Notes under the pieces: model-generated
Seen by the model: the letters and a program-made list of their open reading frames with translations, nothing else
What the model was told of the DNA's origin: nothing
The model's database searches: none
Assembly (NCBI GenBank): GCA_016180575.1
Contig: JACPAY010000005.1
Span: 3,234-67,233, forward strand
DNA length: 64,000 bases
From: Candidatus Omnitrophota bacterium
GTDB taxonomy: Bacteria > Omnitrophota > Gorgyraeia > Aquiviventales > Aquiviventaceae
Direction: 5' to 3'
In this document: positions 1 to 64,000 of the stretch, piece after piece
How positions within the stretch are numbered: the first letter of the stretch is position 1
Layout: every line of letters starts with the position of its first letter
Translations under genes and position numbers: made by a program

Positions 1-553
1 GGCGATGGTCCACCCGCACTTCACCTTCAAGAAGAAGCTCTCGCACACCGCGGACTCGCAGGACCAGCGCCACCGGATGGTGCCGGCCTCGCGGCCGATC
101 CTGGCGTGCCACTTCGTCAGCGGGAAGCCCGACTACATCCTCCCGCCGCTCATCGCCGCACGAGCAGAGGCGGAGGCGGCCTATCGGGAGGCGATGGCGC
201 GCACCTGGACGGCGATCGACCGGCTCCTGAACCTCGGCGTGCCGCAGGAGCACGCCCTGTATCTTTTGCCCAACGCGTTCCCCATCCGGTTCGAGGAGTC
301 CGGCGACCTGCTGCACTTCCACCACAAGTGGGTCCAGCGGCTCTGCTACACCGCGCAGGAGGAGATCTGGAACGCCTGCCGCGACGAGGTGCTGCAGGTG
401 ACGGCGCGCTTCCCGCTCATCGGCCGCTACCTGCAGGCGCCCTGCTGGCCGAGGGCGCAGGCGCGCGTGCGCCCGGTCTGCCCGGAGGGCGACCGATTCT
501 GCGGGGTGGCGGTGTGGAAGCAACCTGTCGAAAACTATCGACGACTGATTTAA
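1..553 (+). CDS. ThyX-like (FAD-dependent thymidylate synthase family) protein, 5' end outside window
   Basis: ORF is open to the window start. QRHR and LLPNA..HFHHKWVQRLCYTAQEEI resemble the ThyX core, but the serines of RHRxxSxxxxSxRY are not conserved. C-terminus is Cys-rich. Confidence 0.5.
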   Translation, partial: AMVHPHFTFKKKLSHTADSQDQRHRMVPASRPILACHFVSGKPDYILPPLIAARAEAEAAYREAMARTWTAIDRLLNLGVPQEHALYLLPNAFPIRFEESGDLLHFHHKWVQRLCYTAQEEIWNACRDEVLQVTARFPLIGRYLQAPCWPRAQARVRPVCPEGDRFCGVAVWKQPVENYRRLI

Positions 554-578
554 AAAAAATGGGAGCCGGTCCCTTTTT
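552..578. repeat. Family A palindrome copy A1 (consensus AAAAATGGGACCGGTCCCATTTTT)
   Basis: aaaaaaaatgggagccggtccctttttg. Contains part of the upstream TAA stop and the hemQ ATG. Confidence 0.85.
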
Positions 579-1302
579 GCGAACGGAAACACAGCGGCAG
601 GGAACCGCACCGACGGCGGAGGCGAGGCAGGTGGTGAGCTTCTGCTTCTACCGCGTGGATCCGGCGTGGCGGCGGCTTTCCGCCGCGGAGAAGCGCAAGC
701 AGGGCGGGGAGCTGCTCGGCGCCGTCAACGCGTTCAGCAAGAAGCTGATGGTGCTGACCTACTCGCTCGTCGGGCTCAAGGCCGACGTGGACTTCCTCAT
801 CTGGCGCGTGGGCACGCGCCTGGAGGAGCTGCAGGAAATGTCCGGGGCGGTGCGGCAGACGACGATGGCCGGCTACCTCACGATGCCGTATTCGTACCTC
901 TCCATGACGAAGCGCTCGATGTACGTGGACAAGCTGGACCCGGACCATCCGGACAAGCGCAGGTGTATCACGCCCTTCCACAGCCGCTACCTCTTCGTCT
1001 ACCCCTTCGTCAAGACGACGGAGTGGTACCAGCTCCCCTTCGACCAGCGCCAGGCGATGATGGACGAGCACATCGTGCTCGGCAACAAGTACAAGTCGGT
1101 GCGCATCCACACGACGTACTCCTTCGGCCTCGACGACCAGGAGTTCGTCCTCGCCTTCGAGACGGACGAGCCGCGGGACTTCCTCGACCTCGTGCAGGAG
1201 ATGCGCGAGAGCAAGGCCAGGCCCTACACGCTGCGCGACACGCCCATCTTCACCTGCGTCGCCAAGCCGATGACCGAGATCCTCAAGGAGATCGGCGGCT
1301 GA
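559..1302 (+). CDS. hemQ: Chlorite dismutase family protein, coproheme decarboxylase (HemQ/ChdC)-like
   Basis: YLFVYPFVKTTEWYQL, MMDEHIVLG and TYSFGLDDQEFVLAFETD motifs. ATG lies inside palindromic element A1; an in-frame GTG at 631 is an alternative start. Confidence 0.75.
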   Translation: MGAGPFLRTETQRQGTAPTAEARQVVSFCFYRVDPAWRRLSAAEKRKQGGELLGAVNAFSKKLMVLTYSLVGLKADVDFLIWRVGTRLEELQEMSGAVRQTTMAGYLTMPYSYLSMTKRSMYVDKLDPDHPDKRRCITPFHSRYLFVYPFVKTTEWYQLPFDQRQAMMDEHIVLGNKYKSVRIHTTYSFGLDDQEFVLAFETDEPRDFLDLVQEMRESKARPYTLRDTPIFTCVAKPMTEILKEIGG

Positions 1303-2021
1303 TGGCGGCGCTCGCCTCGGCCGCCGGCGGCATCGCGAGTGAGACGGCCCAGTTCGCAAGCGACGGCTTTGCCATCCCCGCGTTCCTCGCCCGTCCGACC
1401 GACGCTGCGCGTCCGGCACCCGCCATCCTGCTCCTGCACGAGTGGTGGGGGCTCACCGACCACACCAAGGGGATCGCCAGGTGGCTGGCCGAGGCAGGCT
1501 ACGCGGCGCTTGCGCCGGACCTCTACGCCCGCCAGGGCTCCAAGGTGGCGGCCACACCCCAGGAGGCCGCCGCGCTCATGAACGCGGTTTCCTCCCAGGC
1601 GGTCCTCCGCGACCTCAACGCGGCGACGAAGCACCTGAAGGCGCAGCCCTTCGTCGATGCGCTGCGCGTGGGCGTCATCGGCTTCAGCATGGGCGGCACC
1701 TTCGCGCTGACCCAGGCCGCGCACAACTCGGACCTGAAGGCCGCGGTGGTGTTCTACGGCAAGGTCCCGCCCATCGAGACGTTTCGCTATCTGCTCTGCC
1801 CGGTGCTGTTCCACCACGCGGGCAAGGACGGCTGGGTGACGCGGCAGGAGGCGGAGCGGTTCCAGCAGGGGCTGGAGCGCTATGGGAAGCCCGGGACGCT
1901 GCACATCTATCCGGACGCGGACCACGCCTTCTTCAACGACACGCGGCCGGAGGCCTACCGCGCCCAGGACGCCCGGCTTGCCTGGGACCGCACCCTGGCG
2001 TTTCTGCGGCAGCATCTGTGA
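1302..2021 (+). CDS. Dienelactone hydrolase family protein
   Basis: LLLHEWWGL, GVIGFSMGG nucleophile elbow and C-terminal DHAF. TGATG overlap with hemQ. Confidence 0.8.
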   Translation: MAALASAAGGIASETAQFASDGFAIPAFLARPTDAARPAPAILLLHEWWGLTDHTKGIARWLAEAGYAALAPDLYARQGSKVAATPQEAAALMNAVSSQAVLRDLNAATKHLKAQPFVDALRVGVIGFSMGGTFALTQAAHNSDLKAAVVFYGKVPPIETFRYLLCPVLFHHAGKDGWVTRQEAERFQQGLERYGKPGTLHIYPDADHAFFNDTRPEAYRAQDARLAWDRTLAFLRQHL

Positions 2022-2028
2022 GGTGACC

Positions 2029-2508
2029 ATGGACCTGCAGGCGAAGAAGACCGCGCTGAGGAAGATCCCGCATGGCGTCTACGTCGTCGGGGTGAAGCAG
2101 GGAACGCAGCTCAACGCGTTCACCGCGACGTGGCTCACCCAGGTCTCGTTCACCCCGCCGCTCGTCGCCCTGGGCATCAAGAAGGACTCGCACTCGCTCG
2201 AGATGATCCGCAGCGACCGGGTCTTCTCCGTGAATCTGCTCGGCAAAAGCCAGAAGCCGCTCGCGGAGCACTTCGTCAAGCCCGCCAGCGTCGTCGGCGA
2301 GAAGCTCAAGGACGTTCCTCATCGGCCGGGCAAGACCGGCGCGCCGGTGCTGGAGGAGGCCATCGCCTACTTCGAGTGCGAGGTGCGCGAGATCGCCAAC
2401 GAGCACGGCGACCATGCGGTGGTGATCGGCGAGGTGGTCGAAGCCGGCGCACCGAAGGATGAGCCGGCACTGACGCTGATGGATACCGGCTGGCATTATG
2501 GCGGGTGA
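2029..2508 (+). CDS. Flavin reductase-like FMN-binding domain protein
   Basis: GVYVVGV...NAFTATWLTQVSFTPPLVALGI pattern of the Flavin_Reduct family. GAGG sits upstream of the ATG. Confidence 0.75.
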   Translation: MDLQAKKTALRKIPHGVYVVGVKQGTQLNAFTATWLTQVSFTPPLVALGIKKDSHSLEMIRSDRVFSVNLLGKSQKPLAEHFVKPASVVGEKLKDVPHRPGKTGAPVLEEAIAYFECEVREIANEHGDHAVVIGEVVEAGAPKDEPALTLMDTGWHYGG

Positions 2509-2517
2509 GCCGCGGGA

Positions 2518-2838
2518 ATGATCGCACCGCGTCCCGGCTGGTCCGCCCGGTGCCTGGCGGGAGCCGCGTTCCTCGCCCTGACGCTGGGCCTGGCATCCCC
2601 GGCTGAGGCGGGGCTCATCAGCGGCATCCAGAAAATCGTCGGCGGGATCTTTCAGCTGCCGCTCTCGACGCTCGTGGGGACCTTCACCGGACCGCCCCTG
2701 CTTGGCACCGCCATGGGCGCCGTCAACGGCCTAGTCAGCGGGACAGGGATGGTGCTCGGCGGGGCGCTCGAGGTGACCGGGGCGGGCGTGTCGCTCGCGA
2801 AGATGGTGGCGCCGTACGTCCTGCCATTTGTCTTCTGA
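2518..2838 (+). CDS. Small secreted glycine-rich hypothetical protein
   Basis: Signal peptide ending ASPAEA, Gly-rich hydrophobic body, high GC3. Confidence 0.45.
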   Translation: MIAPRPGWSARCLAGAAFLALTLGLASPAEAGLISGIQKIVGGIFQLPLSTLVGTFTGPPLLGTAMGAVNGLVSGTGMVLGGALEVTGAGVSLAKMVAPYVLPFVF

Positions 2839-2841
2839 GGA

Positions 2842-2895
2842 CCGGTATCAGATACCTAATTTGACGATGCGAGGCAACATGGTATCTGATACCGG
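2842..2895. repeat. Family B inverted repeat copy B1 (arms CCGGTATCAGATACC / GGTATCTGATACCGG)
   Basis: Arms at 2842-2856 and 2881-2895. Each arm is itself a GGTATC-n-GATACC palindrome. Confidence 0.85.
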
Positions 2896-3730
2896 AAGGC
2901 GGTTAAAAACCTACGCCAGCTTCGTCAAGCTGGAGCATACGCTCTTTTCGCTCCCGCTCATCTACGCGGGCGCGCTGTTGCACCACGAGGGGCTCAGCGC
3001 GCGCCTGGCGGCCCTCATCCTGCTGGCGGCGGCCGGCGGCCGCGTGGTGGCGATGGGGCTCAACCGGCTCATCGACGCCGAGATCGACGCGCGCAACCCC
3101 CGCACGCAGCAGCGGGAGCTGGCCCGCGGCGCCATGCGGCGGGGCGAGGCGTGGGTCATCGTGGGACTGGCCGGCCTGCTCTACGCGGCGAGCGCCGCCG
3201 CCATCGCGCCCATCTGCCTGCGGCTTGCGCCGATCCCGGTCGCGCTGTTCGTCATCTACCCCTACCTGAAGCGCTTCACCGCGCTCTCGCACCTGGGCCT
3301 GGGTCTGGCCTGGTCGGTGGCGCCGGCGGCCGGCTGGCTGGCGGCCTCAGGATCGCTTGAGTGGATCAGCGAGGTGGGCTGGCTGTGGCTGTTCGCCTGG
3401 CTCTGGGTGACCGGGTTCGACGTCATCTACGCGACGATGGACGAACCGTTCGACCGCCAGGCGGGGCTCCACTCGCTGCCGGTCGAGCTGGGCAGCCGGA
3501 AGGCGCTCCAGGTCGCCGCCAACCTGCACGCGATGGCGTTCCTGTCGCTCTATATGCTCTGGCTGACGGAGTTCTACTCCCGCGCGTCGCTCGTGTGGCT
3601 GCTCGCGATCGGCGCCCTGTTCATCTGGCAGCACGCCGTCGCCGCGCGCAAGCCTGCGTTCGCGTTCTTTCAACTGAACGGGGTCATCGGCTTCCTCGTC
3701 TTCGGGTTCGTCCTCTTCGGTCTTCGCTAA
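2879..3730 (+). CDS. mqnP: UbiA-family polyprenyltransferase, probable menaquinone MqnP
   Basis: LEHTLFSLP, NRLIDAEIDARNPRT and DVIYATMD Asp-rich motifs, multi-TM. Context with ubiX/ubiD-like/mqn genes. Start codon lies inside the right arm of element B1. Confidence 0.75.
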   Translation: MVSDTGRRLKTYASFVKLEHTLFSLPLIYAGALLHHEGLSARLAALILLAAAGGRVVAMGLNRLIDAEIDARNPRTQQRELARGAMRRGEAWVIVGLAGLLYAASAAAIAPICLRLAPIPVALFVIYPYLKRFTALSHLGLGLAWSVAPAAGWLAASGSLEWISEVGWLWLFAWLWVTGFDVIYATMDEPFDRQAGLHSLPVELGSRKALQVAANLHAMAFLSLYMLWLTEFYSRASLVWLLAIGALFIWQHAVAARKPAFAFFQLNGVIGFLVFGFVLFGLR

Positions 3731-3745
3731 TTCCAGGAGGTTCCC

Positions 3746-4300
3746 ATGCGCGTGGTCATCGGGATCACCGGCGCCTCGGGCGCGGTCTTCGGGGTGGACT
3801 TCCTCCGGCGCTGCCCGGCGGAGGAGAAGTACCTCATCCTGACGAAGTGGGGCCGGTACGTCCTCAAGGAGGAAACCGGGCTCACCGAGCACCACCTGGC
3901 CGAGCACGTGAAGAAGAGCTTCTCCGATGAGGACCTCGCCGCACCCTTCTCGTCCGGCTCGACGCCGTTCGATGCGCTGGTCATCCTGCCCTGCTCGGTC
4001 TCGACGATGGCGAAGATCGCCTGCGGCCTGGCCGACACGCTGCTGACGCGCGCCGCGGCGGTCGCGCTCAAGGAGCGGCGCCGGCTCATCATCGGCCTGC
4101 GGGAGACGCCGCTCTCCACGATCCACCTGGAGCAGGCGGCCAAGCTGTCGCAGGCCGGGGCGATCGTGATGCCGATCGCGCCGCCGTTCTACCACCGGCC
4201 GCAGACCATCGATGAGCTGGTGGAGCAGTTCAACGCCAAGGTCCTCAGCCTCCTCGGGTTCGAGACCGCCCTCGCCTGGAAGCCCGAAGCCCTGGAATAA
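3746..4300 (+). CDS. ubiX: UbiX-type flavin prenyltransferase (MqnL-like)
   Basis: MRVVIGITGASGAVFG N-terminus and PCSVSTMAKIA motif. SD GGAGG upstream. Confidence 0.85.
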   Translation: MRVVIGITGASGAVFGVDFLRRCPAEEKYLILTKWGRYVLKEETGLTEHHLAEHVKKSFSDEDLAAPFSSGSTPFDALVILPCSVSTMAKIACGLADTLLTRAAAVALKERRRLIIGLRETPLSTIHLEQAAKLSQAGAIVMPIAPPFYHRPQTIDELVEQFNAKVLSLLGFETALAWKPEALE

Positions 4301-4320
4301 TAGGAACCGGTCCCATTTTT
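4298..4320. repeat. Family A palindrome copy A2
   Basis: taataggaaccggtcccattttt, between ubiX and the ubiD-like gene. Confidence 0.85.
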
Positions 4321-4325
4321 CCTCG

Positions 4326-6083
4326 ATGAGCGATTTGCACAGTTTTCTGGCGCTGCTTGAGCGGGAAGGCCAGCTGGCGCAGGTGCGCATCGAGGTGGAC
4401 CCCGAGCTTGAGATCACCGAGATCGCCACGCGCGTCGTGAAGGAGCAGGGGCCGGCGCTCCTCTTCGAGCGCGTGCGCGGCTCCGATTTCCCTCTGGCCA
4501 TCAACATCCTGGGCAGCGCGAGGCGCATCGAGCTGGCGCTTGGCCGGCACCCGCAGCAGGTCGGCCGGGAGCTTTCGCGCCTGATGGAGGCGGCGATGCC
4601 GCCGCGCCCGAAGCGGCTGCTCGATGAGTGGCGCACCGTCGGCCGCGTCCTCGCATCGCCCCCCAAGCGCGTGCGGCGCGCGGCCTGCCAGGCCATCGAG
4701 GAGCCGCCGGACCTCTCGCGCCTGCCCATCATGAAGTGCTGGCCCAAGGACGCCGGGCGCTTCATCACCTGCGGCATGGTGCTCACCCACGACCCCGAGA
4801 CCGATACGCGCAACCTCGGCATCTACCGGATGCAGGTGGTGGGGCCCGACCAGGTGCTGATGCACTGGCAGATCCAGAAGGGCGGCGGGTTCCACTACTG
4901 GAAGGCCGAGCAGCAGGACAAGGCGCTCGCCGTCGCGGTGGTCATTGGCGGCGGTCCCATCCTGTACCTCGCGTCGGTGGCGCCGCTGCCGGAGGGGATC
5001 GACGAGATGGCCTTCGCCGGGTTCCTCGGCGGCGCGCGCGTCCCGCTGGCACTCGGGCGCACCAAGGTCACCGCGGTCCCGGCGGAGGCCGAGATCGTGC
5101 TGGAGGGGATCGTGCCGCCCGATGAGCGGTTGCCAGAAGGCCCCTTCGGGGACCACTTCGGCCACTACTCGCACCCGAAGCCGTGCCCCGTCCTCTGGGT
5201 GCAGGCGATGACCCGCCGCCCCAACGCCATCTACCTCTCCGCCGTCGTCGGCAAGCCGCCGCAGGAGGACCGGTACATCGGCGAGGCGGTCCAGGAGATG
5301 CTCCTGCCGATGATCCGGCTCATCCATCCGGAGCTGCGGGACCTCTGGGCCTACTACGAGGCGGGCTTCCACAGCCTGGCGGCGGCGTCGGTCTTCGAAC
5401 GGTTCGGCAAGGAGGGGATGAAGACGGCGCTGGGGCTCCTGGGCACCGGGCAGATGGCGCTGACGAAGTGCCTCATCCTGGTCGGCGCGGAGGTCGACGC
5501 GAGGGACGCGGGAGCGGTCCTTGGCGCCATCCGGGACCACTTCGACCCGGCCGAGGACTTCCTCTTGCTTCCCGGCGTGCCTTTTGATACGCTGGATTTC
5601 ACCAGCTTCACCCTGAACCTGGGCAGCAAGATGGTGCTGGATGCCACGCCAAACGGTACCGCGCCAGCGAGCCGCCCGCGACCGCTCGACGAGGCCCAGA
5701 TCAGGGCGCTGCACCCCCGCATCCGGCGCGCGCGGTTCCTCGAGAACGCGCTGCTCGCCGTCCAGGTCGAGGGGACGGGCCGCGAGGTCGTGGAAACACT
5801 CGTCCAGGCAACACCGCTCGCCGCCGTGAAGCTCATTGCCGCCGTCAGCCCCGACGTCGACCTGGCAGACCGCGAGAGCCTCCTGTGGGGGATCTTCAGC
5901 CGGTTCGACCCGGCGCGCGACGTGGTGTTCACGTCCACGGAGCTGCGGGGGGCGTGGCCGGTCTCGCGCGGGCGCCTGGGCATCGACGCGACGTTCAAAT
6001 CAGGATACCCCGAACCTCTCATGATGGACCCGCAGATCGTCAGGCGCGTCAGCGCGCGATGGCAGCGGTACTGGACCGCCTAG
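4326..6083 (+). CDS. UbiD-family decarboxylase (MqnM-like)
   Basis: LHSFLALLEREGQL, NLGIYRMQV and PEGPFGDHFGHY UbiD motifs. The upstream in-frame extension from 4212 overlaps ubiX and was rejected. Confidence 0.8.
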   Translation: MSDLHSFLALLEREGQLAQVRIEVDPELEITEIATRVVKEQGPALLFERVRGSDFPLAINILGSARRIELALGRHPQQVGRELSRLMEAAMPPRPKRLLDEWRTVGRVLASPPKRVRRAACQAIEEPPDLSRLPIMKCWPKDAGRFITCGMVLTHDPETDTRNLGIYRMQVVGPDQVLMHWQIQKGGGFHYWKAEQQDKALAVAVVIGGGPILYLASVAPLPEGIDEMAFAGFLGGARVPLALGRTKVTAVPAEAEIVLEGIVPPDERLPEGPFGDHFGHYSHPKPCPVLWVQAMTRRPNAIYLSAVVGKPPQEDRYIGEAVQEMLLPMIRLIHPELRDLWAYYEAGFHSLAAASVFERFGKEGMKTALGLLGTGQMALTKCLILVGAEVDARDAGAVLGAIRDHFDPAEDFLLLPGVPFDTLDFTSFTLNLGSKMVLDATPNGTAPASRPRPLDEAQIRALHPRIRRARFLENALLAVQVEGTGREVVETLVQATPLAAVKLIAAVSPDVDLADRESLLWGIFSRFDPARDVVFTSTELRGAWPVSRGRLGIDATFKSGYPEPLMMDPQIVRRVSARWQRYWTA

Positions 6084-7159
6084 CGCAGAAGCTCCAGCAG
6101 GGCGAGCGGCTCGCGCGCGAGGAGGCCCTGGCGCTCTTTGGGACGCGCGACGTCGTCGCCCTCGGCCGCCTCGCCGGGGCGGCCAAGCGCGCGCGCTTCG
6201 GCGAGCGCGCCCACTTCGTCATCAACCGGCAGATCAATCCCTCCAACGTGTGCGTCCTCTCCTGCCGGTTCTGCGACTTCGCGACCAAGCGGGGGCGGCC
6301 CAACGCGTACGAGATGACCATCCAGGAGATCCTGGAGCGGTGCAGCCCGGAGCTGCGCGAGGTCCACATCGTCGGCGGCCTGCATCCCGACTGGCCCTGG
6401 GGTTTTTACCTTGAGATGTTCCGCGCCATAAGAACGGCCTTCCCGCAAATCCAGATCAAGGCCTGGACGGCGGTTGAGATTGACTACTTCTCGAAGAAGT
6501 TCCGCCTCAGCGTCGAGGAGGTCCTGCGGCAGCTCAAGGACGCGGGCCTCGCCGCGCTGCCGGGCGGAGGGGCGGAGGTGTTCTCGGAGCGGGTGCGCAG
6601 ATCACTCTTCCCCTTCAAGATCGGGGCGCCCCGGTGGCTTGAGATCCACCGCATCGCGCACCGCCTCGGCATCCCGACCAACGCGACGCTGCTCTACGGC
6701 CACATGGAGACGCACGAGGAGCGCGTGGACCACATGCTCAGGCTGCGCGCCCTGCAGGATGAGACGGGCGGCTTCATGAGCTTCATCCCGCTCGCCTATC
6801 AGCCCGGCAAGACCCGGGTGGTGGCCCGCCAGGCCTCCGCCCTCGAGGACCTCAAGACGGTCGCGATCGCGCGCCTGCTGCTCGACAACGTCCCGCACAT
6901 CAAGGCGTACTGGGTGACGATGGGCGAGGAGAGCGCCTCGGTGGCGCTGCAGTTCGGGGCGGACGACATCGACGGCACGATCGGGGAGGAGCGCATCATG
7001 CACGCGGCCGATGCCGCCTCGCCCGTGAGCCTGACGCGGGGACGCCTGGTGGAGCTGATCCGGGAATCCGGCTGCGTGCCGGTGGAGCGCGATGCCCTCT
7101 ATCGCACCATCCACGTGTATGACGACCACGCGCATTGCGAGAATACCGTATCTCAATAG
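6059..7159 (+). CDS. mqnE: Radical SAM enzyme, probable aminofutalosine synthase MqnE
   Basis: CVLSCRFCDFA radical-SAM cluster and CofH/MqnE-like body (GGLHPD, QDETGGF, FGADDIDGT). Adjacent to mqnA. Confidence 0.65.
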   Translation: MAAVLDRLAQKLQQGERLAREEALALFGTRDVVALGRLAGAAKRARFGERAHFVINRQINPSNVCVLSCRFCDFATKRGRPNAYEMTIQEILERCSPELREVHIVGGLHPDWPWGFYLEMFRAIRTAFPQIQIKAWTAVEIDYFSKKFRLSVEEVLRQLKDAGLAALPGGGAEVFSERVRRSLFPFKIGAPRWLEIHRIAHRLGIPTNATLLYGHMETHEERVDHMLRLRALQDETGGFMSFIPLAYQPGKTRVVARQASALEDLKTVAIARLLLDNVPHIKAYWVTMGEESASVALQFGADDIDGTIGEERIMHAADAASPVSLTRGRLVELIRESGCVPVERDALYRTIHVYDDHAHCENTVSQ

Positions 7160-7883
7160 CGCCCCCTTCTTCCAGGGGCTGGCGCTGGGGGAGCGGTATG
7201 AGCTGACGGACTGCGCCCCGCGGGCGCTCGGGGCGCAGGCGGCGGAAGGCTCGCTGCTGGCCGGCCTGATGCCGCTGGCGGACTACCTCCGCCTGGAAGA
7301 GACCTTTGAGCGGGTGGGGCGCTTCGGCATCGCGGTCCGGGGGCGCGTGCGCAGCGTCCTGCTCTTTTCACGCAAGCCGCTCCGGCAGCTTGACGGCGCC
7401 GTCATCGCCGTGACGGAGGAGACGTCCACGACGGCTGTCCTGCTGCGCCTCTTGCTCGAGCAGCGCTACCACATCAGCCCCGCCGCCTATGAGCGCGGCG
7501 AGCGCCCGGACGCCGAGGCGCTCCTCCTCATCGGGGACGCGGCGCTCAAGTTCCAGCAGCGCAACGACCAGTATCCCTTTGAGACGGACCTGGCGTTTGA
7601 GTGGTGGCTCTGGCAGCACCTGCCCTGCGTCTTCGCGGTCTGGGCCATCCGGAAGGACGCCGGCGCCGAGGAGAAGAAAGAGCTTGAGCTGGCATTGTCC
7701 AAGTCGCTGGGGATCAACCTGCGGCAGCTTGAGCGGCTGGCCCAGGACGCCTCCCCAGGGCTCGGCGTCCCGGCCGAGGCGCTGCACAGCTACCTCTCGC
7801 AGTTCACGTACCGGTTCGGGCAGCCCGAGGAGGACGGGATCGCGCAGTTCAAGAGGCTGGTCCATGAGCATCATCTGCTCTGA
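7119..7883 (+). CDS. mqnA: Chorismate dehydratase MqnA
   Basis: RIARIPYLNSAPFF N-terminus typical of MqnA (VitK2_biosynth fold). Overlaps flanking mqn genes. Confidence 0.7.
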   Translation: MTTTRIARIPYLNSAPFFQGLALGERYELTDCAPRALGAQAAEGSLLAGLMPLADYLRLEETFERVGRFGIAVRGRVRSVLLFSRKPLRQLDGAVIAVTEETSTTAVLLRLLLEQRYHISPAAYERGERPDAEALLLIGDAALKFQQRNDQYPFETDLAFEWWLWQHLPCVFAVWAIRKDAGAEEKKELELALSKSLGINLRQLERLAQDASPGLGVPAEALHSYLSQFTYRFGQPEEDGIAQFKRLVHEHHLL

Positions 7884-8976
7884 GGCGCTCGAGGAAAAGG
7901 TGCTCACCGGGACCCGCCTCTCGCGGGAGGAGGGGCTGTGGCTCTGGCAGCGGGGCGACCTCCTGGAGCTGGGTCACCTCGCCAACCAGGTGCGCCGCCG
8001 GCTGCACCCGGAGCCTGTGGTGACGTTCGTCATCGACTCCAACCCCAACTACACCAACGTCTGCGTCACCGACTGCGTTTTCTGCGCCTTCTACCGCAAG
8101 CCCGGCAGCCGCGACGGCTATACCCTGACGGTGGAGCAGGTGATGGAGAAGGTCCAACGGGCGGCGGACCAGGGCGCGACGACGGTGCTGCTCCAGGGCG
8201 GCCACAACCCCCAGATCCCCCTCGACTACTACCTCGACCTCGTGCGCGAGACCCGCAGGCGGTTCCCCCGCATCACCCCGCACTTCTTCACCGCGTCGGA
8301 GGTCACCACGATGGCGCAGGTGGCGGGCCTCTCGGTCCGCGAGGTGCTCGAGCGCCTGAAGGAGGCGGGGCAGTTCACGCTGCCCGGCGGGGGCGCCGAG
8401 ATCCTCTCGGACCGCATCCGCCGGCGGTTGAGCCCGAAGAAGGGCGGGGCGGAGGCGTGGCTCTCGGTCCATCACGAGGCGCATCGCCTTGGCTTCAAGT
8501 CGACCGCCACGATGATGTTCGGCCACATCGAGGAGGACGAGGACATCCTGGAGCACCTCGAGCACGTCCGAGCGCTGCAGGATGAGACGGGCGGCTTCAC
8601 GGCGTTCGTGCCCTGGACGTTCAAGCCGGGCAACACCCCGCTTGAGCAGCGCATCGCGCAGCACGCGGGCCCCACGCGGTACCTGCGCATGGTCGCCTTC
8701 TCGCGGCTCTACCTCGACAACGTCCCCCACGTCCAGGCCACCTGGTTCTCCGAGGGCAAGAAGACCGGCCAGATCGCCCTCCACTTCGGGGCCGACGACT
8801 TCGGCGGCACGCTGTTCGAGGAGAACGTCCACGCGGCGACCGGCTTCGTCAACAAGACCGCTGTGGAGGAGATCGTGACGCTCATCCGGGAATCCGGCTT
8901 CATCCCGGCCCAGCGCACCACCCTCTACGAGGTCCTCCGCACGTTCGAGCCGGCCGCGGCGCCGGTGAGCGGATGA
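7864..8976 (+). CDS. mqnC: Radical SAM enzyme, cyclic dehypoxanthinyl futalosine synthase MqnC
   Basis: NPNYTNVCVTDCVFCAFYR, QGGHNP, QDETGGFTAF and FGADDFGGT motifs. Confidence 0.7.
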   Translation: MSIICSEALEEKVLTGTRLSREEGLWLWQRGDLLELGHLANQVRRRLHPEPVVTFVIDSNPNYTNVCVTDCVFCAFYRKPGSRDGYTLTVEQVMEKVQRAADQGATTVLLQGGHNPQIPLDYYLDLVRETRRRFPRITPHFFTASEVTTMAQVAGLSVREVLERLKEAGQFTLPGGGAEILSDRIRRRLSPKKGGAEAWLSVHHEAHRLGFKSTATMMFGHIEEDEDILEHLEHVRALQDETGGFTAFVPWTFKPGNTPLEQRIAQHAGPTRYLRMVAFSRLYLDNVPHVQATWFSEGKKTGQIALHFGADDFGGTLFEENVHAATGFVNKTAVEEIVTLIRESGFIPAQRTTLYEVLRTFEPAAAPVSG

Positions 8977-9974
8977 TCGGCATTGAGCTGGACTGGTCCG
9001 CCATCGTGGCGCGCTCGCTGGGCGGGCAGGGCTTCACGCGCGAGGAGGCGCGGGCGATCCTCGCGCTGCCCGACGACGAGATCCCGCTGCTCCTGGCGGC
9101 CGCGTTCGCCGTCCGGAAGGCGCACTTCGGCAAGCGCGTCAAGGTGTGCATCCTCCAGAACGCCCGCAGCGGGCTCTGCCCCGAGGACTGCCACTACTGC
9201 TCGCAGTCGTCGGTGTCGGAGGCGAAGATCGACAAGTACCCGCTGATGTCCGCGGAGCAGCTGGTGGACGGGGCGCGGCGGGCGGCCGCGGGCGGGGCGA
9301 GGCGCTACTGCATGGTGACGAGCGGGCGGGGCCCGGCCGATGAGGAGATCGAGCACTTCTGCGGGGTGACGCGCGCCATCAAGCAGGAGCTGCCGGACCT
9401 TGAGATCTGCGTGTGTCTCGGGCTGCTCTCCGAGGAGCAGGCAAGGCGCTTGAAGGCGGCGGGGGTGGGCTGGGTGAACCACAACCTCAATTCAAGCGAG
9501 CGGTTCTACTCCGAATTCTGCACCACCCACACCTATCAGGACCGCGTCGAGACGGTCCGCAATGTCCGCAAGGCCGGTCTCATGACCTGCAGCGGCGGCA
9601 TCGTCGGGATGGGCGAGACGGACGAGGACATCCTGGACCTCGCCTTCGCCTGCCGCGAGCTCGGCATGGATTCGATCCCGGTCAACTTCCTCCATCCCAT
9701 CCCGGGCACCCCAATGGAGGCCCATCAGTTCCTGACGCCGATGAAGTGCCTGAAGGTGCTCTGCCTCTTCCGCCTCCTGAACCCGTCGAGCGAGATCCGG
9801 GCGGCCGGGGGGCGGGAGGTGAACCTCCGCTCGCTGCAGCCGCTGGCGCTCTACGCCGCGAATTCCATCTTCGTGGAGGGCTACCTGACGACGCCGGGCC
9901 AGCAGGGCGAGGAGGCGCGGCGGATGATCGAGGATCTTGGCTTCGAAGTCGAACCGGCGGGGAGGGGCGGATGA
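8973..9974 (+). CDS. bioB: Biotin synthase (BioB-type radical SAM)
   Basis: CPEDCHYCSQS, VNHNLNSS, CSGGIVGMGE and IRAAGGRE (the 2Fe-2S Arg region). ATGA overlap with mqnC. Confidence 0.75.
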   Translation: MIGIELDWSAIVARSLGGQGFTREEARAILALPDDEIPLLLAAAFAVRKAHFGKRVKVCILQNARSGLCPEDCHYCSQSSVSEAKIDKYPLMSAEQLVDGARRAAAGGARRYCMVTSGRGPADEEIEHFCGVTRAIKQELPDLEICVCLGLLSEEQARRLKAAGVGWVNHNLNSSERFYSEFCTTHTYQDRVETVRNVRKAGLMTCSGGIVGMGETDEDILDLAFACRELGMDSIPVNFLHPIPGTPMEAHQFLTPMKCLKVLCLFRLLNPSSEIRAAGGREVNLRSLQPLALYAANSIFVEGYLTTPGQQGEEARRMIEDLGFEVEPAGRGG

Positions 9975-10516
9975 CGAGGCGATGGGTCGTGACGACGCTG
10001 GGGAAGGACCGCCCGGGGATCGTCGCGGGGGTCACGAAGATCCTCTACCGGCTTGGCTGCAACCTCGAGGACTCGGCGATGACGCGCCTGGCCGGGGAGT
10101 TCGCCATCATGCTCATCTTCTCGGCGCCGGCCAAGGCGGCCGAGGCCGCCCTGCGGAAGGCGTTCGCGCCGCTGGAGCGGGGGCTGTCGCTGACGGTCCA
10201 TCTGAAGCCGCTGACGAAAGCGGAGATCGCTTCGCCCCGAAAGCGGGGGCGGGCCTACGTGATCTCGGTCTACGGGGCGGACCATCCCGGCATCGTGTTC
10301 CGCATCACGGACTCGCTGGCGCGCGCCGGGGTCAACATCACCGACCTGCACACGCACCGCACCGCCGGGGACGGGGCGCCGCTCTACCTGCTCCTGCTGG
10401 AAGTGGAGACCCCGCCGCGGGTCAGCGCCGCCAGGCTTGAGCGGCGCCTGCACACCCTGGCCACGACGCTGCGTGTTGAAGTCAGCTTCCGCCCCGCAGA
10501 CGCCGCCGTCCTCTAA
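9971..10516 (+). CDS. Tandem ACT-domain protein (GcvR-like)
   Basis: Two DRPGIV/DHPGIV ACT motifs. ATGA overlap with bioB. Confidence 0.65.
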   Translation: MTRRWVVTTLGKDRPGIVAGVTKILYRLGCNLEDSAMTRLAGEFAIMLIFSAPAKAAEAALRKAFAPLERGLSLTVHLKPLTKAEIASPRKRGRAYVISVYGADHPGIVFRITDSLARAGVNITDLHTHRTAGDGAPLYLLLLEVETPPRVSAARLERRLHTLATTLRVEVSFRPADAAVL

Positions 10517-10576
10517 TCGGGGACAGCCACTAATTTCCCTATGGCAGACTCAAGGAAATCAGTGGCTGTCCCCGAT
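10515..10576. repeat. Family C inverted repeat copy C1 (arm AATCGGGGACAGCCACTAATTTCC)
   Basis: 24-nt arms with one mismatch and a 14-nt loop. Overlaps the ACT-gene stop and the def start. Confidence 0.9.
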
Positions 10577-11071
10577 TTTTCCATCCGGCGGTTTCCGGAC
10601 CCCCTCCTCAAGCAGCCGACGCGCCGCGTGGACCGCGTGGACGACCGCATCCGGGCGCTGATCGACGCGATGGTGCGGACGATGCGCCATCACCCCCGCT
10701 GCGTGGGCCTGGCAGCCCCCCAGGTCGGCCGCGGCCTGCGCATCGCGGTGATGGACGCCTCCCGGCACCCCAAGGCCGCGGCGAGCCTCGGCCTGCTCGT
10801 CCTCGTCAACCCGCAGATCCTGGAGCGCGAGGGCAGCCTGCTGCAGCGGGAAGGGTGTCTCTCCGTCCCGGACTTCACCGGCAACGTCCCGCGCGCGTCG
10901 CGCGTGCGCCTGGCAACCTGGGACCGGGCGGGCTCCGCGATGGAGCTTGAGCTGGAGGGGTTCGAGGCGGTCATCGCGCAGCACGAGGTGGACCATCTCG
11001 ACGGGACGCTGTTCCTGGACCGCGTCGCCAACCTCGCCACCGATGTCTTCAAGCGGAAAACCTACCTGTGA
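10541..11071 (+). CDS. def: Peptide deformylase
   Basis: GLAAPQVG, EGCLSVP and HEVDHLDG motifs. Both candidate starts (ATG 10541, GTG 10562) lie inside element C1. Confidence 0.85.
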   Translation: MADSRKSVAVPDFSIRRFPDPLLKQPTRRVDRVDDRIRALIDAMVRTMRHHPRCVGLAAPQVGRGLRIAVMDASRHPKAAASLGLLVLVNPQILEREGSLLQREGCLSVPDFTGNVPRASRVRLATWDRAGSAMELELEGFEAVIAQHEVDHLDGTLFLDRVANLATDVFKRKTYL

Positions 11072-11080
11072 AGAAGGCGT

Positions 11081-11164
11081 GTGAGTCACAAAGTCACAAG
11101 GTCACAAAGTCACACGTGTGACCTTGTGACCGCGTGGTAGTCTCCAGTGTGTGACCCTGCGACC
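11081..11164. repeat. Family D: inverted arrays of GTCACAA(R)/(Y)TTGTGAC 8-mers, copy D1
   Basis: Four forward units, then two plus two reverse units split by a 16-nt spacer. Lies between convergent def and mqnD. Confidence 0.85.
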
Positions 11165-11179
11165 GGCTGGTGGATGAGA

Positions 11180-12040
11180 TTAGTTCTTGAGCGGCTCGAT
11201 GACGGAGAGGCGGGGCGCTGCGGGGATCAGCCCGGCGCGGTGGGCCTGGTCGAAGAGGGTGCGCAGCGCCTCGCGGCAGGGTTTGGAGAGGCCCAGCGAC
11301 TCCTCGTTGACGTACATGCTGATGAACTGGCGGGCGCGGGCGGCGTCGGTCCCCCGGCCGTAGCGCATGGCGTAGGCCAGCGCCTCCTCCTGATGCGCGA
11401 AGGCGTAGAGGATGCTGTCCCGCAGGACGGTGGCCGCGCGGGACGCGGTCCGGCGCCCGAGCGCTTTCTTCACGACGTTGAGCCCGAGCGGCAGCGGCAG
11501 CCTGGTCCGCTGCTGCCACCAGATCCCGAGGTCGAGCACCGGCAGAAGCCCCGCGTCCCGGTAGGTGAGCTGCCACTCGTGGATCACGAGGCCCGCGTCG
11601 ACCTCGCCCCGCAGCACCGCCTCCGGCACCTGCTCGAACCGCATGGCGACCGGCACGCAGCCGGGCAGGGCGAGGCGCAGGACGAGGCACGCGGTCGTCT
11701 GGAGGCCTGGCACCGCGATGCGGCGGCCCTCCAGCTCCTGGGGGCTGCGCGGCGCCTTCGAGATCACCACCGGGCCGTAGCCCTGCCCGACGCTGGAGCC
11801 CACCGCGACGATCCAGTAGTCTTTGGCGAGGGCCGGATAGCTGGCGGCGGAGACCGCCGTCAGGTCCAGCTCGGCCTCCTGCGCGCGGTGGTTGAGCGCG
11901 TCGATGTCGGCGATGACGTGCTCGAACCGGAGGCCGTCCATCGGGATCGCGCCGGAGGCGATCGCGTAGAACATGAAGGCGTCGTCCATGTCCGGCGTGT
12001 GGCCGACGGTCAGGGCGCGCTCGGCGGTCCGGATCACCAT
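11180..12040 (-). CDS. mqnD: MqnA/MqnD family protein, probable 1,4-dihydroxy-6-naphthoate synthase
   Basis: VGHTPDMDDAFMFYAI N-terminus and periplasmic-binding-like fold of the VitK2_biosynth family. ATGGTGA overlap with the upstream reductase gene. Confidence 0.6.
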   Translation of the reverse strand: MVIRTAERALTVGHTPDMDDAFMFYAIASGAIPMDGLRFEHVIADIDALNHRAQEAELDLTAVSAASYPALAKDYWIVAVGSSVGQGYGPVVISKAPRSPQELEGRRIAVPGLQTTACLVLRLALPGCVPVAMRFEQVPEAVLRGEVDAGLVIHEWQLTYRDAGLLPVLDLGIWWQQRTRLPLPLGLNVVKKALGRRTASRAATVLRDSILYAFAHQEEALAYAMRYGRGTDAARARQFISMYVNEESLGLSKPCREALRTLFDQAHRAGLIPAAPRLSVIEPLKN

Positions 12041-12738
12041 TCCTCGTAATGGATCCTCTCGTTCGGGACGCCGAGGCCCTGCAGGTCCTTGTGGACCGCC
12101 TTGACGACCTCGAGCCACCCGCAGAGATAGATCTCCTTGTCGGAGACGTCGGTGATGTGCTTCTGGAACGTCTGCTGGATGTGCCCGACCTCGCCGTGCC
12201 ACTCCTTCGGCCGGCTCACCGTCGGGATGTAGCGGAAGTTGTGGCGGATCCCCGCCAGGGAGCGGAACTCCGACTCGTAGAGCAGCGAGTGCTCGTACCG
12301 CGTGCCGAACAGCAGCCAGATGTTCCGGGTGACGTTGCGGTGCAGGAGGTGCTTGACCATCGACCGGAAGGGGGCGACGCCGGTGCCGGTGGCCATGAAG
12401 ACCGGCTCGTAGTCGAGCGGCTCCTTGAGGAGGAAGTTGCCGTGCGGACCGGAGATCGAGACCGGATCGCCGGCCTTGAGCTTCCAGCAGTAGGTCGAGG
12501 CGGCGCCCCCCTCCACGTGCTGGATGCACAGCTCGACCGTCTGGGGCTCGTGGGGCGGGGAGGCGATCGAGTAGGCCCGCTTGACGACCTTCCCGCCCTG
12601 CGGGACGTTCAGGATGACGAACTGCCCCGCCTTGAACTCCATCGCCGGCGGCTCGAGGAGCTTCAGGCGGAAGCCCCTGACGTTGTACGAGAGGACATCG
12701 ACCCGCTCAACGGTCGCGCGGTAGAGGGTGGCTGGCAT
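12034..12738 (-). CDS. FNR-like FAD/NAD(P)-binding oxidoreductase (no Fe-S domain)
   Basis: RAYSIAS FAD motif and MATGTGVAPF NAD(P) motif, 234 aa. Confidence 0.7.
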   Translation of the reverse strand: MPATLYRATVERVDVLSYNVRGFRLKLLEPPAMEFKAGQFVILNVPQGGKVVKRAYSIASPPHEPQTVELCIQHVEGGAASTYCWKLKAGDPVSISGPHGNFLLKEPLDYEPVFMATGTGVAPFRSMVKHLLHRNVTRNIWLLFGTRYEHSLLYESEFRSLAGIRHNFRYIPTVSRPKEWHGEVGHIQQTFQKHITDVSDKEIYLCGWLEVVKAVHKDLQGLGVPNERIHYEEW

Positions 12739-12766
12739 CGTCGGCGGTATTGTATCAGGAAGCGCC

Positions 12767-12816
12767 GAAAAAGTACCAGGTACTTTCTCCGCTTTGAGAA
12801 GTACCCGGTACTTTTT
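12767..12816. repeat. Family F: two A-like palindromes (AAAAAGTACCnGGTACTTTTT)
   Basis: gaaaaagtaccaggtactttc and gagaagtacccggtacttttt, 29 nt apart start to start, in the divergent FNR-mqnD / mutY intergenic region. Confidence 0.75.
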
Positions 12817-12820
12817 GACC

Positions 12821-13597
12821 ATGACCCGCGCTGAACGGCTGCGCGTCTTCCAGCGGCGGCTCCTGCGCTGGTACCAGCGCCACCAGCGCGACCTCCCCTG
12901 GCGCAAGACGCGCGACCCGTACCGGATCCTCGTCTCCGAGGTGATGCTCCAGCAGACGCAGGTGGAGCGGGTCGTGCCCAAGTACCGCGAGTTCCTCCGG
13001 CGCTACCCGACCCTCGCGTCGCTGGCCCGGGCCCGGGTCGCGGAGCTGCGGAGGGTCTGGTATCCGCTCGGCTACAATGTCCGCCCGCTGCGCCTGCGCC
13101 GGATCGCGCAGCGCGCGCTGCGGGAGCACGACGGCCGCATCCCGGATTCGTACGACGGGCTGCTGGCGATGGACGGGATCGGCCGCTACACCGCGGGCGC
13201 TGTGCTGAGCTTCGCGTTCAAGCGCGACGCGCCCATTGTGGACACGAACGTCGCCCGATTGCTCTCGCGGTACTTCGGGCGGCCGAGGCGAGAGGGCCGG
13301 GCGGCTGCCCAGCACCGCCTCTGGCGCCTGGCGGAGGCGGTGATCCCGCCCGGGAAGGGCTATCTGATCAACCAGGCGCTCATGGACTTCGGGGCGGTCG
13401 TCTGCACCGCGCGCGCCCCGCGCTGTGGTTCCTGCGTCCTGCGCCGAAGCTGCCGCAGCTATCCATTCATAGGACCGCGGGTGACGCAGAGCCGGGGACC
13501 CCGTCGCCTGCCCGCAGGCGAAGGCCGAGGACAGCCGACGGGGTGGCGGCGCGGCAGGACCCGCGGTCCAATCGCTCATGCTGCGAAGGCGCCCTAG
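12821..13597 (+). CDS. mutY: A/G-specific adenine glycosylase / EndoIII-family HhH-GPD glycosylase (no MutY C-terminal domain)
   Basis: DPYRILVSEVMLQQTQV, HhH GIGRYTAGAV and the C-x6-C-x2-C-x5-C cluster. The last ~35 codons are encoded by repeat core E3. Confidence 0.8.
   Translation: MTRAERLRVFQRRLLRWYQRHQRDLPWRKTRDPYRILVSEVMLQQTQVERVVPKYREFLRRYPTLASLARARVAELRRVWYPLGYNVRPLRLRRIAQRALREHDGRIPDSYDGLLAMDGIGRYTAGAVLSFAFKRDAPIVDTNVARLLSRYFGRPRREGRAAAQHRLWRLAEAVIPPGKGYLINQALMDFGAVVCTARAPRCGSCVLRRSCRSYPFIGPRVTQSRGPRRLPAGEGRGQPTGWRRGRTRGPIAHAAKAP
13472..13569 (+). repeat. Family E core copy E3 with different termini (GGACCGCGGG / CCCGCGGTCC)
   Basis: Core tgacgcagagccgggga...ggtggcggcgcggcagga is nearly identical to the E2 core. 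It lies inside the 3' coding end of the mutY-like gene. Confidence 0.8.
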
Positions 13598-13976
13598 GCC
13601 CGCTCACTCAGCCATCGCCCTGATTGAGCGCCGGGGGCGCCTCCTCATCTGCCGGCGGCGCCCCGGCGGCTTCCTGGGAGGCTATTGGGAGTTCCCCGGG
13701 GGCAAGCGCAGGCCGGGCGAGCGCTGGGCCGCCTGCCTGCGGCGCGAGCTGCGCGAGGAGCTGGGGGTCACGGTCAAAGCGGTGCGGCCGCTCATGACGC
13801 TTCGACATCTGCAGGGCCCCAGCCCCGTCATCTGCAAAGTCTACCGCTGCGCCATCGCCCGCGGCAGGCCGCGGCCGCTCGCCGCCACAACCCTCCGGTG
13901 GGTGCCGGTTCGCCGGCTCGCCCGCTATCGCTTCCCGCCGGCCAACCGGCCACTCCTCGCCCGCCTGCGCAGTTGA
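13578..13976 (+). CDS. Nudix hydrolase (MutT-like)
   Basis: Intact Nudix box GGKRRPGERWAACLRRELREELGV. Confidence 0.75.
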   Translation: MLRRRPRPAHSAIALIERRGRLLICRRRPGGFLGGYWEFPGGKRRPGERWAACLRRELREELGVTVKAVRPLMTLRHLQGPSPVICKVYRCAIARGRPRPLAATTLRWVPVRRLARYRFPPANRPLLARLRS

Positions 13977-13995
13977 GCCGTCCCCGACGATGGCT

Positions 13996-14001
13996 TATAC
14001 T
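13996..14001 (+). promoter_or_regulatory. -10 box TATACT 8 nt before the otsA ATG (leaderless-type)
   Basis: tatact at 13996-14001; ATG at 14010. Confidence 0.4.
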
Positions 14002-14009
14002 GGATCATC

Positions 14010-15485
14010 ATGGTCTGGACGAACGCAAACCTGCGGGACATGATCCGCCAGCGGCTGGGCGATGAGCTGTTCGTCGTCGTCTCCAACCGCGAGCCGTACA
14101 TCCACCGCTTCGAGGGGGAGGAGATCGTCTGCGAGGTCCCGCCGAGCGGCCTGACGATCGCCCTGGACCCGGTCATGCGCGCCTGCGGCGGCCTCTGGGT
14201 GGCGCACGGAAGCGGCGAGGCCGACCATCAGGTCGTGGACGGTTCCGCCCACGTCCAGGTGCCCCCGGAGTCGCCGGCCTACACCCTGCGGCGGGTGTGG
14301 CTCACCAAAGAGGAAGAGCAGCGCTACTACTACGGCTTCGCCAACCAGGCGCTGTGGCCGCTCTGCCACATCGCCTACACCCGGCCCTCCTTCAACCTGG
14401 ACGAGTGGGAGACGTACCAGGCGGTGAACCGGAAGTTCGCCGACGCGGTGCTGGAGGAGATCGGCGACCGCCGCGCCTTCGTCTTCATCCAGGATTACCA
14501 CTTCGCGACGCTCTCGCGGCTGCTCAAGCGGGTCAACATCCGCACGGCGCAGTTCTGGCACATCCCCTGGCCGAACCCCGAGGCGTTCCGCATCTGCCCC
14601 TGGAGCGAGGAGATCCTGGACGGCCTCCTCGGCAACGACCTCCTGGGCTTCCACCTCCAGAATCACTGCCAGAACTTCATGGACACCGTCGACCGGACGA
14701 TCGAGGCGAAGATGGACTACGAGCGGTTTGAGATCACCCGCGGGGGCTGCACGACGATGGTGCGCCCATTCCCCATCAGCGTCGATTATGATGCGATTGT
14801 GGAGCGGGCGGCCAGCCCCCCCATCGCGGAGGAAGCCAAGCGCCTTGCGCGGCGCCACGGGCTCCGGAAGATGCTGGTGGGCCTCGGGGTGGACCGGCTC
14901 GATTACACCAAGGGGATCCCGGAGCGGCTCCGGGCGGTCGACCGGTTCCTGGAGCGCCATCCCGAGTTCCAGGAGAAGTTCGTCTTCGTCCAGGTGGGGG
15001 TCCCCAGCCGCGTCCACATCGAGGCGTATCAGCGGATCAACGACGAGATCGACCAGCTCGTCGAGTCCATCAACTGGAAGTACCAGCGGGACAACTGGAA
15101 GCCCATCCTCTTCCTGAAGGCCCACGCCTCGCCTATCACCCTCTACGCCTGGTACCAGCTCGCCAACTTCTGCGCGGTCAGCTCGCTCCACGACGGGATG
15201 AACCTCGTGGCGAAGGAGTTCGTCGCCTCGCGCGCCCGCGAGGACGGCGTGCTGATCCTGAGCCACTTCACGGGCGCCGCGCGCGAGCTGGTGGACGCTG
15301 AGCTCGTCAACCCCTACGCCGTGGATGAGATGGCCGAGGCGTTCCACCGGGCGGCGGTGATGCCGCTCGAGGAGCAGCAGCGGAAGATGCAGAAGCTCAG
15401 GGCGCAGGTCCACGAGCAGAACATCTACCGGTGGGCGGGGAAGGTCCTCTCGACGCTGTTCAAGTTCGAGTTCCAGGAGGCATGA
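14010..15485 (+). CDS. otsA: Trehalose-6-phosphate synthase (GT20)
   Basis: Full-length GT20 pattern: YYYGFANQALWPLCH, IQDYHF, GVDRLDYTKGI and LHDGMNLVAKEF. Confidence 0.9.
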   Translation: MVWTNANLRDMIRQRLGDELFVVVSNREPYIHRFEGEEIVCEVPPSGLTIALDPVMRACGGLWVAHGSGEADHQVVDGSAHVQVPPESPAYTLRRVWLTKEEEQRYYYGFANQALWPLCHIAYTRPSFNLDEWETYQAVNRKFADAVLEEIGDRRAFVFIQDYHFATLSRLLKRVNIRTAQFWHIPWPNPEAFRICPWSEEILDGLLGNDLLGFHLQNHCQNFMDTVDRTIEAKMDYERFEITRGGCTTMVRPFPISVDYDAIVERAASPPIAEEAKRLARRHGLRKMLVGLGVDRLDYTKGIPERLRAVDRFLERHPEFQEKFVFVQVGVPSRVHIEAYQRINDEIDQLVESINWKYQRDNWKPILFLKAHASPITLYAWYQLANFCAVSSLHDGMNLVAKEFVASRAREDGVLILSHFTGAARELVDAELVNPYAVDEMAEAFHRAAVMPLEEQQRKMQKLRAQVHEQNIYRWAGKVLSTLFKFEFQEA

Positions 15486-16294
15486 GACGGCCTCATGCGC
15501 TGCGCGACTGGCGTCGGCTGCGCGGCAGGATGGGCGGCGGCGCGTGGCTGGTGCTCATGGACTACGACGGGACGCTCACACCCATCCGGCCCACGCCCGC
15601 GGAGGCGCGCCTCGGCGCCGGGATGCGCGAGGCGGTAAGCGCCTTGAGCCGGGCGCGCGGCATCACCGTCGGCATCGTGAGCGGCCGATCCCTTGAGGCG
15701 GTGCGGCGGCTGGTCGGGCTACGGGGCGTGGTGTACGCGGGCAACCACGGCCTGGAGCTGCAGGGCCCCGGGCTGCGGTTCGTCCATCCAGGCGCCAGGC
15801 GGTCTATCCCGCTGCTGAGGCGGATTGCGAGGCAGTTGAGCCGGGCGCTTGCGGGCATCCCCGGGGCGCTGGTGGAATCCAAGCGGCTCTCGCTGAGCAT
15901 CCACTGGCGCCGGGTCCCGGCGGCTCACGCCGCGGCGTTCCACCGGCGCGTGGGGGCGGTCCTGGCGCCGTGGGCGGCGCGGCGGGCGGTGCGCGTGACG
16001 CGGGGCAAGCGGGTCGTCGAGGTCCGTCCCCCGGTGAGCTGGGATAAGGGGGCGGTCGTGGACTGGCTGGCGAAGCGGCACCGGTGCCGGGACGGGCGCC
16101 TCCTGTATCTTGGCGATGACCGGACGGATGAGGACGCCTTCCGCGCGGTCAACCGCCGATCCGGCATCGCGGTGTTCGTCGGGCGGCCCCGGCGCGGCAC
16201 CGCGGCCGGCTGGTGGCTGCGCGGCACGCAGGAAGCGGGCGAGCTCTTCAGGCGCATGGCGGAGGGGCGATGGGCGAACAGGCGAGCGCGGTGA
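15482..16294 (+). CDS. otsB: Trehalose-6-phosphate phosphatase
   Basis: LMDYDGTLTPI HAD motif I and GDDRTDEDAF motif IV. ATGA overlap with otsA. Confidence 0.8.
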   Translation: MRRPHALRDWRRLRGRMGGGAWLVLMDYDGTLTPIRPTPAEARLGAGMREAVSALSRARGITVGIVSGRSLEAVRRLVGLRGVVYAGNHGLELQGPGLRFVHPGARRSIPLLRRIARQLSRALAGIPGALVESKRLSLSIHWRRVPAAHAAAFHRRVGAVLAPWAARRAVRVTRGKRVVEVRPPVSWDKGAVVDWLAKRHRCRDGRLLYLGDDRTDEDAFRAVNRRSGIAVFVGRPRRGTAAGWWLRGTQEAGELFRRMAEGRWANRRAR

Positions 16295-16971
16295 CGGGAA
16301 CGCCGGCGGCGGCGGTGCCGAAGCCGTTTCAGTTCCGGACGGCGCTCGTGCTCCAGGAGTCCACCGGGCTGCGGGCATCGACGCTGGTCACCCTGGCCAA
16401 GCTCCTCCGCAAGGTGCCGGACTCCTGCGTCTACTACCACACCCACCACTTCGTGCTGGAGCACCATTACCTGACGCCTGAGCCGACCAACGACTTCGCC
16501 TACTGGGTGGGGGAGATCTTCGGGGACGAGACGCTGGGGGAGCTGTTGGCCAGCGTCGACATCATGGAGTACACCGCCCTCCAGGGCCTCCGCGAGGTGC
16601 TGGCCGGCACGATCGAGCGGTACATCAAGGAGCACCCGGCGACCCGGATCAAATTCGCGCCGTCGGGCCGGGAGTTCTTCTTCATCAAGTCGGTGCACGT
16701 CATCATGCCGACCCCCTACACCGTGTCCACCCTGGCGGAGTTCGCCCAGGCCCTGGAGCAGGTCTCCCTCCACTCGCTCTACTTCCACATCTTCGACGCC
16801 CGGCTGCGCCTGGGGCGCCCGACGAACGACTTCTCGCTGTGGCTCACGGAACAGCTGGGGCTGAAGGCGCTCGGCGAAAGCGTCGCCGGCCTGAACCCCT
16901 ACGCGCACACGCTGCAGACGCTCCGCACCATCCTGCTCTCCCTCATCCGCGAGGCGGCTGCTCATGCCTGA
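16270..16971 (+). CDS. DUF5752-like protein associated with the trehalose synthase gene
   Basis: FQFRTALVLQESTGLRA..YYHTHHF pattern recalled from DUF5752. Overlaps both neighbours. Confidence 0.45.
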   Translation: MGEQASAVTGTPAAAVPKPFQFRTALVLQESTGLRASTLVTLAKLLRKVPDSCVYYHTHHFVLEHHYLTPEPTNDFAYWVGEIFGDETLGELLASVDIMEYTALQGLREVLAGTIERYIKEHPATRIKFAPSGREFFFIKSVHVIMPTPYTVSTLAEFAQALEQVSLHSLYFHIFDARLRLGRPTNDFSLWLTEQLGLKALGESVAGLNPYAHTLQTLRTILLSLIREAAAHA

Positions 16972-18211
16972 GAACGCCACGGCGACCCTGGCCGCCTACG
17001 AGCCCATCGCCGGCAAGAGCGTCGTCGACGAGCTGCGCCAGCTCGCCGGCCGGCTCGCCGGCAAGCGGATCCTCATGGTCAACTCGACCCGGAAAGGAGG
17101 CGGGGTGGCGGAGATCCTCATCCGCATGGTCCCCCTGCTGGCCGAGCTGGGGCTGGAGGTCCGCTGGGAGGTGGTCGAGGGGTCAGAGCCGTACTACAAG
17201 GTGACCAAGAAGTTCCACAACGCGCTCCACGGGGCCGCGGAGCTCTTCACCCAGGAGATGTTCGACCTCTTCCTGGAGGTCGGACGAGCCAACGCCAAGC
17301 GGATCCCGCTGGAGGCCGATTTCGTGTTCATCCACGACCCCCAGCCCCTGCCGCTGGTGGAGATGCGGAAGCGGCACCCCTCCTCCCGCTGGGTGTGGCG
17401 GTGCCACATCGACGTCTCCCGCCCCAACCAGGCGGTGTGGCGGTTCCTCCAGCCCTTCATCCTGCAGTTCGACGCGGCGATCTATTCCACCCCCGCGTTC
17501 GCCCAGCCGCTCAAGATGCGGCAGGTGCTCATCCCCCCCTCCATCGATCCGCTGAGCGACAAGAACCGGGACCTGCCGCAGGAGGAGATCGACGCGGTCA
17601 TGCGGCGCCTCGAGATCCCGCGGGACCGGCCGATCGTCACGCAGGTCTCGCGGTTCGACCGCCTGAAGGATCCGGTGGGCGTCATCGAGGCCTTCAAGCG
17701 CGTCCGCCGCTCGGTCAAGTGCCGCCTGGTGCTCGCCGGGGGGCCAGCCACCGACGACCCGGAGGCCGAGGAGGTGCTGGGGCTCGTGCGGGAGCAGGCG
17801 AAGGGCAACCCGGAGATCCACCTCCTGATGCTGCCGCCGGACAGCAACATCGAGATCAACGCGCTCCAGCGCGCCTCCGCGGTCGTCGTGCAGAAGTCGC
17901 TGCGCGAGGGGTTCGGCCTCACCGTGTCGGAGGCGCTCTGGAAGGGCCGCCCGGTCGTCGCCTCGGCGGTGGGCGGCATCCCCCTGCAGGTGAAGCACCA
18001 TCACAGCGGCCTCCTCGTGCACAGCGTCGAAGGGGCCGCCTACGCCATCCGGCAGCTGCTGGGCAACCCGGCGTACGCGCAGCGGCTCGGCGAGAACGGC
18101 CGGGAGCACGTCCGGGAGAACTTCCTGCTCACCCGCCACCTCGTGGACTACCTCCTGACGTGCCTCACCACGCAGTACGCGGATGAGACGATCTTCCTCG
18201 ACGGCAGCTGA
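16964..18211 (+). CDS. treT: GT4 glycosyltransferase, TreT-like trehalose synthase
   Basis: VNSTRKGGGVAEIL N-terminal motif and C-terminal EGFGLTVSEALWKG GT4 motif. Confidence 0.65.
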   Translation: MPENATATLAAYEPIAGKSVVDELRQLAGRLAGKRILMVNSTRKGGGVAEILIRMVPLLAELGLEVRWEVVEGSEPYYKVTKKFHNALHGAAELFTQEMFDLFLEVGRANAKRIPLEADFVFIHDPQPLPLVEMRKRHPSSRWVWRCHIDVSRPNQAVWRFLQPFILQFDAAIYSTPAFAQPLKMRQVLIPPSIDPLSDKNRDLPQEEIDAVMRRLEIPRDRPIVTQVSRFDRLKDPVGVIEAFKRVRRSVKCRLVLAGGPATDDPEAEEVLGLVREQAKGNPEIHLLMLPPDSNIEINALQRASAVVVQKSLREGFGLTVSEALWKGRPVVASAVGGIPLQVKHHHSGLLVHSVEGAAYAIRQLLGNPAYAQRLGENGREHVRENFLLTRHLVDYLLTCLTTQYADETIFLDGS

Positions 18212-18217
18212 GCGCCC

Positions 18218-18823
18218 ATGATGCATCAGCTCGTGCTCTTCGATCTGGGCGGGGTCGTGTTCGAAGTGGAGTCGGATCGGCTCGTCCATCAGGTGGCTCA
18301 GGGGCTCGGCCGCCCGTTTGAGGAGGTCCAGGAGGCGGTGTACCATCCGGAGCTGTTGCTTCCCTTCGAGCTGGGGCGGATCACCGCGACGGCGTACTAC
18401 GAGGGGCTCAAGAAGCGCCTTGCGCTGCGCTGGACGTACGAGCAGTTCGCCCGAGCCTGGACCGGCATCTTCACGGAGAACACCGACGTGACCGCCCTCA
18501 TGCAGCAGCTGCGCAAGCGCCACCGGCTGATGGCGCTCACCAACACCAACACCCTGCACCTGGACTATATCAAGGCGTCGTTCCCCTCGCTGGCCGTCCT
18601 GGAGGCATGGGTGGCGTCCTGCGACGTCGGGCTGCGCAAGCCGGACCCGCAGTTCTACCGGCTGGCGCTCGAGCGGGCCGGGGTCCGGCCGTCCGAGGCG
18701 GTGTACGTCGACGACCGTCCGGAGATGGTGGAGGCGGGGCGGGCCGTCGGCCTCACCGCGGTCCGCTTCCAGAACGGCAAGCAGCTGGCCGAAGATTTCC
18801 TGGCCATCGGGCTCGCCCTATGA
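18218..18823 (+). CDS. HAD-IA family hydrolase
   Basis: LFDLGGVV motif I, LTNTN motif II and YVDD motif IV. Confidence 0.8.
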   Translation: MMHQLVLFDLGGVVFEVESDRLVHQVAQGLGRPFEEVQEAVYHPELLLPFELGRITATAYYEGLKKRLALRWTYEQFARAWTGIFTENTDVTALMQQLRKRHRLMALTNTNTLHLDYIKASFPSLAVLEAWVASCDVGLRKPDPQFYRLALERAGVRPSEAVYVDDRPEMVEAGRAVGLTAVRFQNGKQLAEDFLAIGLAL

Positions 18824-19116
18824 CGGCCGAGCGGACCAGTGTCCCGTATCAGAAGATCGTCTTCGTGTGCGTCAACCGGCGCGAGCCGCACGAGACGTGC
18901 TGCGCGCACCGGGAGAGCGAGGCCATCGCGGCGGCGCTGAAGGCGCGGGTGAAGGCGCTGGGGCTCTCGCGCGCCATCCGCGTGAGCAAGTCCGGCTGCC
19001 AGGACCTGTGCGCCAAGGGGCCGAACGTGATGGTCTTTCCGGATTACGTGTGGTACCACGGCGTGGCGCCCGGGGACGTCGAGCGCATCATTGAAGACGT
19101 CGTGCGAAGGCCTTGA
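18820..19116 (+). CDS. Thioredoxin-like [2Fe-2S] ferredoxin
   Basis: VFVCVN..C..., SGCQDLCAKGPNVMVFP pattern. ATGA overlap with the HAD gene. Confidence 0.6.
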   Translation: MTAERTSVPYQKIVFVCVNRREPHETCCAHRESEAIAAALKARVKALGLSRAIRVSKSGCQDLCAKGPNVMVFPDYVWYHGVAPGDVERIIEDVVRRP

Positions 19117-20746
19117 GCCCCTCGACGAGGACGAGCACCGCCAGCACGAGCAGGAGGCACGCGACGAGGGCGATCCCATCCAGCGCCGGCCGGCCGCTGA
19201 GCAGGCCCGCCGCCCACGGCCGGATGGTCAGGGCGAGCGACCAGAACGTCATCGTCAGCATGAACGCCGCCGGCAGCGCGCTCACCAGCCAGGGCCGGCG
19301 CGTGCGCTTCAGCCACACCGTGATCGTCACCAGGGTCAGCGCCGCCAACAGTTGGTTTGACGTCCCGAACAGCGTCCAGAACACCTTCCAGGCCGGCACG
19401 ATGTTCCCCATCGGGTCCCGCACCGTCCAGCTCACGCTCAGCGCCGGCAGCGCCAGGGTCGCGAGCGTCGCGCCGATGCCGCCCCAGCGCCCCTTCCAGC
19501 CGGTCAGCTCCTGGAAGACGTAGCGCCCCAGGCGCGTCGCCACGTCCAGCGTGTCGTAGATGAACGTGGCGAAGGCGAGCAGGGCGAACCCGCGCGCGAA
19601 CTCCCGGTTGATGCCGAACTGCTCCACGAAGTGGCTCAGGCCGCTCGCGTAGATCCGGTCGGGCGACTGCTGGGTCGCGACATCATTCGGCATGAGCAGC
19701 ATGACGGTGGATAAGGCCACCACCGCCACCAGCCCCTCCAGCAGCATTCCCCCGTAGCCCACCAGGCGGCAGTCCGGCTCCCGCGCGATCTGCTTGGACG
19801 TCGTGCCGGAGCTGACGATCCCATGGAACCCCGAGCAGGCCCCGCAGGCCACCGTCACGAAGAGGAGCGGGAAGAGCGGGAAGCCCCGCTGGCTCGTCCA
19901 GCCGAGGAACGCCGGGTACTGGATGCGGTCGCCTCCCACCAGGACCCCGACGACGCCGGCCGCGAGCGTGAGGTAGAGGAAGAACCCGCCCAGGTACCCG
20001 CGCGGCTGCAGCAGGAGCCACAGCGGGATGATCGAGGCGATGAAGCAGTAGGCGAGGATCACGCCGTTCCAGACAAGCTGCGGACGGACCGCCCAGGTAC
20101 TCGGGATGGCGAGCGGGATCGATTGGCCGACCCAGACGATCAGGCCCACGAGCGGCAGGAAGATGGCCGTCGCCAGTCCGAGCGGCATGCGCCAGCGGTA
20201 CAGGCACAGCCCCATCGCGCCGGCGGCGAACAGGTAGAGCGTGGAGGAAGCGGCGATGCCGCCGCCGTAGGCCGGCTCGACGAACGAGTGGCTCGTGAGG
20301 TCCGTGAAGGCGATGATGACGTAGATGAGCGACAGCCACACGAACCCCATGAAGAGCAGGTGCGCCCTGGGCCCGAGGTGCTCGTGGACGAGCTCGACGA
20401 TCGAGCGCGCGCCGTGCCGCACCGAGCTGACGAGGCTGGCGAAATCGTGCACCGCGCCGAAGAAGATGGCGCCGAAGACGATCCACAGCAAGGCGGGCAG
20501 CCAGCCGAACCACAGCGCCCCGAGGACCGGCCCGACGATGGGGCCGGCGGCCGCGATGGCGGAGAAGTGCTGGCCGAGGAGGAACGGCGCCTTGGCCGGG
20601 ACGTAGTCCACGCCGTCGTTGAGCGTGCAGGCCGGGGTCGCCCGATCGGGGGCGAGGTCGAGCCAGCGCGCGAGCAGCCGGCCGTAAACGGCGTAGGCCG
20701 CCAGGAACAGCGCGCACGCGGCGGCCGCGACCGCGAACAAGCTCAT
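19088..20746 (-). CDS. cstA: Carbon starvation protein CstA
   Basis: GQHFSAIAAAGPIVGPV, CGACSGFHGIVSSGTTSKQ and FGTSNQLLAA motifs. The 3' end overlaps the convergent ferredoxin gene by 29 nt. Confidence 0.85.
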   Translation of the reverse strand: MSLFAVAAAACALFLAAYAVYGRLLARWLDLAPDRATPACTLNDGVDYVPAKAPFLLGQHFSAIAAAGPIVGPVLGALWFGWLPALLWIVFGAIFFGAVHDFASLVSSVRHGARSIVELVHEHLGPRAHLLFMGFVWLSLIYVIIAFTDLTSHSFVEPAYGGGIAASSTLYLFAAGAMGLCLYRWRMPLGLATAIFLPLVGLIVWVGQSIPLAIPSTWAVRPQLVWNGVILAYCFIASIIPLWLLLQPRGYLGGFFLYLTLAAGVVGVLVGGDRIQYPAFLGWTSQRGFPLFPLLFVTVACGACSGFHGIVSSGTTSKQIAREPDCRLVGYGGMLLEGLVAVVALSTVMLLMPNDVATQQSPDRIYASGLSHFVEQFGINREFARGFALLAFATFIYDTLDVATRLGRYVFQELTGWKGRWGGIGATLATLALPALSVSWTVRDPMGNIVPAWKVFWTLFGTSNQLLAALTLVTITVWLKRTRRPWLVSALPAAFMLTMTFWSLALTIRPWAAGLLSGRPALDGIALVACLLLVLAVLVLVEGLKAFARRLQ

Positions 20747-22065
20747 CGGGGGCGGCCCTCGCGCTCCGAGAGCCAATAGAGCGGCAGGCCGACGGCGAGC
20801 AGCACGAACCCGAACGCGGCGTCGGCAGGCTGCTTGATGCAGACATCCGCGATGAACCCGGCGATGACGAGGCAGAACACCAGCGGCGTCCAGGGGTAGC
20901 CCCAGGCGCGGTATGGCCGGGGCGCTTTCGGCCGCAGGCGCCGCAGGCGCACGACGCCGAAGACCGCCAGGATGAAGAAGACCGAGATGACGACGGTGGA
21001 GTAGGTCATGATCTGCTCGAACGTCTTGGTGAAGACCAGGCCCACCGCGATGGCCGCGTTCGCCCACAGCGCCGTCGCCGGCGTGTGAAAGCCGGGGTGC
21101 ACGGTGCCGAGGCGCCCGAAGAGCGCGTGGTCCTTGCCCAGGGCGTAGAGGATGCGGCCGCCGGTGAGGATGTAGCCGTTGAGCGCCCCGAACGCGGAGC
21201 AGGCGATCATGCCGGCGATGAACGCCGCCCCCGCCCCGCCCCACAGCCGCTCCATCACGCTGGCGGCGACCAGCGGCGTGCGCACCAGCTCGTCCATCGG
21301 GATGGCGAGGAGGTAGCTCGCGTTCACCAGCAGGTAGAGCACGGTGACGCCCGCGACCCCCAGGATGATGGCCCGCGGCACGTTGCGGGTGGGCTGCCTC
21401 ACCTCCTCGGCGACGTAGGCCGCCTCCGTCCACCCGCCGTAGGTCCACAGCACGAAGACGAATGCCACGCCGAGCGACTGGAGCACCGGCACGTCAAGCC
21501 GCGGCATGGTCCAGTCCAGCGCCACCGCCTGCCGCGAGGCCAGAATGGTGAGGCCCGCCGCGACCAGCGAAACGAGCGCGCCGATCTTCAGGACGGTGAA
21601 GACGTTCTGCACGTACTTGCCCCACCGGACCCCGACGACGTTCACCGCGGTGAGCAGCAGGATGGCCCCTGCCGCCACCCATCGCAGCGCCCCGTTCCCG
21701 TAGGGGAGGAGGCGGCCGCCGTACTCGGCGAAGACGAACCCGAGGATCGCGATGGTGCCGGTGCGCTCGATGAACAGCTTCGTCCAGCCGAACAGGAACC
21801 CCCAGAACCTGCCGTAGACTTCGCGGATGTAGACGTAGTCGCCGCCGCTGGCCGGGAACATGGCGGCGAGCTCCGCGTAGCAGAGCGCGCCGCACAGCGA
21901 CACGACGCCCCCCACGAGCCACAGCAAGAGGAAGAGGGCGGGGGAAGGGACGTGGCCGGCGATGGCGCTGGCGGTCCGGAAGATCCCCACCCCCACGATG
22001 CAGCCCACCACGAGCATCGAGGCGTCGAACAGCCCGAGCGACCGAACTAACGCAGGTTTGTTCAT
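20743..22065 (-). CDS. APC-family amino acid permease
   Basis: 12-TM pattern with CYAELAAMFPASGGDYVY. ATGA overlap with cstA. Confidence 0.85.
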   Translation of the reverse strand: MNKPALVRSLGLFDASMLVVGCIVGVGIFRTASAIAGHVPSPALFLLLWLVGGVVSLCGALCYAELAAMFPASGGDYVYIREVYGRFWGFLFGWTKLFIERTGTIAILGFVFAEYGGRLLPYGNGALRWVAAGAILLLTAVNVVGVRWGKYVQNVFTVLKIGALVSLVAAGLTILASRQAVALDWTMPRLDVPVLQSLGVAFVFVLWTYGGWTEAAYVAEEVRQPTRNVPRAIILGVAGVTVLYLLVNASYLLAIPMDELVRTPLVAASVMERLWGGAGAAFIAGMIACSAFGALNGYILTGGRILYALGKDHALFGRLGTVHPGFHTPATALWANAAIAVGLVFTKTFEQIMTYSTVVISVFFILAVFGVVRLRRLRPKAPRPYRAWGYPWTPLVFCLVIAGFIADVCIKQPADAAFGFVLLAVGLPLYWLSEREGRPR

Positions 22066-22070
22066 CCGGG

Positions 22071-22131
22071 GCCACAACGTCACAGGGTCACACGTCACAT
22101 GCGACCTTGTGACATGTGACTCTGTGACACC
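22071..22131. repeat. Family D copy D2
   Basis: gccacaacgtcacagggtcacacgtcacatgcgaccttgtgacatgtgactctgtgacacc, between vanY-like and the permease gene. Confidence 0.8.
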
Positions 22132-22132
22132 A

Positions 22133-22960
22133 TCACTCTTTCTCTCCCTCGAAGTGCCAATGCCAGGGCTCAAACGCCGTCCCGTGAGGGTTGCCGCGCG
22201 GGTAGGAGAGGGCGAAGCCGAACCGGGCCGCGTGCTCCTCGAGCCAGCGGTACTCGGGCAGCGCCTCGAACTCCTCGGGGTGGTCCTCGCCGTTGATGCC
22301 CGCCTCGTTGATGAAGTCAACGGCCTGCCGCGGGGGGTAGCCGTGCTCGCTGTGCCCGGGGAGCGCCACGAACCGGTTCGTCTCGGTGATGGAGTCGCCG
22401 TGCTTGGGCAGGTAGAAGAGGAAGAGGTAGAGCTGGTAGGCCGGGGAGCGGTAGCCGGACTCCACCCGCAGCCGCGTGCCAAGGTCGGCTTCCATGGCAT
22501 CCATCATCCGCTGGTAGGCCGACAGGGCCTCGCGCGGCAGGTACTGGGGATCGAGCGGCTTCGCGACGCCTTCCTTCACGATCTCCTGGGGCCCGACCGG
22601 AACGAGATCCGGCGGGGCGGACGGCTCGCCGAAGAAGTGGGCGGTCGCGCCAAGCGAAGCGGCTTTCAGGGCGCGGAACGCGTCCAGGAACGCCCGCTGC
22701 GGGGGCGAGAGCGGCTCATAGAGCTCCTCCCACGTCAGGAGGGCCGCCGTGCCCCCGCGCTGCTTGGCGGTGAGGGAGGGCTCAAGCGCCTGGAGGATGG
22801 CGTGGAGTGCCGCGGCATCATCCGGCGACAGCCGCCCGACGTCCACCGCCGAGGCGGGGAGGGGACACAACAACCAGGCGGCAGCCGCCGCGATGGCGAG
22901 CCGCCGCCTGGTTGAGGTGGACCCCGCCCCTCCAGGGGGCGGGGTAAATCGTCCAGACAC
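22133..22960 (-). CDS. Peptidase M15B/VanY-like D-alanyl-D-alanine carboxypeptidase
   Basis: SGYRSPAYQ, GHSEH and EPWHWHF motifs. GTG start chosen 2 nt after the upstream stop; signal peptide present. Confidence 0.7.
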   Translation of the reverse strand: MSGRFTPPPGGAGSTSTRRRLAIAAAAAWLLCPLPASAVDVGRLSPDDAAALHAILQALEPSLTAKQRGGTAALLTWEELYEPLSPPQRAFLDAFRALKAASLGATAHFFGEPSAPPDLVPVGPQEIVKEGVAKPLDPQYLPREALSAYQRMMDAMEADLGTRLRVESGYRSPAYQLYLFLFYLPKHGDSITETNRFVALPGHSEHGYPPRQAVDFINEAGINGEDHPEEFEALPEYRWLEEHAARFGFALSYPRGNPHGTAFEPWHWHFEGEKE

Positions 22961-22962
22961 CG

Positions 22963-23652
22963 CTACCGCTTGCGTGACTGGAGTTGCTCGATGAGGTCGG
23001 ACACCCAGCGTCCGGCGATGTCCTTGCACCCCAAGCCGAACGCAAGGCCCACGCCCAAGCTGATGCCCGCCAAGATGATCAGGAACACGTCGCCGAAGAA
23101 CGGGACCTGAAGCTGCTGGAGGGCAGCCACGACGGCGAAGATGATCACCACCGCCTGCACCGCTTGGCCAAGGACGTGCGCCTGCACGATGCCGGCGTTG
23201 CTGGTCGCCGTCCGCACGGTCGCCGAAAGGAACGCCGAGGCGAACGCGCCGACGATCAGGATGAACACCGCGGCGACGACGTTGGGCAAGAACCCGACGA
23301 TCTGCTGGAAGAGCTCCGCAGCCACCGTCAGGTTCAAGGCGTTGAGCGACGTCATCACGACCGCCAACATGACGATCCAGTAAATGATGGCCCCAATCAG
23401 CTCCGAGGTCTTCCGCCGGATCCCTCCCTTGGAGAGGAGCGTGGCGAACCCGATCTGATCCGCGAACTTGTCGAGGGTCACCACCTTGAGCGCTCTGTTG
23501 ATCACCTGCTCGATGCCTTTGGCGATCAGCCAACCGACAAGGAGAATAGCGAGGGCGGGGAAGATGCTGGGGACGAACGAGGCGAGCTGATTGATGGCCG
23601 TCTGCAGAGGCGTGATCACGAGTTGCTGAACGAGATCCCGACCGGTCTCCAT
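22963..23652 (-). CDS. Conserved TM-helix repeat membrane protein (mechanosensitive-channel-associated type)
   Basis: Repeated hydrophobic helices with AKGIEQVINRAL-like loops. SD AAGGAGG upstream. Confidence 0.5.
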   Translation of the reverse strand: METGRDLVQQLVITPLQTAINQLASFVPSIFPALAILLVGWLIAKGIEQVINRALKVVTLDKFADQIGFATLLSKGGIRRKTSELIGAIIYWIVMLAVVMTSLNALNLTVAAELFQQIVGFLPNVVAAVFILIVGAFASAFLSATVRTATSNAGIVQAHVLGQAVQAVVIIFAVVAALQQLQVPFFGDVFLIILAGISLGVGLAFGLGCKDIAGRWVSDLIEQLQSRKR

Positions 23653-23690
23653 CTCGTTATCACCTCCTTCTGGGTTGTCAGACCGCCAAT

Positions 23691-23719
23691 AGTCTAGGCA
23701 AACGATCCGCGCTTTGCAA
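23691..23719 (-). promoter_or_regulatory. Promoter for the TM-helix-repeat / vanY-like operon
   Basis: Minus strand reads TTGCAA - 17 nt - TAGACT, with an upstream A/T tract and a downstream AAGGAGG SD. Confidence 0.5.
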
Positions 23720-23738
23720 GCATTATTTTTAAAGCCTG

Positions 23739-24110
23739 CTACTCATACTCTTGGGCTGGCCCGTCCGGCTCCTCCGTGAAGACGTACTCGGGCTGGATGA
23801 CCGGCTGGTAGCCCGGCGGCGCCGGGAACGGGAAAGTGACCAGCTCATAGAGGCCGGCGGCGGTGCGGATGAAGCCGTAGCCGAGCCCTCGCAGCAGCCC
23901 CCAGGTGAAGCCGGCCATCGCGCCGTCGAGCTGGGTCGTCTCGTGCATCCGCTTGGGCACTTCGACCCAGCCGGTGACGGTGTTGACCGCGCCCCGGGTC
24001 AGCTTGGCGACCGCCCCTCCGGCCTCCATCGGATCGGCGGAGACTTGAGGCGCGCCGGCCAGCAGGATGAGCGCTGCGAGCCATCCCTCCATCGCGGCAA
24101 GCGGCTTCAT
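23739..24110 (-). CDS. Small secreted protein, exosortase-system-associated (TIGR04073-like)
   Basis: Signal peptide, then KLTRGAVNTVTGWVEVPKRM and GLLRGLGYGFIRTAAG pattern. Confidence 0.5.
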   Translation of the reverse strand: MKPLAAMEGWLAALILLAGAPQVSADPMEAGGAVAKLTRGAVNTVTGWVEVPKRMHETTQLDGAMAGFTWGLLRGLGYGFIRTAAGLYELVTFPFPAPPGYQPVIQPEYVFTEEPDGPAQEYE

Positions 24111-24148
24111 GGAGCACCTCCGGGTTGCCCACACTCTAGCATAAGGGC

Positions 24149-24183
24149 GTATCAGATACCAAGCCCCGTTTGGTATCTGATAC
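24149..24183. repeat. Family B inverted repeat copy B2
   Basis: gtatcagatacc aagccccgttt ggtatctgatac, in a divergent intergenic region. Confidence 0.85.
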
Positions 24184-24194
24184 AATAGGCGCCC

Positions 24195-25892
24195 ATGGAC
24201 CGGCACGAGCAGCGCGTCGTTCGCTTTCTCTCCAAGCCCTCCGCCTATCCGCATCGCGCGCCCGCCGTGGCGCGGCGGGAGACGCACGTCTCGCACGTTT
24301 TCCTGGCCGGCCCGTTCGCCTATAAGCTCAAGAAGCCGGTGAAGTTTCCGTTCCTCGATGCCTCCACGCTGGCCAGGCGCCGGCGGTTCTGCGGGCTGGA
24401 GCTCTCGCTCAACCGCCGCCTGGCGCCGGCGGTCTACCTGGGCATGGTGCCGATTGTGGAGACGCCGGCGGGGCTGCGCCTCGGTCCCTCGACTCGGCCT
24501 TCGGCCTCGCTCGGGACGTCGCCCGGACGCGACGGGGCGGGGCTCCGCGGGCACGAACGGATCATCGAGTGGGTGGTGAAGATGCGCCGCCTGCCGGAGG
24601 AGCGGATGCTGGACCAGGTGGTCGCCCGCCGGCAGCTGACCAGGGGCGACATGCTCCGCATCGCGGACCGGCTCAGCCGGTTCTTCCGGCGCGCCGCGCG
24701 GGGCCCCGCCATCGCCCGCTACGGCGCCCCGGACCAGGTGGCCGCGCTGGTCCTGGGCAACCTGGACGAGTGCCGGCCGTTCGTCGGCCGACTCTTCTCG
24801 GAGTCCGACCACCTGTTCCTCAAGGCGGCCTACCGCCAGTACCTGGCGCTCCACGAGCCGCTGCTGGCGCGGCGCGCGCGCGAGGGCCGGATCATCGATG
24901 GCCACGGCGACCTGCGGTGCGAGAACATCTGCCTGCCTGCCGCGCCGAAACGAGGAATGAAGCGTGGCGCGGCGCAGGCAGGCCTGACCAGTCCGGTCAT
25001 CTTCGACTGCGTGGAGTTTCAGCCGGCGTTCCGGTGCGGGGACATGGCCAACGATTTCAGCTTCCTCGTCATGGACCTGGAATTCCGCGGACGAGCCGAC
25101 CTGGCCGACGCCCTGGTCGCCGGGTACCGGCGCCGCCTGGGCGATGCGACCCTCGCGCAGGTCCTCCCGTTCTACAAGTGCCACCGCAGCCTCGTGCGCG
25201 GCAAGGTGCGGGCCCTGGCGTGGTCCCAGCACCCGCGCACGGCGCGGGGCCGGCGCGTGCGCGCGCTCTCCCGCCGCCACTTCCAGCTTGCGGCGCGCTA
25301 TGCACGAGCCTTCGCCCCGCCGCGGCTCGTGGCGGTCGGCGGGCTGATCGGCACCGGCAAGAGCACGCTCGCCCGCGCGCTGGCCCAGGCGCTGGGGGCC
25401 TCCTGGCTGCGCACCGACGAGATCCGGCTGCGCGAGTTCGCGCGCGCCAAGCGGCGCGGGCAGGGCTTCGCCCAAGGCCTCTACGCCCCGCACATCTCGG
25501 AGCTGGTGTACCGGCGGCTGCTCCGGCGGGCCGAGACCCTGGTGCGCGAGGGGGGCTCGGTCATCTGCGACGGGACGTTTTCGAAGGCCGCGGGGAGGGC
25601 GGCGCTGCGCGAGATCGCCAGGCGGCACGGTGGTTCGTTTCACTTCTTCGAGTGCGTGGTCCCCCGCGCGGTGGCCCTGCGCCGGGTGGCCAGGCGCTAC
25701 GCCGCGCGCGCGGATCTTTCGGAGGCGCGGCCGGAGCACTACGACCGGCTGCGGGCCGGCTTTGAGCCCCGCCCTCGGCGGGGCTGGCCGCGCCGGGACT
25801 GGACCCGGCTCTCCGACAACCGCGCGCCCCAGGCGACCGCGGCGGCCGCGCTGGCGGCGCTGCGGCGCGCATGGTCTCAATTTGGCGGGTGA
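24195..25892 (+). CDS. Bifunctional APH-like kinase domain / P-loop (AAA_33-like) ATP-binding protein
   Basis: HGDLRCENI..FDCVEF kinase motif and C-terminal GLIGTGKSTLA Walker A. Contains in-frame hairpin insert H1. The last codons and the stop come from element E1. Confidence 0.7.
   Translation: MDRHEQRVVRFLSKPSAYPHRAPAVARRETHVSHVFLAGPFAYKLKKPVKFPFLDASTLARRRRFCGLELSLNRRLAPAVYLGMVPIVETPAGLRLGPSTRPSASLGTSPGRDGAGLRGHERIIEWVVKMRRLPEERMLDQVVARRQLTRGDMLRIADRLSRFFRRAARGPAIARYGAPDQVAALVLGNLDECRPFVGRLFSESDHLFLKAAYRQYLALHEPLLARRAREGRIIDGHGDLRCENICLPAAPKRGMKRGAAQAGLTSPVIFDCVEFQPAFRCGDMANDFSFLVMDLEFRGRADLADALVAGYRRRLGDATLAQVLPFYKCHRSLVRGKVRALAWSQHPRTARGRRVRALSRRHFQLAARYARAFAPPRLVAVGGLIGTGKSTLARALAQALGASWLRTDEIRLREFARAKRRGQGFAQGLYAPHISELVYRRLLRRAETLVREGGSVICDGTFSKAAGRAALREIARRHGGSFHFFECVVPRAVALRRVARRYAARADLSEARPEHYDRLRAGFEPRPRRGWPRRDWTRLSDNRAPQATAAAALAALRRAWSQFGG
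24932..24982 (+). repeat. Family H intragenic hairpin insert H1 (51 nt, in frame)
   Basis: cctgcctgccgcgcc-16 nt-ggcgcggcgcaggcagg inside the kinase-like ORF, translated LPAAPKRGMKRGAAQAG. Confidence 0.75.
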
Positions 25893-25980
25893 CGCGGAGC
25901 CGGGGGCCCCGCCGCCCGCCCGCAGCGCAGCGAGGACGGCCGGCGGGGTGGCACAGCGGCAGGCCCCGCCAAATTGAGAC
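25874..25980 (+). mobile_element. Family E MITE-like element copy E1 (16-nt TIR GTCTCAATTTGGCGGG, GC-rich ~75-nt core)
   Basis: TIRs at 25874-25889 and 25965-25980. The left TIR encodes SQFGG plus the stop of the kinase-like gene. Confidence 0.85.
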
Positions 25981-26024
25981 AGTACCGCGCCTGGCTGGCT
26001 CGGACGTGACTCCCCGGCCAGGTG

Positions 26025-26030
26025 TATAAT
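26025..26030 (+). promoter_or_regulatory. -10 box TATAAT upstream of sodN
   Basis: ggtgtataat. About 45 nt of leader carrying the SD. Confidence 0.4.
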
Positions 26031-26079
26031 GAGGTTTGAGACGCTCAACGCCGCGTGTGCCAACCAGAAGGAGGCTGTG

Positions 26080-26547
26080 ATGTCCTGGATGCAGACCGTG
26101 ACCCGGGCGATGGACCGCCTGTTGCGGATCGAGCCGCTGTACGCCCACTGCGACGTCCCCTGCGGCATCTACGACCCGCACCTGGCCTCCGTTTCAGCCA
26201 AGACCGTCTACACGATGGTGAAGAAGGTGACGGACCTGAAGGACCCGGGGGCGGGCGCGCCGCCGCAGGACGCCCTTGAGTACCGCAACACCGTCGTGCG
26301 CATGGTCCAGACCAAAGAGGCCCACGCGCAGCTGTGCAAGCAGGAGCTGCTCATCCTCTGGACCGACTACTTCAAGCCGGAGCACCTGGCGATGTTCCCG
26401 GACCTCCATGAGACGTTCTGGAAGGCCGCGAAGCTGTGCTCCTACAATAAGCAGCACGTGGATCTGGCGAAGTCCCAGGAGCTCATGGATGCGGTGGGCA
26501 AGATCAGCGAGCTCTTCAAGAAGGCGGAAGCTGCCAAGAAAAAGTAG
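26080..26547 (+). CDS. sodN: Nickel superoxide dismutase precursor
   Basis: Pro-peptide followed by the HCDVPCGIYDP Ni-hook. SD AAGGAGG lies 6 nt upstream. Confidence 0.9.
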   Translation: MSWMQTVTRAMDRLLRIEPLYAHCDVPCGIYDPHLASVSAKTVYTMVKKVTDLKDPGAGAPPQDALEYRNTVVRMVQTKEAHAQLCKQELLILWTDYFKPEHLAMFPDLHETFWKAAKLCSYNKQHVDLAKSQELMDAVGKISELFKKAEAAKKK

Positions 26548-26554
26548 GGCAAGA

Positions 26555-26998
26555 TTGCTCCGCATCGACGGGCACAGCATGGCGCCGGTCCTAAAGGCCG
26601 GCGAGCTCGTCGTGGTCGAGGAGGGCGCGTACGCCTCCGCCGCACCCCGGCGGGGCGACGTGGTGGCGGCGCGCCCCGCGGCGCTGGGCGGCCGGGCGTG
26701 CGTCAAGCGCGTCGCCGGCCTCCCGCATGAGCGGGTGCGGGTCGGCGAGCGGGAGTGGCGGCTTGAGGAGGGGCAGTTCTTCCTCCTCGGCGACCGCGCG
26801 GAGGACAGCCTGGACTCCCGTGCCTTCGGCCCGGTCCCGCGCGAGGAGCTGCTCGGCCCGGTGCGCAAAATCGGGACCGGTTCCATTTTTCATCGCATCA
26901 GGCTGTTGGCGACGATGATGCGCGGGCGCGACAGCGGCGCCGCGGCGCGGGGCCGGGCGGCTTCCCCATTGTGTAACGAAAGCGGCCCTGGCATGTGA
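26555..26998 (+). CDS. sodX: S26-type NiSOD maturation protease SodX
   Basis: GHSMAPVL catalytic Ser motif and KRVAGLPHE. Needs the TTG start at 26555 to retain the Ser. The C-terminal tail reads through element A3. Confidence 0.65.
   Translation: MLRIDGHSMAPVLKAGELVVVEEGAYASAAPRRGDVVAARPAALGGRACVKRVAGLPHERVRVGEREWRLEEGQFFLLGDRAEDSLDSRAFGPVPREELLGPVRKIGTGSIFHRIRLLATMMRGRDSGAAARGRAASPLCNESGPGM
26867..26890. repeat. Family A palindrome copy A3 (inside the sodX 3' coding region)
   Basis: aaaatcgggaccggttccattttt, translated as KIGTGSIFH. Confidence 0.8.
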
Positions 26999-27026
26999 CG
27001 TGCTCCACCTCCAGTAACGACAACCT

Positions 27027-27065
27027 AACACGCAGGAGAGAGACGCTCTCCTGCGTGTTTTGCTT
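27027..27065 (+). terminator. Rho-independent terminator after sodX
   Basis: aacacgcaggagag-agacg-ctctcctgcgtgtt followed by ttgctt (14-bp stem, T-rich tail). Confidence 0.65.
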
Positions 27066-27079
27066 GAGAGGAGGGGAGC

Positions 27080-27760
27080 ATGGGGTGGGCGCGCTGGATG
27101 ATGGCGGGAATGCTCGTCTGGGGTGCCGGACGCCCGGACGCGCAGGCGGCTGTCCGGATCAATGAAGTGCTGGCCGATCCGTCCGCGGATGCGAATCGAG
27201 ACGGGACGACCCACACGACGCAGGATGAGTTCATCGAGCTGGTCAACACGGCGGCGGAGCCGGTCTTCCTGGAGCAGTGGAGCCTCTCCGATCTCGTGCA
27301 GGTGCGCCACCGGTTCGCCGCTCCGCAGGTCATCCCCGGCTTCGGCTTCTTCGTGGTGTTCGGCGGCGGCGCGCCGCAGGGGTTCGCCAATGCGAGCATT
27401 GCGTCGAGTGGAAGCCTGGGGCTCAATAACGCCGGCGACACGGTGACCTTGCGGGACGCTGGCACTCTCCTGGTGGATGCGGTCACCTATGGGAGCGAGG
27501 GTGGACGGAACAGCTCGCTCACGCGCTCCCCTGACGGGGCCGGCCCCTGGACGCTGCATCAGGGACTCAACGGCCTCCCCTTTTCTCCCGGCACAACGGT
27601 GGATGGCCGCGCCCGCCTCGAGCCCACCCCTCACCTGCCGCCCCCTCCCCTCCATACGGACGCCACAGGCGGGCCCGTCCTGCCGGAGCCGTCCTCGCTC
27701 GTCCTCGTAGGCCTCGGCGGGCTGGGACTGGCGCTGCGCCGCCGTCTCCGCGGCCGATGA
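27080..27760 (+). CDS. Lamin-tail-domain protein with PEP-CTERM anchor
   Basis: VRINEVLADP...EFIELVN LTD motif and C-terminal PEPSSLVLVGLGGLGLALRRR sorting signal. Confidence 0.75.
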   Translation: MGWARWMMAGMLVWGAGRPDAQAAVRINEVLADPSADANRDGTTHTTQDEFIELVNTAAEPVFLEQWSLSDLVQVRHRFAAPQVIPGFGFFVVFGGGAPQGFANASIASSGSLGLNNAGDTVTLRDAGTLLVDAVTYGSEGGRNSSLTRSPDGAGPWTLHQGLNGLPFSPGTTVDGRARLEPTPHLPPPPLHTDATGGPVLPEPSSLVLVGLGGLGLALRRRLRGR

Positions 27761-27782
27761 TGCGCGCTGGTCGTGACAGGCG

Positions 27783-27788
27783 TATAAT
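27783..27788 (+). promoter_or_regulatory. -10 box TATAAT 11 nt before the asmA-like ATG
   Basis: cgtataataattctcgccgATG. Confidence 0.4.
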
Positions 27789-27799
27789 AATTCTCGCCG

Positions 27800-29158
27800 A
27801 TGAAGAAGTTCCTCATCATCCTGGGCGTGCTCATCCTGGCTGGCCTGGTCGTCGCGGGCGTCTTCCTGGCCACGTTTGATGTGGACCGGTACCGGCCGCT
27901 GATCGTGCGCGAGCTGGAACGGGCGATCGGCCGGCCGGTGGCGCTGGAGCGCATCTCGCTCGGCTGGCGGCAGGGGATCGCGCTGCAGCTGAAGGGGTTC
28001 ACGGTCTTTGAAGGCGTCGCCGCCGGCAACCGGCCTGTCATCGAGGTCGATGTGGCGAGCGCCTTGGTGCCATTGTGGCCGCTCCTGCGCAGGGAGCTGC
28101 GGGTGTCGTCGGTGGTCCTGCTGCGGCCCCGCGTCCATGCGTCGCGGGATGCCCAGGGACGCGTCAACCTCGTGGGGCTGGCCGCGGCCGCCGCCCCAGC
28201 GGGAGCGGCCGGGGCGGCCCGTCCCGCGCCGGGAGCAGGGCAGCCTGCCATCTCGTTCCGCGTCGATTCGTTCCGTGTGGCGGACGGCACCCTGCGCTGG
28301 ACCGACGCGATGGCCCAGCCGCCCATGGAGCTCTCGCTCACCCAGGTCGACCTGGCGGTGACGAACATCGCGCCGGGCCAGCCGATGGATGTCGAGCTGC
28401 GCGGCGCGCTGGCCAGCCAGACGCCCAACGTGCAGCTGCGCGGGCGCCTCACGCTGCCAACCCTGGCCGGCGGGCCGGCCGTCGCGTCATCCGGTTCCGC
28501 AGAGCAGGTGCGGTTCACCGTCGAGCGCCTGCCGCTGGAATCCGCGTTCCGCGCGGCCGCCGACGCGCCGCAGCTGCGCGGCACGCTGACCCTGTCGCTG
28601 GAATTGGATGCGCTCACCCTCGATCCGCAGGTCGTCCGCGGCCTGTCGGGACGCGGCACGGCCAAGCTGGACGAGCCGGTGGTGGCGAACCTGAATGTCC
28701 TGCGGGCGGTGCTTGAGAAGTTCGCAATGATCCCGGGCCTTGTCGAGACGCTGGAGGCGCGCCTGCCGGAATCCGAGCGCGCCAAGCTCAACGCCAAGGA
28801 CACCGTCCTGAAGCCGATCGAGCTCTCGATGCTCCTCGAGGCCGGCGTCCTCCGGTTCACGGGCCTCACGGTGCAGAGCGACACGTTCGGCCTGGACGGG
28901 AGCGGGAGCGTCGGCTTTGATGGCACGGTGGATGTCCGCTCCACCCTGCGCGTCGACCCCGCCCTTTCCGCCGCCCTGGTCCGCAGCGTCAATGAGCTGC
29001 AAGGGCTGGCGAACGACACGGGGGAGCTGGAGATTCCCTTGACCGTCCAGGGCCAGGCGCAGCGCCTGGCGGTGGTGCCGGACCTCCAGTACGTGGCCTC
29101 GAGGATCATCGCCACCAGAGCGATCGACCTGCTCGGAGAGGTCTTGCGCAAGCAGTAA
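27800..29158 (+). CDS. AsmA family protein
   Basis: N-terminal anchor MKKFLIILGVLIL and DVDRYRPLI..., followed by a long beta-rich body. Confidence 0.65.
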   Translation: MKKFLIILGVLILAGLVVAGVFLATFDVDRYRPLIVRELERAIGRPVALERISLGWRQGIALQLKGFTVFEGVAAGNRPVIEVDVASALVPLWPLLRRELRVSSVVLLRPRVHASRDAQGRVNLVGLAAAAAPAGAAGAARPAPGAGQPAISFRVDSFRVADGTLRWTDAMAQPPMELSLTQVDLAVTNIAPGQPMDVELRGALASQTPNVQLRGRLTLPTLAGGPAVASSGSAEQVRFTVERLPLESAFRAAADAPQLRGTLTLSLELDALTLDPQVVRGLSGRGTAKLDEPVVANLNVLRAVLEKFAMIPGLVETLEARLPESERAKLNAKDTVLKPIELSMLLEAGVLRFTGLTVQSDTFGLDGSGSVGFDGTVDVRSTLRVDPALSAALVRSVNELQGLANDTGELEIPLTVQGQAQRLAVVPDLQYVASRIIATRAIDLLGEVLRKQ

Positions 29159-29192
29159 CCCCGCCAGTCCCCTCGCTTTTTTCCCGCGCGCC

Positions 29193-29222
29193 TTGACGCT
29201 CGTCTCCGCGCTCAGGTAGACT
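29193..29222 (+). promoter_or_regulatory. Sigma70-type promoter for the riboswitch-controlled operon
   Basis: TTGACG - 18 nt - TAGACT. The predicted TSS is just upstream of the aptamer. Confidence 0.5.
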
Positions 29223-29231
29223 TCATTCAAT

Positions 29232-29349
29232 ACTCTCGAAACGGCAAACTTCCCGCAAGGGAGGGACGCAAAGCCGCGGGTCCTGGTGCCTGGCTCTTCG
29301 CGAAGCGAAGTGCCTGGCACCGGAAGGATAGCCGGGCTACCGAAAGAGG
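29232..29349 (+). promoter_or_regulatory. c-di-GMP-I (GEMM-I) riboswitch
   Basis: ACGGCAAAC-[ttccc GCAA gggag hairpin]-GGGACGCAAAGCC-[long P2 hairpin ggtgcc..ggcacc]-AAGGATAGCCGGGCTACCGA matches the order and conserved blocks of the Vc2-type aptamer as I recall them. Ends at the ATG of the DUF948-like gene. Confidence 0.75.
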
Positions 29350-29673
29350 ATGACTGACGCGCTTCTGCTCGTGATTGCTGCAAGCATCATCGGCGTGTGC
29401 CTCCTCGCGACCACCCTTGCCACTCTCTCCACCATGCGTGAGTTCCGCGCGACGCTTGGCGAAACACGGGAGCTGCTGGCCAGATGGAACGCGATGACGC
29501 GGCGCGTCGAGGCGGTGGTCGGCTCGGCCTGCGATGCCGCCTCCGCGACGCTCGAGGGGCTCTCCCGCTGGAAGGCGCGGGCGGAGCAGGTGTTCACAGG
29601 CCGATCGGGAAACGGGGCGAGGGCGGAGCCTCGCCGGCATGGCAGGTCAACCAGAGGAGGGGAACGGGGATGA
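29350..29673 (+). CDS. DUF948-like small membrane protein
   Basis: N-terminal TM plus helical region. First gene downstream of the GEMM-I riboswitch. Confidence 0.5.
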   Translation: MTDALLLVIAASIIGVCLLATTLATLSTMREFRATLGETRELLARWNAMTRRVEAVVGSACDAASATLEGLSRWKARAEQVFTGRSGNGARAEPRRHGRSTRGGERG

Positions 29674-29987
29674 AGCGGACTCGTCGAGGGAAGACAGGGT
29701 TGCTGCAGGCGACGGCTTCATTTGTGCTGGGGGCGGTGACGGGGGCCATCGTGGCGCTGCTCTACGCCCCCACATCCGGGCAGGTCGCCAGGAGACGGCT
29801 GGCGATGAAGGCCCGCGGGCTGCAGCGCACCGCGGTCCGGCGTCTCGGCCGCGCCCAGCGGGCGCTGGCGACGAAGGCCGAGCACGTCCGCGAGGCGGCC
29901 GCCGGATGGATGACGGAGCGCTTCCCGGTCCGGAACGGCCGGCATCCGATCCGCCATCGCGCGATCCGTCACGCGGCGGCGCGGTAA
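29670..29987 (+). CDS. YtxH domain protein
   Basis: GAVTGAIVALLYAPTSGQVARRRL YtxH signature. ATGA overlap with the preceding gene. Confidence 0.65.
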   Translation: MKRTRRGKTGLLQATASFVLGAVTGAIVALLYAPTSGQVARRRLAMKARGLQRTAVRRLGRAQRALATKAEHVREAAAGWMTERFPVRNGRHPIRHRAIRHAAAR

Positions 29988-29990
29988 GTT

Positions 29991-30053
29991 AATCGGGGAC
30001 AGCCACTAATTTCCTAGTGGTGGCCGAAGGGAAATTAGTGGCTGTCCCCGATT
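29991..30053. repeat. Family C inverted repeat copy C2
   Basis: Perfect 24-nt arms at 29991-30014 and 30030-30053. Confidence 0.9.
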
Positions 30054-30098
30054 GTTTCCCGATTGTTTCCCCAATTGTTGGCGATTGTTTGCTATAAT
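30049..30098 (+). promoter_or_regulatory. Four tandem 11-bp iterons (CGATTGTTTCC x2, CCAATTGTTGG, CGATTGTTTGC) abutting a TATAAT box
   Basis: Iterons at 30049-30092; TATAAT at 30093-30098. The first iteron overlaps the end of element C2. Confidence 0.6.
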
Positions 30099-30158
30099 AC
30101 GCTCACTACACGGAGCTTTTGCCTTCCTGCATCGCACGCCTGAATCCGTACTGTATCC

Positions 30159-30323
30159 ATGCGCAACCGCGCCGCCCGCGACATCGGCGAGGAACTGAAA
30201 CAGATCCTCGCGCGGCTCAGGGCGCTGGCGAAGGATGAGCGCGCCGCGCGCGGCCCTGAAGCCGAAGCCCTGGAGATCGCCATCGTGAACCTCGACAGCG
30301 CCATCGAGATCCTGACGGAGTAG
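30159..30323 (+). CDS. Unannotated 54-aa helical protein (MRNRAARDIGEELKQILARL...)
   Basis: Below the ORF-track size cutoff. ATG..TAG in frame with strong GC3 bias. Stop is 2 nt before the next start. Confidence 0.5.
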   Translation: MRNRAARDIGEELKQILARLRALAKDERAARGPEAEALEIAIVNLDSAIEILTE

Positions 30324-30325
30324 CC

Positions 30326-30610
30326 ATGCCGGACATCAGCGTGACCACCGCCGCCACGAACGACGGCTGGACCTTCGGCGTGCAGGTGGCGGAGGCGAAC
30401 GGGCAGACGCGGCACAGCGTCACCCTCAGCCAGCGGGACTTCGCGCAGCTCACCGAAGGCAAGCAGACCACGCCGGAGGAGCTGGTGCGAAAGTCCTTCG
30501 AATTCCTCCTCGAGCGGGGGCCGAAGCACCAGATCCTGCGCCAGTTCGACCTGCCGGCGATCGTCCGGTACTTCCCCGACTACCCCACCGCCATCCGCAG
30601 CAAGCTCTAG
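30326..30610 (+). CDS. Conserved hypothetical 94-aa protein (ELVRKSFEFLLERGPKHQILRQFDL..RYFPDY)
   Basis: High GC3. The motif resembles a widespread uncharacterised small-protein family as I recall it; not verifiable here. Confidence 0.6.
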   Translation: MPDISVTTAATNDGWTFGVQVAEANGQTRHSVTLSQRDFAQLTEGKQTTPEELVRKSFEFLLERGPKHQILRQFDLPAIVRYFPDYPTAIRSKL

Positions 30611-30706
30611 TCCTGGCCGAGCCAGGTCCAAGGTGATATCAGAGACCCGCCGTAGTACACTAGAGATCATCCTGTCCATGCGGCCACATCACCGGCGGAG
30701 GCGAAG

Positions 30707-31048
30707 ATGAAACGATGGGTGCTCGGCATCATCTGCGGCGTCGCGCTGGCCTCGGCGGCTCAGGGCCAGGAAGAGGCCGCCCCGCTGACCGAGGCCCCCA
30801 TGGAGACCATCGGGCGCGCCGCGTTCAGCGTGCCGAAGGGCTACGGGCGCCTGGCGGCCATCGTGGAGAGCTCGGAGATCCACCACCTGTATTTCGAGGA
30901 CGGCCAGGGGACCGTCCGCGTCGTCCTCATCGGCCCACGTGGCGCCGCGGCGCGGGCCCGGAACGCGCTCCAATTGCTCTCGTCGGATGTCTATGTCATT
31001 GAGCGGGGGTTGGGAGCCGTTGAGGTCGTGCCGAGCGGGGAAGAGTGA
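30707..31048 (+). CDS. Small secreted hypothetical protein
   Basis: Signal peptide ending ASAAQG. Coupled to the next gene (GTGA overlap). Confidence 0.5.
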   Translation: MKRWVLGIICGVALASAAQGQEEAAPLTEAPMETIGRAAFSVPKGYGRLAAIVESSEIHHLYFEDGQGTVRVVLIGPRGAAARARNALQLLSSDVYVIERGLGAVEVVPSGEE

Positions 31049-32082
31049 TCGGCGGGGCTATGCGCCGCCCTCGCGCCCGAGCGCGGCTGCGCTACGCGTT
31101 TGACGACGAGAACCGCCTGGTGATCCGGGAGCGCCGTCCCCTCGCCGAGCGGGCGCAGCCGGTCCGGATTCTCGAAGGGACCGTCTCGGCCGACGGCGGC
31201 AACCGGCTGGTCTACAGGGCGCAGATGCCAACCGGGATCTCCCGGTCCGGTCCCCGCGCGATCGCCCTTGACGGCACCTGGGCGCTGACGCCCGCCCATG
31301 ACCTCGCGCTCACGCTGCATGAGACCGTCGCCAGGGACCGGCAGACGCTCTACCTCAAAGGCGCCCTCGCCAAGGCCGAGGCGCACGCGCTGGTCTTCGC
31401 CCTGCGCCGGCAGGACGGCCGCGCCGATGCCTCCCAGACCCTGACGCTCTCCGGCCGGTGGCAGGCGGATGCGCGCAACCGGCTCACCTTTCTGGTGGGG
31501 AAGGGGGATGGGTCGGAGGAGCGGCTGACGCTTGGCGGCGGGTGGGAGGTCGGGCCGGATCACGAGCTGCAGTATCGCTACCGGCGCCGCGCGCTCCGCG
31601 GCCGGGAAGAGCACGTGCTGGCGTTTGCCGGCGCGTGGGAGGTCGCGGCGGCCGGCCGGCTCCTCTACCGCCTGGAGGGCTCGGCGGACTCGGCCTTCGA
31701 GTTCCGGGCGAGCCTCCAGCGGCCGGGCCTGAGCGCCCGCGAGGGCCGGCTCGTCTACCAGGTCGGCATCGGCCTCTCCCGGGGAAGGACGCGGCAGCAG
31801 CGCGTCGCGCTCTTCGGCGCCTGGAAGCTCAACCGCGACCTCTCGGTGTCGTTCGAGGTGCCGTACGCGGGGGGCCGCGTCCGCAGCCTCCGCTTCGAGG
31901 GGACGTACGCCCTCACGCCCCAGGATCGGGTCGCGGTCGCGCTGTGGGGGCCCGGCGGCGAGCCGCTTGGCCTGACCGTCACGTTCACCCGCGACCTGGT
32001 CCCGGACGCGAGCCTCTTCGTCCGGCTGCGGCGGGACGAGCGCGAGCGCTCCCTCGTCGGCGGGGTCCAGGTGCGGTTCTAG
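31045..32082 (+). CDS. Repeat protein of unknown function (about six L-x-L-x-G-x-W...L-x-Y/F units)
   Basis: Recurrent units: LDGTWALTPAHDLALTL, LSGRWQADARNRLTFLV, LGGGWEVGPDHELQYRY, FAGAWEVAAAGRLLYRL, LFGAWKLNRDLSVSFEV, FEGTYALTPQDRVAVAL. Confidence 0.55.
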   Translation: MIGGAMRRPRARARLRYAFDDENRLVIRERRPLAERAQPVRILEGTVSADGGNRLVYRAQMPTGISRSGPRAIALDGTWALTPAHDLALTLHETVARDRQTLYLKGALAKAEAHALVFALRRQDGRADASQTLTLSGRWQADARNRLTFLVGKGDGSEERLTLGGGWEVGPDHELQYRYRRRALRGREEHVLAFAGAWEVAAAGRLLYRLEGSADSAFEFRASLQRPGLSAREGRLVYQVGIGLSRGRTRQQRVALFGAWKLNRDLSVSFEVPYAGGRVRSLRFEGTYALTPQDRVAVALWGPGGEPLGLTVTFTRDLVPDASLFVRLRRDERERSLVGGVQVRF

Positions 32083-32085
32083 GGG

Positions 32086-32505
32086 TTGCGGATGCCGTCC
32101 TTTCCCGTGTCGGCCAAGAAGCAGCTCGCCCTCGAGGCCGCAATGCGCCGGCTGGGCGTCGATGAGCGCGACCTGGAAGAGCGGTTCATCCGCTCGCGCG
32201 GCCCGGGCGGGCAGAATGTGAACAAGGTCTCGACCTGCGTCGTCCTGCGGCATCGCCCCAGCGGCCTTGAGGTGCGCTGCCAGCAGGAGCGCTCCCAGGC
32301 GCTGAATCGGTTTCTCGCGCGGCGGCTGCTGCTGGGCCGCCTGGAGGCCGAGCGGCTGGGACGGGAGAGCGCCGAGGCCCAGGCCGTCGCCAAGCTGCGC
32401 CGGCAGAAGCGCAAGCGGTCCAAGCGGGCGAAGGAGAAGGTGCTGGCCGCCAAGCGGCTCCGGGCGGAAAAGAAAGCGCTGCGCCGCCCTCCTTCGCTCG
32501 ACTGA
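32086..32505 (+). CDS. arfB: GGQ-motif peptidyl-tRNA hydrolase, ArfB-like ribosome rescue factor
   Basis: SRGPGGQNVNKVST motif, ~139 aa, Lys/Arg-rich C-terminal tail. Confidence 0.7.
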   Translation: MRMPSFPVSAKKQLALEAAMRRLGVDERDLEERFIRSRGPGGQNVNKVSTCVVLRHRPSGLEVRCQQERSQALNRFLARRLLLGRLEAERLGRESAEAQAVAKLRRQKRKRSKRAKEKVLAAKRLRAEKKALRRPPSLD

Positions 32506-32528
32506 ACAATGGGACCGGTTCTATTTTT
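32505..32528. repeat. Family A palindrome copy A4
   Basis: aacaatgggaccggttctattttt, between arfB-like and the PPIase gene. Confidence 0.85.
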
Positions 32529-32544
32529 CAAAAGGAGGCTGGAG

Positions 32545-33078
32545 ATGAGGTGGTGGGGTATCGTTGGCGTGGTGGTTGGGGGAGGGCTCCTGATGGGATC
32601 AGCGCACGCGCAGTCTGACCGTCCCCGGGCGGTGATCGAAACCGCCAAAGGGCGCATCGTCATCGAGCTCTACGCGGAGGAGGCGCCGAAGACGGTGGCC
32701 AACTTCGTGAAGCTCGCCAAGGAGGGGTTTTACAACGGGATCATCTTCCACCGCGTGATCCCCGGCTTCATGATCCAGACCGGAGACCCCACCGGCGCGG
32801 GCATGGGCGGTCCGGGCTACACCTTTGAGGACGAGTTCGCTCCCGGCCTGCGCCACGACGGCCCCGGCGTGGTGTCCATGGCGAACGCGGGCCCCAACAC
32901 CAACGGGAGCCAGTTCTTCATCACCCTCGCCGCCGCCCCGTGGCTGGACGGGAAGCACGCGATCTTCGGCCGCGTGGTCGAGGGACAGGAAGCCGTCGAG
33001 CAGATCGCCGCCGCCGGGCGCGACGCCCAGGACCGTCCGCTCGACAACATCCCCATGACGCGCGTGGCCATCGAATGA
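32545..33078 (+). CDS. Cyclophilin-type peptidyl-prolyl isomerase, secreted
   Basis: [15 protein letters not shown] and [17 protein letters not shown] motifs. Start chosen after SD AAGGAGG; the ATG at 32509 lies inside element A4. Confidence 0.85.
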
Positions 33079-33087
33079 GGAGACCGC

Positions 33088-33128
33088 GTCCCGCTTTCGC
33101 CATCGGATGAGGGGAGCGAAACCGGGAC
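33088..33128 (+). terminator. Hairpin after the PPIase gene
   Basis: gtcccgctttcgc-15 nt-gcgaaaccgggac (13-bp stem, one mismatch). No U-tract. Confidence 0.3.
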
Positions 33129-33144
33129 GTGGTCCCGGGACTAT

Positions 33145-34029
33145 ATGAGACCCAGGGTGCTGGTCGTCTATAAAAAAGACGCCTACCAGCAGTACATCCA
33201 GGAACAGCGCGATCCCCATCTGCTGCGTCTGCTCCGCCGGGCCCACGCCGACGCGCAGGACATGGAGCGCGCCCATGCGGCGCATGAGGAGGCGCTGAAC
33301 GCGATCGTGCATGCCCTGCGGCAGCTCCCGGTCGAGTTCGACCTGGCCTACCGGGCGGATTTGAAGATCACGAGGCGCTACCGGCTGGTGGTGTCGGTTG
33401 GCGGGGACGGCACATTCCTCCAGGCGGCCCGCAGCGTCATGCGGACCCCGATCCTGGGGGTGAACTCGGATCCGCTGCGCAGCGAGGCGGTCTTCTGCGC
33501 CGCCACGCGCCGGACCTTCCCCCGCCTGATGCGCTTGGCGCTCCAGGGGCGGCTGCCCGCGCTGCGCCTCCACCGGCTTCAGGTGCGGCTCAACGGGCGG
33601 CCGCTCGCCCTGCGCGCGCTCAACGACGTGCTCGTGGTCCACGACGACCCGGCGACGATGAGCCGCTACCGCCTGCGGATTGGCGCCCGGGAAGAAACCC
33701 AGAAAAGCTCAGGCCTCTGGGTCTCCACCGCGGCCGGCTCCAGCAGCGCCGTCCTGGCGGCCGGCGGTGTCCGCCTGCCGTGGGGGGCGAAGCGGTTCCA
33801 GTACCGCCCGCGCGAGATCTACCGTGGGCGGCTCTCCCGCTGCCGGTTGCGGGGCGGGGTGCTGCCGCCGCGCGCCGAGCTCCGGGTGACCTGGCTGATG
33901 CGGCGGGGCAGCGCGTTCCTGGACGGGCCGCATGTGAAAATCCCGCTTCGGTTCGCCGACCGGCTGGAGATCCGGCTCTCCTTGACCGACCCGCTGCGCG
34001 TGCTCGGGCTGCGGTCGAACTCCCGCTAA
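33145..34029 (+). CDS. nadK: NAD kinase
   Basis: VVSVGGDGTFL motif and NAD kinase architecture. Confidence 0.75.
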   Translation: MRPRVLVVYKKDAYQQYIQEQRDPHLLRLLRRAHADAQDMERAHAAHEEALNAIVHALRQLPVEFDLAYRADLKITRRYRLVVSVGGDGTFLQAARSVMRTPILGVNSDPLRSEAVFCAATRRTFPRLMRLALQGRLPALRLHRLQVRLNGRPLALRALNDVLVVHDDPATMSRYRLRIGAREETQKSSGLWVSTAAGSSSAVLAAGGVRLPWGAKRFQYRPREIYRGRLSRCRLRGGVLPPRAELRVTWLMRRGSAFLDGPHVKIPLRFADRLEIRLSLTDPLRVLGLRSNSR

Positions 34030-34033
34030 CACA

Positions 34034-34069
34034 CACGACGCCCCCCAGCCTGCGCTGAGGGGCGTCGTG
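34034..34069. terminator. GC-rich hairpin between convergent nadK and cspA
   Basis: cacgacgcccc-14 nt-ggggcgtcgtg. No clear U-tract. Confidence 0.35.
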
Positions 34070-34120
34070 GACTCTCGATCACCCGTCCCCGCCTGAAGCG
34101 GGAACGTGTATCACCAGGCC

Positions 34121-34351
<231 letters not shown>

Positions 34352-34484
34352 CTAACCACACTAACAAAAACGCCGCCCGACAACCTTAGCGGTTGCCTTG
34401 CGGCTTTCCACCACTGAAGATCGTGCTTGTCTTGCCTATCTGCGTACAACAGCTTGTCGTGCACATGCACTCTGAACGCTTGCT

Positions 34485-34513
34485 AGCATACCCAAAAAAC
34501 GGCGGTCTGTCAA
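34485..34513 (-). promoter_or_regulatory. cspA promoter
   Basis: Minus strand reads TTGACA (34513-34508) - 17 nt - TATGCT (34490-34485) with an A/T-rich UP-like tract. Predicts a ~140-150 nt 5' UTR typical of cold-shock genes. Confidence 0.6.
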
Positions 34514-34575
34514 CTCAAAAATTGGTCCCCTGCGCCTCGGATATACGCAGCCTACTCAGGGACAATGAGATAGCG

Positions 34576-35124
34576 CTAATTGAGCGTGGAGGCCGACTTG
34601 GGGCCCCCGCGCGGCCCAGGCGCGGCGCACTGGTTGGCGGCGCAGGCGGGGTTGCGGTGCAGGAGGTAGCGGTGAGATGCCACCCAGCGGTAGAGCCGTG
34701 TTCCAACCCAGCGCGCCCCCGGCAGATGCGCCAAGGGGGCGAGCCACCATAAGAGCGGCAGCCGCCTCGTCATCCGCGCAAACGCCTCAAACCCCCCAGT
34801 GAGCCGGCCGTTGGGCTCCAGCAGGATCATCTCGCTGCGGCACCGCTCCGGCGTGAGGACGGGGCTGAGCCGCGTGAGGTCCGGCTGCGCGTGGAAGTCC
34901 AGCGGGTCCAGCCAGCCGAACAGGTCCAGGGCCCGCAGCCGCCGGACGCTCTCCAGGCAGAGTCCGCAGCGGCCGTCGTAGAGGAGGATCGCCCGGCCGC
35001 GCGCGGCGTGCGCCGCCCGCCGCCCCTCGATCCACCGCCCCACCGCCGCCGGCCGGATGAGAGGCATCAGGGGATGACGAACCGCGTGATGAGCGTGTGG
35101 CGGCGCAGGCGCATGTACGCCCAT
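34576..35124 (-). CDS. Thiol-disulfide oxidoreductase DCC family (DUF393)
   Basis: LLYDGRCGLC motif. Start uncertain; an alternative ATG gives a 5' end at 35067. Confidence 0.65.
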   Translation of the reverse strand: MGVHAPAPPHAHHAVRHPLMPLIRPAAVGRWIEGRRAAHAARGRAILLYDGRCGLCLESVRRLRALDLFGWLDPLDFHAQPDLTRLSPVLTPERCRSEMILLEPNGRLTGGFEAFARMTRRLPLLWWLAPLAHLPGARWVGTRLYRWVASHRYLLHRNPACAANQCAAPGPRGGPKSASTLN

Positions 35125-35131
35125 TATACGC

Positions 35132-35137
35132 TATAAT
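35132..35137 (+). promoter_or_regulatory. -10 box TATAAT 9 nt before the aconitase ATG (leaderless-type)
   Basis: gctataatgaaaattcgATG. Confidence 0.45.
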
Positions 35138-35146
35138 GAAAATTCG

Positions 35147-37420
35147 ATGTTGCAGCCCGAAGAGCTCGACATGATCAAGCGCCTGTACGGGCGGATGAGC
35201 GCCGTCCACCAGGCCGCCCGCGCGCGGTGGAAGCGCCCGCTCACACTGGCGGAGAAGATCCTGCTCACCCACGTCAAGGATCCCGCCGCGCAGCCCTTCG
35301 TCCGCGGGGAGAGCTACCTCGCCCTGCAGCCCGACCGGGTCGTGATGCAGGACGCGACGGCGCAGATGGCGATCCTGCAGTTCATGCAGGCCGCGCGCGA
35401 CACGGTGGCGGTGCCGACGACGGTGCACTGCGACCACCTCATCCAGGCCCGCGTGGGCGTCTCGGAGGACATGAAGGCGGCGCTTGCGGCCAACCGCGAG
35501 GTGTACGACTTCCTGCGCAGCGCCTCGGCGCGCTACGGGATGGGGTTCTGGGAGCCCGGGGCCGGCATCATCCACCAGGTCTTCCTCGAGCAGTACGCCT
35601 TTCCAGGCGGCCTCGTCATCGGGACCGACTCGCACACCCCCAACGGCGGCGGCCTGGGGATGCTCGCCATCGGCGTCGGCGGGGCGGACGCGGCCGACGT
35701 GATGGCCGGCCTCGCCTGGGAGCTCAAGTGCCCGAAGCTCATCGGCGTACGCCTGACCGGCGCGCTCAGCGGCTGGGCCTCGCCCAAGGACGTCATCCTC
35801 AAGCTCTGCGGCCTCCTCACGACGAAGGGGGGCACGGACAAGATCATCGAGTTCTTCGGCCCGGGAACCCAGTCCATCAGCTGCACCGGGAAGGCCACCA
35901 TCACCAACATGGGCGCGGAGGTCGGGGCGACCACGTCGGTGTTCCCGTTCGATGAGCGGATGGTCCGCTACCTCAAGGCGACCGGCCGCGCCGAGGCGGC
36001 TGCGCTCGCCGAGCAGCACGCAAAGGACCTCACCGCCGATCCCGAGGTGGAGCGCGACCCGAAGCGCTGTTTCGATGAGCTGGTCGAGATCGACCTCTCC
36101 GCGCTTGAGCCGCACGTCGTCGGCCCGCGCCGGCCGGACCTTGCCCGGCCCATCTCGCGGCTGGCCAAGGACGTCGAGGCGGGCGGCTTCCCCCCACAGA
36201 TCAAGGCCGCGCTCATCGGCAGCTGCACGAATTCCTCGTACGAGGATATCGAACGCGCGGCCGCCATCGCCCGGCAGGCCAAGCAGGCTGGCCTGAAGGC
36301 GCAGGTCTACTTCCTCATCACGCCGGGGTCGGACCAGATCCACAACACCATCCGGCGCGACGGCCAGCTGGCGGCGCTGGAGGCCATCGGGGGCACGGTG
36401 CTGGCCAACGCCTGCGGTCCGTGCATCGGCCAGTGGAAGCGCGACGACATCACGCCGGGCGAGGTGAATTCCATCCTGACCTCGTTCAACCGCAACTTCC
36501 CCGGGCGCAATGACGGCACCGCCGAGACGCTGGCGTTCATGGGCAGCCCCGAGCTCGTGACCGCCATGGCGCTCGTCGGCGACCTGCGCTTCAACCCGCT
36601 CACGGATCCCGTGACCGCGCCGGACGGCCGGAAGGTGCACCTTGAGCCTCCGGCCGCTCCCGAGCTGCCCCCCAAGGGCTTCGCCCAGGGCGCGAGCGGC
36701 TACCTGCCGGCCGCGCCGCTGGCCGAGCGCCGGGGCATCGAGGTCGTCCTCCCGGCCGCGAGCGAGCGGCTCCAGCGCCTGGCGCCGTTTCCCGCATGGG
36801 ACGGGAACGAGTTCGAGCGGCTGCCCATCCTCATCAAGGTCAGCGGGCCGTGCACCACCGACCACATCTCGCCGGCGGGGAAGTGGCTGCGGTTCCGCGG
36901 CCACCTCGACCGGATCAGCGACAACATGTTCACCGCCGCGGTGAACGTCTTCACGGGCGGGGCTGGCACCGCCGTGGACCTGCTGGATGGCCAGACGAAG
37001 CCAATCCCCCAGGTCGCCCGCCACTACAAGGCGGAAGGCCTGGGATGGGCGGTCGTGGGCGACGAGAACTACGGGGAGGGTTCCAGCCGCGAGCACGCGG
37101 CGATGTCGCCGCGCTACCTGGGCTGCAGGCTCGTCATCGCGAAGGGCTTCGCCCGGCTGCATCTGACGAACTTGAAGAAGCAGGGCATCCTGCCCTGCAC
37201 GTTCGCGGACCCGGCGGATGCCGACCGGGTGAAGAGCGGGGACCGTATCAGCGTCGCGGGCCTGAGGGCGCTTGCGCCCGGCTCGAAGCTCTCCGCCTCG
37301 CTCCACCACGCGGACGGCCCCGCCGAGTCGTTCCCGCTCCTCCATTCGCTCACCGAGGAGCAGATCCGCTGGTTCAAGGCCGGGGCCGCCCTCAACCTGC
37401 TGTCCTCCCCTCGCAGTTGA
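35147..37420 (+). CDS. acn: Aconitate hydratase (mitochondrial-type, ~757 aa)
   Basis: VMQDATAQMA, GTDSHTPNGGG, IGSCTNSS and NACGPCIGQW cluster ligand motifs. Confidence 0.9.
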   Translation: MLQPEELDMIKRLYGRMSAVHQAARARWKRPLTLAEKILLTHVKDPAAQPFVRGESYLALQPDRVVMQDATAQMAILQFMQAARDTVAVPTTVHCDHLIQARVGVSEDMKAALAANREVYDFLRSASARYGMGFWEPGAGIIHQVFLEQYAFPGGLVIGTDSHTPNGGGLGMLAIGVGGADAADVMAGLAWELKCPKLIGVRLTGALSGWASPKDVILKLCGLLTTKGGTDKIIEFFGPGTQSISCTGKATITNMGAEVGATTSVFPFDERMVRYLKATGRAEAAALAEQHAKDLTADPEVERDPKRCFDELVEIDLSALEPHVVGPRRPDLARPISRLAKDVEAGGFPPQIKAALIGSCTNSSYEDIERAAAIARQAKQAGLKAQVYFLITPGSDQIHNTIRRDGQLAALEAIGGTVLANACGPCIGQWKRDDITPGEVNSILTSFNRNFPGRNDGTAETLAFMGSPELVTAMALVGDLRFNPLTDPVTAPDGRKVHLEPPAAPELPPKGFAQGASGYLPAAPLAERRGIEVVLPAASERLQRLAPFPAWDGNEFERLPILIKVSGPCTTDHISPAGKWLRFRGHLDRISDNMFTAAVNVFTGGAGTAVDLLDGQTKPIPQVARHYKAEGLGWAVVGDENYGEGSSREHAAMSPRYLGCRLVIAKGFARLHLTNLKKQGILPCTFADPADADRVKSGDRISVAGLRALAPGSKLSASLHHADGPAESFPLLHSLTEEQIRWFKAGAALNLLSSPRS

Positions 37421-37457
37421 CGAGACACCGACGCCACGGTAGCATTGTGAGGCCCTC

Positions 37458-38105
37458 ATGAGTCCCCGCCCCAGCAGCAAACGGGAGTCCGACCGCCTCC
37501 CGATGTCGGTCCGCGTCGGCCAGGCGCTCCGGCGGTACTTCGTGACGGGGCTGGCGGCGCTCGTCCCGGTCGCCGTCACCATCTGGCTGGTCGTCAAGGT
37601 GTTCCAGTTTGCGGACGGCTTCCTCGGCCGGGCGCTCGGCTTCCAGCTCCCGGGCCTGGGACTCGTGGTGACGCTGCTAGTCATTCTCGCCGTCGGCGTC
37701 TTGTCCATCCACTTCTTCGGGCGGGTGGCGTTCCGGACGATTGAGCTGGGGTTTGCCCGGCTGCCGATTGTGCGGAAGATCTACCCGGCGGTCAAGCAGC
37801 TGGCCCAGTTCCTCTTCAACGAGGAAAGCCGCAACGCCGCGTTCCGGCGGGTGGTGCTGGTGCAGTACCCGCGGCCCGGGCTCTACTCCATCGCGTTCGT
37901 CACCAACGAAGCGAAAACCTCGGCGACCGGCAAGCCGGAGACGCTGCTCACCCTGCTCATCCCCAACCCCCCCTCGCCGTTCACCGGGCCCATCATCTTC
38001 TCGCCGGAGGCGGACGTCATCCCCCTCCAGCTCTCGGTGGAGGAGGCCGTCAAGTTGATCGTCTCCGGGGGCGTGGTGGCCTCGCCCCTGCAAGCCATCA
38101 AATGA
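37458..38105 (+). CDS. DUF502 membrane protein
   Basis: Two N-terminal TMs, then the PNPPSPFTG motif typical of DUF502. Confidence 0.65.
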   Translation: MSPRPSSKRESDRLPMSVRVGQALRRYFVTGLAALVPVAVTIWLVVKVFQFADGFLGRALGFQLPGLGLVVTLLVILAVGVLSIHFFGRVAFRTIELGFARLPIVRKIYPAVKQLAQFLFNEESRNAAFRRVVLVQYPRPGLYSIAFVTNEAKTSATGKPETLLTLLIPNPPSPFTGPIIFSPEADVIPLQLSVEEAVKLIVSGGVVASPLQAIK

Positions 38106-38144
38106 GGAGTCCGGGAACCGGACCCGGGACCATCGAGGGCTAGC

Positions 38145-40259
<2,115 letters not shown>

Positions 40260-40311
40260 GCCTCCGCTGACCGATTCGCTCACGGCCCTCCTCAGCCGCG
40301 TCAGCGCGTGG

Positions 40312-41604
40312 GTGTGGGGCCTTCCCCTCATCATCCTCCTCGTCGGCACCGGCGCGTACCTCAGCATCCTCCTGCGCGGCATCCCATTCCGCCGGCTGCC
40401 GGAGGCGCTCCACCTCGCCTTCATCCGCCGCAGGGACCCCGACAGCCCGGGAGACATCTCGCACTTCCAGGCGCTGATGACGGCGCTCTCGGCGACCGTC
40501 GGCGTCGGCAACATCGCGGGGGTGGCGACCGCCATCGCGATCGGCGGCCCGGGGGCGATGGCGTGGATGTGGCTGACCGGCCTCGTCGGGATGGCGTCGA
40601 AGTACGCCGAGGCGGTGCTGGCGGTGCGGTACCGGATCGTCAACCCGCGGGGGGAGATGTCCGGCGGCCCGATGCACTACATCGAGCAGGGCCTGCGCTG
40701 TCGGTGGCTGGCGGTCGTCTTCGCCGTGTGCGCCGCCGCGGCCGCCTTCGGGATCGGGAACATGGTCCAGGCCCATTCGGTGGCGGACGGGCTGCGGACC
40801 ACGCTGGGCATCCCGCCGGCGGCTTCCGGCGCGGTGATGACGGTGGGGACCGCCCTGGTGCTCGTCGGGGGGGTCAAGTCGATCGGCCGGGCCGCCAGCA
40901 TCGTCGCGCCGGTCATGATCCTCGTCTACGTCGCGGGGGGCGCTGCGGCGCTCATCGTCCATCGTGAGCTGCTGGGGCAGGCCCTGGTCGAGATCCTGCG
41001 CGGGGCGTTCAATCCGCCGGCGGCGGTCGGCGGGTTCGCCGGCGCGGCGTTCGCCCAGACGCTGCGCATCGGCATCGCGCGCGGGATCTTCTCCAACGAG
41101 TCGGGCCTCGGCTCCTCGCCGATCGCCGCCGCGGCCGCCCAGACGCGCGACCCGGTGCGGCAGGGGCTGGTCTCCATGAGCCAGACGTTTCTCGACACGC
41201 TCGTCGTCTGCTCCTTCACGGGCCTGGTCATCGTCGCATCCGGGGCATGGCGGTCAGGGGCGAGCGGGGCCGAGCTGACCATCCGCGCGTTCCACGACAC
41301 CCTGGGCGTCGCGGGAGCGTGGCTTGTGCCGGCGAGCCTCGTGCTGTTCGCCTACTCGACCGTCCTGGGATGGAGCTACTATGGCGAGAAGGCGGTGGAG
41401 TATCTCGGCGGGATCCGGGCCGTGGCGCCCTACCGGTGGCTGTTCTGCGGGGCGGTGTTCGTCGGCGCCGTCAGCAAGCTCGAAGCGGTCTGGTCGTTGG
41501 CGGACATCCTCAACGGCCTGATGGCCTTGCCCAACCTCGTCGCCCTCCTGATCCTCTCCCCGGTCGTCCTGGCGGAAACGCGCCGCTACTGCGGCATGCG
41601 GTAA
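40312..41604 (+). CDS. Sodium:alanine symporter (AGCS family)
   Basis: ALMTALSATVGVGNIAGVATAI and FSNESGLGSSPIAAAAA motifs. GTG start; the frame stays open upstream (possible CTG at 40267). Confidence 0.85.
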   Translation: MWGLPLIILLVGTGAYLSILLRGIPFRRLPEALHLAFIRRRDPDSPGDISHFQALMTALSATVGVGNIAGVATAIAIGGPGAMAWMWLTGLVGMASKYAEAVLAVRYRIVNPRGEMSGGPMHYIEQGLRCRWLAVVFAVCAAAAAFGIGNMVQAHSVADGLRTTLGIPPAASGAVMTVGTALVLVGGVKSIGRAASIVAPVMILVYVAGGAAALIVHRELLGQALVEILRGAFNPPAAVGGFAGAAFAQTLRIGIARGIFSNESGLGSSPIAAAAAQTRDPVRQGLVSMSQTFLDTLVVCSFTGLVIVASGAWRSGASGAELTIRAFHDTLGVAGAWLVPASLVLFAYSTVLGWSYYGEKAVEYLGGIRAVAPYRWLFCGAVFVGAVSKLEAVWSLADILNGLMALPNLVALLILSPVVLAETRRYCGMR

Positions 41605-41625
41605 TCTCCACAGCGCTCTCCCCCA

Positions 41626-44563
41626 TTACCCTGTTGGGGCCACCCGCCGTCCATCAGCCACCGCGGTCTCGGCGCCGCGAGGGGTGAGTCCGTACTGTTT
41701 GCGCTCAAGCCTGCTGAAGAGGCTGTAGGCGCATGGGACGACGAAGAGCGTCAGCAGCGTTGAAAAGACCACCCCGCCGATGACGGCGATCGCCATGGGC
41801 CGGCGGGTTTCGGCGCCTGGGCCAAGGGCGAGCGCCGGCGGCACCGCGGCGGCGATCGTCGAGATGGAGGTCATCAGGATGGCCCGAAGGCGCGACGGGC
41901 AGGCCTCCAGGAGCGCCGGCTGGACCGCCATGCCGTGCTCCCGCCGCTGGTTCGTGAAGTCCACGAGCAGGATCGAGTTCTTCTTCACGATCCCCATGAG
42001 CAGGATGAGGCCGATGAAGCTATAGATGTTGAGCGACTGGTTGAGGAGCCACAGGCCGAGGAACGCGCCCGAGATGCTGAAGGGCAGCGCCAGCAGGACG
42101 CTCACCGGATGGAGGTAGCTGTTGTACTGCGAGCCGAGCACCATGTACGACACGATGATCCCCAGGAGGAGCGCGAAGAGCAGGCTCTGGAACGATTCCT
42201 TGAACGTCTCGCTGCTGCCCCCGAACACCACCCGGTAGCCCTCCGGCACGACCTCGCGCGCGAGCTGCTGCACGTCGGCCATGGCCGCGGCCTGCGATTG
42301 GCCGGGCGCGATGTTGGCGAAGACGTTGATGGCGCGCTCGCGGTTCTTGCGGGTGATGGTGAGCAGCGTCGGCTTCTCCGTCAGGGCGACCACGTCCTTG
42401 AGCTGGACCAGCTCGCCGTGCGTGTTCCACAGCCACAGCCGCTCGATGTCCTCGGCCTGCGTCCGCTGGGAGGGGACCAGGCGGACCCGGATGTCGTAGC
42501 GCCGGCCGCCGCGCGTGTACTTGCCCACCCGCTGGCCGCCGATCAGGGCGTTGACCGTCTGGGCGATCGTCTGCATGCTGACCCCGCGCTCGGCCGCCTG
42601 CTTGCGGTCCGGCCGCACGCGGACCTCGGGGATCCCCGTCAGGTAGTCGGTGTCCACGTCCACCATGCGCGGGCTCTCGCCCATCCGGCGCTCCAAGTCG
42701 AGGGCGGTGTTGGCCAGGACGTCCCAATCCGGGCCGCGGATGGAGAGCTCGATCGGGAAGCCGCGCTGGGCCGAGAAGCCGGACATCGAGAGGTCCTGGA
42801 TCCGCGCCTTGACGTCCGGAATCGCGCTCATCTCCTTCCGGAACAGGTCCATGAGCGCCTGCTGGGAGAGGTCGCGCTTGTTGGGCGGCACGAGGGTGAC
42901 AAACAGGACCCCGGTGTTGACCTCGCCGCCGCCGAACCCGCCGATCGCGCCGAAGTAGCGCCGCATCTCGGGCCGGCTCATCGCGAGGGCCTCGGCCGCC
43001 TTGAACTTCTCATCCGTGAATTCGATGGATGAGCCCACCGGCGTCTGCAGCCGGATGAGGAACATGCTCTGGTCCTGGCTCGGCACGAACTCCTTGCGCA
43101 GGAACGGGAAGACGCCCAGCGAGGAGACGAGGAAGACGACCAGCGACGCGCCGAGCACGGCCCATCGGTGGTTGAGCACGCCGGGCAGCACCCGGCGGTA
43201 GCCTGCCTCAAGGCCCCGGAAGCCCCGCTCCACCGCCCGGCCGAGACGGCCGCTGCGCGCGCCGACCCGGAGGAACTGCGAGCAGCGCATGGGGGCGAGG
43301 GTCAGCGCCTCGAGCAGGGAGAGCGCCACCGCGACCGAGATGGTCACGCCGAACTCGAAGAAGAACTTACCGATGATGCCGGTCATGAACGCCACGGGCA
43401 GGAAGATGGCGATGATCGCCAGGGTGGCCGCAAGCGCCGCGCCGGTGATCTGCCGCGCGCCCATCCGGGCCGCCTCCACCCGCCCGAGGCCGTGCTCGCG
43501 CTGGCGGACGATGTGCTCGAGCACCATGATGGCGTCGTCCACGACGATGCCGATGGCGAGCGAGGATGGACTCCTCGACGAACCGGGTGCGGTCGAAGTT
43601 GATGCCGAGCGAGATGCCCGGCGGCAGCTCTCGCTGCACCTCGGCCATGCGCTCCTTGACGCGGCGCGCCACCGCAACCTCGTTGGCCCCGCGCTGCTTC
43701 TTGATGCCGAGGCCCACCGCCGTCTCGCCCATGATCCGGGAGATGCGCCGCACGTCCGCCAGCCCGTCCTCCACGATTGCGACATCCTTGAGGTAGATGG
43801 GGGCGTAGATCGGCTGCCCCGCGCGGCGGGTGATCAGGATCTTCCCGAACTCCTCCACGCTGGCCGCCTCGCCGAGCGCGCGCACGTTGAGCTCCTGCGT
43901 GCCGGTCTCGATGCGGCCGCCCGGCATCTCGACGTGCTCGCGCTGGATGGCGTCGATGACATCGGCGACGGTGAGCTGGTAGGCGGCGAGCTTGTCCGCA
44001 TCGATCCAGACGCGCAGGTTGCGCTCGACCCAGCCGCCGAGGAAGATCTCGCCCACCCCGTTGATCGTCTGGAACCGGTCCTTGAGGTGGTCCTGGACGT
44101 ACTCCATGAGGTCGCGCTTGGGGACGTCCCCCGAAACGCCGAGCCACATGATGGGGTTGTCCTGCGGGTTCTGCTTGGTGACGATGGGGGGATCGAGGTC
44201 ATCCGGCAGGCGCAGCTGGGCCTGGGCGAGCTTGGTCTGCACCTCCTGGAGCGCGACGTCGATGTCGCGGTCCAGGTCGAACTCGATGGTGATGTTGGCG
44301 CTCCCCTGGCGCGTGGTGGAGGAGATGTCCCGGATGCCCTGGATGCTCATGACGACATCTTCCACGACGTCCACGACGTCGGTCTCCATGACCCCCGGCG
44401 CCGCGCCCTCCCAGTCCAGGCTGACGTTGAGGACGGGGAACTCGACGTCCGGCATCTGGCTGACCCCCATCCGCGAATAGCCGATGCCGCCGAACAGAAT
44501 CAGGGCGGCCATCAGCATCCAGGCGAAGACCGGGTTCTTGATGGAGAAATCAGAGAGCGTCAT
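41626..44563 (-). pseudogene. RND (AcrB/HAE1-type) efflux transporter disrupted by an internal deletion plus frameshift
   Basis: N-terminal ORF (44563 down to ~43565, ...RTRFVEESI) and C-terminal ORF (from ...LAIGIVVDDAIMV to 41626) are in different frames. About 60 residues (two TMs) that separate these motifs in AcrB are absent. Confidence 0.8.
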
Positions 44564-45872
44564 GGGGAAGCTCGCCTGTGGCGACGAGCAGCTGCCAGTA
44601 GAGGCGCTTCAGCTCGTAGTCGGCGCGGATGACCTCGCGCCGGGCGTCCTCGAGGTCCTGGAGCGTCTCGAGGACGTCGAGGGTGTTCACGAGGCTCAGC
44701 CGGTAGTCCTCCAGCTGGAGCCGGTAGTTCTCCTCCGCCGCCTGCCAGGCCTGGTCCAGCGCCCGGGCGCGCGCGACGGCGGCCTGCAGCAGCGCGTAGC
44801 GGTCGCGGATGTCCAGCTCGGCCTGCCGCCGGGTCTGCTCGAACCGGAGCTGGGCCTGCCGGGCGCGCGAGGCCGCGGAGCGCACGGCGCCCTTGGCGCT
44901 GCCGCCCTGGAAGATGGGGACGTCCACCGTGAGCAGGACGTCCCACTCGACATCCTTCGCGTTGCCGACCCGCTCCGTGTAGTAGTTCCCCTCAAGGTCC
45001 ACCTCCGGCCAGTAGTCGGCGCGCGCGACCGCGGTCTCATGCTGCGCGAGGCGCCAGGCCTCTTCCGCGGCCCGGACATCCGGACGAGCTGCCGCCTTGC
45101 CCACGTACGCGCCCTCCGGCGCCAGCTCGCCGAGCGGGATCTCCTGATCGGCGACGCCCTCCAGGCGGGGCAGTCCGGTCAGGAACTCGAGGAGCTGCCG
45201 GGCCGTCGTCTCCGCGCTCCGCGCCTGCTCCATCTCGGCCTCGACGCGGCGCAGCTGCGCCTCGACGCTGGCGACCTCGCTCGCGCGCGATCGGCCCAGG
45301 CGCCTGCGGTCCTCCAGCTCCTCGATGCGGGCGAGCAGCGTGGCGCGGATCGTCTCCAGGGCGAAGAGGTCGCGCCGCTGCTCCGTCAGGAGGTAGAAAG
45401 CGTCGGCGACATCCACGAACAGCAGCTGCTCGGCCCGGGCCTTCTCGTGCAGCCGCCCCTGCCGCTCGGCGCGCGCCCCGGCCACGGCGGCGAACTCCTT
45501 GAATCCGGTGAAGAGCGGCTGGGTGAACGTGAACCGCCGCTCCGGGATGTGCTTGAGGGTGAAGGCGGTCGCGCCGGTCCCATCCTGCCGCTTGTCTGTG
45601 GAGACAAACGAGACGTCCGGCAGGGCGCTGCCGAGCGCCTGGAGGAAGCGGCCGCGGGTCTCCTCGAGCCGCTCCCCGCTGATGGCGATCTCCTCGCTGC
45701 GCTTGAGGGCGAGGGCGAAGCAGTCGGCGAGGGTCAACAGCCGGCCGGCTGCCGCCGAGTCGGGCTGTTCCTGCTGCGGGGGGATGGGGACGAGGATCTC
45801 CTGAGCGGCGGCCGGGGTGGCGAGGGCGATCGTGAAGCAGAGCAGGAGCAGCGGAAGGCGTAAGGGCGCCAT
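44550..45872 (-). CDS. TolC-family outer membrane efflux protein
   Basis: Signal peptide and two-repeat TolC pattern. Overlaps the RND gene start by 14 nt. Confidence 0.8.
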   Translation of the reverse strand: MAPLRLPLLLLCFTIALATPAAAQEILVPIPPQQEQPDSAAAGRLLTLADCFALALKRSEEIAISGERLEETRGRFLQALGSALPDVSFVSTDKRQDGTGATAFTLKHIPERRFTFTQPLFTGFKEFAAVAGARAERQGRLHEKARAEQLLFVDVADAFYLLTEQRRDLFALETIRATLLARIEELEDRRRLGRSRASEVASVEAQLRRVEAEMEQARSAETTARQLLEFLTGLPRLEGVADQEIPLGELAPEGAYVGKAAARPDVRAAEEAWRLAQHETAVARADYWPEVDLEGNYYTERVGNAKDVEWDVLLTVDVPIFQGGSAKGAVRSAASRARQAQLRFEQTRRQAELDIRDRYALLQAAVARARALDQAWQAAEENYRLQLEDYRLSLVNTLDVLETLQDLEDARREVIRADYELKRLYWQLLVATGELPHDAL

Positions 45873-45873
45873 G

Positions 45874-46311
45874 TCATCGGCCCGCCGCTTGCAGCTGGCC
45901 CCGGAGCTTGGTGACGACCTCGTGGAACGCCGCCAGCTCGTGCGGCTCGAGCGAGACGAGCGCCTCCTCCCACCGGCGGCGGACAACCTGTTCAAAGTCC
46001 TGGAAGAACGCCCGCCCCTTGGGCGTCAGCTCGACGAGGACCTGCCGCCGGTCGTCGGCCTGCGGGACGCGCCGGACGAAGCCCGACCGGACGAGGCGCT
46101 CGACGATCCCGCTCGCCGTCGGCATGGTGACATGGAGGTTCCGGGCGAGCGTCCCCATGGGGCACCGGGTGTAGGCCCGGATGGCCCCCATCACGAGGAA
46201 CTGCGTCTGGGTCACGCCCCGCCGGACGAAAAACTCCAGCTGAATGCCCCGCAGGATGTGGGGCATCAGCCGGGCGACCCCCAGGCTGACGTCTTTCCGT
46301 GTCAGGCGCAT
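45874..46311 (-). CDS. MarR family transcriptional regulator
   Basis: Winged-helix pattern TQTQFLVMGAI...LARNLHVTMPTASGIVERLV..GFV.R..D..DRR. Confidence 0.85.
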   Translation of the reverse strand: MRLTRKDVSLGVARLMPHILRGIQLEFFVRRGVTQTQFLVMGAIRAYTRCPMGTLARNLHVTMPTASGIVERLVRSGFVRRVPQADDRRQVLVELTPKGRAFFQDFEQVVRRRWEEALVSLEPHELAAFHEVVTKLRGQLQAAGR

Positions 46312-46332
46312 ATTAGCTAAATATTAGCTTAT
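46311..46332. promoter_or_regulatory. Candidate MarR operator
   Basis: attagctaaatattagcttata: direct ATTAGCT repeat containing the palindrome TTAGCTAA, abutting the marR start. Confidence 0.35.
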
Positions 46333-46357
46333 ACAAACTAATTCGTCAAGGCGCCCA

Positions 46358-46385
46358 GAAAAAATAGGAACCGGTACCGTTTTTC
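46358..46385. repeat. Family A palindrome copy A5
   Basis: gaaaaaataggaaccggtaccgtttttc, in the marR / IMPase divergent region directly upstream of TACAAT. Confidence 0.8.
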
Positions 46386-46387
46386 AG

Positions 46388-46393
46388 TACAAT
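46388..46393 (+). promoter_or_regulatory. -10 box TACAAT 6 nt before the IMPase ATG (leaderless-type)
   Basis: cagtacaatagcggcATG, immediately after element A5. Confidence 0.4.
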
Positions 46394-46399
46394 AGCGGC

Positions 46400-47188
46400 A
46401 TGGGCAGCCAACGGGCGTTGCTGGGCTGGGTCGAGCGCCAGGTCCTCGCCTGCCGGCCGATCGCCCTGCGGCACTTCCGCTCCCGGGCGCTCCGCGTCGA
46501 GCGCAAGAGCGACCGGTCGCCCGTGACCGCCGCGGACCGGGCCATCGAAGCGCGGCTGCGGCGGGCGCTCGCGCGGGCCTGTCCGGGGGAGAGCATCGTC
46601 GGGGAGGAGTTCGGGCGCACAGGGCGCGATCGCGCCACCTTCTGGACGCTCGACCCCATCGACGGGACCCGGGCGTTCTCCCGCGGCCTGCCGTCCTGGG
46701 GCATCATGGTCGGCCGGGTGGAGCGCGGGCGGCCCGCCTTGGGCCTCATCGACTTTCCCGCCGTCGGGGTGACCATCGGCGTGGCGCCGGGGGTGGCGGC
46801 GTATGAGCGGGGCAGGGGCGGGACGAGCCGGCTGCCTCGCCCGAGGGCCGTGCGGTCGCTGCGGGAGGCGGTGATTTTCCACGGCGGTGCGCACTGGTGG
46901 CAATCCACGCGGTATGCCGCCGGGTTTGTCCGGGTCGCGCGCGCCTGCTTCCTCGAGCGCGCCTACGGGGACTGCTATGGGTACCTGTGGGCGCTGCGCG
47001 GCGGCGCGGACGCGGTGCTCGATTACGGGGTCAAGGTCTGGGACCTGGTGCCGCTGGCCGCGCTGGCCCGGGCGACGGGCCGCGCGCTGACCGACTGCCG
47101 CGGCCGCCCTTCCTGGACCGGGCCGGACTCCATCTTCGCCTCGCCACCCCTTGCCCGCCTCATCGCCAGCACGCTCAGGCATGCCTGA
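46400..47188 (+). CDS. Inositol monophosphatase family protein
   Basis: SPVTAADRAIE, WTLDPIDGT and WDLVPLAAL motifs. Confidence 0.8.
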   Translation: MGSQRALLGWVERQVLACRPIALRHFRSRALRVERKSDRSPVTAADRAIEARLRRALARACPGESIVGEEFGRTGRDRATFWTLDPIDGTRAFSRGLPSWGIMVGRVERGRPALGLIDFPAVGVTIGVAPGVAAYERGRGGTSRLPRPRAVRSLREAVIFHGGAHWWQSTRYAAGFVRVARACFLERAYGDCYGYLWALRGGADAVLDYGVKVWDLVPLAALARATGRALTDCRGRPSWTGPDSIFASPPLARLIASTLRHA

Positions 47189-48491
47189 GTTCGCCTTCCC
47201 GGACGGCTTCCTCTGGGGCAGCGCCACCTCCGCCCACCAGGTCGAGGGGGACAACGTCCACAGCGACTGGTGGGCGTGGGAGCAGGCCGGCCGCGTGAAG
47301 GAGCCCTCCGGGCTCGCCTGCGACCACTACCGGCGCTTCGCGCAGGATTTCGACCTCGCAGCGGAGCTGGGACACAACGCGCACCGCTTCTCGGTTGAGT
47401 GGAGCCGCCTCGAGCCCGCGGAGGGCCGGTGGGACGAGGCGGCGCTTGCGCACTACGTCGAGGTGGTGCGCGCGCTCCGCGCGCGGCGCCTGGAGCCGAT
47501 CGTGACGCTCCACCACTTCACCACCCCCCAATGGTTCGCCTTGCGGGGCGGATGGGTGCGGCCGGACTCGGTGGAGGCCTTCGCGCGGTATGTCCGCCGG
47601 GTCGCCGCGGCGCTGGGCGATTCGGTCCGGTACTGGGTCACCATCAACGAGCCGATGGTCTATGTCCGGATGCATTACATTCAGGGATTGGGCCCGCCCG
47701 GCGCCCGCGACCTCCCGCAGGCGCTCCGCGTCATCGAGCATCTCATCCGCGCCCACGCGGCCGCCTACCGCGTGCTGCACGGCGCGCGCCGCGGGCCAGG
47801 CCCGGCCCCGCAGGTCAGCGTCGCCCATCACGCCCCCGCCTTCGGGCCGTGCCGGCGGTGGTGGCCGCCGGACCGCTGGATGGCCGCGCGGACCGACCGC
47901 GTGTTCAACTGGGCGCTCCTCGAGGCGCTGACCGAGGGCCGGTGGGTCGTGCCCGGAGTGGGGAAGTGGCGCATCCCGGAGGCCGCAGCGACGCTCGACT
48001 ATGTCGGCGTGAACTTCTACGGGCGGCAGTTCATCCAGTGGGCCCCCGCGGCGGGCGCGTGGCCCGGCGCGAGCTGCGACCTGGGACACCATCCGCGGGA
48101 GGTCACCGAGCGCACCTCGTACGGCTGGGATGTGCACCCGGCCTCCTTCGTGCAGGTCCTCTCGCGCATCGGGCGGATGGGGCGGCCGATCCTCGTGACG
48201 GAAAACGGCACCTACATGCAGGACGACGCCAGGCGCTGGGACTTCATCCTGCGCCACGTGCAGGCGATGGCGCGCGCGTTCCAGCAGGGCGCGCGGATCA
48301 TCGGCTACTGCTACTGGTCGCTCCTCGACAACTTTGAGTGGGCGGATGGGTTCGGCCCGCGCTTCGGCCTGGCGGAGGTGGACTACGCGACCCAGCGGCG
48401 GACCATCCGAGACAGCGGCCGCCGGTACGCGGAGATCTGCCGCGCCAACCGCGTGGAAATCGGGGACATGGAAATCGGGGACAGCCACTAA
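47181..48491 (+). CDS. GH1 beta-glucosidase
   Basis: FLWGSATSAHQVEG, TINEP (acid/base) and VTENG (nucleophile) motifs. The last ~10 codons and the stop are encoded by element C3. Confidence 0.85.
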   Translation: MPEFAFPDGFLWGSATSAHQVEGDNVHSDWWAWEQAGRVKEPSGLACDHYRRFAQDFDLAAELGHNAHRFSVEWSRLEPAEGRWDEAALAHYVEVVRALRARRLEPIVTLHHFTTPQWFALRGGWVRPDSVEAFARYVRRVAAALGDSVRYWVTINEPMVYVRMHYIQGLGPPGARDLPQALRVIEHLIRAHAAAYRVLHGARRGPGPAPQVSVAHHAPAFGPCRRWWPPDRWMAARTDRVFNWALLEALTEGRWVVPGVGKWRIPEAAATLDYVGVNFYGRQFIQWAPAAGAWPGASCDLGHHPREVTERTSYGWDVHPASFVQVLSRIGRMGRPILVTENGTYMQDDARRWDFILRHVQAMARAFQQGARIIGYCYWSLLDNFEWADGFGPRFGLAEVDYATQRRTIRDSGRRYAEICRANRVEIGDMEIGDSH

Positions 48492-48544
48492 TTTGCGAAT
48501 GGGAACAATTGTGTCCAGGCTTAAATTAGTGGCTGTCCCCGATT
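48455..48544. repeat. Family C inverted repeat copy C3 with 15-nt tandem duplication of the left end
   Basis: ggaaatcggggacat/ggaaatcggggacagccactaattt ... aaattagtggctgtccccgatt. Confidence 0.85.
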
Positions 48545-48548
48545 GTTG

Positions 48549-49392
48549 ATGCGGGCGTTGGTGCTGGGGGCGACCGGGCATATCGGGCTGCCCCTGGGTG
48601 TTCCATGCCGCTGGCTACTATCCCCGGTTTCGAGAGCGGCGCAAGGAGGCCATCGAGCGGGGCCTCCGGTCCACGCGCCGTCTCCTCGAGCAGCTCCGGC
48701 GGATGGGCCCCGCGCGCATCGTCTTCACGAGCAGCGCAGCCACCATCCGGCGCGTGCCCGGGCGGCCGGCGACCGAAGCGGACGCCGAGCCCTGGCCGCC
48801 GGCCGAGTGGCGGCCGCTCTACGCGACGGTCAAACTCGCGATGGAGCACGAGGTGCTGGAGGCCTGCCGGGGCGGGCTGCCCGCCGTCGTGGTGAACCCC
48901 AGCCTCTGCGTCGGGGAGTACGACGCGCGGCCCTTCTCCGGCCGGGCCGTCCTGGCATTCGCCCGGCCCGGCATCCCGGTCTACGTGCGGCACACCTTCA
49001 ACGCGGTCTACACCGGCGACGTCGCCATTGGGCACCTCCGCGCGGCCGAGCGGGGGCGTCTCGGCGAGCGCTATCTCCTCGTCGGCCGCAACGTGACCCT
49101 GCGGGAGTTCGCAACGCTCGTCGCCCGGGCGGCCGACGTGTGCCCGCCGCGGTGGCGCGTCCCGTACGGCCTCGTGTGGGCCGCGGCCGTCTCGACGGAG
49201 GCCGCCGCCTGGCTGGCGCGCACCGAGCCGTTGCTGCCGCGGGGTGCTGTCCACTCGCTGCGGATGGGACAGCTGCTGGATGGGACGAAGGCGCTGCGGG
49301 AGCTCGCGCTGCCCCAGACGCCGCTTGAGGAAGCCATCCGGCGGGCGCTTGCGTGGTTTAAGTTGCTTCCTTCCGGTATCAGATACCGGTAA
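48549..49392 (+). pseudogene. NAD-dependent epimerase/dehydratase with internal deletion and frameshift
   Basis: MRALVLGATGHIG Rossmann start (frame of 48549) is joined after ~16 codons to VFHAAGYY... (frame of 48598). About 50 residues normally between these motifs are missing. Confidence 0.7.
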
Positions 49393-49427
49393 AATAAACG
49401 GGTTAGTAGGCCGGTATCTGATACCGG
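49373..49427. repeat. Family B inverted repeat copy B3
   Basis: ccggtatcagataccgg ... ccggtatctgataccgg. Encodes the last codons (GIRYR) and the stop of the epimerase pseudogene. Confidence 0.85.
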
Positions 49428-49441
49428 AACGGGAGGCGCTC

Positions 49442-49771
49442 ATGCGATACGTGATGGCCGGGTTCGCCTTGGTGCTGGCGGTCGGCTGGCCGGCCGGGGC
49501 GGAGGCGCGCGACAAGCCTGTCGAAGAGCTGACGCAGGACATGTGGACGCTCGCGTTCGCATGGACCGAGCCGATCAAGCACGTGGTCAAGGAAACGCGC
49601 CGGTTCGACCCGGTGAGCGGCTTCTGGTTTGGATTGCTCGAGGGGTCCATCAAGTCGTTCGAACGGACGGCCGCAGTCTTCTTCCCGCCGCCGCAGGAGG
49701 CGCCGGAGGAGCAGCCGGGCGGGCCGAAACACGAGCCGCTCGAAGAGCCGCTCCTGCGCTACACCTTCTGA
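49442..49771 (+). CDS. Small secreted hypothetical protein (possibly TIGR04073-like)
   Basis: Signal peptide ending AGAEA. AWTEPIKHVVKE...GLLEGSIKSFERTAA is reminiscent of the 23739-24110 product. Confidence 0.45.
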   Translation: MRYVMAGFALVLAVGWPAGAEARDKPVEELTQDMWTLAFAWTEPIKHVVKETRRFDPVSGFWFGLLEGSIKSFERTAAVFFPPPQEAPEEQPGGPKHEPLEEPLLRYTF

Positions 49772-49775
49772 CGCG

Positions 49776-50990
49776 ATGGCCGATTGGCTGAACGGCGTGC
49801 TGAGCCAGCACGGCCTCTGGTGGGGGCTGCCCGCCGTCTTCCTCGTGGGGCTCTCCCTCAACCTCACGCCATGCGTCTACCCCATGATCCCGGTGACCTT
49901 CGCCTTCTTCAGCAGCCAGGCCGCAGGCTCGCTGGGGCGAGCCGCGCGGCTCGCGGGCTGCTACGTCCTGGGGGTCGCGCTGATGTACGCGGCGCTCGGG
50001 CTTGCTGCGGCAAAAACCGGCGCGCTCTTCGGATCCTGGCTGCAGCACCCCGCCGTGCTGGCGGCCCTTGCCGCCGTCATCGTCGCGCTCGCCCTCAGCA
50101 TGTTCGGCCTGTATGAGCTGCGGCCCCCGCGCGCATTGATCCGCCGGCTCGGCACGGCCTCGGCCGGGGCCTGGGGCGCCTTTCTCATGGGCGCGGTGGT
50201 CGGCCTCGTGGCCGCGCCGTGCATCGGGCCGGTCGTCTTGAGCCTCCTCCTGTTGGTGAGCCAATTGGGCGATCCGTTCGCCGGGTTCCTCCTCTTTCTC
50301 GTCATGGGGTTGGGGATGGGCGCGCCGTACGTCGCGCTCGGGGTCGCGGCGGACCGGGTCGGGCAGCTGCCCAAGGCGGGCGCGTGGCTCGTCTGGAGCA
50401 AGAAGGCGCTCGGCCTGCTCCTGCTCGGCCTTGCGCTCTTCTTCCTCAAGCCGCTGCTGCCCGGACAGGCGCCGCGGCTCTTGGGGGCCGCGTTGCTGGC
50501 GGGCGGCGGGATGTACCTCGGGTGGCTTGAGCGCAGCCGCGGACGGCGGGCGGCCTTCACCCGCGTGCGCCGGGTGGTCGGGGGGCTGCTCATCGCAGCG
50601 GCGCTCGTGATGGCAGTGCCGCGGCCCCGACTGGCATCGCCGGTCGCCTGGATCCCCTACACCGCGGCGTCGCTGGAAGAGGCCCAGCGGAGCGGCCGGC
50701 CGATCCTCATCGACATTTACGCGGATTGGTGCATCCCCTGTGTTGAGATGGAGCACGTCACGTTCCGGGATCCCACCGTCGCGCAGGCGCTGCAGTCGGT
50801 GGCGACGCTGCGGGTGGACGCGACGCGGGGGGTGTCGAAGGAGGCGGAGCGGTTCCTTTCGCGCCACCGCGTTTACGGCGCGCCGACGATGCTGTTCTTC
50901 GACCGGACCGGTCATGAGCGGGAGGACCTGCGGCTGCTGGGGTTCGCGGCGCCCGACGAATTCCTCGAGCGGCTGCAGCAGGTGTTGTGA
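49776..50990 (+). CDS. dsbD: DsbD/CcdA-type thiol:disulfide interchange protein with C-terminal thioredoxin domain
   Basis: LNLTPCVYPMIP and AAPCIGP membrane Cys motifs plus a WCIPC thioredoxin motif. Confidence 0.8.
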   Translation: MADWLNGVLSQHGLWWGLPAVFLVGLSLNLTPCVYPMIPVTFAFFSSQAAGSLGRAARLAGCYVLGVALMYAALGLAAAKTGALFGSWLQHPAVLAALAAVIVALALSMFGLYELRPPRALIRRLGTASAGAWGAFLMGAVVGLVAAPCIGPVVLSLLLLVSQLGDPFAGFLLFLVMGLGMGAPYVALGVAADRVGQLPKAGAWLVWSKKALGLLLLGLALFFLKPLLPGQAPRLLGAALLAGGGMYLGWLERSRGRRAAFTRVRRVVGGLLIAAALVMAVPRPRLASPVAWIPYTAASLEEAQRSGRPILIDIYADWCIPCVEMEHVTFRDPTVAQALQSVATLRVDATRGVSKEAERFLSRHRVYGAPTMLFFDRTGHEREDLRLLGFAAPDEFLERLQQVL

Positions 50991-51004
50991 GCGGCCAAGG
51001 TGCT

Positions 51005-51116
51005 GTCTCAATTTGGCGGGTCCTGCCGCGCCGCCACCCCGCCGGCTGTCCTCGGCCTCCTGGCCTGCGGGCAGGCGGCGGGGGCCTCGGCTCCGCGTCA
51101 CCCGCCAAATTGAGAC
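51005..51116 (-). mobile_element. Family E MITE-like element copy E2 (inverted relative to E1)
   Basis: TIRs at 51005-51020 and 51101-51116. The reverse complement of the core aligns with the E1 and E3 cores. Confidence 0.85.
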
Positions 51117-51220
51117 ACGACCGCGGCCAAACCGGGGTTGAACGCCGTGCGGGGCTCTGCTAAACTGAACATGTGAACTCGGTCGCGACTTTGGGTGCGG
51201 AACGGACAGGGAGGTGCGGG

Positions 51221-51724
51221 ATGTGGGGTGGTCGTGTGCTGGCGCTGGTCGCCGTGGCCGCGCTCGCGAGCGGGTGCGCGGGGGCGCGGACGAGCCAGGA
51301 GCTGGCGCGGTTGCAATCGCAGGTCGGACTGTTAGATGAGCGCATGACGCAGCTTGAGCGTTCGGGCGTGGGCGGCGCCTTCACGACGGGCTCGTTCATC
51401 GAGCCGGGCGCGGATGCGGGGACGACCGTCACGAGCGCGGCGCCGGCGAAGAAGTCGTCGGCCGGCAAGAGCGCCGGGACGCCGTCGGCGGCGAAGCCCA
51501 CGACGCGCCAGATCCAGCAGGCGCTCAAGAACGCCGGCTTTTACCAGGGGACCGTGGACGGCAAGAGCGGCCCGATGACCAAGGACGCGGTCAAAGAATT
51601 TCAGCGCGTGCACGGCTTGGTCGATGACGGCGTCGTCGGGAAGCAGACCTGGACGAAGCTCAAGGCGTACGCCGACCTCTCCGCCGCCGGCGACGAGCTC
51701 AACGCCGCTGAGCCCCTGAAGTAA
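51221..51724 (+). CDS. Lipoprotein with peptidoglycan-binding (PG_binding_1) domain
   Basis: Lipobox LASGC. IQQALKNAGFYQGTVDGKSGPMTKDAVKEFQ PG-binding motif. Confidence 0.7.
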   Translation: MWGGRVLALVAVAALASGCAGARTSQELARLQSQVGLLDERMTQLERSGVGGAFTTGSFIEPGADAGTTVTSAAPAKKSSAGKSAGTPSAAKPTTRQIQQALKNAGFYQGTVDGKSGPMTKDAVKEFQRVHGLVDDGVVGKQTWTKLKAYADLSAAGDELNAAEPLK

Positions 51725-51740
51725 CCCCCGCGCGGGCGTC

Positions 51741-52490
51741 ATGCTCCGTGCGAGCGGGAATGCGCGGCGGTCATGGGCGCGAGCGGCGGTGGCCATCGCC
51801 GCCGTCGCGACGGCCGCAGGCTGCACGGGCCGCCGCGTGACCATCCCGCTCATCCCGCCGTTCGTGCCGTCCTCCTCCCCCATGCTCTGGTCGGAGCCCT
51901 TCGACACGCTCAACCCGGAATGGTGGCGCGAAGTGGAAGTCCATGGGCACACGCAGTATGAAGCGGTGCCGCTCGAGGGCCGCCCCTGCCTGCGGGCCTC
52001 GAGCCATCAGGCGGCCTCCATCCTCCTCAGCCCCCTGCGGTTTGACCCGGAGACCTACGAATGGCTGTCCTGGGACTGGCGCGTGGACCGGCTCGTGGAG
52101 GGGGAGGCGCTGGAGCGCAAGGAGGGCTCGGACGCCGCGGCCCGGGTCTATGTCTACTTCGAATCGAAGGGGCTGCCGTGGCAGAAGCGCAACCTCGACT
52201 ACGTCTGGTCGGCCTCGCTGCCGGTGGGCACCGTCCTGACCAGCGCCTACTCCTCGTCCTCCAAGATCATCGTGGCGGAGAGCGGGTCGGCGTCGCTCGG
52301 CCAGTGGCGAACCGTCGAGCGGAATCTCGAAGAGGATTACGAGCGGTGTTTCGGCAAGGGGAGCCTCCCGGAGGTCCTCGCCATCGGCCTCATGAGCGAC
52401 ACCGACAACACCGGCGGGGACGCCCTGGCCTACTTTGACGAGCTGCGCGTCAGCCGCCGGCCGCGCGCCGCGCGCTCCCGCCGCCCCTGA
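51741..52490 (+). CDS. DUF3047 domain protein
   Basis: LSWDWRVD...ARVYVYF...LDYVWS pattern recalled from DUF3047. Lipoprotein-like N-terminus. Confidence 0.6.
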   Translation: MLRASGNARRSWARAAVAIAAVATAAGCTGRRVTIPLIPPFVPSSSPMLWSEPFDTLNPEWWREVEVHGHTQYEAVPLEGRPCLRASSHQAASILLSPLRFDPETYEWLSWDWRVDRLVEGEALERKEGSDAAARVYVYFESKGLPWQKRNLDYVWSASLPVGTVLTSAYSSSSKIIVAESGSASLGQWRTVERNLEEDYERCFGKGSLPEVLAIGLMSDTDNTGGDALAYFDELRVSRRPRAARSRRP

Positions 52491-52491
52491 C

Positions 52492-54237
52492 GTGGAGGAC
52501 CAGCCGGTGCCGGAGACGAACCCCCTCATCCAGACGGCCTCGTGGGGCCGCCACGCCGGCCTCGTGCGGGGGGCCCTCGAACGCCTCAGCGCCCAGCGCG
52601 CCCTGCCGCGGCTCTGGGAGCGCGACGGTTCGCTCTGGAGCGATGAGCCGGCCGTCCAGGCCGCGATCCGCAACCGGCTCGGGTGGCTCTCCATTGCCGG
52701 CGTCATGTCGAAGCAGGTGGACGCCCTGCGCGGGCTTGCGCAGGAGCTCCGCGAGGCCGGCTTCACCCACGCGCTCTTGCTTGGGATGGGCGGCAGCGCC
52801 CTGTTCCCGGAGGTCTGCCGCAAGACATTCGGCGTCGCCCCGGGCCATCCGGACCTGACCGTCCTGGATACCAGCGACCCGGCCGCCATCCGCGCGCACA
52901 GCCGGCACCCGCTCAAGCAGCTCTTCGTCATCGCCTCCAGCAAATCCGGCACGACGAGCGAGACCGCCGCCCTCACCGCCTACTTCTATGACCTGTTCAA
53001 GCAGGGCGGCCTCGACGCCGGCGCCCACTGCCTGGCCATCACCGATGCGGGGACGCCGCTGGAGCGGCAGGCGAGGACGCTCCGGTTCCGGCGCGTCTTT
53101 GCGCACGGCCCCGGCACCGGCGCGGAGGTGGGCGGGCGGTTCTCCGCCCTGACGTATTTCGGCCTGGCGCCCGCATCACTCATCGGGGTTGACGTGGCGC
53201 GGTTGCTGCAGCGGGCCGAGGCCATGTTCACGCGCTGCGGCCCGGAGGCGCCGCCGGAGGGCAATCCGGCGGCCGAGCTGGGGGCGGGGCTCGGCGCGCT
53301 GGTGCAGGCCGGCGTGGACAAAGTCACGCTCTTCTGCGCGCCGGAGCTGGCCGGGTTCGGGGCCTGGGCAGAGCAGCTCATCGCGGAGAACCTCGGCAAG
53401 CAGGGGAAGGGCCTCGTGCCCATCCTCGGCGAGCCTGCGCGCGAGCCATCCTCCTATGCCGACGACCGCGTCTTTGTCGTGCTGGACCTTGCCGCGCGCC
53501 CCGACACGGGACTTGAGGCGGCCGCCGAGGCGCTCGGCACAGCCGGGCACCCGGTGGTCAGGATCCGGTGGAGGGATCCCTACGATGTCGGCGGCGAGGC
53601 GGCCAAATGGTTCGTGGCGTCGGCGCTCATCGGCCACCTCATAGGCATCAACGCCTTCGATGAGCCCAACGTCCAGGAGAGCAAGGACCGCACCAAGGCG
53701 CTGCTGGAGCGGTATGCGCGCGAGCAGCGGTTCCCTGAGGAGGCGCCGGCGTGCTCGGACGCCCAAGTGGACGTCTACGGGACAGCGGAGGCCGGCACCT
53801 CGCTGGCGCAGTGTCTGGGGGCGTTCTTCCGGCGCCGCCGCCCGACCGATTACGTCGCGCTCCTCTCGTTCCTGCCCCGGACCGACGCGCTCGACCATGC
53901 CGTCGTGGCGCTGCGCGAGCGCCTTGCGGCGCGCTCCGGCGCCGCGACGATGCTGGGGTTCGGTCCCCGCTACCTCCATTCGACCGGCCAGCTCTACAAG
54001 GGTGGGCCCGACGGGGGGCTGTTCCTCCTGCTGACGGCCGAGGAGCCCGAGGACCTGCCGATCCCCGGCGAGCCGCACACCTTCGGCGTCCTCAAGCGGG
54101 CGCAGGCGGTGGGCGATTTCGAGGCGCTGCGGCAGCGGGGCCGCCGCATCCTGCGCCTCCACCTCCGCGGCGACCTCGGCCGCGCGATGGAGCAGCTGGC
54201 GCGCGCCCTCGACGCGGCGGCCGCCGAACCGCTCTAG
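52492..54237 (+). CDS. pgi: Glucose-6-phosphate isomerase (PGI domain of the transaldolase/PGI type)
   Basis: LLLGMGGSALFPEV and IASSKSGTTSET SIS motifs. GTG start directly after the upstream stop. Confidence 0.7.
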   Translation: MEDQPVPETNPLIQTASWGRHAGLVRGALERLSAQRALPRLWERDGSLWSDEPAVQAAIRNRLGWLSIAGVMSKQVDALRGLAQELREAGFTHALLLGMGGSALFPEVCRKTFGVAPGHPDLTVLDTSDPAAIRAHSRHPLKQLFVIASSKSGTTSETAALTAYFYDLFKQGGLDAGAHCLAITDAGTPLERQARTLRFRRVFAHGPGTGAEVGGRFSALTYFGLAPASLIGVDVARLLQRAEAMFTRCGPEAPPEGNPAAELGAGLGALVQAGVDKVTLFCAPELAGFGAWAEQLIAENLGKQGKGLVPILGEPAREPSSYADDRVFVVLDLAARPDTGLEAAAEALGTAGHPVVRIRWRDPYDVGGEAAKWFVASALIGHLIGINAFDEPNVQESKDRTKALLERYAREQRFPEEAPACSDAQVDVYGTAEAGTSLAQCLGAFFRRRRPTDYVALLSFLPRTDALDHAVVALRERLAARSGAATMLGFGPRYLHSTGQLYKGGPDGGLFLLLTAEEPEDLPIPGEPHTFGVLKRAQAVGDFEALRQRGRRILRLHLRGDLGRAMEQLARALDAAAAEPL

Positions 54238-54257
54238 CGAGCGGTCCTCGCGTCGGT

Positions 54258-54263
54258 TATAAT
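54258..54263 (+). promoter_or_regulatory. -10 box TATAAT upstream of nuoA
   Basis: ggttataatggacgtgagg; ATG at 54288. Confidence 0.4.
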
Positions 54264-54287
54264 GGACGTGAGGACATCCCTCGTCGC

Positions 54288-54656
54288 ATGTCGGACCTCT
54301 ACTTCCAGCACTATCTCTTTATCGGCGTGCTGACCGCCGTCGCGGTCGCCTTCGGCGTGGCGCCCCTCATCCTGGCCCGGTTCATCGCGCCGCGCAGGCC
54401 CGCGCCGTCCAAGCAGGCCCCTTACGAGTGCGGGATCGAGTCGGCGGGCGATCCCTGGGTCCAGTTCCGCGTGCAGTATTACCTCTACGCCCTGCTCTTC
54501 GTCATCTTCGACGTCGAGGTGGTCTTCATCTACCCCTGGGCGCTCGTCTGGAAGGGCCTCGGGCCGGTCGTGCTCGCCGAGATGGCGCTCTTCCTCGCCA
54601 TCCTCGGCGTGGCGCTTGCGTACGCGTGGAAGAAAGGCGTGCTCGAATGGGAGTAG
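54288..54656 (+). CDS. nuoA: NADH-quinone oxidoreductase subunit A
   Basis: YECGIE and [15 protein letters not shown] motifs. Confidence 0.9.
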
Positions 54657-55240
54657 ACGAGGGGCTGAAGAGCGAGCTGCAGAAGCAGGGCGTCTACGTG
54701 ACGACGTGGGACCAGCTCGTCAACTGGGGCCGGAGCAACTCGATCTGGCCGCTCCAGTTCGGCCTCGCCTGCTGCGCCATCGAGATGATCGCGACCGCGG
54801 CCTCGCGCTATGACATCGCCCGCTTCGGCTCCGAGATCTTCCGCGCCAGCCCCCGCCAGGCGGACCTCATGATCGTGGCGGGGACGGTGACGAAGAAGAT
54901 GGCGCCGCAGGTCGTGCGGCTCTACAACCAGATGGCGGAGCCCAAGTACGTCATCTCGATGGGCGCCTGCGCCACCTCGGGCGGCCCGTTCCACACCGGC
55001 TACAACGTGCTCAAGGGGATCGACCGGTACATCCCCGTGGACGTGTACATCCCAGGCTGCCCGCCGACGCCCCAGGGGCTCCTCGAAGGGCTGATGCGGC
55101 TCCAGGAGCGGATCAAGAGCCGCTCGATGGGCCAGGAGGTGGGGGCGAAGCAGGCGGCGTATCCCGTGCCCGCCTTCGGCGCCTCGGGCCTCGAGCCCCG
55201 CTATACCCCCGGCGTCTTCCAGCCCCGCAAGCCCTGGTGA
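54647..55240 (+). CDS. nuoB: NADH-quinone oxidoreductase subunit B
   Basis: [18 protein letters not shown] and PGCPP N2-cluster motifs. C-terminal extension present. Confidence 0.9.
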
Positions 55241-55264
55241 AAAACGGTACCGGTTCCCATTGTT
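55239..55264. repeat. Family A palindrome copy A6
   Basis: gaaaaacggtaccggttcccattgtt, between nuoB and nuoC. Confidence 0.8.
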
Positions 55265-55267
55265 CCG

Positions 55268-55774
55268 ATGCTGCCATCCCCTGATGAACTGAAACGCGCG
55301 TTGGAGCAGTTGCTGCCCGGCGTCTCGCTGACGCTGGAGGGAACGGTCCTGTTCGTGGGGCCGAAGGACCTTGCCGCGGTGTGCCGCTGCCTGAAGGAGC
55401 AGGAGCGGTTCGGGCTCGACTACCTCGCGAACCTGACGGCGGTGGACTACCCGACGGAGCACCTGCCTGCCGCGCCGGAGGCGAGCACGAGTGGCGCGGC
55501 GCAGGCAGGGCGGATGGATGTGGTCTACCACCTCTATTCCATGGCGCAGAAGCACGGCCCGGTCATCCTCAAGGTGAAGCTCCCGCGGGCGAATCCGGTC
55601 GTCGCATCGGTGACCCCGATCTGGCGGGGCGCCGAGTTCCAGGAGCGCGAGGTCTATGACCTCTACGGGGTGACCTTCGAGGGGCATCCGGATCTGCGCC
55701 GCATCCTCATGTGGGACGGCTTTCAGGGCCACCCGATGCGCAAGGACTACGTGCCGGAGGATCAGGATGCTTAG
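55268..55774 (+). CDS. nuoC: NADH-quinone oxidoreductase subunit C (contains in-frame hairpin insert H2)
   Basis: LTAVDY...VVYHLYS and [22 protein letters not shown] motifs. Confidence 0.85.
55462..55509 (+). repeat. Family H intragenic hairpin insert H2 (48 nt, in frame)
   Basis: cctgcctgccgcgcc-16 nt-ggcgcggcgcaggcagg inside nuoC, translated [16 protein letters not shown]. Confidence 0.75.
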
Positions 55775-55850
55775 CGCGACGGAGCTGCTCGAGGTGAGCC
55801 TCCCCGGCCCGCCTGTCATCAGAGCCGGGGCGGGCGGGCCGCAGCCATGA
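55767..55850 (+). other. Relic or alternative nuoD 5' end (27-codon [19 protein letters not shown]...)
   Basis: Its ATG overlaps the nuoC stop. ATELLEVSL parallels [14 protein letters not shown] of the annotated nuoD. It is followed by the hairpin cggcccgcc..ggcgggccg. Confidence 0.45.
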
Positions 55851-56986
55851 TAACACCGCACGCGATTTCCGCCGAGCTGCTGGAAGTCAGCTTGGGCCCC
55901 CAACATCCGTCCACCCACGGCGTCTTCCGCATGAACGCGACGCTCGACGGCGAGACCATCGTGAAGCTCAAGCCGGTGATGGGCTACCTGCACCGCAACC
56001 ACGAGCAGATCGGCGAGCACGCGACCTACATCGCGAGCTTCCCGTTCACCGACCGGCTGGATTACTTCTGCGCGATGTCGAACAACCTGGGCCTTGCCCT
56101 CGCCATCGAGAAGCTGGGCGGCATCCCGGTCTCGGAGCGGGGCGAGTACCTGCGCGTCATCATGGCGGAGCTCACCCGCCTGGTGAACCACACCGCCGTC
56201 ACCGGCTTCCTCCTCAACGACATGGGCGCGTTCGGCACGCCGCTCCTCTATGCCTTCCGCGAGCGCGAGAAGATCCTCGACCTATTCGAAGAGGCGTCCG
56301 GCTCCCGGATGATGTGCAACTACATCCGGCCAGGCGGGGTGCGGCAGGACGTGCCGCCCGGGTGGCTGGATCGCGCCCGGGAACTCGTGCGGGGCTATCC
56401 GGCGTTCCTGGATGAGTTCGAGCGGCTGCTGACGGAAAACGAGATCATCCGCCAGCGCGCGCAGCAGGTCGGCGTCCTGCCGAAGGAGCTGGCGGTCAGC
56501 GCCAGCATCACCGGCCCGATGCTGCGCGCCTCAGGGGTCAACTACGATATCCGCAAGGTGGACGGCTACTCCCTCTACCCGCGCTTCAAGTTCAAGGTGC
56601 CGCTGGGCACGGTGGGCGACGTGTACGACCGCTACTACGTCCGCATCCTCGAGATGCGCGAGAGCGTCAAGATCCTGGAGCAGGCGCTGAAGGAGATCAA
56701 TGACGCGAGCCCGTCCATCAGCCCGAAGGGGCTGGCGCTCGTGAAGGCGCCGCGGACGTTCCGCCCGCCGAAGGGCGAGGCCTACGGCCGCATCGAGGCG
56801 CCGAAAGGGGAGCTGGGGTTCTACCTTGTGAGCGACGGCACGCCGCAGCCCTACCGCTACCACATCCGGGCGCCGAGCTTCATCAACCTGACGGTGCTCG
56901 AGGACCTGTGCCTCAATCATAAGGTGGCGGACGTCATCATCATCCTCGGCTCGGTGGACATCGTGATGGGTGAAGTTGACCGATGA
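55847..56986 (+). CDS. nuoD: NADH-quinone oxidoreductase subunit D (NdhH-like)
   Basis: [22 protein letters not shown] and APKGELGFY motifs with C-terminal [12 protein letters not shown]. Lacks the SMEx(4)HHFK segment of NuoEFG-containing complex I as I recall it. Confidence 0.85.
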
Positions 56987-56990
56987 CGGA

Positions 56991-57090
56991 GTCACAAAGT
57001 CACACAGAGGAGAAGCTGCACGCGGTCACAATGTCACATGGCTTCATGGCCAGTCCACCTTGTGACTTTGTGACCTTGTGACTTTGTGAC
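56991..57090. repeat. Family D copy D3
   Basis: 2+2 forward units and 4 reverse units (cttgtgactttgtgaccttgtgactttgtgac), between nuoD and nuoI. Confidence 0.85.
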
Positions 57091-57108
57091 TTCATAGGAG
57101 TATCTGCA

Positions 57109-57726
57109 ATGATTGGGGTTGGGGTGCTCAAGGGGATGGGGGTGACGCTCAAGACGTTCCTCGAGACCTACCCCTGGGGGCGGGGGCTGCTGCGGACGCT
57201 GCGCATGCCGCCGACGAACGGCCTTGTGACGGTCCAGTACCCCGACGTCAAGCAGCAGCACTCGGAGCGGTTCCGCTACTTCCCGTTCCTCGTGTACGAC
57301 CGGACGCCGGATGACCTGCGCTGCGTCGCCTGCAAGATCTGCGAGCAGGAGTGCCCCCCGCAGTGCATCCACATCGTGGGGCCGGCGAAGGACGCGCAGG
57401 GCCGTCCGCTCAAGGCGCACGGCCGGACCTACCCGGTCGCGTTCGACATCGATATGTCCATCTGCATGTCCTGCCGCATCTGCGTGGATGTCTGCCCCTT
57501 CGACGCCATCGAGATGGACAACCAGTACGAGCTCTCCGCCTCGGACCGTTGGGATCCCATGGTCTACGACAAGGAGAAATTGCTCAAGCCGGCCGAGTAC
57601 TTCCAGCAGATCAAGCCCACTGAGGCGGCCGAGGTGGACGCGCGCCTCGCCGCCAAGGCGAAGAAGGCCGCACCTGCCGCCCCACAGCCGCCAGCCCCGC
57701 CGGCCGCGCCGCCCCCCGCCGCATGA
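57109..57726 (+). CDS. nuoI: NADH-quinone oxidoreductase subunit I
   Basis: CVACKICEQECP and CMSCRICVDVCP 4Fe-4S motifs. Ala/Pro-rich C-terminal tail. Confidence 0.9.
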   Translation: MIGVGVLKGMGVTLKTFLETYPWGRGLLRTLRMPPTNGLVTVQYPDVKQQHSERFRYFPFLVYDRTPDDLRCVACKICEQECPPQCIHIVGPAKDAQGRPLKAHGRTYPVAFDIDMSICMSCRICVDVCPFDAIEMDNQYELSASDRWDPMVYDKEKLLKPAEYFQQIKPTEAAEVDARLAAKAKKAAPAAPQPPAPPAAPPPAA

Positions 57727-58988
57727 GCATTTCCCTCGACCAGCTCTTCGTGCAGCTCCACGGCGCCCTCCTCGGCGCGCTGCCGGCCTGGGCGCGCCCC
57801 TGGGTCTCGATCCTGGTGCGGATCGGGGTCATCGCGGCGCTCGCCCCGCTCATCATGATGTACCTCACGTGGATCGAGCGGAAGCTCATCGCCCGGATGC
57901 AGAACCGGTTTGGCCCGACCCGCGTGGGGCGCTACGGGCTGCTGCAGCCGCTCGCCGACGGGCTGAAGATGCTGATTAAGGAGGACATCGTCCCGACGGG
58001 CGCGGACCGGTTGCTCCACCTGGCGGCCCCGATCCTCGCGGTGGTCCCGGCGGTCCTGCTCTTCGCGGTGCTGCCCTTCGGGCGCAACCTCATCGCGGCC
58101 GACCTCAACGTCGGGCTCCTCTACGTCTTCGCGGTCTCCTCCGTCAGCTCCTACGCGATCTTCATGGGCGGCTGGGCCTCCCGGAGCAAGTTCTCCATCA
58201 TCGGGGCGATGCGCTCGGTCGCGCAGATCATCTCCTACGAAGTCCCGGGCGTCCTCTCGGTCGTCGCGGTCATCATGGTCACGGGCACGCTGTCCATGGT
58301 GGGCATCGTCGAATCGCAGGCCGAGCGCTGGTTCGTCTTCACCCCCTGGGGGCTCGTCGGTTGCCTCCTCTTCTTCCTCAGCGGGGTGGCCGAGGTCAAC
58401 CGCACGCCCTTCGACATGCCGGAGGCGGAGTCCGAGCTCGTCGCGGGCTTCCACACCGAGTACAGCGGGATGAAGTTCGCCCTGTGGTACATGGCGGAGT
58501 TCCTCGAGTCGTTCGCCGTCTGCGCCCTGACGGTGACGTTCTTCCTCGGCGGGTGGCAGGGGCCGCCGGTGCCGTTCTGGGCGCTGGCCGCGCTTTTGGC
58601 CGCGCTCGTCGGGACCGCCCGCCTGCTCATGTGGCCGGTGCGGCTCCTGGGGGCGGCGGCGATGGCGGGGGCGGGGGTGCTGTGGGGCGCTGAGCCGATC
58701 CCCTCCTGGATCTGGTTCCTCGCCAAGACGTACGCGCTCGTCTTCGTCCTCGTCTGGTTCCGCGGCACGCTGCCGCGCCTGCGGATCGATCAGCTGATGG
58801 GCCTCGCGTGGAAGTTCTTCCTGCCGCTTGGGCTCATCAATATCCTCGCCGCCGGCCTCTGGGTCTTGTGGCCGTTCCCCATCGGAACCGCGGCGAGCGC
58901 GCTCCTGCTCCTCGTCAGCGGCTGGGGCCTTGTGCGCGCGAACAACCCCGCGCCGCTGCAGTCCCGCACGTACGTCTTCGCCGAATAA
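57723..58988 (+). CDS. nuoH: NADH-quinone oxidoreductase subunit H
   Basis: ERKLIARMQNRFGP, GLLQPLADGLK and NRTPFDMPEAESELVAGFHTEYSG motifs. Confidence 0.9.
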   Translation: MSISLDQLFVQLHGALLGALPAWARPWVSILVRIGVIAALAPLIMMYLTWIERKLIARMQNRFGPTRVGRYGLLQPLADGLKMLIKEDIVPTGADRLLHLAAPILAVVPAVLLFAVLPFGRNLIAADLNVGLLYVFAVSSVSSYAIFMGGWASRSKFSIIGAMRSVAQIISYEVPGVLSVVAVIMVTGTLSMVGIVESQAERWFVFTPWGLVGCLLFFLSGVAEVNRTPFDMPEAESELVAGFHTEYSGMKFALWYMAEFLESFAVCALTVTFFLGGWQGPPVPFWALAALLAALVGTARLLMWPVRLLGAAAMAGAGVLWGAEPIPSWIWFLAKTYALVFVLVWFRGTLPRLRIDQLMGLAWKFFLPLGLINILAAGLWVLWPFPIGTAASALLLLVSGWGLVRANNPAPLQSRTYVFAE

Positions 58989-59002
58989 ACAAGGAGGCGC
59001 CG

Positions 59003-60775
59003 ATGACATCGCAGCCTGGGGACTCTCCAGCCCGCGTCGCGGCCTCGGAGCCGGCCGCTATCGAGTGGGAGCGCAAGCCGAAGACGATCGACGCCAACCT
59101 CAAGGACTACGACGCCGCCTACAAGGGCTTCGACTGGAAATCGGTCGAGCGGGAGTTCGACTGGTCGAAGACGGGGAAGGTGAACGTGGTCCATGAGGCG
59201 GTGGACCGCCACGCCGCCTCCCCGCGCAAGGACAAGCTCGCGCTCGCCTTCACCGACTTCGCGGGCCGGGATGAGCGCTGCACCTTCCAGGACCTCAAGC
59301 GGCTCACGAGCCGCTTCGCCCACGCGCTGCGGCAGCTCGGCGTGAAGAAGGGCGACCGCGTGGGGACGTTCCTGCCGCGCACGCCCGAACTCTACATCGC
59401 GATCCTCAGCATCAACCGCATCGGCGCCATCCCCGTGCCGCTCTTCGAAGCGTTCATGGAGCAGGCGGTCGAGGACCGGCTGGGGGACAGCGAGGCGGTC
59501 GCCTGCGTCACCTCGCCCGCCCTGAAGGGCCGCATCCCGCTCAAGAAGCTGCCGAAGCTCAAGCGGCTCATCCTCGTCGGCGCCTCCGGCGCGCTCGCCC
59601 CCAACGAGGCGAGCTACGAGCAGGCCACCGCCAACGCCCCGGATTGGGTGGAGCCGGAGTGGCTCACTGTTGACGACGGCCTCGTCATCCACTACACCTC
59701 AGGCTCCACGGGAAAGTCCAAGGGGGCGCTCCACCGCCAGTACGCGATGGTCGGCCACTACCAGACGAGCAAGTGGGCGCTCGACCTGCGGGATGACGAC
59801 GTGTACTGGTGCACGGCGGATCCTGGGTGGGTGACCGGCACCTCCTACGGCATCTACGGTCCCTGGACGCTGGGGATCTCGAGCGTCGTGATCGGCGGCC
59901 GCTTCGACCCGGACCGGTGGTACGAGACCATCCAGCGCTACAAGGTCACGATGTGGTACAGCGCGCCCACCGCCTACCGCATGCTCATGTCCGCGGGCGA
60001 GGCCATCCCGAAGAAGTACGACCTCAAGAGCCTGCGCCACATCTGCAGCGTCGGCGAGCCGCTCAATCCGGAGGCGCTGAAGTGGGTCAAGAAGATCACG
60101 GGCCTGGCGCCCCATGAGACCTGGTGGATGACCGAGACCGGCATGCAGCTCATCTGCAACTATCGGAGCAAAGATTTCCCCATCGGGTGCACGGGCAAGC
60201 CGTTCCCGGGCACCTACGCGACGGTGGTGAACGACCAGGGCAGGGAGCTGCCGCCGGGCGAGCTCGGCCACCTCGTCGTCAAGCCGGGCTGGCCGTCGAT
60301 GATGAAGGAGATCTGGCGAAACCCCGTCAAGTATCAGGAGTACTTCCGCATCCCCGGCTGGTATGTGAGCGGCGACAGCGCGTACCGGGACGAGCAGGGC
60401 TACCTCTGGTACCAGGGAAGGGCGGACGACGTCATCAAGACGGCGGGCGAGCGCGTGGGGCCGTTCGAGGTCGAAAGCGCCCTCGTCGCGCACCCGGCGG
60501 TGGCCGAGGCGGGGGTGATCGGCAAGCCCGACCCGGTGCGCGGGCACATCATCAAGGCCTTCGTCTCGCTGCGCAAGGGCCACCAGCCCTCGGAGCAGCT
60601 CAAGCAGGACATCGCCGACTTCGTGAAGAACAACCTTGCGGCCCACGCCGCCCCGCGCGAGATCGCGTTCGTGGACAAGGTGCCCAAGACCCGGTCGGGG
60701 AAGATCATGCGCCGCGTCCTGCGCGCCTGGGACCTCGGCCAGCCCGTCGGCGACATCTCGACGATGGAAGAATGA
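59003..60775 (+). CDS. acs: AMP-forming acetyl-CoA synthetase family ligase
   Basis: YTSGSTGKSKG AMP motif, WWMTETG, SGDSAYRDEQGY and PKTRSGKIMRR motifs. Confidence 0.8.
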   Translation: MTSQPGDSPARVAASEPAAIEWERKPKTIDANLKDYDAAYKGFDWKSVEREFDWSKTGKVNVVHEAVDRHAASPRKDKLALAFTDFAGRDERCTFQDLKRLTSRFAHALRQLGVKKGDRVGTFLPRTPELYIAILSINRIGAIPVPLFEAFMEQAVEDRLGDSEAVACVTSPALKGRIPLKKLPKLKRLILVGASGALAPNEASYEQATANAPDWVEPEWLTVDDGLVIHYTSGSTGKSKGALHRQYAMVGHYQTSKWALDLRDDDVYWCTADPGWVTGTSYGIYGPWTLGISSVVIGGRFDPDRWYETIQRYKVTMWYSAPTAYRMLMSAGEAIPKKYDLKSLRHICSVGEPLNPEALKWVKKITGLAPHETWWMTETGMQLICNYRSKDFPIGCTGKPFPGTYATVVNDQGRELPPGELGHLVVKPGWPSMMKEIWRNPVKYQEYFRIPGWYVSGDSAYRDEQGYLWYQGRADDVIKTAGERVGPFEVESALVAHPAVAEAGVIGKPDPVRGHIIKAFVSLRKGHQPSEQLKQDIADFVKNNLAAHAAPREIAFVDKVPKTRSGKIMRRVLRAWDLGQPVGDISTMEE

Positions 60776-60799
60776 AAAACGGGACCGGGTCCCTTTTTT
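60775..60799. repeat. Family A palindrome copy A7
   Basis: aaaaacgggaccgggtccctttttt, starting at the last base of the acs TGA stop. Confidence 0.85.
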
Positions 60800-60817
60800 C
60801 CACCGTTGGCCGATCAG

Positions 60818-60842
60818 AAAAAATGGACCCGGTCCCAATTTT
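60818..60842. repeat. Family A palindrome copy A8
   Basis: aaaaaatggacccggtcccaatttt, supplying the tlpA-like start codon. Confidence 0.85.
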
Positions 60843-61350
60843 GCTTTCGCTGCTTGTTCTCGCCGGCTGCGGCCAGCAGGGGATCGGCGCCGATTGGAAA
60901 CGCATCGAGCCCGGCGTCGCCGCGATCGACTTCGAGCTGCCGCAGCTCGACGGCCCGCCGGTGAAGCTGTCGGACTACCGGGGCCGCGTCGTCGTCATGG
61001 AATTCTGGGCGACCTGGTGCGGCCCCTGCCGGTTTTCACTTCCATCGCTTGAGGTCATCTACAAGCGGTACCGCGACCGAGGGATGACCGTCCTCTTGAT
61101 CAATGAGGGGGAAGAGGCCGAAGTGGCGCGGAAATGGGCGGAGAAGCGGTTCACGGCTCCTATCCTCCTGGACCGGGACCAGGCGGTCGGCGCGCGCTAC
61201 CGCGTGCGCGGCATCCCGCGGCTCTTCATCGTGGACCAGGCGGGGAACCTGGCGTATGCGCATGAAGGCTACGGCGGGGGGCTTGAGCGGAACCTCACGC
61301 TGATCCTCGATGAGTTCCTGGCGCCCCCCGCACCCGCCGCAGATGGCTGA
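60823..61350 (+). CDS. TlpA/ResA-like thioredoxin-fold lipoprotein
   Basis: Lipobox LAGC and WATWCGPC motif. The ATG and first ~7 codons lie inside element A8. Confidence 0.8.
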   Translation: MDPVPILLSLLVLAGCGQQGIGADWKRIEPGVAAIDFELPQLDGPPVKLSDYRGRVVVMEFWATWCGPCRFSLPSLEVIYKRYRDRGMTVLLINEGEEAEVARKWAEKRFTAPILLDRDQAVGARYRVRGIPRLFIVDQAGNLAYAHEGYGGGLERNLTLILDEFLAPPAPAADG

Positions 61351-61756
61351 TACGTTGAGCCTTCAAGACATCACCGTCGAGTGCCGGCTCGGGGTCCACG
61401 AGTGGGAGCGAGAAACGCCCCAGACCGCATGGGTGGATCTTGAGCTGGCGATTGATGCCGCCGCCGCGGCGGCCGCGGATGACGTGGAAGCGACGGTGGA
61501 TTACGCGGCCCTCGTGGAGTCGGTGCGGCGCCTCGCGCAGAGCCGCCCCTACCGCCTGCTGGAGACGCTGGCCGAGGAGATCGCGTCGCTCGTGCTGGGA
61601 GAGGCCGGGACCCCGTGGGTGCGGGTGCGGGTCAAGAAGCAGGCGCTTCCGGGGGTCGGCTACGCGGCGGTGGAGATCGAGCGCGCCGCGGCCCGGCGCC
61701 GCGCGGCCCGCCGTCCGGCGCGGGGACGCCGCCGGACCGCGGCATCGGGCCGGTAG
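61343..61756 (+). CDS. folB: Dihydroneopterin aldolase (FolB family)
   Basis: LGVHEWERETPQ..V.LEL..D......DD...TVDYAAL pattern. Arg/Ala-rich tail overlaps the 3' end of queD. Confidence 0.7.
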   Translation: MADTLSLQDITVECRLGVHEWERETPQTAWVDLELAIDAAAAAAADDVEATVDYAALVESVRRLAQSRPYRLLETLAEEIASLVLGEAGTPWVRVRVKKQALPGVGYAAVEIERAAARRRAARRPARGRRRTAASGR

Positions 61757-62145
61757 GCGGCGACGGAGCGCTCCGTCTCCCACACCCGGACGCAGGTGAC
61801 CGGAAAGCCCTGGGAGGCGGCGTGCTCGAAGATCAGCCGGGCGATCGCCTCGGCGGTCGGGTTGTCGTCGAGCAGGAAGACCGGCTCATGCCGCTCCCGC
61901 AGGAGCGGCGCCACCGGATCGTCGCGGTGCAGCAGCATCTTGTGGTCCAGCTCCTGGTCGATCCACGCCTGCACCACCCGCTTGATCTCGTCGAAATCCC
62001 GCACCATCCCCCTGCGGTCCAGCGTCCGGCTGCTCAGCTCGATCTCGACCTTCCCGTTGTGCCCGTGCAGGTAGCGGCACTTGCCCTGATAGTTCAGGAG
62101 CCGGTGGCCGTAGCAGAACTCGATAACTTTGGTAACTGCATACAT
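61660..62145 (-). CDS. queD: 6-carboxy-5,6,7,8-tetrahydropterin synthase
   Basis: FCYGHRL...C..LHGHN motif of the PTPS/QueD family. Confidence 0.85.
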   Translation of the reverse strand: MYAVTKVIEFCYGHRLLNYQGKCRYLHGHNGKVEIELSSRTLDRRGMVRDFDEIKRVVQAWIDQELDHKMLLHRDDPVAPLLRERHEPVFLLDDNPTAEAIARLIFEHAASQGFPVTCVRVWETERSVAAYRPDAAVRRRPRAGRRAARRRAAARSISTAA

Positions 62146-62148
62146 GGC

Positions 62149-62207
62149 GTCACAAGGTCACAAGGTCACAAGGTCACATGTGACGTGTGACGCTGTGACG
62201 TTGTGAC
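62149..62207. repeat. Family D copy D4 (most regular)
   Basis: gtcacaag x3 + gtcaca | tgtgac gtgtgac gctgtgac gttgtgac, starting 4 nt from the queD ATG. Confidence 0.9.
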
Positions 62208-62217
62208 CCACAATGGG

Positions 62218-62389
62218 TTAGAACCGGTTTCATAAATCCCCGCGGCCGCGCTGGGCCTAGCGGCGAGGCCCGCAAGGCGCGAGGAGCGTGGCGTACTCGC
62301 AGACGAGTACGCGAGCGACGAGCAACGCCGCGGGCCGACGCCGAGGCGCTCGCAACGCGGCTCGCGCGGATTTATGAAACCGGTTCTAG
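62218..62389. mobile_element. Family G MITE-like element (22-nt TIR TTAGAACCGGTTTCATAAATCC)
   Basis: TIRs at 62218-62239 and 62368-62389. The interior is a long imperfect palindrome centred on gcgtactcg-caga-cgagtacgc. Confidence 0.8.
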
Positions 62390-63120
62390 GCGATCAGTTG
62401 TCCGCCATCAACGAATATGGTGGAGCCGGTCATGAAGTCGGTGCCCTCGATGAGGAACAGCACCGTGTTGACGATGTCCTGCGGGTCGCCCCACCGCCCG
62501 AGCGGGACGCGCCGGGCGATCCGCTCGCGCGCCGCCTGGCTCATCCTGCCCGGCGGCAGGATCGGTCCGGGCGCGATGGCGGTCACCTGGATGCCCGGGG
62601 CCAATTCCTTTGCAAGCGCCCGGGTCAGCCCGAGGACGCCCGCCTTGGAGACGCAGTAGGGCAGGTAGTCGCGATAGGGGCGCACCGCGGCCCAGTCCGC
62701 GAGGTTGATGATCTTGCCGCCGCCGCGAGCCCGCATGAGCCGGCTCGCATAGAGGGCGCACAGGAACGGCCCCTTGAGGTTGGCGTCGAGCGCGCGGTCC
62801 CAGTCGCGCTCCGTGAGCGCGCCGAAGGGCGTCCGGTCGAACGTGGCCGCGCTGTTGATGAGCACGTCCAGCCGCCCGAAGCGCCGCCTGACGCGCTCGA
62901 TGAGCCGGCGCACCTCATCGGCCCGCGACAGGTCCGCCCGGATCGCCAGCGCCTCGGCGCCGAGGCGCTCAAGCGCCGCCAGCGTCTGGCGGGCCTCCCG
63001 CGCGGAGGTCCGGTAGGAGAACGCGACGCGGGCCCGGCGCTCGGCCAGGGCGAGGGCGATGGCGCGCCCCAGCCGACGGGCGCCGCCCGTCACGAGCACC
63101 ACGCGGCCGTCAAGGGTCAT
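62386..63120 (-). CDS. SDR oxidoreductase, pteridine-reductase-like (PTR1/FolM type)
   Basis: VTGGARRLGRAIA cofactor motif and Y-x3-K (YCVSK). Context is folB/queD/queC. The stop codon lies in the right terminal repeat of element G. Confidence 0.7.
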   Translation of the reverse strand: MTLDGRVVLVTGGARRLGRAIALALAERRARVAFSYRTSAREARQTLAALERLGAEALAIRADLSRADEVRRLIERVRRRFGRLDVLINSAATFDRTPFGALTERDWDRALDANLKGPFLCALYASRLMRARGGGKIINLADWAAVRPYRDYLPYCVSKAGVLGLTRALAKELAPGIQVTAIAPGPILPPGRMSQAARERIARRVPLGRWGDPQDIVNTVLFLIEGTDFMTGSTIFVDGGQLIA

Positions 63121-63132
63121 CCCGGCCCTGCC

Positions 63133-63432
63133 TCAACCGGCCCGCTTCTGCAGCTGCTCGACCATCTTGTTGATCGACCGGGCCAGATCCTCCAGCGCAT
63201 CCCCCTGGCGCAGCTGGACGCGCTGCGAGAAGTCTCCCTGGCCGATGGCCTGCAGGGCCCGCTTCAGGCGGTTCATGGGCCCGATGACGCGGTGGCTCTG
63301 CCGGATCCCCAACATGAAGATCAGGGGGATCGCCAGGAGCAGCTCGACGAGGAGGGTGACGGCGATCGTGATGAGCGCGACAACCAGGATGCGCGCGTCG
63401 CGGTCCGGGGCGTAGAGGTTGTTCCAGACCAC
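63133..63432 (-). CDS. Small membrane-anchored HAMP-domain protein
   Basis: One TM, then the HAMP pattern IGPMNRLKRALQAIGQGDFSQRV....DALEDLARSINKM. GTG start inferred. Confidence 0.5.
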   Translation of the reverse strand: MVWNNLYAPDRDARILVVALITIAVTLLVELLLAIPLIFMLGIRQSHRVIGPMNRLKRALQAIGQGDFSQRVQLRQGDALEDLARSINKMVEQLQKRAG

Positions 63433-63498
63433 AGGTACTGCTTGCGCGGATGCGGCGGCTGGCCGGGCATGGCGCCGGCCAGTATAGCACGGTGCTGA

Positions 63499-63527
63499 TT
63501 GACTTTTCCACGACGGTTTGTTACTGT
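63499..63527 (+). promoter_or_regulatory. Candidate queC promoter
   Basis: TTGACT - 17 nt - TACTGT; ATG is 15 nt downstream. Confidence 0.4.
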
Positions 63528-63541
63528 GCAACTTTGGATGC

Positions 63542-64000
63542 ATGTCCAAACTCTTGACGCCCATCTGCGTGCTCGCAAGCGGCGGGCTCGACAGCGCAGC
63601 GCTCCTCATCCGATGCCTCAAGGCGGGCGGCCGGGTCGCTCCGCTCTACCTCCGGTGCGGGTTCGTCTGGGAGGCGGCTGAGCTGCACTGGCTCCGGCGC
63701 TTTCTCCGGTCGGTGCGGTCGCCTCGCCTCCTGCCGCTTCAGGTGCTGGATGTCCCGCTGCGCTCCACGTACGGCGCCCATTGGAGCTTGACCGGGCGCC
63801 GCGTCCCGGGGGCCTCCAGCGCGGACGAGGCGGTCTACCTCCCCGGCCGCAACGTGCTCCTGCTCGCTCACGCCGCCGTCCGCTGCGCCCAGCGGGGCAT
63901 CACGACGATCGCCATCGGCACGCTCGCGGGCAATCCCTTCGGCGACGGTTCGCCGCGCTTCTTCCGCGGGATGAGCGCCTGCCTCTCCCTGGCGCTGCGC
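63542..64000 (+). CDS. queC: 7-cyano-7-deazaguanine synthase, 3' end outside window
   Basis: VLASGGLDSAAL PP-loop. Frame is open from ATG 63542 to the window end (153 codons); absent from the ORF track because it has no stop. Confidence 0.85.
   Translation, partial: MSKLLTPICVLASGGLDSAALLIRCLKAGGRVAPLYLRCGFVWEAAELHWLRRFLRSVRSPRLLPLQVLDVPLRSTYGAHWSLTGRRVPGASSADEAVYLPGRNVLLLAHAAVRCAQRGITTIAIGTLAGNPFGDGSPRFFRGMSACLSLALR

Follow-up and report, generated by a model that had tools for sequence, protein, structure and literature searches.

The 64-kb window, which is the whole stretch of DNA analysed here, has a GC content of 69%. Homologues of its def gene carry the name Candidatus Rokubacteria, and the relatives used for comparison were Rokubacteria contigs, which have the same gene order as the window at a protein identity of only 70-88%. 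At least six families of short palindromic elements, 21 copies in all, occupy the window; the families are hairpin-forming, mutually unrelated and without coding capacity of their own. A scan of the whole window with Rfam placed no family over any of the elements, a tRNA scan of the window found none, and a transposase gene is absent from the 64 kb. A c-di-GMP riboswitch was the sole Rfam match in the window. The elements are located as follows.

552..578, forward strand: A1, a 27-nt palindrome of an A-run, GGGAGCCGGTCCC and a T-run; abuts the TAA of the ThyX gene
2842..2895, forward strand: B1, two inverted CCGGTATCWGATACC palindromes
4295..4321, forward strand: A2, with the UbiX stop TAA (4298-4300) in its A-rich arm
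10515..10577, forward strand: C1, a REPIN/TIR-type hairpin with arms AATCGGGGACAGCCACTAATTTCC
11077..11163, unstranded: octamer array, an inverted GTCACAAG hairpin between def and a convergent MqnA-like gene (menaquinone biosynthesis, PF02621)
12766..12818, unstranded: palindrome pair AAGTACCNGGTACTT upstream of the HhH-GPD (mutY-like) gene
22071-22128, 56991-57090 and 62149-62207: further octamer arrays
24149..24183, unstranded: B2, a small hairpin of B type between divergent genes; no terminal codon
25874..25986, forward strand: E1, a MITE rich in GC and about 113 nt long, with TIR ...TGTCTCAATTTGGCGGG
26866..26891, forward strand: A3, in frame within the 3' end of sodX
29991..30053, forward strand: C2, with perfect 24-nt arms
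32504..32530, forward strand: A4, overlapping the TGA of an RF-1-domain (ArfB-like) gene by 2 nt
46358..46385, unstranded: A5, in the divergent MarR/IMPase spacer; no terminal codon
48458..48544, forward strand: C3 (the copy itself at 48473-48544) with a 15-nt partial duplicate of its left arm
49371..49429, forward strand: B3, encoding the epimerase tail ...SGIRYR and TAA
50999..51123, unstranded: E2, flanked by the duplication GCGGCCAA
60774..60800, forward strand: A6, overlapping the TGA of an AMP-binding gene by 2 nt
60816..60843, forward strand: A7, containing the tlpA-like ATG at 60823
62219..62388, reverse strand: G, about 166 nt, with perfect 19-nt TIRs (GAACCGGTTTCATAAATCC) and TA on both sides

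Thirteen start or stop codons of flanking genes are contained in 11 of the 21 elements, and one further element, A3, lies in frame within a gene. Nine stop codons are in or overlap elements. The original prediction held that the elements rewrite gene termini, and proposed comparison with element-free orthologues as a check. At every orthologous junction that could be read (def, hemQ, ubiA, tlpA-like, GH1, epimerase, AAA_33 and sodX) the relative departed from the window exactly at the start of the element. Compared with the orthologues, the N-termini of the def, hemQ-like, ubiA and tlpA-like proteins, the C-termini of the GH1 beta-glucosidase, the epimerase, the AAA_33 protein and SodX, and the stops of the SDR gene and the gene with the ACT domain are changed. 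The start codons are putative, having been assigned by homology and by the absence of alternatives. With the support of these orthologous junctions, the claim that native gene termini have been altered by the elements is largely confirmed. Some of what differs may simply be due to divergence, since the relatives are only 70-88% identical in protein sequence.

The junction between the ACT-domain gene and def is occupied by C1, an inverted repeat of 24 + 24 nt with a loop of 15 nt and 96% complementarity, for which an RNA hairpin of -40 kcal/mol was predicted (z = -9 versus shuffles). It supplies the AA of the ACT gene's TAA (10514-10516), carries the SD-like AAGGAAAT and contains both candidate starts of def, ATG 10541 in the loop and GTG 10562 in the 3' arm; the gene is 169 aa long by one call and 176 aa from the first ATG. 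As expected, C1 thus holds both def starts and the ACT stop, the latter with two of its three bases. The junction of the element-free orthologue L005 differs, reading CTC TGA CCGG ATG CAG GTC CTG CCC GTC with a spacer of 4 nt, and different hairpin elements are present at this junction in L001 and L002. The ACT tail AAVL was considered as a displaced def N-terminus (MAVL), and this was dropped because L005 has the identical ACT tail. C2 begins 3 nt past the stop of a YtxH-like gene, is followed by four tandem 11-nt units derived from its own end (CCCGATTGTTT) and has a counterpart at the orthologous site in L123. C3 had been credited with the tail and stop of the GH1 beta-glucosidase. Together with the partial duplicate it does encode EIGDMEIGDSH and TAA, with (E)IGDSH and TAA coming from C3 proper and EIGDM from the 15-nt partial arm. 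The ATG of the epimerase gene (48550) is retained 5 nt downstream of C3, while the same junction in L040 is TGAATG.

All three C copies in the window are doublets, with arms 24 nt long and a loop that measures 15-24 nt. Many other MAGs, as well as L123 and L124, have related doublets, and in L124 such an element encodes the tail KLGTATDF and the stop of an ArfB-like gene. Comparable systems have been described for REP/REPIN elements, which have RAYT transposases, and for 'TIR' repeats, whose transposases are termed TIRYT (Nunvar 2010, PMC2817692; Bertels & Rainey 2011, PMC3116915; Di Nocera 2013, PMC3733652). REP termini give TAG stops, REPs also lie inside ORFs, and TIRs share the motif GGGGWSAS (PMC3733652). 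The C arm resembles these systems in that it starts with GGGGACAG, which matches GGGGWSAS, is found both as single units and as inverted doublets whose spacer varies, and lies just 3' of coding regions, where its ends give stops as the GTAG REPs do; it differs in lacking a GTAG or CGTC tag. With this match and without the tag, the family appears to be a REP/REPIN-like doublet that fits the TIR/TIRYT variant rather than the classical GTAG REPs.

In genomes of other phyla inverted arrays of the C arm flank two genes, L016 997-1716 and L019 6609-7313. Both belong to Y1_Tnp by Pfam (Y1/HUH transposases), and their best NCBIfam match was REP_Tyr_transpos at 69-73 bits, which is below the 80-bit cut-off, a difference from the described systems. 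A further difference is the absence of a transposase from the 64 kb, and neither the window nor the Rokubacteria loci gave a match in a tblastn search with the L016 transposase. REPIN-RAYT systems have been described as mostly vertically inherited, whereas 18-22 nt of the C arm are nearly invariant in MAGs assigned to many phyla. A literature search with the C-arm sequence returned chance matches in eukaryote papers only, and another retrieved no paper linking Rokubacteria to REP, MITE or RAYT.

The A family comprises 27-nt palindromes. For A1, it had been claimed that the element holds the start of the hemQ-like gene and part of the ThyX stop. The start lies inside A1, as ATG 559 or alternatively TTG 577, since the orthologues retain a long N-terminal region. 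The TAA of ThyX overlaps A1 by 2 nt, but it is ancestral, as the relatives also have TAA. UbiD starts with an ATG 4 nt downstream of A2, and the protein termini at A2 are the same as in relatives. The expected extension of sodX by A3 was found: the native tail (LRLWPW...) is replaced and the ORF continues to 26998. A cyclophilin start with a strong SD follows 14 nt downstream of A4, which itself has an in-frame ATG. A7, originally numbered A8, contains the tlpA-like ATG and seven codons giving MDPVPIL of a lipoprotein signal peptide, as had been read, and pairs with A6 into a hairpin of -34 kcal/mol. While the doublets fold into strong hairpins by predicted RNA folding, the single A units fold weakly (-3 to -11 kcal/mol); most have a GC stem of 4 bp and -3 to -7 kcal/mol, and A6 reaches -11 kcal/mol. 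Several A units lie between co-oriented genes, a few nucleotides before the next start. Intrinsic (rho-independent) terminators were considered for the A family, the criterion being a GC-rich stem 5 bp or longer, a loop of 3-8 nt and a following U-run downstream of a gene. The candidate was rejected because of the 4-bp stems, the weak folds and a terminator scan of positions 1-20000, covering A1 and A2, that called none.

The B family comprises doublets of 13-nt palindromes. The ubiA start lies inside B1 as predicted, whether ATG 2879 or ATG 2867 is used, and B1 encodes MVSDTG. This junction is empty in L121, and in the distant orthologues L120 and P0140 it has B-type arms with different loops. 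B3 likewise encodes GIRYR and the stop of the epimerase pseudogene, which is frameshifted and lacks about 50 codons; orthologues of the epimerase end with AWFKAHGYL and a stop. An extension of the mutY-like protein by an element 'E3' was not borne out. This label matches no copy of the E family and was taken to mean the palindrome pair in front of the one HhH-GPD gene. The reading frame stays open as far back as 12728, but the start that is conserved, ATG 12821, comes 2 nt after the element. Comparison of the palindrome in the window with that in L002 shows a G:C to A:T change that is compensatory. Together with the B arms at the ubiA junction of L120 and P0140, this hints at conserved function rather than selfish spread. 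The octamer array at 11077..11163 leaves the termini of its neighbours intact, and the spacer there is 4 nt in relatives.

The mutY-like case shows how the overlaps could mostly be an artefact of annotation, as a GC content of 69% keeps ORFs open, the earliest ATG or the longest frame would be chosen, and the true termini would lie outside the elements. The in-frame ATG of A4, with the strong-SD cyclophilin start lying downstream of it, and the two possible def starts also fit this explanation. Stop codons leave no such choice, however, and nine of them lie in or overlap elements; furthermore, def, hemQ, ubiA and tlpA have no alternative start in the stretch that leads from the element to the conserved N-terminal residues, and the orthologue tails diverge exactly from the element boundary. 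An artefact is therefore very improbable as the general explanation.

Direct marks of insertion were found with the E and G elements. MITEs with target duplications are known from bacteria, including TA-duplicating ones such as the Correia element of Neisseria. The E family has two copies with TIRs of about 20 nt and a target duplication of 8-9 bp. E1 sits four codons ahead of the native stop of an AAA_33 gene and encodes SQFGG and a TGA stop, as originally noted; it is accompanied by the target duplication CGCGC[A/C]TGG and, just 3' of it at about 25996-26010, by the relic of the native tail, LART and its stop (CTG GCT CGG ACG TGA). The site is empty and the target uninterrupted in L123. E2 begins 8 nt past the DsbD stop and does not affect termini. 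With its TIRs, its target duplications, the empty site in L123 and no transposase gene, E is a MITE. G, present in one copy in the window, resembles bacterial MITEs in its flanking TA, a long internal hairpin, TIRs matching at 19 of 19 positions and the absence of an ORF. For neither G nor E was a parent insertion sequence identified, and their sequences are unrelated to named MITEs. A further difference from known MITEs is that G is inserted inside a stop codon and regenerates a stop. The stop TAG of the SDR gene is read, in agreement with the original prediction, from the flanking TA and the first G of the TIR. When the SDR protein was looked up for a strain free of G, the sole match was the same strain, which has G, and no empty site was found. 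Precise excision of G would restore TAA. A Logan contig of the same strain (L127) breaks inside the TIR of G, which hints that G is present in multiple copies.

Marks of mobility were thus obtained for three families (E, G and C), and none for A, B and the octamer arrays; no target duplication was found at C, A or B copies. Related loci totalling 178 kb were scanned for exact matches to the motifs of A, B, E, G and the octamers, and these were nearly absent. The exceptions were L120, which has B, and L123 and L124, which have C, so the families appear to be lineage-specific.

Alternatively, the elements could be conserved cis-acting signals, such as mRNA 3'-end or terminator hairpins, post-stop re-initiation structures or operator palindromes (B: GGTATCNGATACC), which overlap gene ends because a compact genome places signals at gene boundaries. 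Most elements lie directly 3' of a stop codon, the doublets are very stable predicted hairpins, and a stable structure right after stop codons is on record as controlling re-initiation (PMC7518266). The conservation of B-type arms where ubiA begins, the retention in L002 of the palindrome in front of HhH-GPD and the C2 copy in L123 also agree with this. Signals of this kind do not account for one junction bearing unrelated elements, or none, among relatives, for the empty site and the duplicated targets at E and G, for transposase genes flanked by C arms or for near-identical copies at functionally unrelated loci, and the weakly folding single A units were not called as terminators. As a replacement for mobile repeats, cis-acting signals are unlikely. 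Function and mobility are not mutually exclusive, and the cis-signal explanation partly overlaps the best one.

The original prediction had also stated that the elements insert precisely at gene ends, and had suggested statistics on the distances between elements and codons, which were calculated for the window. Of 20 elements, 14 are no more than 3 nt away from a gene end, mostly from a stop codon, where 13-18% were expected (P from 7e-9 to 7e-7); the null, uniform intergenic placement, is rough and depends on our own gene calls and element boundaries. Inside element-bearing gaps the elements sit at one end, with the residual spacer on the other side (14 of 20 versus 18.5% expected, P about 7e-7). 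The elements are thus closer to gene ends than by chance. Precision of the target was seen only for G, where the TA inside a TAA stop is duplicated, and arguably for C1, where the junction follows the stop codon's T. The remaining overlaps are probably explained more simply by short spacers, selection against hits in promoters and ribosome-binding sites, and survival of insertions that restore a stop or start.

Crowding by itself might produce the same contacts if elements settled anywhere non-essential and tiny spacers forced them against genes, with neither targeting nor selection for supplied codons. Spacers in element-free relatives are indeed only 0-31 nt long, and in the window element-free gaps have a median of 30 nt, with 17 of 71 gene pairs having no spacer at all. 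However, pure crowding does not predict the one-sided position within occupied gaps or the element-free gaps of 50-112 nt that remain unoccupied, and the TA duplication of G within a stop codon is a real target choice. We consider crowding alone highly improbable.

The reading that we prefer, with a probability of about 0.75, is that the window is a gene-dense chromosome segment in which several families of hairpin repeats overwrite gene termini. Because native spacers are merely 0-30 nt long, a new copy would land on or near a stop, a ribosome-binding site or the outermost codons of a gene. The copies that persist would be those harmless to their neighbours, placed directly after or within the upstream stop and supplying a replacement codon, for example T+AA (C1), TA+G (G), T+GA (A4 and A6) or an in-frame ATG or GTG (A1, A7, B1 and C1). 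Up to about 12 native terminal codons would be replaced with element-encoded residues. The A, B and C copies probably arrived through transposition; past or current mobility of these families and of the octamer arrays in this lineage is what we infer, as the 64 kb contain no transposase. Selection, not targeting, probably accounts for most of the crowding of elements against gene ends. At several sites (def, sodX and ubiA) the apparent insertion is not clean, and 10-55 nt seem to have been replaced instead. Hairpins that span a stop and the next start (C1, B1 and A6+A7) may couple or gate downstream translation, and translational control by the elements is plausible.

A bolder and doubtful extension combines two ideas, that the hairpin repeats are portable intercistronic modules and that the C arm reflects horizontal spread of one RAYT-like system. 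Such a module would have a 5' edge compatible with a stop and a stable stem, and its loop or 3' arm would carry, in frame, an RBS-like sequence and a start. On landing it would replace the native stop/start junction, and downstream translation would then need terminating ribosomes to unwind the stem. If true, the near-invariance of the C arm over many phyla would mean that one RAYT-like system spread horizontally, against the usual picture of vertical inheritance.

That repeats give gene ends, with consequences for annotation, is already known for REPs and MITEs (PMC3733652, PMC3184786). Fusions of repeats with ORFs at either end of the gene have been described, among them Rickettsia RPEs and enterobacterial and Anabaena MITEs that lengthen 3' or 5' gene ends, as have the Neisseria REP2, which provides a promoter, RBS and ATG, and mycobacterial MIRUs, whose ends overlap flanking operon genes (reviewed in PMC3184786). 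The elements of the window are similar in that their sequence is translated within host proteins, and they give starts, as REP2 does, or bridge a stop and the next start, as MIRUs do. The differences are that several unrelated families do so within 64 kb, that housekeeping genes (def, ubiA and hemQ-like) are hit, and that native terminal codons are replaced, beyond mere extension. The window is therefore a dense new example, from an uncultured phylum, of a principle already known from REPs, MITEs, REP2 and MIRUs.

For annotation this means that in Rokubacteria and similar high-GC, gene-dense genomes, starts and tails adjacent to repeats are not transferable from orthologues, and that gene callers will disagree at repeats, as with the two lengths of def. 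The repeats also probably fragment short-read assemblies. The near-identical Logan contigs of the same strain are merely 1-1.5 kb long, and L127 ends within the TIR of G. The link between the C arm and RAYT-like transposases over different phyla could serve for a test of how such systems spread. For the evolution of these genomes, the finding means that selfish or semi-domesticated hairpins can repeatedly overwrite the ends of def, ubiA, hemQ-like and Ni-SOD protease genes without destroying them, and that different lineages have different element families at the same junctions.

Motif and repeat searches of the window identified 21 short palindromic elements of at least six families. They occurred at a density of one per 3 kb and made up about one third of the intergenic DNA. 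The GC content of the window was 69%, so that the AT-richer elements stand out.

Repeat families of the window
Family A: 27 nt, GAAAAAATGGGACCGGTCCCATTTTTC; 7 copies and a related AAGTACCNGGTACTT pair
Family B: two inverted CCGGTATCWGATACC palindromes; 3 copies
Family C: 24+24 nt inverted doublet of C1 type; 3 copies (C1, 10515-10577; C2, 29991-30053; C3, 48473-48544)
Octamer arrays: inverted GTCACAAG repeats; 4 copies (11077-11163, 22071-22128, 56991-57090, 62149-62207)
Family E: GC-rich, about 115-125 nt, ends ...TGTCTCAATTTGGCGGG; 2 copies
Family G: about 166 nt, ends GAACCGGTTTCATAAATCC; 1 copy

Genes were called with a GC3-based model, and those adjacent to elements were checked with Pfam. 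The gene identities originally proposed were confirmed: ThyX, chlorite-dismutase/HemQ-like, UbiA, UbiX, UbiD, ACT, def, HhH-GPD, Ni-SOD with S26 protease, GH1, epimerase, TlpA-like and SDR. Judged by its def homologues, the window belongs to Candidatus Rokubacteria. Syntenic contigs of relatives, covering four regions of the window, were used for comparison.

The original prediction was that the elements supply start codons, stop codons and terminal residues to flanking genes by inserting precisely at gene ends. The observation was real and mostly correct; the interpretation was supported in part. Thirteen terminal codons lay in 11 elements (the ill-defined left boundary of the second octamer array was left out of the count), and A3 was in frame inside a gene. 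Termini were untouched by the octamer arrays, E2, A5, B2 and C2. The proposed test of element-to-codon distances, run on the window, placed 14 of 20 elements within 3 nt of a gene end. Under uniform insertion over non-element intergenic DNA 13% were expected, or 18% without the two largest gaps or with element-holding gaps only (P = 7e-9 to 7e-7, from a rough chance model built on our own gene calls and element boundaries). The bias was chiefly toward the upstream gene's stop codon; what remained of the spacer lay downstream of the element.

Two intergenic stretches had features of their own:
29234-29345 (+): c-di-GMP-I-GGC riboswitch aptamer (Rfam RF03167; 62.9 bits, above the gathering score), upstream of a YtxH-like gene within a 325 nt 'empty' gap
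34030-34575: the largest stretch without genes or elements (546 nt), with several AT-rich islands and no tRNA or Rfam match

C1, at the ACT/def junction, consists of two inverted 24 nt arms separated by a 15 nt loop, AATCGGGGACAGCCACTAATTTCC ... GGAAATCAGTGGCTGTCCCCGATT, and its predicted RNA fold has z = -9 against shuffles. The TAA stop of the ACT gene (10514-10516) takes its AA from C1, and both candidate def starts, ATG 10541 and GTG 10562, lie within the element. In the element-free relative L005 the junction reads ...GTC CTC TGA CCGG ATG CAG GTC CTG CCC GTC CGG..., and def begins M-x-x-L-P-I-R-R-F in Rokubacteria proteins versus M(ADSRKSV)AVPDFSIRRF in the window. The ACT stop is therefore a hybrid of a native T and the element's AA, and the first def codons are element sequence. 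Unrelated hairpin elements occupied this junction in two other relatives. The hairpin in the related locus L001 again had an in-frame ATG in its loop, with ATC at the ancestral ATG position.

The predicted tails of GH1 and the epimerase likewise held up against orthologues. GH1 orthologues end in ...CRTNRVAL or other short tails, and in the related locus L040 the GH1 stop and the start codon of the epimerase are contiguous (TGAATG). The window GH1 ends in ...NRVEIGDMEIGDSH, translated together with its stop from C3 and a 15 nt partial duplicate of a C3 arm; the epimerase ATG is intact just 3' of C3. The epimerase gene itself (48550-49392) retains its first 14 codons, after which about 50 are missing and the frame changes, and B3 provides this pseudogene with the end AWFKLLPSGIRYR and a stop, where orthologues end in AWFKAHGYL. 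This deletion adjoins the insertion of C3 and may be connected with it.

For E1, a relative has the uninterrupted site. The AAA_33 gene ends ...CGG CGC GCC TGG CTG GCT CGG ACG TGA in the relative L123 and ...CGG CGC GCA TGG, E1, then CGCGCC TGG CTG GCT CGG ACG TGA in the window. E1 thus has an 8-9 bp target duplication, the protein ends in SQFGG with an element-encoded stop, and the native tail LART and its stop remain downstream as a relic. The duplication on either side of E2 is GCGGCCAA. SodX orthologues end in GPVRLRLWPW... (99-128 aa); in the window A3 replaces this tail, and the ORF runs 42 residues beyond GPVR. The 19 nt terminal repeats of G are perfect, and TA borders the element at either end. 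The SDR stop TAG consists of the flanking TA and the G that opens the terminal repeat; if the element were excised precisely, TAA would result.

With their terminal repeats and target duplications, and with an empty site for E in a relative, E and G appear to behave as MITEs. The G terminal repeat (62221-62239) contains GAACCGGTT, similar to the A-family core (GGAACCGGTCCC, GGGACCGGTTCT), and it is possible that A units are related to MITE ends. Single A units have weak predicted folds and cannot be classed as terminators. Array hairpins comparable to the octamer arrays were present in relatives (L053 ~7291-7330, L121 ~9612-9680, L120 ~7920-8060) and were likewise built of 7-8 nt units in inverted arrays, in some cases with CACGTG at the centre. 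Their unit sequence varied by lineage (GTCACAAG, GTGGCCCA, CAAGCYR, TCAAAAN); architecture and gene-junction position were constant.

Of the start codons assigned to elements, that of the hemQ-like gene lies in A1: the long N-terminal region of its orthologues (..T..QRQ.......ARQ..) is retained in the window, so that the start must be ATG 559 or TTG 577, both inside the element. The ThyX TAA, also attributed in part to A1, only adjoins it and is ancestral, being shared by relatives. The sole available ubiA starts, 2867 and 2879, lie in B1 as predicted. The product begins with MVSDTGRRLKTY, translated from the B arm, versus MTIALTDDRLKTY after a 31 nt spacer in the element-free relative L121; the B-arm-encoded VSD(T/I) recurs in L120 and in the related protein P0140. 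Orthologues of the tlpA-like protein are lipoproteins, and its signal peptide MDPVPILLSLLVLAGC leaves only ATG 60823 or TTG 60841, both in A7 (the A8 of the original prediction). The ubiA-ubiX and ThyX-hemQ junctions of relatives carried inserted toxin-antitoxin, HEPN, HNH/AAA and restriction-modification genes (L120 5941-7343; L121 5911-8974, 235-2536) and are therefore general insertion hot spots.

The claimed extension of the mutY-like (HhH-GPD) protein was rejected. Its conserved N-terminus MT(R/H)... starts at ATG 12821, 2 nt beyond the element, and the upstream in-frame ORF is artefactual. The palindrome directly upstream (12797-12818) is orthologous to L002 ~3280-3301, and the pair differs by a compensatory change, GTACC..GGTAC versus GTGCC..GGCAC, which suggests that it is maintained.

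Native spacers in relatives measured 0-31 nt, and given junctions held different elements in different lineages. Element edges are stop-compatible (T+AA, TA+G, T+GA), and A, B and C contain in-frame ATG or GTG codons. Surviving insertions would mainly be those that spare the downstream promoter and RBS by sitting right at the upstream stop, and also those in which a lost stop or start is made good by the element. The alternative, that elements retain a function, is suggested by the B arms conserved at the ubiA junction in distant relatives, by the compensatory change upstream of HhH-GPD and by retention of C2, which has an orthologue in L123. Predicted stems span the stop and the next start at C1 (-40 kcal/mol), B1 (-28) and A6+A7 (-34), and such stable stems could tie downstream translation to ribosomes terminating upstream.

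An ArfB-like gene in L124 has its tail KLGTATDF and its stop encoded by a C-type element; the phenomenon therefore extends beyond this genome. The gene order of the 'Planctomycetales' MAG CAYNXT01 (L006, L124) matches that of Rokubacteria, and its label may be wrong. A search with the C-arm 18-mer GGGGACAGCCACTAATTT, one genome per species, matched 34 loci against about 17 expected for a random 18-mer, and a few isolated matches may be noise. The MAGs had been assigned to many phyla, with labels that included Desulfobacteraceae, Syntrophobacteria, Omnitrophota, Coprothermobacterota and Thermodesulfobacteriota. Nearly all matches had the 5' extension AAT(T/C), and many were inverted doublets. 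At L016 (900-2040) and L019 (6480-7630), C-arm arrays in inverted orientation lay on both sides of a RAYT-like Y1 transposase gene (Pfam Y1_Tnp; best NCBIfam model REP-associated tyrosine transposase, 69-73 bits, cut-off 80). The C arm starts GGGGACAG, matching GGGGWSAS, the motif of 'TIR' repeats flanking RAYT-like 'TIRYT' genes (Di Nocera et al., PMC3733652). C arms were partly duplicated in tandem at their outer end after C2 (CCCGATTGTTT about four times, 30046-30095), before C3 (GAAATCGGGGACA twice, 48458-48487) and at L019 7430-7520 (CCCGATCTC), which may mark the point of transposase cleavage or joining.

Delihas (PMC3184786) has reviewed repeats fused in frame to 3' or 5' gene ends, the RBS- and ATG-bearing REP2 of Neisseria, and MIRUs that overlap their neighbouring genes within operons; the principle is therefore already known. 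No literature report of such repeats in Rokubacteria was found. What is new is the setting in an uncultured phylum, the density of the elements and the number of unrelated families acting on housekeeping genes.

Follow-up and report, generated by a model that had tools for sequence, protein, structure and literature searches.

A kinase-like open reading frame (ORF; 24195-25892, plus strand, 565 aa), predicted to comprise an N-terminal APH-like kinase region and a C-terminal AAA_33 domain, was found to carry a short palindromic segment within its coding sequence, and the ends of this segment recur in nuoC (55268-55774, plus strand, 168 aa). Both genes belong to a 64-kb stretch of Candidatus Omnitrophota DNA, here termed the window. 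The locus raises the question of what such a segment is, and how a palindrome with the same ends came to be translated within two unrelated genes.

Two in-frame hairpin inserts in the window

The segment in the kinase-like ORF (copy 1, 24932-24982, plus strand) is 51 nt or 17 codons long and consists of a left arm of 15 nt, CCTGCCTGCCGCGCC (24932-24946), a variable loop of 19 nt, GAAACGAGGAATGAAGCGT (24947-24965), and a right arm of 17 nt, GGCGCGGCGCAGGCAGG (24966-24982), the last having a 2-nt bulge with respect to the left arm. It is translated as LPAAPKRGMKRGAAQAG, in which the loop codes for KRGMKR, and lies in frame between the motifs HGDLRCENI and VIFDCVEF, as the initial annotation of this DNA had stated. 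Copy 2 (55462-55509, plus strand) is located in nuoC and is 48 nt or 16 codons long, with arms at 55462-55476 and 55493-55509 and a loop at 55477-55492. The two inverted arms are identical between the kinase and nuoC copies, in agreement with that annotation, and the reading frame, LPAAP…GAAQAG, is common to both copies. The spacer of 16 nt assigned earlier to copy 1 is in fact that of the nuoC copy, copy 1 having 19 nt. Within the window the exact arms occur at these two sites only; looser matches were at chance level, and no further or degenerate copy was found with up to 4 mismatches per arm. The kinase-like ORF also has a second lineage-specific insert at 24486-24548, which is not a hairpin (z = +1.8).

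The predicted DNA fold has an energy of -19.7 kcal/mol for copy 1 and -19.1 kcal/mol for copy 2 (z = -4.6 and -3.1, respectively), with 0 of 200 shuffles equally stable, and the RNA fold of the elements is close to -30 kcal/mol. The predicted stem of 15 bp is broken by a 2-nt bulge on the 3' arm and is drawn by ViennaRNA as 7 + 8 bp, a register equivalent to the 9 + 6 bp described before. Loops vary from copy to copy and among orthologues. The possibility that the loop is a guide or a copy of the target was rejected, as the longest common substrings of loop and flank were like those of shuffled pairings. No Rfam match was obtained at the window elements or at the elements of 8 further loci.

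Both window copies are precise insertions relative to their orthologues, as empty and filled sites show in their nucleotide sequences. Removal of copy 1, the boundaries of which can slide by 4 nt (CCTG), gives back ATC TGC CTG ACC (ICLT) as in the insert-free orthologues, and removal of copy 2 gives back GAG CAG CGG (EQR), the empty orthologue L201 having GAG CAG CGC. The expectation that the two kinase motifs are normally a few residues apart proved correct: 87 of 119 kinase orthologues have just 8 residues between them (C[LM]TDPVN[IV]) and 32 have an insert. Thus, most orthologues lack the residues in question, and the alignment did not reveal homologous residues standing there without the palindrome. 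The corresponding loop of NuoC is empty in 57 orthologues and filled in 42, with at least three distinct insertion points. A target-site duplication was seen at none of 65 sites for k >= 3, and the comparison with empty sites gave none either. In the kinase-like protein the element is probably a passenger, adding 17 residues to the loop that leads from the catalytic-loop Asn to the metal-binding Asp; AlphaFold2 models residues 248-264, the insert, largely as coil, in a region of reduced confidence (pLDDT of 61-72 in blocks of 10 residues).

Template switching can create palindromes, and the kinase target itself contains CTGCCTG, so that a local origin by template-switch or quasi-palindrome mutation, or a chance similarity, with no family behind it, had to be considered. 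Against this stand the 32 arm nucleotides identical between two unrelated genes and the hundreds of elements found elsewhere that have these ends. A local origin without a family has practically no probability left, being already refuted by the many-copy family with common ends described below.

A dispersed family with conserved arms

The family was defined by the termini 5'-CCTGCCTGCC…GCGCAGGCAGG-3'. A search for these terminal motifs in a genome collection retrieved over 117 hairpins from MAGs belonging to many phyla, and a metagenome scan located the exact arms on 78 stretches, a recurrence far above chance. The GC-rich setting pointed out by the initial annotation holds for this genome, and the family is not restricted to genomes of this kind, the locus GC extending from 34 to 77%. 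Hairpins were also present on 12 IMG/VR contigs, and cultured phages and plasmids gave partial matches at chance level only.

Miniature elements range from 36 to 66 nt. In the exact-arm set (n = 84, nearly all from the metagenome scan) the length is a multiple of three in 77 copies and equals 48 nt in 44, and LPAAP…GAAQAG is the dominant frame. The majority of copies are intragenic, 54 of 67 sites falling in reading frames of 120 or more codons which the element leaves open, and the module turns up in genes that have no relation to one another, in either orientation and several frames, and in intergenic positions as well. Two copies with an identical loop occupy different sites in locus L123, and a 57-nt subfamily occurs at no fewer than four unrelated sites. 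The suggestion that the window holds palindromes which colonise ORFs in frame, after the manner of those in Rickettsia, is supported by the precise insertions, the many and mostly intragenic copies and the prevalence of lengths divisible by three.

At the kinase site of locus L118 an element of equal length is present in inverted orientation, and either orientation of the family can encode stop-free LPA…QAG peptides. These two observations would suit an intragenic inverton, the arms of which serve as recombination sites for an invertase that generates two protein variants. However, reverse complementing the window loop does not give the L118 loop, no recurring recombinase gene was found within about 4 kb of most minis, and invertons do not disperse to many genes and phyla. 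The spacer of 13-19 nt is moreover very short for site-specific inversion, and an inverton appears very improbable.

The arms are far more conserved than their surroundings. For a pair of nuoC orthologues the gene differs at 96 of 456 nt (67 of 152 third positions) and the element at 2 of 48 (0 of 16 third positions), while in a kinase pair all 32 arm nucleotides are identical at a gene divergence of 28%. Arms are invariant over host GC values of 38-69%, while loops and host genes diverge, an unusual evolutionary signal which calls for an explanation. The nuoC element as a whole, loop included, has barely diverged between distant orthologues, and this is not simply explained by transposition. 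In locus L200 one stem pair has undergone a compensatory G>C/C>G exchange, and beyond the fixed ends all four pair types occur in the stem. The arm codons CCT and GCA account for only 8.7% of the Pro and 4.2% of the Ala codons of the window.

Conservation in situ far beyond that of synonymous sites, the compensatory stem change and the constancy of the arms over such a span of GC could also be expected if the hairpin served the host, whether as a domesticated nuclease site tuning recombination or transformation, as a structure slowing translation or replication, or as a useful peptide. A host-level effect has indeed been demonstrated for the Ssn nuclease and the NTS repeats of Neisseria, the latter proposed to modulate recombination or transformation (PMC11893778, Chenal et al. 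2025). On the other hand, the module is found in unrelated genes, in both orientations, in several frames and even between genes, its presence is patchy among close orthologues, the inserts are modelled in low-confidence surface loops, and the fixation of rare codons is beyond the reach of selection on the peptide. A host function is accordingly considered improbable.

Association of the arms with GIY-YIG nuclease genes

The arms are physically associated with GIY-YIG genes. A search for long elements bounded by the arms led to segments of 282-300 nt (about 290) that encode a single-domain GIY-YIG nuclease. The exact window arms (15 nt + 17 nt) enclose 300, 291 and 291 nt in L214, L215 and L027, respectively, at a locus GC of 38-55%; arms are present on both sides of the nuclease gene in L046, L049, L027, L214 and L215, and a complete hairpin stands at its 3' end in L123 and L135. 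All GIY-YIG genes of this clade in the fetched loci (5/5) abut family arms. Pfam PF01541 was matched with E = 4e-14 and 8e-16 as the sole domain in the ~85-aa segment, and the catalytic columns Tyr, Tyr, Arg, His and Glu are invariant or almost so. Among proteins of solved structure, 1ywl and 1zg2 of UPF0213 come closest (E = 5e-10), so that a biochemistry of the Ssn type is here an analogy.

An exhaustive search with the nuclease profile returned 6,125 cluster representatives at E <=1e-10. Most of the best matches lie inside proteins of 150-1100 aa, and both arm-encoded motifs were recognised in 58 of the 91 evaluable top homologues. The nuclease is found in frame within hsdS, hsdR, tuf, ketoacyl synthase, trigger factor and other genes, and the host proteins also include type IIG and type III restriction-modification (R-M) enzymes and SNF2. 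In most cases examined it is promoter-less and read in frame as a part of the host protein; in the tuf locus of L123 it has its own ATG, which overlaps the tuf stop. No GIY-YIG gene of this clade is present in the 64-kb window, from which tuf is likewise absent, and a nuclease acting in trans is assumed for this Omnitrophota organism. The mini loops contain no remnant of the nuclease gene, so that internal deletion is no more than a possible origin of the minis.

All-against-all clustering of the ORFs within ~4 kb of the minis (117 loci) disclosed no family that was present at over 6 loci. The recurring clusters were partly annotated; the representatives checked by eye were genes of the host, type I R-M subunits for example, and not transposases. 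A peptide-pattern search of IMG/VR retrieved no full-length GIY-YIG element, a weak negative given the single pattern used (RExxLKTGFG).

Since the same arms bracket the GIY-YIG nuclease, the window element is best read as a non-autonomous mini, and we consider it probable that it is a miniature member of a family of hairpin-ended GIY-YIG elements, mobilised as follows. The arms would fold into the bulged hairpin on single-stranded DNA, and this would be the recognition structure for a nuclease supplied in trans by a full-length copy at another place in the genome. After a cut at the foot of the hairpin the unit could be copied or moved, and it would enter its new site precisely and with no duplication of the target, preferentially after a purine or at a sequence mimicking an element end. 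Repeated cleavage with repair from other copies would keep the arms uniform, at times replacing the loop or flipping the orientation. The survivors would be those with a length divisible by three, no stop codons, the mild LPA…QAG frame and a tolerant surface loop as the site. Recognition of the hairpin, action on single-stranded DNA and mobilisation of the minis are here inferred. A GIY-YIG hydrolase is not known to form a covalent DNA intermediate through which strands could be joined, which counts against the proposal. The lack of such a nuclease gene in the window and of its traces in the mini loops, the UPF0213 relatives of the nuclease, the mismatch with the published SRM consensus given below, the low divergence of the whole nuoC element and the want of a recurrent gene near most minis weigh on the same side.

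The relation between nuclease and hairpin might also be the reverse, with the minis as primary units spread by other means and the GIY-YIG gene as a homing-type invader of the hairpin; the flanking arms would then be the halves of a split target, and the minis 'empty alleles' not mobilised by the nuclease. The nuclease gene does occupy the exact loop position with both arms complete, and the mini loops are free of any trace of it. The tuf and ketoacyl-synthase nuclease loci also contain a diverged duplicate of the 3' end of the host gene, typical of homing endonuclease genes, and in L123 the nuclease adjoins a complete mini rather than lying between its arms. However, dispersed minis would offer only 15-17 bp of homology per side. 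Full-length copies are present at the central helix of HsdS (DPND^EPAS) in many lineages, and no mini-only allele was found there in the sample. Moreover, the surroundings of the minis yielded no other candidate mobiliser, and the spread of the minis themselves would be left unexplained. An invasion of pre-existing hairpins is thus unlikely, and mobilisation by the nuclease is retained as the preferred reading in what follows.

Relation to known elements

A full-text search of the literature found neither this hairpin nor any in-frame GIY-YIG element with miniatures described, the only close report being PMC11893778. It describes Ssn, single-domain GIY-YIG nucleases which bind hairpin repeats on single-stranded DNA and are flanked by those repeats (Chenal et al. 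2025). The present family has in common with the Ssn/SRM pairs a small single-domain GIY-YIG protein (about 85-95 aa, Ssn being described with about 90-100 aa; here in other loci, not in the window), a hairpin repeat of 20-50 nt, present many times per genome, that borders the nuclease gene as whole copies or as arms, an asymmetry of the repeat that defines its orientation, a gene-between-repeats layout resembling an insertion sequence, and an occurrence spanning phyla. It differs in that the repeats are here mostly in genes and in frame, whereas only 2% of NTS are intragenic (PMC11893778), and in that the nuclease is usually promoter-less and in frame inside host proteins. The SRM consensus HGTCWYN(0-2)YYVSBRHN(0-5)WNVSBRGN(0-2)RNCYNB matched neither strand of the two window copies or of the 39-nt form and gave 0 matches in the whole window, the positive control NTS being matched.

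With the Rickettsia palindromic elements the family shares palindromic repeats that lie in frame in unrelated protein-coding genes, add a peptide segment and are patchy among orthologues. Rickettsia palindromic elements measure ~100-150 bp and are not known outside Rickettsia; the present units are set apart by their 36-66 nt, GC-rich sequence and distribution in many phyla. Because the family arms bracket a GIY-YIG gene, the Ssn/SRM nuclease-hairpin system is, by analogy, a closer functional analogue than the Rickettsia palindromic elements alone. Rickettsia genomes are rich in SRM hairpins (PMC11893778), which hints at a mechanism of a type shared with the palindromic elements. The family resembles both and appears distinct from both.

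Bacterial MITEs (Correia, Nezha, enterobacterial RU) are likewise short non-autonomous units with terminal inverted repeats in common with a longer coding partner, some copies being intragenic and translated, and the window arms do bound coding elements of 291-300 nt as well. Unlike MITEs, the present units lack a target-site duplication (0/65), are much shorter and have as partner a GIY-YIG nuclease domain only, not a DDE or serine transposase. REP/REPIN-RAYT systems offer similar GC-rich bulged hairpins with conserved stems, variable loops and no target-site duplication, and are considered to act as single-stranded DNA and to be mobilised in trans by a single-copy gene between repeats. However, the ends are here CCTG and CAGG with no GTAG or CGTC tag, the copies are mostly intragenic rather than extragenic, and the protein seen in association with the arms is GIY-YIG rather than a Y1 HUH transposase, no gene family recurring in the annotated part of the clusters within ~4 kb of the 117 loci.

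In-frame homing elements (inteins and homing endonuclease genes, in-frame or free-standing) are comparable as the full-length form is translated within the host protein, occupies conserved sites of conserved genes (tuf, hsdS) and at two loci is accompanied by the diverged duplicate of the host 3' end. In contrast to inteins, Pfam shows only GIY-YIG and no splicing (Hint) domain; in contrast to in-frame homing elements at large, the bounds are hairpin-forming inverted arms, and miniatures occur at many unrelated sites. The GC clusters of yeast mitochondria are short dispersed GC-rich palindromes on an AT-rich background, some nested or coding. They are alike in being sometimes within coding sequence, but are organellar, have other sequences and include no nuclease gene bounded by the same arms.

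The common ends of the minis and of the ~290-base nuclease copies point to a kind of mobile element, largely undescribed, that resides in genes. With a confidence slightly short of even, we suggest that these may represent an undescribed class of prokaryotic mobile element: a hairpin-bounded, promoter-less, single-domain GIY-YIG gene that is translated only when in frame in a host ORF, targets R-M and housekeeping genes, crosses phyla with ends of 15-17 nt kept base for base, and spawns in-frame miniatures of 36-66 nt which remodel surface loops. If so, this nuclease-based, translation-dependent element would join the known kinds of bacterial mobile DNA as an equivalent, driven by a GIY-YIG enzyme, of the transposase/MITE and RAYT/REPIN pairs, and would provide a general mechanism for insertions resembling Rickettsia palindromic elements. 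Translated in-gene palindromes, known mainly from Rickettsia, would be tied to a concrete type of enzyme and be widespread in uncultured bacteria of many phyla, accounting for loop-length hot spots in NuoC, EF-Tu, HsdS and kinases. Small nucleases with a possible specificity for a bulged hairpin with arms of 15 and 17 nt would be candidate tools for single-stranded DNA, as has been argued for Ssn.

For annotators and phylogeneticists, 'LPA…QAG' inserts call for caution, being non-homologous. A variant of the peptide is seen in loci with a GC of 56% or less, where the element is translated as LPAP…RQAG within long ORFs of up to 1179 aa.

Two insertions of one hairpin in unrelated genes

The element at 24932-24982 (copy 1) is a 51-nt miniature of a family of hairpin-ended GIY-YIG elements, and most probably rides as a passenger in a surface loop that its host protein tolerates. 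It lies on the forward, sense strand of a 565-aa ORF (24195-25892, forward strand) with an APH-like kinase N-terminal region and a C-terminal AAA_33 domain, the product of which matches, at 100% identity, a protein in NCBI from a MAG named 'Candidatus Omnitrophica bacterium'. Copy 1 is composed of 15 + 19 + 17 nt (CCTGCCTGCCGCGCC / GAAACGAGGAATGAAGCGT / GGCGCGGCGCAGGCAGG), and copy 2 (55462-55509, 15 + 16 + 17 = 48 nt), also on the forward strand, occupies the sense strand of nuoC (55268-55774, forward strand); both are read in the phase LPAAP…GAAQAG. The initial annotation had described a hairpin module in two unrelated ORFs, which was confirmed by the exact arms, the common phase and the stable folds, though its 16-nt spacer is right for copy 2 and not for copy 1 (19 nt). 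Copies 1 and 2 were predicted to form bulged hairpins of -19.7 and -19.1 kcal/mol as DNA (z = -4.6 and -3.1, respectively) and of about -30 kcal/mol each as RNA. Across the window (68-71% GC), exact arms were found in these two copies only, and relaxed matches were at chance level.

Alignment of orthologues, as the initial annotation had proposed, revealed that the site is empty in most kinase homologues: 87 of 119 have eight residues (C[LM]TDPVN[IV]) between HGDLRCENI and FDCVEF, and 32 carry an insert. Likewise, 57 NuoC homologues lack the insert and read DYP(x)E(Q)R…. Deletion of copy 1 in silico (ATC TG/…/C CTG ACC) gave ATC TGC CTG ACC (ICLT), the empty state, the boundaries being ambiguous by four bases, CCTG, along which the placement can slide. 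Deletion of copy 2 (GAG CA/…/G CGG) gave GAG CAG CGG, and an empty NuoC orthologue (locus L201) has GAG CAG CGC at this position. Judged from these alignments, both copies are precise insertions. No target-site duplication was detected at either site, or at any of 65 distinct family sites (k >= 3). In the AlphaFold2 model of the kinase (mean pLDDT 89.6), the insert (residues 248-264) is mostly coil and lies in a lower-confidence region (pLDDT 61-72 by 10-residue blocks), and it occupies what we take to be the turn that leads from the catalytic-loop Asn to the metal-binding Asp in APH-type kinases.

The same two protein loops in relatives (orthologues of 24903-25019 and 55433-55531) also hold other, unrelated inserts, namely WSPSAMLRGEILSKANGRVEG, PAPPxGGG and longer ones in the kinase, and a common 7-residue PAAGGAG-type in NuoC; these may be decayed copies or belong to other element families. 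For a second lineage-specific insert of the kinase (24486-24548, residues 98-118, PSTRPSASLGTSPGRDGAGLR, pLDDT < 50), the folding test indicated no hairpin (z = +1.8). As the L119 orthologue carries a 57-nt family member in this same N-terminal region (about codon 90), the loop is possibly another hot spot.

A cross-phylum family of mostly intragenic hairpins

When one genome per species was scanned with the outer ends only (CCTGCCTGCC-N15-45-GCGCAGGCAGG), at least 117 stretches were returned. Among the matches listed, nearly all were hairpins, locus GC ranged from 34% to 77%, and the hosts were MAGs labelled Patescibacteria/CPR groups, WOR-3, Planctomycetota, Verrucomicrobiota, Desulfobacterota, Bacteroidota, Methylomirabilota, Chloroflexota, Nitrospirota, Omnitrophota and others. 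Several phyla share a 39-nt form, CCTGCCTGCCGCGCCGCTTCGCTTTGCGGCGCAGGCAGG, and longer forms have inner hairpins nested inside. Past the fixed ends the stem keeps its 2-nt-bulge register, the next two positions being complementary in about 66% of copies, with all four pair types used, compared with about 22% when the register is shifted.

A metagenome scan that fixed both arms in full gave 78 stretches, and an exact-arm pool (n = 84) was assembled from the metagenome copies, the two window copies, the kinase-bearing locus L120 and two genome-scan loci. Element length was 48 nt in 44 and a multiple of three in 77 of the 84. At 54 of 67 distinct sites a frame of at least 120 codons was still open with the element in place, and where a clear GC3 signal was present the frame was LPAAP…GAAQAG (16 sites), LPAPR…ARQAG (4) or another (4). 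In loci with GC <= 56%, which contain few spurious ORFs, long ORFs (to 1179 aa) translate the element as LPAP…RQAG or LPAAP…AQAG. Nothing comparable to the hairpin was found in collections of cultured phages and plasmids, and Rfam contained no family matching the window elements or those of eight loci. The hairpin family is real, large and cross-phylum. The arm search, which the initial annotation had suggested, disclosed many copies outside the window, mostly intragenic, and the reading of a module that colonises ORFs in frame like Rickettsia palindromic elements is supported by precise insertion, family size and the bias in length and frame.

Several loci show signs of mobility. Two minis (short hairpin-ended elements without a gene) with an identical loop occupy different sites in L123, one in tuf and the other 660 nt downstream, beyond rpsJ, while a 57-nt subfamily with a characteristic interior was seen at a minimum of four unrelated sites, one being another position of the kinase orthologue, in L119. 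The NuoC loop has at least three insertion positions, with a double insert in one orthologue. At the kinase site, L118 holds an inverted element of equal length whose loop is unrelated, and L120 one in the same orientation as copy 1 with identical arms and a different loop. Loops were unrelated to flanking sequence. The element is preceded by G at 69% of sites and by A at 25%, with T absent from this position; CAGG terminates the 5' flank at 7 of 65 sites, and the kinase-site element is followed by CCTG. This weak signal suggests a preference for insertion at sites mimicking an element end.

The nuoC genes of the window and L199 differ at 96 of 456 nt, including 67 of 152 third positions (44%), and their elements differ at 2 of 48 nt and 0 of 16 third positions. 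The kinase genes are 28% divergent, yet 32 of 32 arm bases are identical, and in the inner stem of the L200 element a G>C substitution is compensated by C>G. Arm codons are rare in this genome (CCT is 8.7% of Pro codons, GCA 4.2% of Ala codons), so that neither peptide selection nor codon bias can account for arm constancy. Non-ascertained extra copies in the retrieved locus DNA were perfect or one base off, with no cloud of decayed copies.

A GIY-YIG nuclease between the same arms

The partner came to light in a search for arms that lack a mate close by. The left arm is 271-280 nt from the right arm in L046, L049 and L027, and the enclosed segment, on the opposite strand and in frame with the host ORF, reads LPAP-PPSPFYVYAIECEDGSLYIGQTDNL…KTGFGRQRLKRLIQKGG-ARQAG, a catalytic domain of the GIY-YIG type (PF01541, E = 4e-14 and 8e-16). 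Five such genes were recovered by tblastn over all retrieved locus DNA, all five abutting family arms; none lies within the 64-kb window. The exact 15-nt and 17-nt window arms bracket 300 nt in L214, 291 nt in L215 and 291 nt in L027, at locus GC of 38%, 55% and 40%, respectively. All five full-length elements have a length that is a multiple of three, and their interior GC tracks the host with the arms unchanged. Alignment columns of the catalytic Tyr, Tyr, Arg, His and Glu show little or no variation. Three nuclease phases relative to the arms occur among the copies (LPAP…, PACAAP… and ACLPRR…), and most copies lack a separate start codon for the nuclease, which appears to be made as a segment of the host protein. 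L027, L046 and L049 (MAGs labelled WOR-3, Syntrophaceae and Nitrospiraceae) each hold a full-length element and a 39-nt mini within the same 8-kb locus. Type I restriction-modification (R-M) genes are present in one of them, and the family may have crossed phyla in part through transfer of entire R-M loci.

Most likely, the nuclease would recognise the folded arms on single-stranded DNA and cut at the foot of the hairpin, and copying and precise placement would then be finished by host repair or replication. Repeated cleavage with repair from other copies would yield uniform arms, loop replacement, orientation flips and nested copies. In the main rival explanation, the hairpins came first and were invaded by a homing nuclease that does not mobilise them. 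Two points are not readily accounted for by the proposed scheme: strand joining by a hydrolytic nuclease, and the fact that the nuoC element, in its loop as well as its arms, is nearly the same in such diverged orthologues.

In tuf of L123 and L135 the nuclease ORF is followed by an in-frame 48-nt mini with the exact window arms and then by the native tuf 3' end (…KGG-LPAAPTKCLPGAAQAG-KTVGAGVITEIAK); in L123 this insertion (5466-5708, flanks 4757-6901, reverse strand) is 13 codons before the tuf end. Upstream, a duplicate tuf 3' end of higher AT content (KTVGAGVITEILK* in L123), its stop overlapping the nuclease ATG, keeps EF-Tu intact. Similarly, the arm-flanked element in a ketoacyl-synthase gene (L215:3900-4420, VPNV/element/ARKATIDV…) is preceded by a diverged tandem duplicate of the host's last ~34 codons, and an intact gene is kept.

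A word-indexed profile search gave 224 small proteins, with arm-encoded motifs N-terminal in 18 of 28 and C-terminal in 32 of 47 evaluable cases among the best 60, and in 0 of 4 and 1 of 5 among the remaining 60 checked. An exhaustive search of 1.84 billion cluster representatives produced 26,658 matches at E <= 1e-3, 6,125 at <= 1e-10 and 169 at <= 1e-30. The best 150 were mostly internal segments of 150-1100 aa proteins, with both arm motifs in 58 of 91 evaluable matches (typically …DLPAPRPG-domain-…AGRTRQAG…) and at least one in 86. Pfam analysis of ten hosts identified HsdS in four, one with two inserts; the other recognisable hosts were a DUF1156/DUF559 protein, an Eco57I-type R-M enzyme, a type III Mod, an SNF2 helicase and trigger factor, and further fusions involve MsrB, HsdR and EF-Tu. 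R-M proteins (HsdS, type IIG, type III Mod, DUF1156) were especially common hosts of the arm-flanked module among cluster representatives P0367-P0506, and DPND^EPAS is a recurrent HsdS insertion point.

Described systems and other repeats in the window

The closest described system to this family is Ssn/SRM. Ssn are single-domain GIY-YIG proteins of about 94 aa (CDD family cd10448) whose binding to hairpin repeats (NTS/SRM, 20-50 nt) is restricted to single-stranded DNA and which cleave next to the repeat; the ssn gene often has a repeat on both sides, a layout its authors call identical to an insertion sequence, and Rickettsia and Wolbachia are among the SRM-rich genomes (Chenal et al. 2025, PMC11893778). 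In contrast, the present hairpins do not match the SRM consensus and are mostly intragenic (2% for NTS), the nuclease gene, too, lies in frame within host genes, and its nearest solved relatives are UPF0213 proteins. In-frame colonisation of ORFs is shared with Rickettsia palindromic elements, which are longer than the minis and are not known outside Rickettsia. MITEs also have ends common to short and long forms but differ in their target duplications and transposase partners, and REP/REPIN-RAYT share the hairpin and trans-acting logic but are extragenic, with a GTAG or CGTC tag. Inteins and in-frame homing genes are likewise translated within the host protein, whereas this family has no splicing domain. 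Full-text literature searches found no description of the hairpin, or of in-frame GIY-YIG elements with miniatures; the link between them is new with respect to the literature searched, and we rate the family as combining an Ssn/SRM-type nuclease-hairpin pair with colonisation in the Rickettsia manner.

Other features of the window include a c-di-GMP-I-GGC riboswitch aptamer (29234-29345, forward strand; Rfam RF03167, 62.9 bits, above the gathering threshold) and AT-richer palindromes, AATCGGGGACAGCCACTAATTTCC…GGAAATTAGTGGCTGTCCCCGATT, unrelated to the mini-element, with 24-nt arms up to 100% complementary (10515-10577, 29991-30053 and 48473-48544). Arrays of the 8-nt unit GTCACAA(A/G) form inverted blocks at 11077-11136, 56990-57091 and 62141-62208, a small palindrome family has CCGGTATCAGATACCGG pairs (2842-2895 and 49371-49429), and AAAAA(C/T)GGGACCGGTCCC-TTTTT hairpins at 4289-4321, 46353-46385 and 60775-60842 are terminator-like. 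Several direct repeats in 6111-9078, about 1.8 kb apart and of 67-82% identity, indicate tandem paralogous genes.

Follow-up and report, generated by a model that had tools for sequence, protein, structure and literature searches.

Riboswitches of the c-di-GMP-I (GEMM-I) class have long been known and are famous for the great diversity of the membrane and "environment" genes that they precede; what sets the present case apart is the gene link, for which our literature searches (YtxH with riboswitch, and DUF948 with c-di-GMP) found no report. The closest described system is Vc2 of Vibrio cholerae, located upstream of tfoY (RF01051). The window analyzed here, a 64,000-nucleotide stretch of DNA from an uncultured Omnitrophota bacterium, contains an RNA element that shares with Vc2 and RF01051 the P1/P1a/P1b three-helix junction, the location in a 5′ UTR, the blocks GGCAAAC and GACGCAAAGCC, the ACCGA ending, the GNRA loop on P1a and the equivalents of G20, A47, C92, C44 and G83. 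It differs from them in having a P1b without the CUAAG..UAUG receptor and with a 42-nt extra hairpin, in a J1/2 of 5 nt rather than 6, in the lack of a distinct expression platform (a single nucleotide separates P1 and the AUG), and in its Omnitrophota host and its genes, which encode a DUF948-like protein and a YtxH protein. The roles of the pocket nucleotides are taken from PMC4744006 and PMC5888326: G20 contacts one guanine of c-di-GMP (PMC5888326, PMC4744006), the second guanine is engaged by C92 in a Watson-Crick pair (PMC5888326), and the inter-helical C44-G83 pair is described as universally conserved (PMC4744006). Vc2 itself is described as a c-di-GMP OFF switch (bioRxiv 10.1101/617340).

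Variants of the class also resemble the window RNA. The c-di-GMP-I-GGC variant (RF03167), reportedly defined by Weinberg and co-workers in PNAS in 2017, provides the best covariance model (62.9 bits) and has in common with it a J1/2 rich in A, a P1b that is short and lacks the receptor, and a 3′ end of the CGAA type, but the variant consensus reads GACGCGAAg, with G at A47, whereas the window has GACGCAAAG and A is found in 6/6 aptamers (the window copy and its relatives). The c-AMP-GMP (GEMM-Ib) riboswitches of Geobacter share the overall fold and the Rfam clan, c-AMP-GMP-sensing RNAs being rare c-di-GMP-I variants (PMC7266159). The gene context of the window is unlike the Geobacter context.

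With respect to the regulated genes, the nearest parallel is ytxG-ytxH-brxC of Bacillus subtilis, where two small membrane-anchored proteins are likewise encoded side by side, first one of DUF948 type (YtxG, which we take to belong to DUF948) and then YtxH. [quoted passage not shown] At the window locus, in contrast, a c-di-GMP aptamer stands in the control position, a brxC/ytxJ gene is missing, and the first open reading frame (ORF1) is related to DUF948 only distantly.

The aptamer, its pocket and its covariation

A search of the whole 64 kb window with Infernal and all 4227 Rfam families gave one match, at 29234–29345 (+), with RF03167 as the top model (62.9 bits, gathering score 59, E 1.8e-12). 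Class membership was judged by a covariance-model score equal to or above the curated gathering score, and on this basis the RNA belongs to clan CL00126 through RF03167. A second CL00126 family reaches its own gathering score at the aptamer, only the score of the top clan member being displayed; this family is far more likely to be RF01051, with a gathering score of 35 bits, than the other candidate, the UAU variant. The first-pass annotation had proposed a c-di-GMP-I riboswitch that would be recognized by RF01051, and the expected score above the gathering value in clan CL00126 was indeed obtained, but with RF03167 and not RF01051 as the best model. The same model ranks first for 6/6 aptamers, the window copy and its relatives (64.8 and 65.0 bits for those of loci L004 and L006), and it outranks the parent model probably because the window P1b lacks the canonical tetraloop receptor. 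Matches to SAM-VI (16.9 bits vs 57.5 required) and other weak Rfam matches over the region were discarded as chance. The element is a bona fide GEMM-I/c-di-GMP-I clan aptamer, for which ligand binding is predicted. Its parts are as follows.

29233–29348 (+): c-di-GMP-I (GEMM-I) aptamer, from P1 outer end to P1 outer end (RF03167, fold, covariation)
29233–29238 (+): P1 5′ strand CUCUCG, paired with 29341–29343 and 29346–29348, leaving an AA bulge at 29344–29345 (minimum-free-energy fold)
29243 (+): G, equivalent of Vc2 G20 (alignment to Rfam consensus)
29244–29269 (+): P1a hairpin, with G-C and C-G as its outer pairs, then an internal loop (AAA/GAC) and a stem of 6 bp capped by a GCAA (GNRA) tetraloop, 29255–29258 (Rfam alignment and fold)
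29267 (+): C, equivalent of C44, within the GAC of P1a (alignment)
29270 (+): A, equivalent of Vc2 A47, where the GGC-variant consensus has G (alignment)
29272–29338 (+): P1b hairpin, its conserved base 29272–29283 paired with 29326–29338, with bulge A29330, G29331 (the latter the G83 equivalent)
29282–29323 (+): P1b extension hairpin, 42 nt, lineage-specific, single copy in the window
29339–29340 (+): A and C, equivalents of Vc2 A91 and C92 (alignment; UACC invariant in 6/6 aptamers)

The conserved GEMM-I blocks, which had been listed in order from the letters alone, can all be located: GGCAAAC at 29244–29250, a GCAA-capped hairpin at 29249–29264 corresponding to the claimed GNRA-capped hairpin, GGGACGCAAAGCC at 29263–29275, the long second hairpin at 29272–29338, and AGGAUAGCCGGGCUACCGA at 29325–29343. 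Unconstrained minimum-free-energy folding recovers all three helices (P1, P1a, P1b), and its z relative to shuffled sequences is −3.4. Compared to the RF01051 consensus, the canonical CUAAG..UAUG tetraloop receptor is absent from P1b, and the RNA therefore is not of the type 1 (tetraloop-receptor) architecture: the GCAA loop is present, the receptor motif missing. Receptor-less "type 2" GEMM RNAs exist, and the receptor is not a requirement for the class. The 42-nt insertion in P1b folds as a near-perfect hairpin that extends the helix; the idea that it might be a mobile or repeated element was rejected on the grounds of its single copy within the window. The contact nucleotides G20, A47 and C92 (G29243, A29270 and C29340) are present, and none of them varies in any orthologous aptamer that extends over its position, with A at the A47 equivalent in all six and G at the G20 equivalent in each of the five that extend to it. 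The C44 and G83 equivalents (C29267, and G29331 in the P1b bulge) are found in 6/6 aptamers, the tertiary pair being represented in these sequences by its nucleotides only.

The three-helix structure is supported by covariation across six orthologous copies. In a three-sequence alignment 100% of the cells pair, with 4 double-change pairs. In the six-aptamer alignment (A5, consisting of the six aptamers and a gap-only remnant from L001) 99.3% of 145 pair cells are standard and 8 pairs show compensatory double changes; none of 500 shuffles reaches the observed pairing value, and slid controls are 33–51% paired. Among the orthologues, compensatory double changes occur in 3/6 stem pairs of P1a, and across the six aptamers in 5 pairs of P1b. 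P1 contributes no covariation support in the six aptamers, as 5/6 of its pairs never vary and the outermost alone differs, with U-G in L009 and L011 against C-G in the four other copies.

Promoter, downstream genes and related loci

The features that surround the aptamer are listed here in the order of their coordinates.

27080–27760: lamin-tail-domain (LTD) protein with PEP-CTERM motif (Pfam)
27800–29158: AsmA-family gene (Pfam)
29193–29222 (+): sigma-70-type promoter TTGACG, 18-nt spacer, TAGACT (consensus scan and conservation)
29341–29352 (+): expression platform, comprising the P1 3′ strand CGAAAGAG, then G, then the ORF1 ATG at 29350–29352 (sequence)
29350–29673 (+): ORF1, 107 aa, with N-terminal transmembrane helix, helical region and C-terminal GNGxRxEPRRH motif (orthologues, profile search)
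29670–29987 (+): ORF2, 105 aa, YtxH-like (Pfam PF12732)
29995–30049 (+): REP-like repeat, a perfect 20-bp palindrome directly after the ORF2 stop (repeat search)

The promoter boxes, TTGACG at 29193–29198 and TAGACT at 29217–29222, lie about 10 nt upstream of the aptamer and are the only promoter-like match in 28900–30300 (1.4 kb), against 0.2 expected. A motif TTGACG-N14-CAGGYANNCT recurs in 9/9 distinct related loci with upstream DNA, with the 18-nt spacer constant where checked, and the TTGACG-18-TAGACT promoter of the first-pass annotation is thus borne out both by the consensus match and by its conservation in these nine loci. From its position we infer a transcription start near 29229–29231, some 2–4 nt before P1. 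At the other end of the aptamer, the ATG at 29350 follows directly on CGAAAGAGG, as the annotation had it, and the P1 strand proper ends one base earlier. The window leader holds no separate terminator or antiterminator, and a scan found no terminator-like site in it. GAGG stands 0 nt from the ORF1 ATG, which is not a functional Shine–Dalgarno (SD) spacing, and in L003 the same gene is translated with no SD at all, so that initiation at ORF1 may be SD-independent.

The ORF1 stop and the ORF2 start share the four letters ATGA, and 8 nt upstream ORF2 has a GAGGAGG of its own. ORF2 scores 38.7 bits against PF12732 (cut-off 37.5, E 1.3e-9, residues 17–75), and in every related locus examined the ORF1 homologue has a YtxH gene behind it, the downstream orthologues carrying PF12732. 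ORF1 had likewise been assigned, as DUF948-like, and here the proposed DUF948-like/YtxH operon stands in its YtxH half while the other half has to be weakened: window ORF1 has no DUF948 (PF06103, cut-off 37.2 bits) Pfam match at E ≤ 0.1, 4/10 close orthologues give matches that are all subthreshold (best E 0.0012), and distant members of the family, for which a profile search yielded 185 cluster representatives, reach at most 27 bits. ORF1 would accordingly seem related to DUF948 only remotely, and is no member by the Pfam criterion. An NCBIfam search of both ORFs returned noise only. The ORF1 start ATG is kept in all orthologues. The palindrome behind ORF2 occurs in three copies in the window, with 0 expected by chance, and the transcription unit probably ends there. 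Pfam also confirms the PEP-CTERM and AsmA genes that had been noted nearby. A crude regular-expression scan of the long ORFs of the 64 kb window, a sample too small to be informative, found no GGDEF motif, and scanning the same ORFs for EAL, HD-GYP and PilZ gave only trivial EAL-like or PilZ-like strings.

Five aptamers besides the window copy are found ahead of orthologous gene pairs; together, the loci with an aptamer upstream of an ORF1-like and YtxH pair are L004, L006, L009, L010, L011/L012 and the window, with ORF1 identities down to ~40%. When the ORF1 alignment was used to scan genomes and metagenomes, no loci beyond these and those described below were found. In 6/6 aptamer-bearing loci an AUG follows 0–6 nt after the invariant GAAAGAG/GAAAGA P1 strand. 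In the relatives this AUG opens a small open reading frame (sORF) of 34–65 codons between aptamer and ORF1, the stop of which overlaps the ORF1 start. The comparison shows that the window lineage lost the sORF, bringing the ORF1 AUG against P1, and that GAAAGAG once served as the SD of the upstream sORF that was deleted. Five further loci (L001, L002, L003, L013 and L014) have the aptamer deleted with promoter and genes kept.

Proposed control of translation and competing readings

We consider it probable that the element is a c-di-GMP-I riboswitch of the receptor-less subtype that acts, at the 5′ end of a bicistronic mRNA, as a translational OFF switch. The mRNA would start at the conserved TTGACG-18-TAGACT promoter with the aptamer at its very 5′ end, and would encode two small single-pass membrane proteins, with ORF1 and ORF2 translationally coupled via the ATGA. 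Bound by G29243 on one side and C29340 on the other, and with A29270 at the pocket, c-di-GMP would lock the junction and stabilize P1, formed by CUCUCG (29233–29238) and CGA..GAG (29341–29348). Because the P1 3′ strand ends one base before the ORF1 AUG, loading of the 30S subunit would then be blocked, so that both ORF1 and ORF2 would be turned down at high c-di-GMP. We infer in this the ligand, the direction of switching and the level of control; the placement of an AUG 0–6 nt after P1 in all six aptamer-bearing loci favors translational OFF control as far as sequence can speak to it. Weighing against this model are the GGC variant as best model, the lack of covariation in P1, the small energy of P1, the 0-nt spacing of GAGG to the AUG, the five loci without aptamer, by which the control is dispensable, and the lack of a GGDEF motif in the window.

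Folding does not decide between OFF and ON, since P1 (open versus closed) contributes only ~0.9 kcal/mol to the predicted ensemble and the AGAGG-AUG region can alternatively pair with coding CUUCU (29362–29366). In an ON switch with the same aptamer and ligand, which we judge unlikely, the purine-rich strand and the AUG would be trapped in the absence of ligand by the CUUCU/CUCUU run of Leu codons early in ORF1, and ligand-formed P1 would free the AUG. When the coding sequence is included, the fold indeed pairs AGAGG 29345–29349 with CUUCU 29362–29366, so that no more than the upper 3 bp of P1 survive, L001–L004 have CUCUU or CUUCU at the equivalent place, and c-di-GMP-I ON switches are known, Vc1 raising gbpA expression (PMC4744006). 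Even when P1 is formed, however, its end lies a single nucleotide from the AUG and within the 30S footprint, the conserved Leu codons for the transmembrane helix account for the CU-rich run, and the regulated AUG in the relatives is the sORF start, with quite different sequence downstream.

An action of the aptamer chiefly through transcription or the fate of the mRNA, be it by Rho-dependent termination, by an intrinsic terminator or by stability, and not directly on initiation, is in our view quite improbable. Blocked translation commonly exposes mRNA to Rho, and the spacer of L006 and L010 contains a strong, conserved hairpin (GCGGUxCCUCU..GCAGGGGUxCCGC) with UUCUUGU behind it, an arrangement that resembles a terminator; the window, though, has neither a spacer between P1 and ATG nor a terminator-like leader site, and the consensus scan finds no terminator in L006 either.

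We give very little weight to the reading of the RNA as a functional GGC or other variant that senses another ligand, such as c-AMP-GMP or an unknown compound. Such a reading would fit the first rank of RF03167 for all six aptamers and the P1b without canonical receptor. The canonical RF01051 consensus, however, is GACGCAAAg, and comparison of the two consensus lines printed by cmscan has A47G as the sole core difference from RF03167; the G for A47 that gives the GGC variant its name is missing in the window and in the five related aptamers. Aptamers for c-AMP-GMP typically carry A at position 20, in contrast to the G found in 5/5 covering aptamers, and C92 is retained.

A decaying relic with no regulation left in this genome, as the clean loss of the aptamer from five related loci that kept promoter and genes, the unique 42-nt P1b insertion of the window copy and the lack of a GGDEF motif within the window might suggest, is the least credible reading, since in the window copy all core pairs are intact and all pocket nucleotides conserved, substitutions are compensatory where the aptamer is kept, which together argue for purifying selection on structure, and the insertion itself is a near-perfect helix-extending hairpin.

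Erosion of the leader and its wider meaning

YtxH and DUF948 proteins are widespread and stress-associated, and their function is unknown (PMC8113031). A conserved aptamer before the pair would make YtxH/DUF948-like genes part of the regulon that c-di-GMP governs in an uncultured phylum, and the link suggests, as a testable hypothesis, that they function in the envelope or in a switch of lifestyle. For annotation, Rfam variant models can outrank the parent for reasons outside the ligand pocket; a best match to c-di-GMP-I-GGC should not be taken for variant ligand specificity.

The related loci document the erosion of a riboswitch leader, with the sORF lost, the aptamer lost repeatedly and the promoter kept, and are useful for the study of riboswitch turnover. 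Tentatively, and with well under even confidence, we propose that a compound leader (promoter, aptamer, an Arg-rich sORF coupled to ORF1, and the DUF948-like and YtxH genes) is being dismantled stepwise in this Omnitrophota clade, the sORF having been excised in the window lineage and the aptamer cleanly at least four times elsewhere, with the promoter kept each time. If this were true, the loci would constitute a natural riboswitch-plus/-minus allele series of one operon and c-di-GMP the first regulatory handle on the function of YtxH and DUF948 envelope/stress proteins. A match to symR in L001 was dismissed as false, a palindrome artifact. Even the loci that lost the aptamer have kept the P1 5′ strand, and in L009 and L011 the P1a loop is replaced by a 65-nt insertion.

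Aptamer fold, family and ligand pocket

The leader of the gene pair ORF1–ORF2 carries the GEMM-I blocks exactly as the first-pass annotation had described them. When the entire 64 kb window was searched with all 4227 Rfam families, one site only was returned, 29234-29345 (+). There RF03167 (c-di-GMP-I-GGC) scores 62.9 bits, its gathering score being 59 (E 1.8e-12), and a second family from that clan attains its own gathering score as well. The anticipated c-di-GMP-I match therefore held at the level of the clan, with RF03167 rather than RF01051 as top model. A relaxed scan of 29150-29450 added chance-level matches only, such as SAM-VI at 16.9 bits versus 57.5. Unconstrained folding of 29225-29375 gives the closing helix P1, the GCAA-capped hairpin P1a and the long second hairpin P1b (−64.4 kcal/mol, z = −3.4 versus dinucleotide shuffles), P1 being predicted to comprise G29238-C29341, C29237-G29342, U29236-A29343, an AA bulge, C29235-G29346, U29234-A29347 and C29233-G29348. 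The aptamer observation is confirmed, far beyond chance, and we are nearly certain that the element is a genuine GEMM-I aptamer. A window-specific extension of P1b holds CUCUUCG at 29291-29297, a near-duplicate of the P1 5' strand CUCUCG. In principle this copy might pair with GAAAGAG in place of that strand; a 15-bp hairpin encloses it, and the other aptamers lack it.

The canonical consensus compared below was taken from the scan of phage phiCD119, which has a textbook c-di-GMP-I aptamer (73.2 bits; RF01051 gathering score 35).

Core consensus and P1b receptor of the two models
RF01051 (canonical): ..GGCAAA..GACGCAAAgCc..GcUgCCgaa; P1b receptor CUAAgg...cuAuG present
RF03167 (GGC variant): ..GGCAAAC..GACGCGAAgCc..GcUGCcgaag; P1b receptor absent

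The sole core difference is A47 to G (Vc2 numbering). The window reads GACGCAAAG, so that A29270 is A47, with G29243 as G20 and C29340 as C92; in Vc2, c-di-GMP is contacted by G20, A47 and C92 (PMC4744006, PMC5888326). The conserved pair C44-G83 between the helices likewise has both of its nucleotides here (C29267 and G29331). The window P1b has no receptor, which is the likely reason why the receptor-less variant model outscores its parent. Judged from sequence, the element is a predicted canonical pocket on a receptor-less GEMM-I scaffold, for which c-di-GMP is very probably the ligand; the G at position 20 makes c-AMP-GMP unlikely. For annotation, a top match to c-di-GMP-I-GGC thus does not imply a variant pocket.

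Related loci, covariation and aptamer loss

Eleven distinct related loci were fetched via ORF1 homologues (L012 is a second contig with the same protein as L011 and an identical aptamer match), and a YtxH gene lies 3' of the ORF1 homologue in every fetched locus.

Aptamer status of related loci
L004, L006: present (as in the window); close relatives, 64.8 and 65.0 bits
L009, L011/L012: present; ORF1 identity ~40-48%; 65-nt insertion at the P1a tip
L010: present; 5' end cut by contig edge
L005: contig stops before aptamer position
L001: deleted, promoter kept; junction CTCTCGAAAA-GGGGCTACCGAAAGAGGATG, both P1 strands left
L002: deleted, promoter kept; junction CTCTCGAAAGGCAAC-CCGAAAGAGGATG, both P1 strands and GGCAAC left
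L003: deleted, promoter kept; junction CTCTCGAA-CATG, P1 5' strand only
L013: deleted, promoter kept; junction cattCTCGA, then unrelated sequence; P1 5' strand only
L014: deleted, promoter kept; junction ..GGTTACCGAcacacATGTCGTCCCGATGA.., aptamer 3' end and 4-codon remnant of a short ORF (sORF) left

A covariance model built from the three close copies (window, L004 and L006) retrieves exactly the six aptamers of the window and the loci above and one remnant (in L001), and finds no second copy in the window. All 75 of 75 pair cells in the three close copies are standard, and four pairs show double changes. Across the six aptamers (alignment A5, in which the gap-only L001 remnant makes a seventh row), pairing holds in 99.3% of 145 cells, a figure somewhat biased towards structure as A5 was fitted to the model; eight pairs show double changes, none of 500 shuffles scores as high, and in slid controls pairing falls to 33-51%. 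Covariation is located in P1a and P1b, P1 being nearly invariant and hence uninformative, and the pocket nucleotides are identical in every copy covering them. The 65-nt insertion takes the place of the GNRA tip of P1a in L009 (~778-842) and L011 (~2267-2331), and the tetraloop contact therefore appears dispensable in this clade. L011 also has a ~200-nt insertion between promoter and aptamer (2040-2235), flanked by inverted repeats of ~27 nt (ccacgggttggtagtggtcaagtttgg / ccaaacttgaccactacccacgggtt) and resembling a MITE or long hairpin, which L009 lacks.

Five loci thus retain promoter and genes without the aptamer, with a different junction in each (close-clade leaders aligned in A2). In a midpoint-rooted neighbour-joining tree of ORF1 and ORF2, (L005,L006),(window,((L002,L003),(L004,L001))), aptamer-bearing loci span the root. 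The L001 loss is independent of that in L002 and L003 and, counting L013 and L014, the aptamer was lost at least four times. These five loci indicate that control by the aptamer is dispensable; that the window aptamer is itself a relic is argued against by the structural selection acting wherever the aptamer is kept.

Expression platform

The features 3' of the aptamer, including the sORF of relatives, are as follows.

29350-29673 (+): ORF1, 107 aa
29670-29987 (+): ORF2, 105 aa, YtxH (PF12732, 38.7 bits versus cut-off 37.5)
L006 937-1056; L009 915-1019; L011 2404-2508; L010 91-288: putative Arg-rich sORF (MSAR.. or MLAR..)

The closing-helix 3' strand was said to adjoin the ATG at 29350, and P1 indeed ends one base ahead of the ORF1 AUG; an AUG at most 6 nt from this strand is conserved across 6/6 aptamers. 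GAGG, at 0-nt spacing from the ORF1 AUG, is for that reason not a plausible Shine-Dalgarno (SD) sequence. In L006 (and L005), L009, L011 and L010 an sORF of 34-65 codons begins 0-6 nt after the GAAAGAG/GAAAGA strand, which in three of these loci is correctly spaced to serve as SD for the sORF (e.g. GAAAGAG-UGUGAG-AUG). At its 3' end the sORF runs into ORF1, stop and start overlapping as ATGA or ATGnnTGA, and in sORF-bearing loci ORF1 lacks its own SD. Because GC-rich DNA often contains long open frames, the sORF is no more than a candidate peptide gene; in L014 (~222-236) it is reduced to four codons, MSSR and stop. The window and L004 lineage have no sORF, so that the ORF1 AUG now takes the place next to P1.

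This arrangement suggests the classic layout for occlusion of the initiation region, in which ligand would stabilise P1 and turn translation off, and we lean slightly towards a translational OFF switch. Folding energies do not separate the states, P1 adding only ~0.9 kcal/mol, and two rivals are retained on that account. One is an ON switch, with which an alternative pairing of the AGAGG-AUG region with CUUCU at 29362-29366 would be consistent. The other places the effect at the level of transcription or Rho; a consensus scan finds no terminator-like site in the window leader. Within the sORF region of L006 (~960-1005) and L010 (~125-175) lies a conserved strong hairpin, GCGGUxCCUCU..GCAGGGGUxCCGC, followed by UUCUUGU. 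This may be an intrinsic terminator, which would form a second layer of the platform in those lineages, although a simple consensus scan did not call it in L006.

Predicted regulated genes and neighbourhood

The proposed DUF948-like/YtxH operon, whose two frames overlap by ATGA, stood for ORF2 and in part for ORF1, which has no Pfam match of its own. An HMM from ORF1 orthologues collects 185 cluster representatives of 100-135 aa, having in common an N-terminal transmembrane helix and a C-terminal GNGxRxEPRRH motif. DUF948 is the recurrent match of this family, always sub-threshold (best 27 bits versus 37.2), and 'DUF948-like' is thus a fair description of an apparent remote relationship, not of membership. 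The pair resembles B. subtilis ytxG-ytxH, the functions of both of which are unknown (PMC8113031). The same profile search yielded P0012 (1414 aa), a repeat protein of DUF948-like units in which 15 tandem stretches align to the central, helical segment of the family profile (E 1.5e-21).

This riboswitch class is long known and noted for the great diversity of membrane and 'environment' genes under its control (PMC7266159), and the initial finding is right in substance. Beyond the textbook are the host phylum, Omnitrophota, the compound leader that in relatives includes a predicted coupled sORF, the clean loss of the aptamer by excision on repeated occasions, and the association with a DUF948-like protein and YtxH, for which no paper making the link was found among the open-access papers and preprints searched.

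The promoter noted ahead of the aptamer, TTGACG (29193-29198) and TAGACT (29217-29222) with an 18-nt spacer, stands alone as a sigma-70-like match in 1.4 kb (0.2 expected), and TTGACG-N14-CAGGYANNCT is kept in 9/9 distinct loci having upstream sequence. The PEP-CTERM and AsmA genes reported next door are there as upstream LTD/PEP-CTERM and AsmA genes; lying 5' of the promoter, they are outside the regulated unit. A nickel superoxide dismutase-like ORF (26029-26547, HCDVPCGIYDP motif) and a signal-peptidase-like ORF ending at 26998 correspond to Sod_Ni and Peptidase_S26 in syntenic L001, and the order Sod_Ni, S26, LTD/PEP-CTERM, AsmA, riboswitch operon and, further on, RF-1 and prolyl isomerase is conserved across the clade.

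10519-10573, 29995-30049, 48477-48540: REP-like palindromic repeat, GGGGACAGCCACTAATTTCC, ~15 nt, inverted copy

These three copies compare with 0 expected by chance; that at 29995-30049 lies directly 3' of the ORF2 stop and is probably a terminator or insulator. Beyond it, a short tandem array of CGATTGTTTCC-like units (30047-30098) is followed by a TATAAT box and two conserved ORFs of 54 aa (30159-30323) and 94 aa (30326-30610), for which no family assignment was found and which are syntenic in all related loci.
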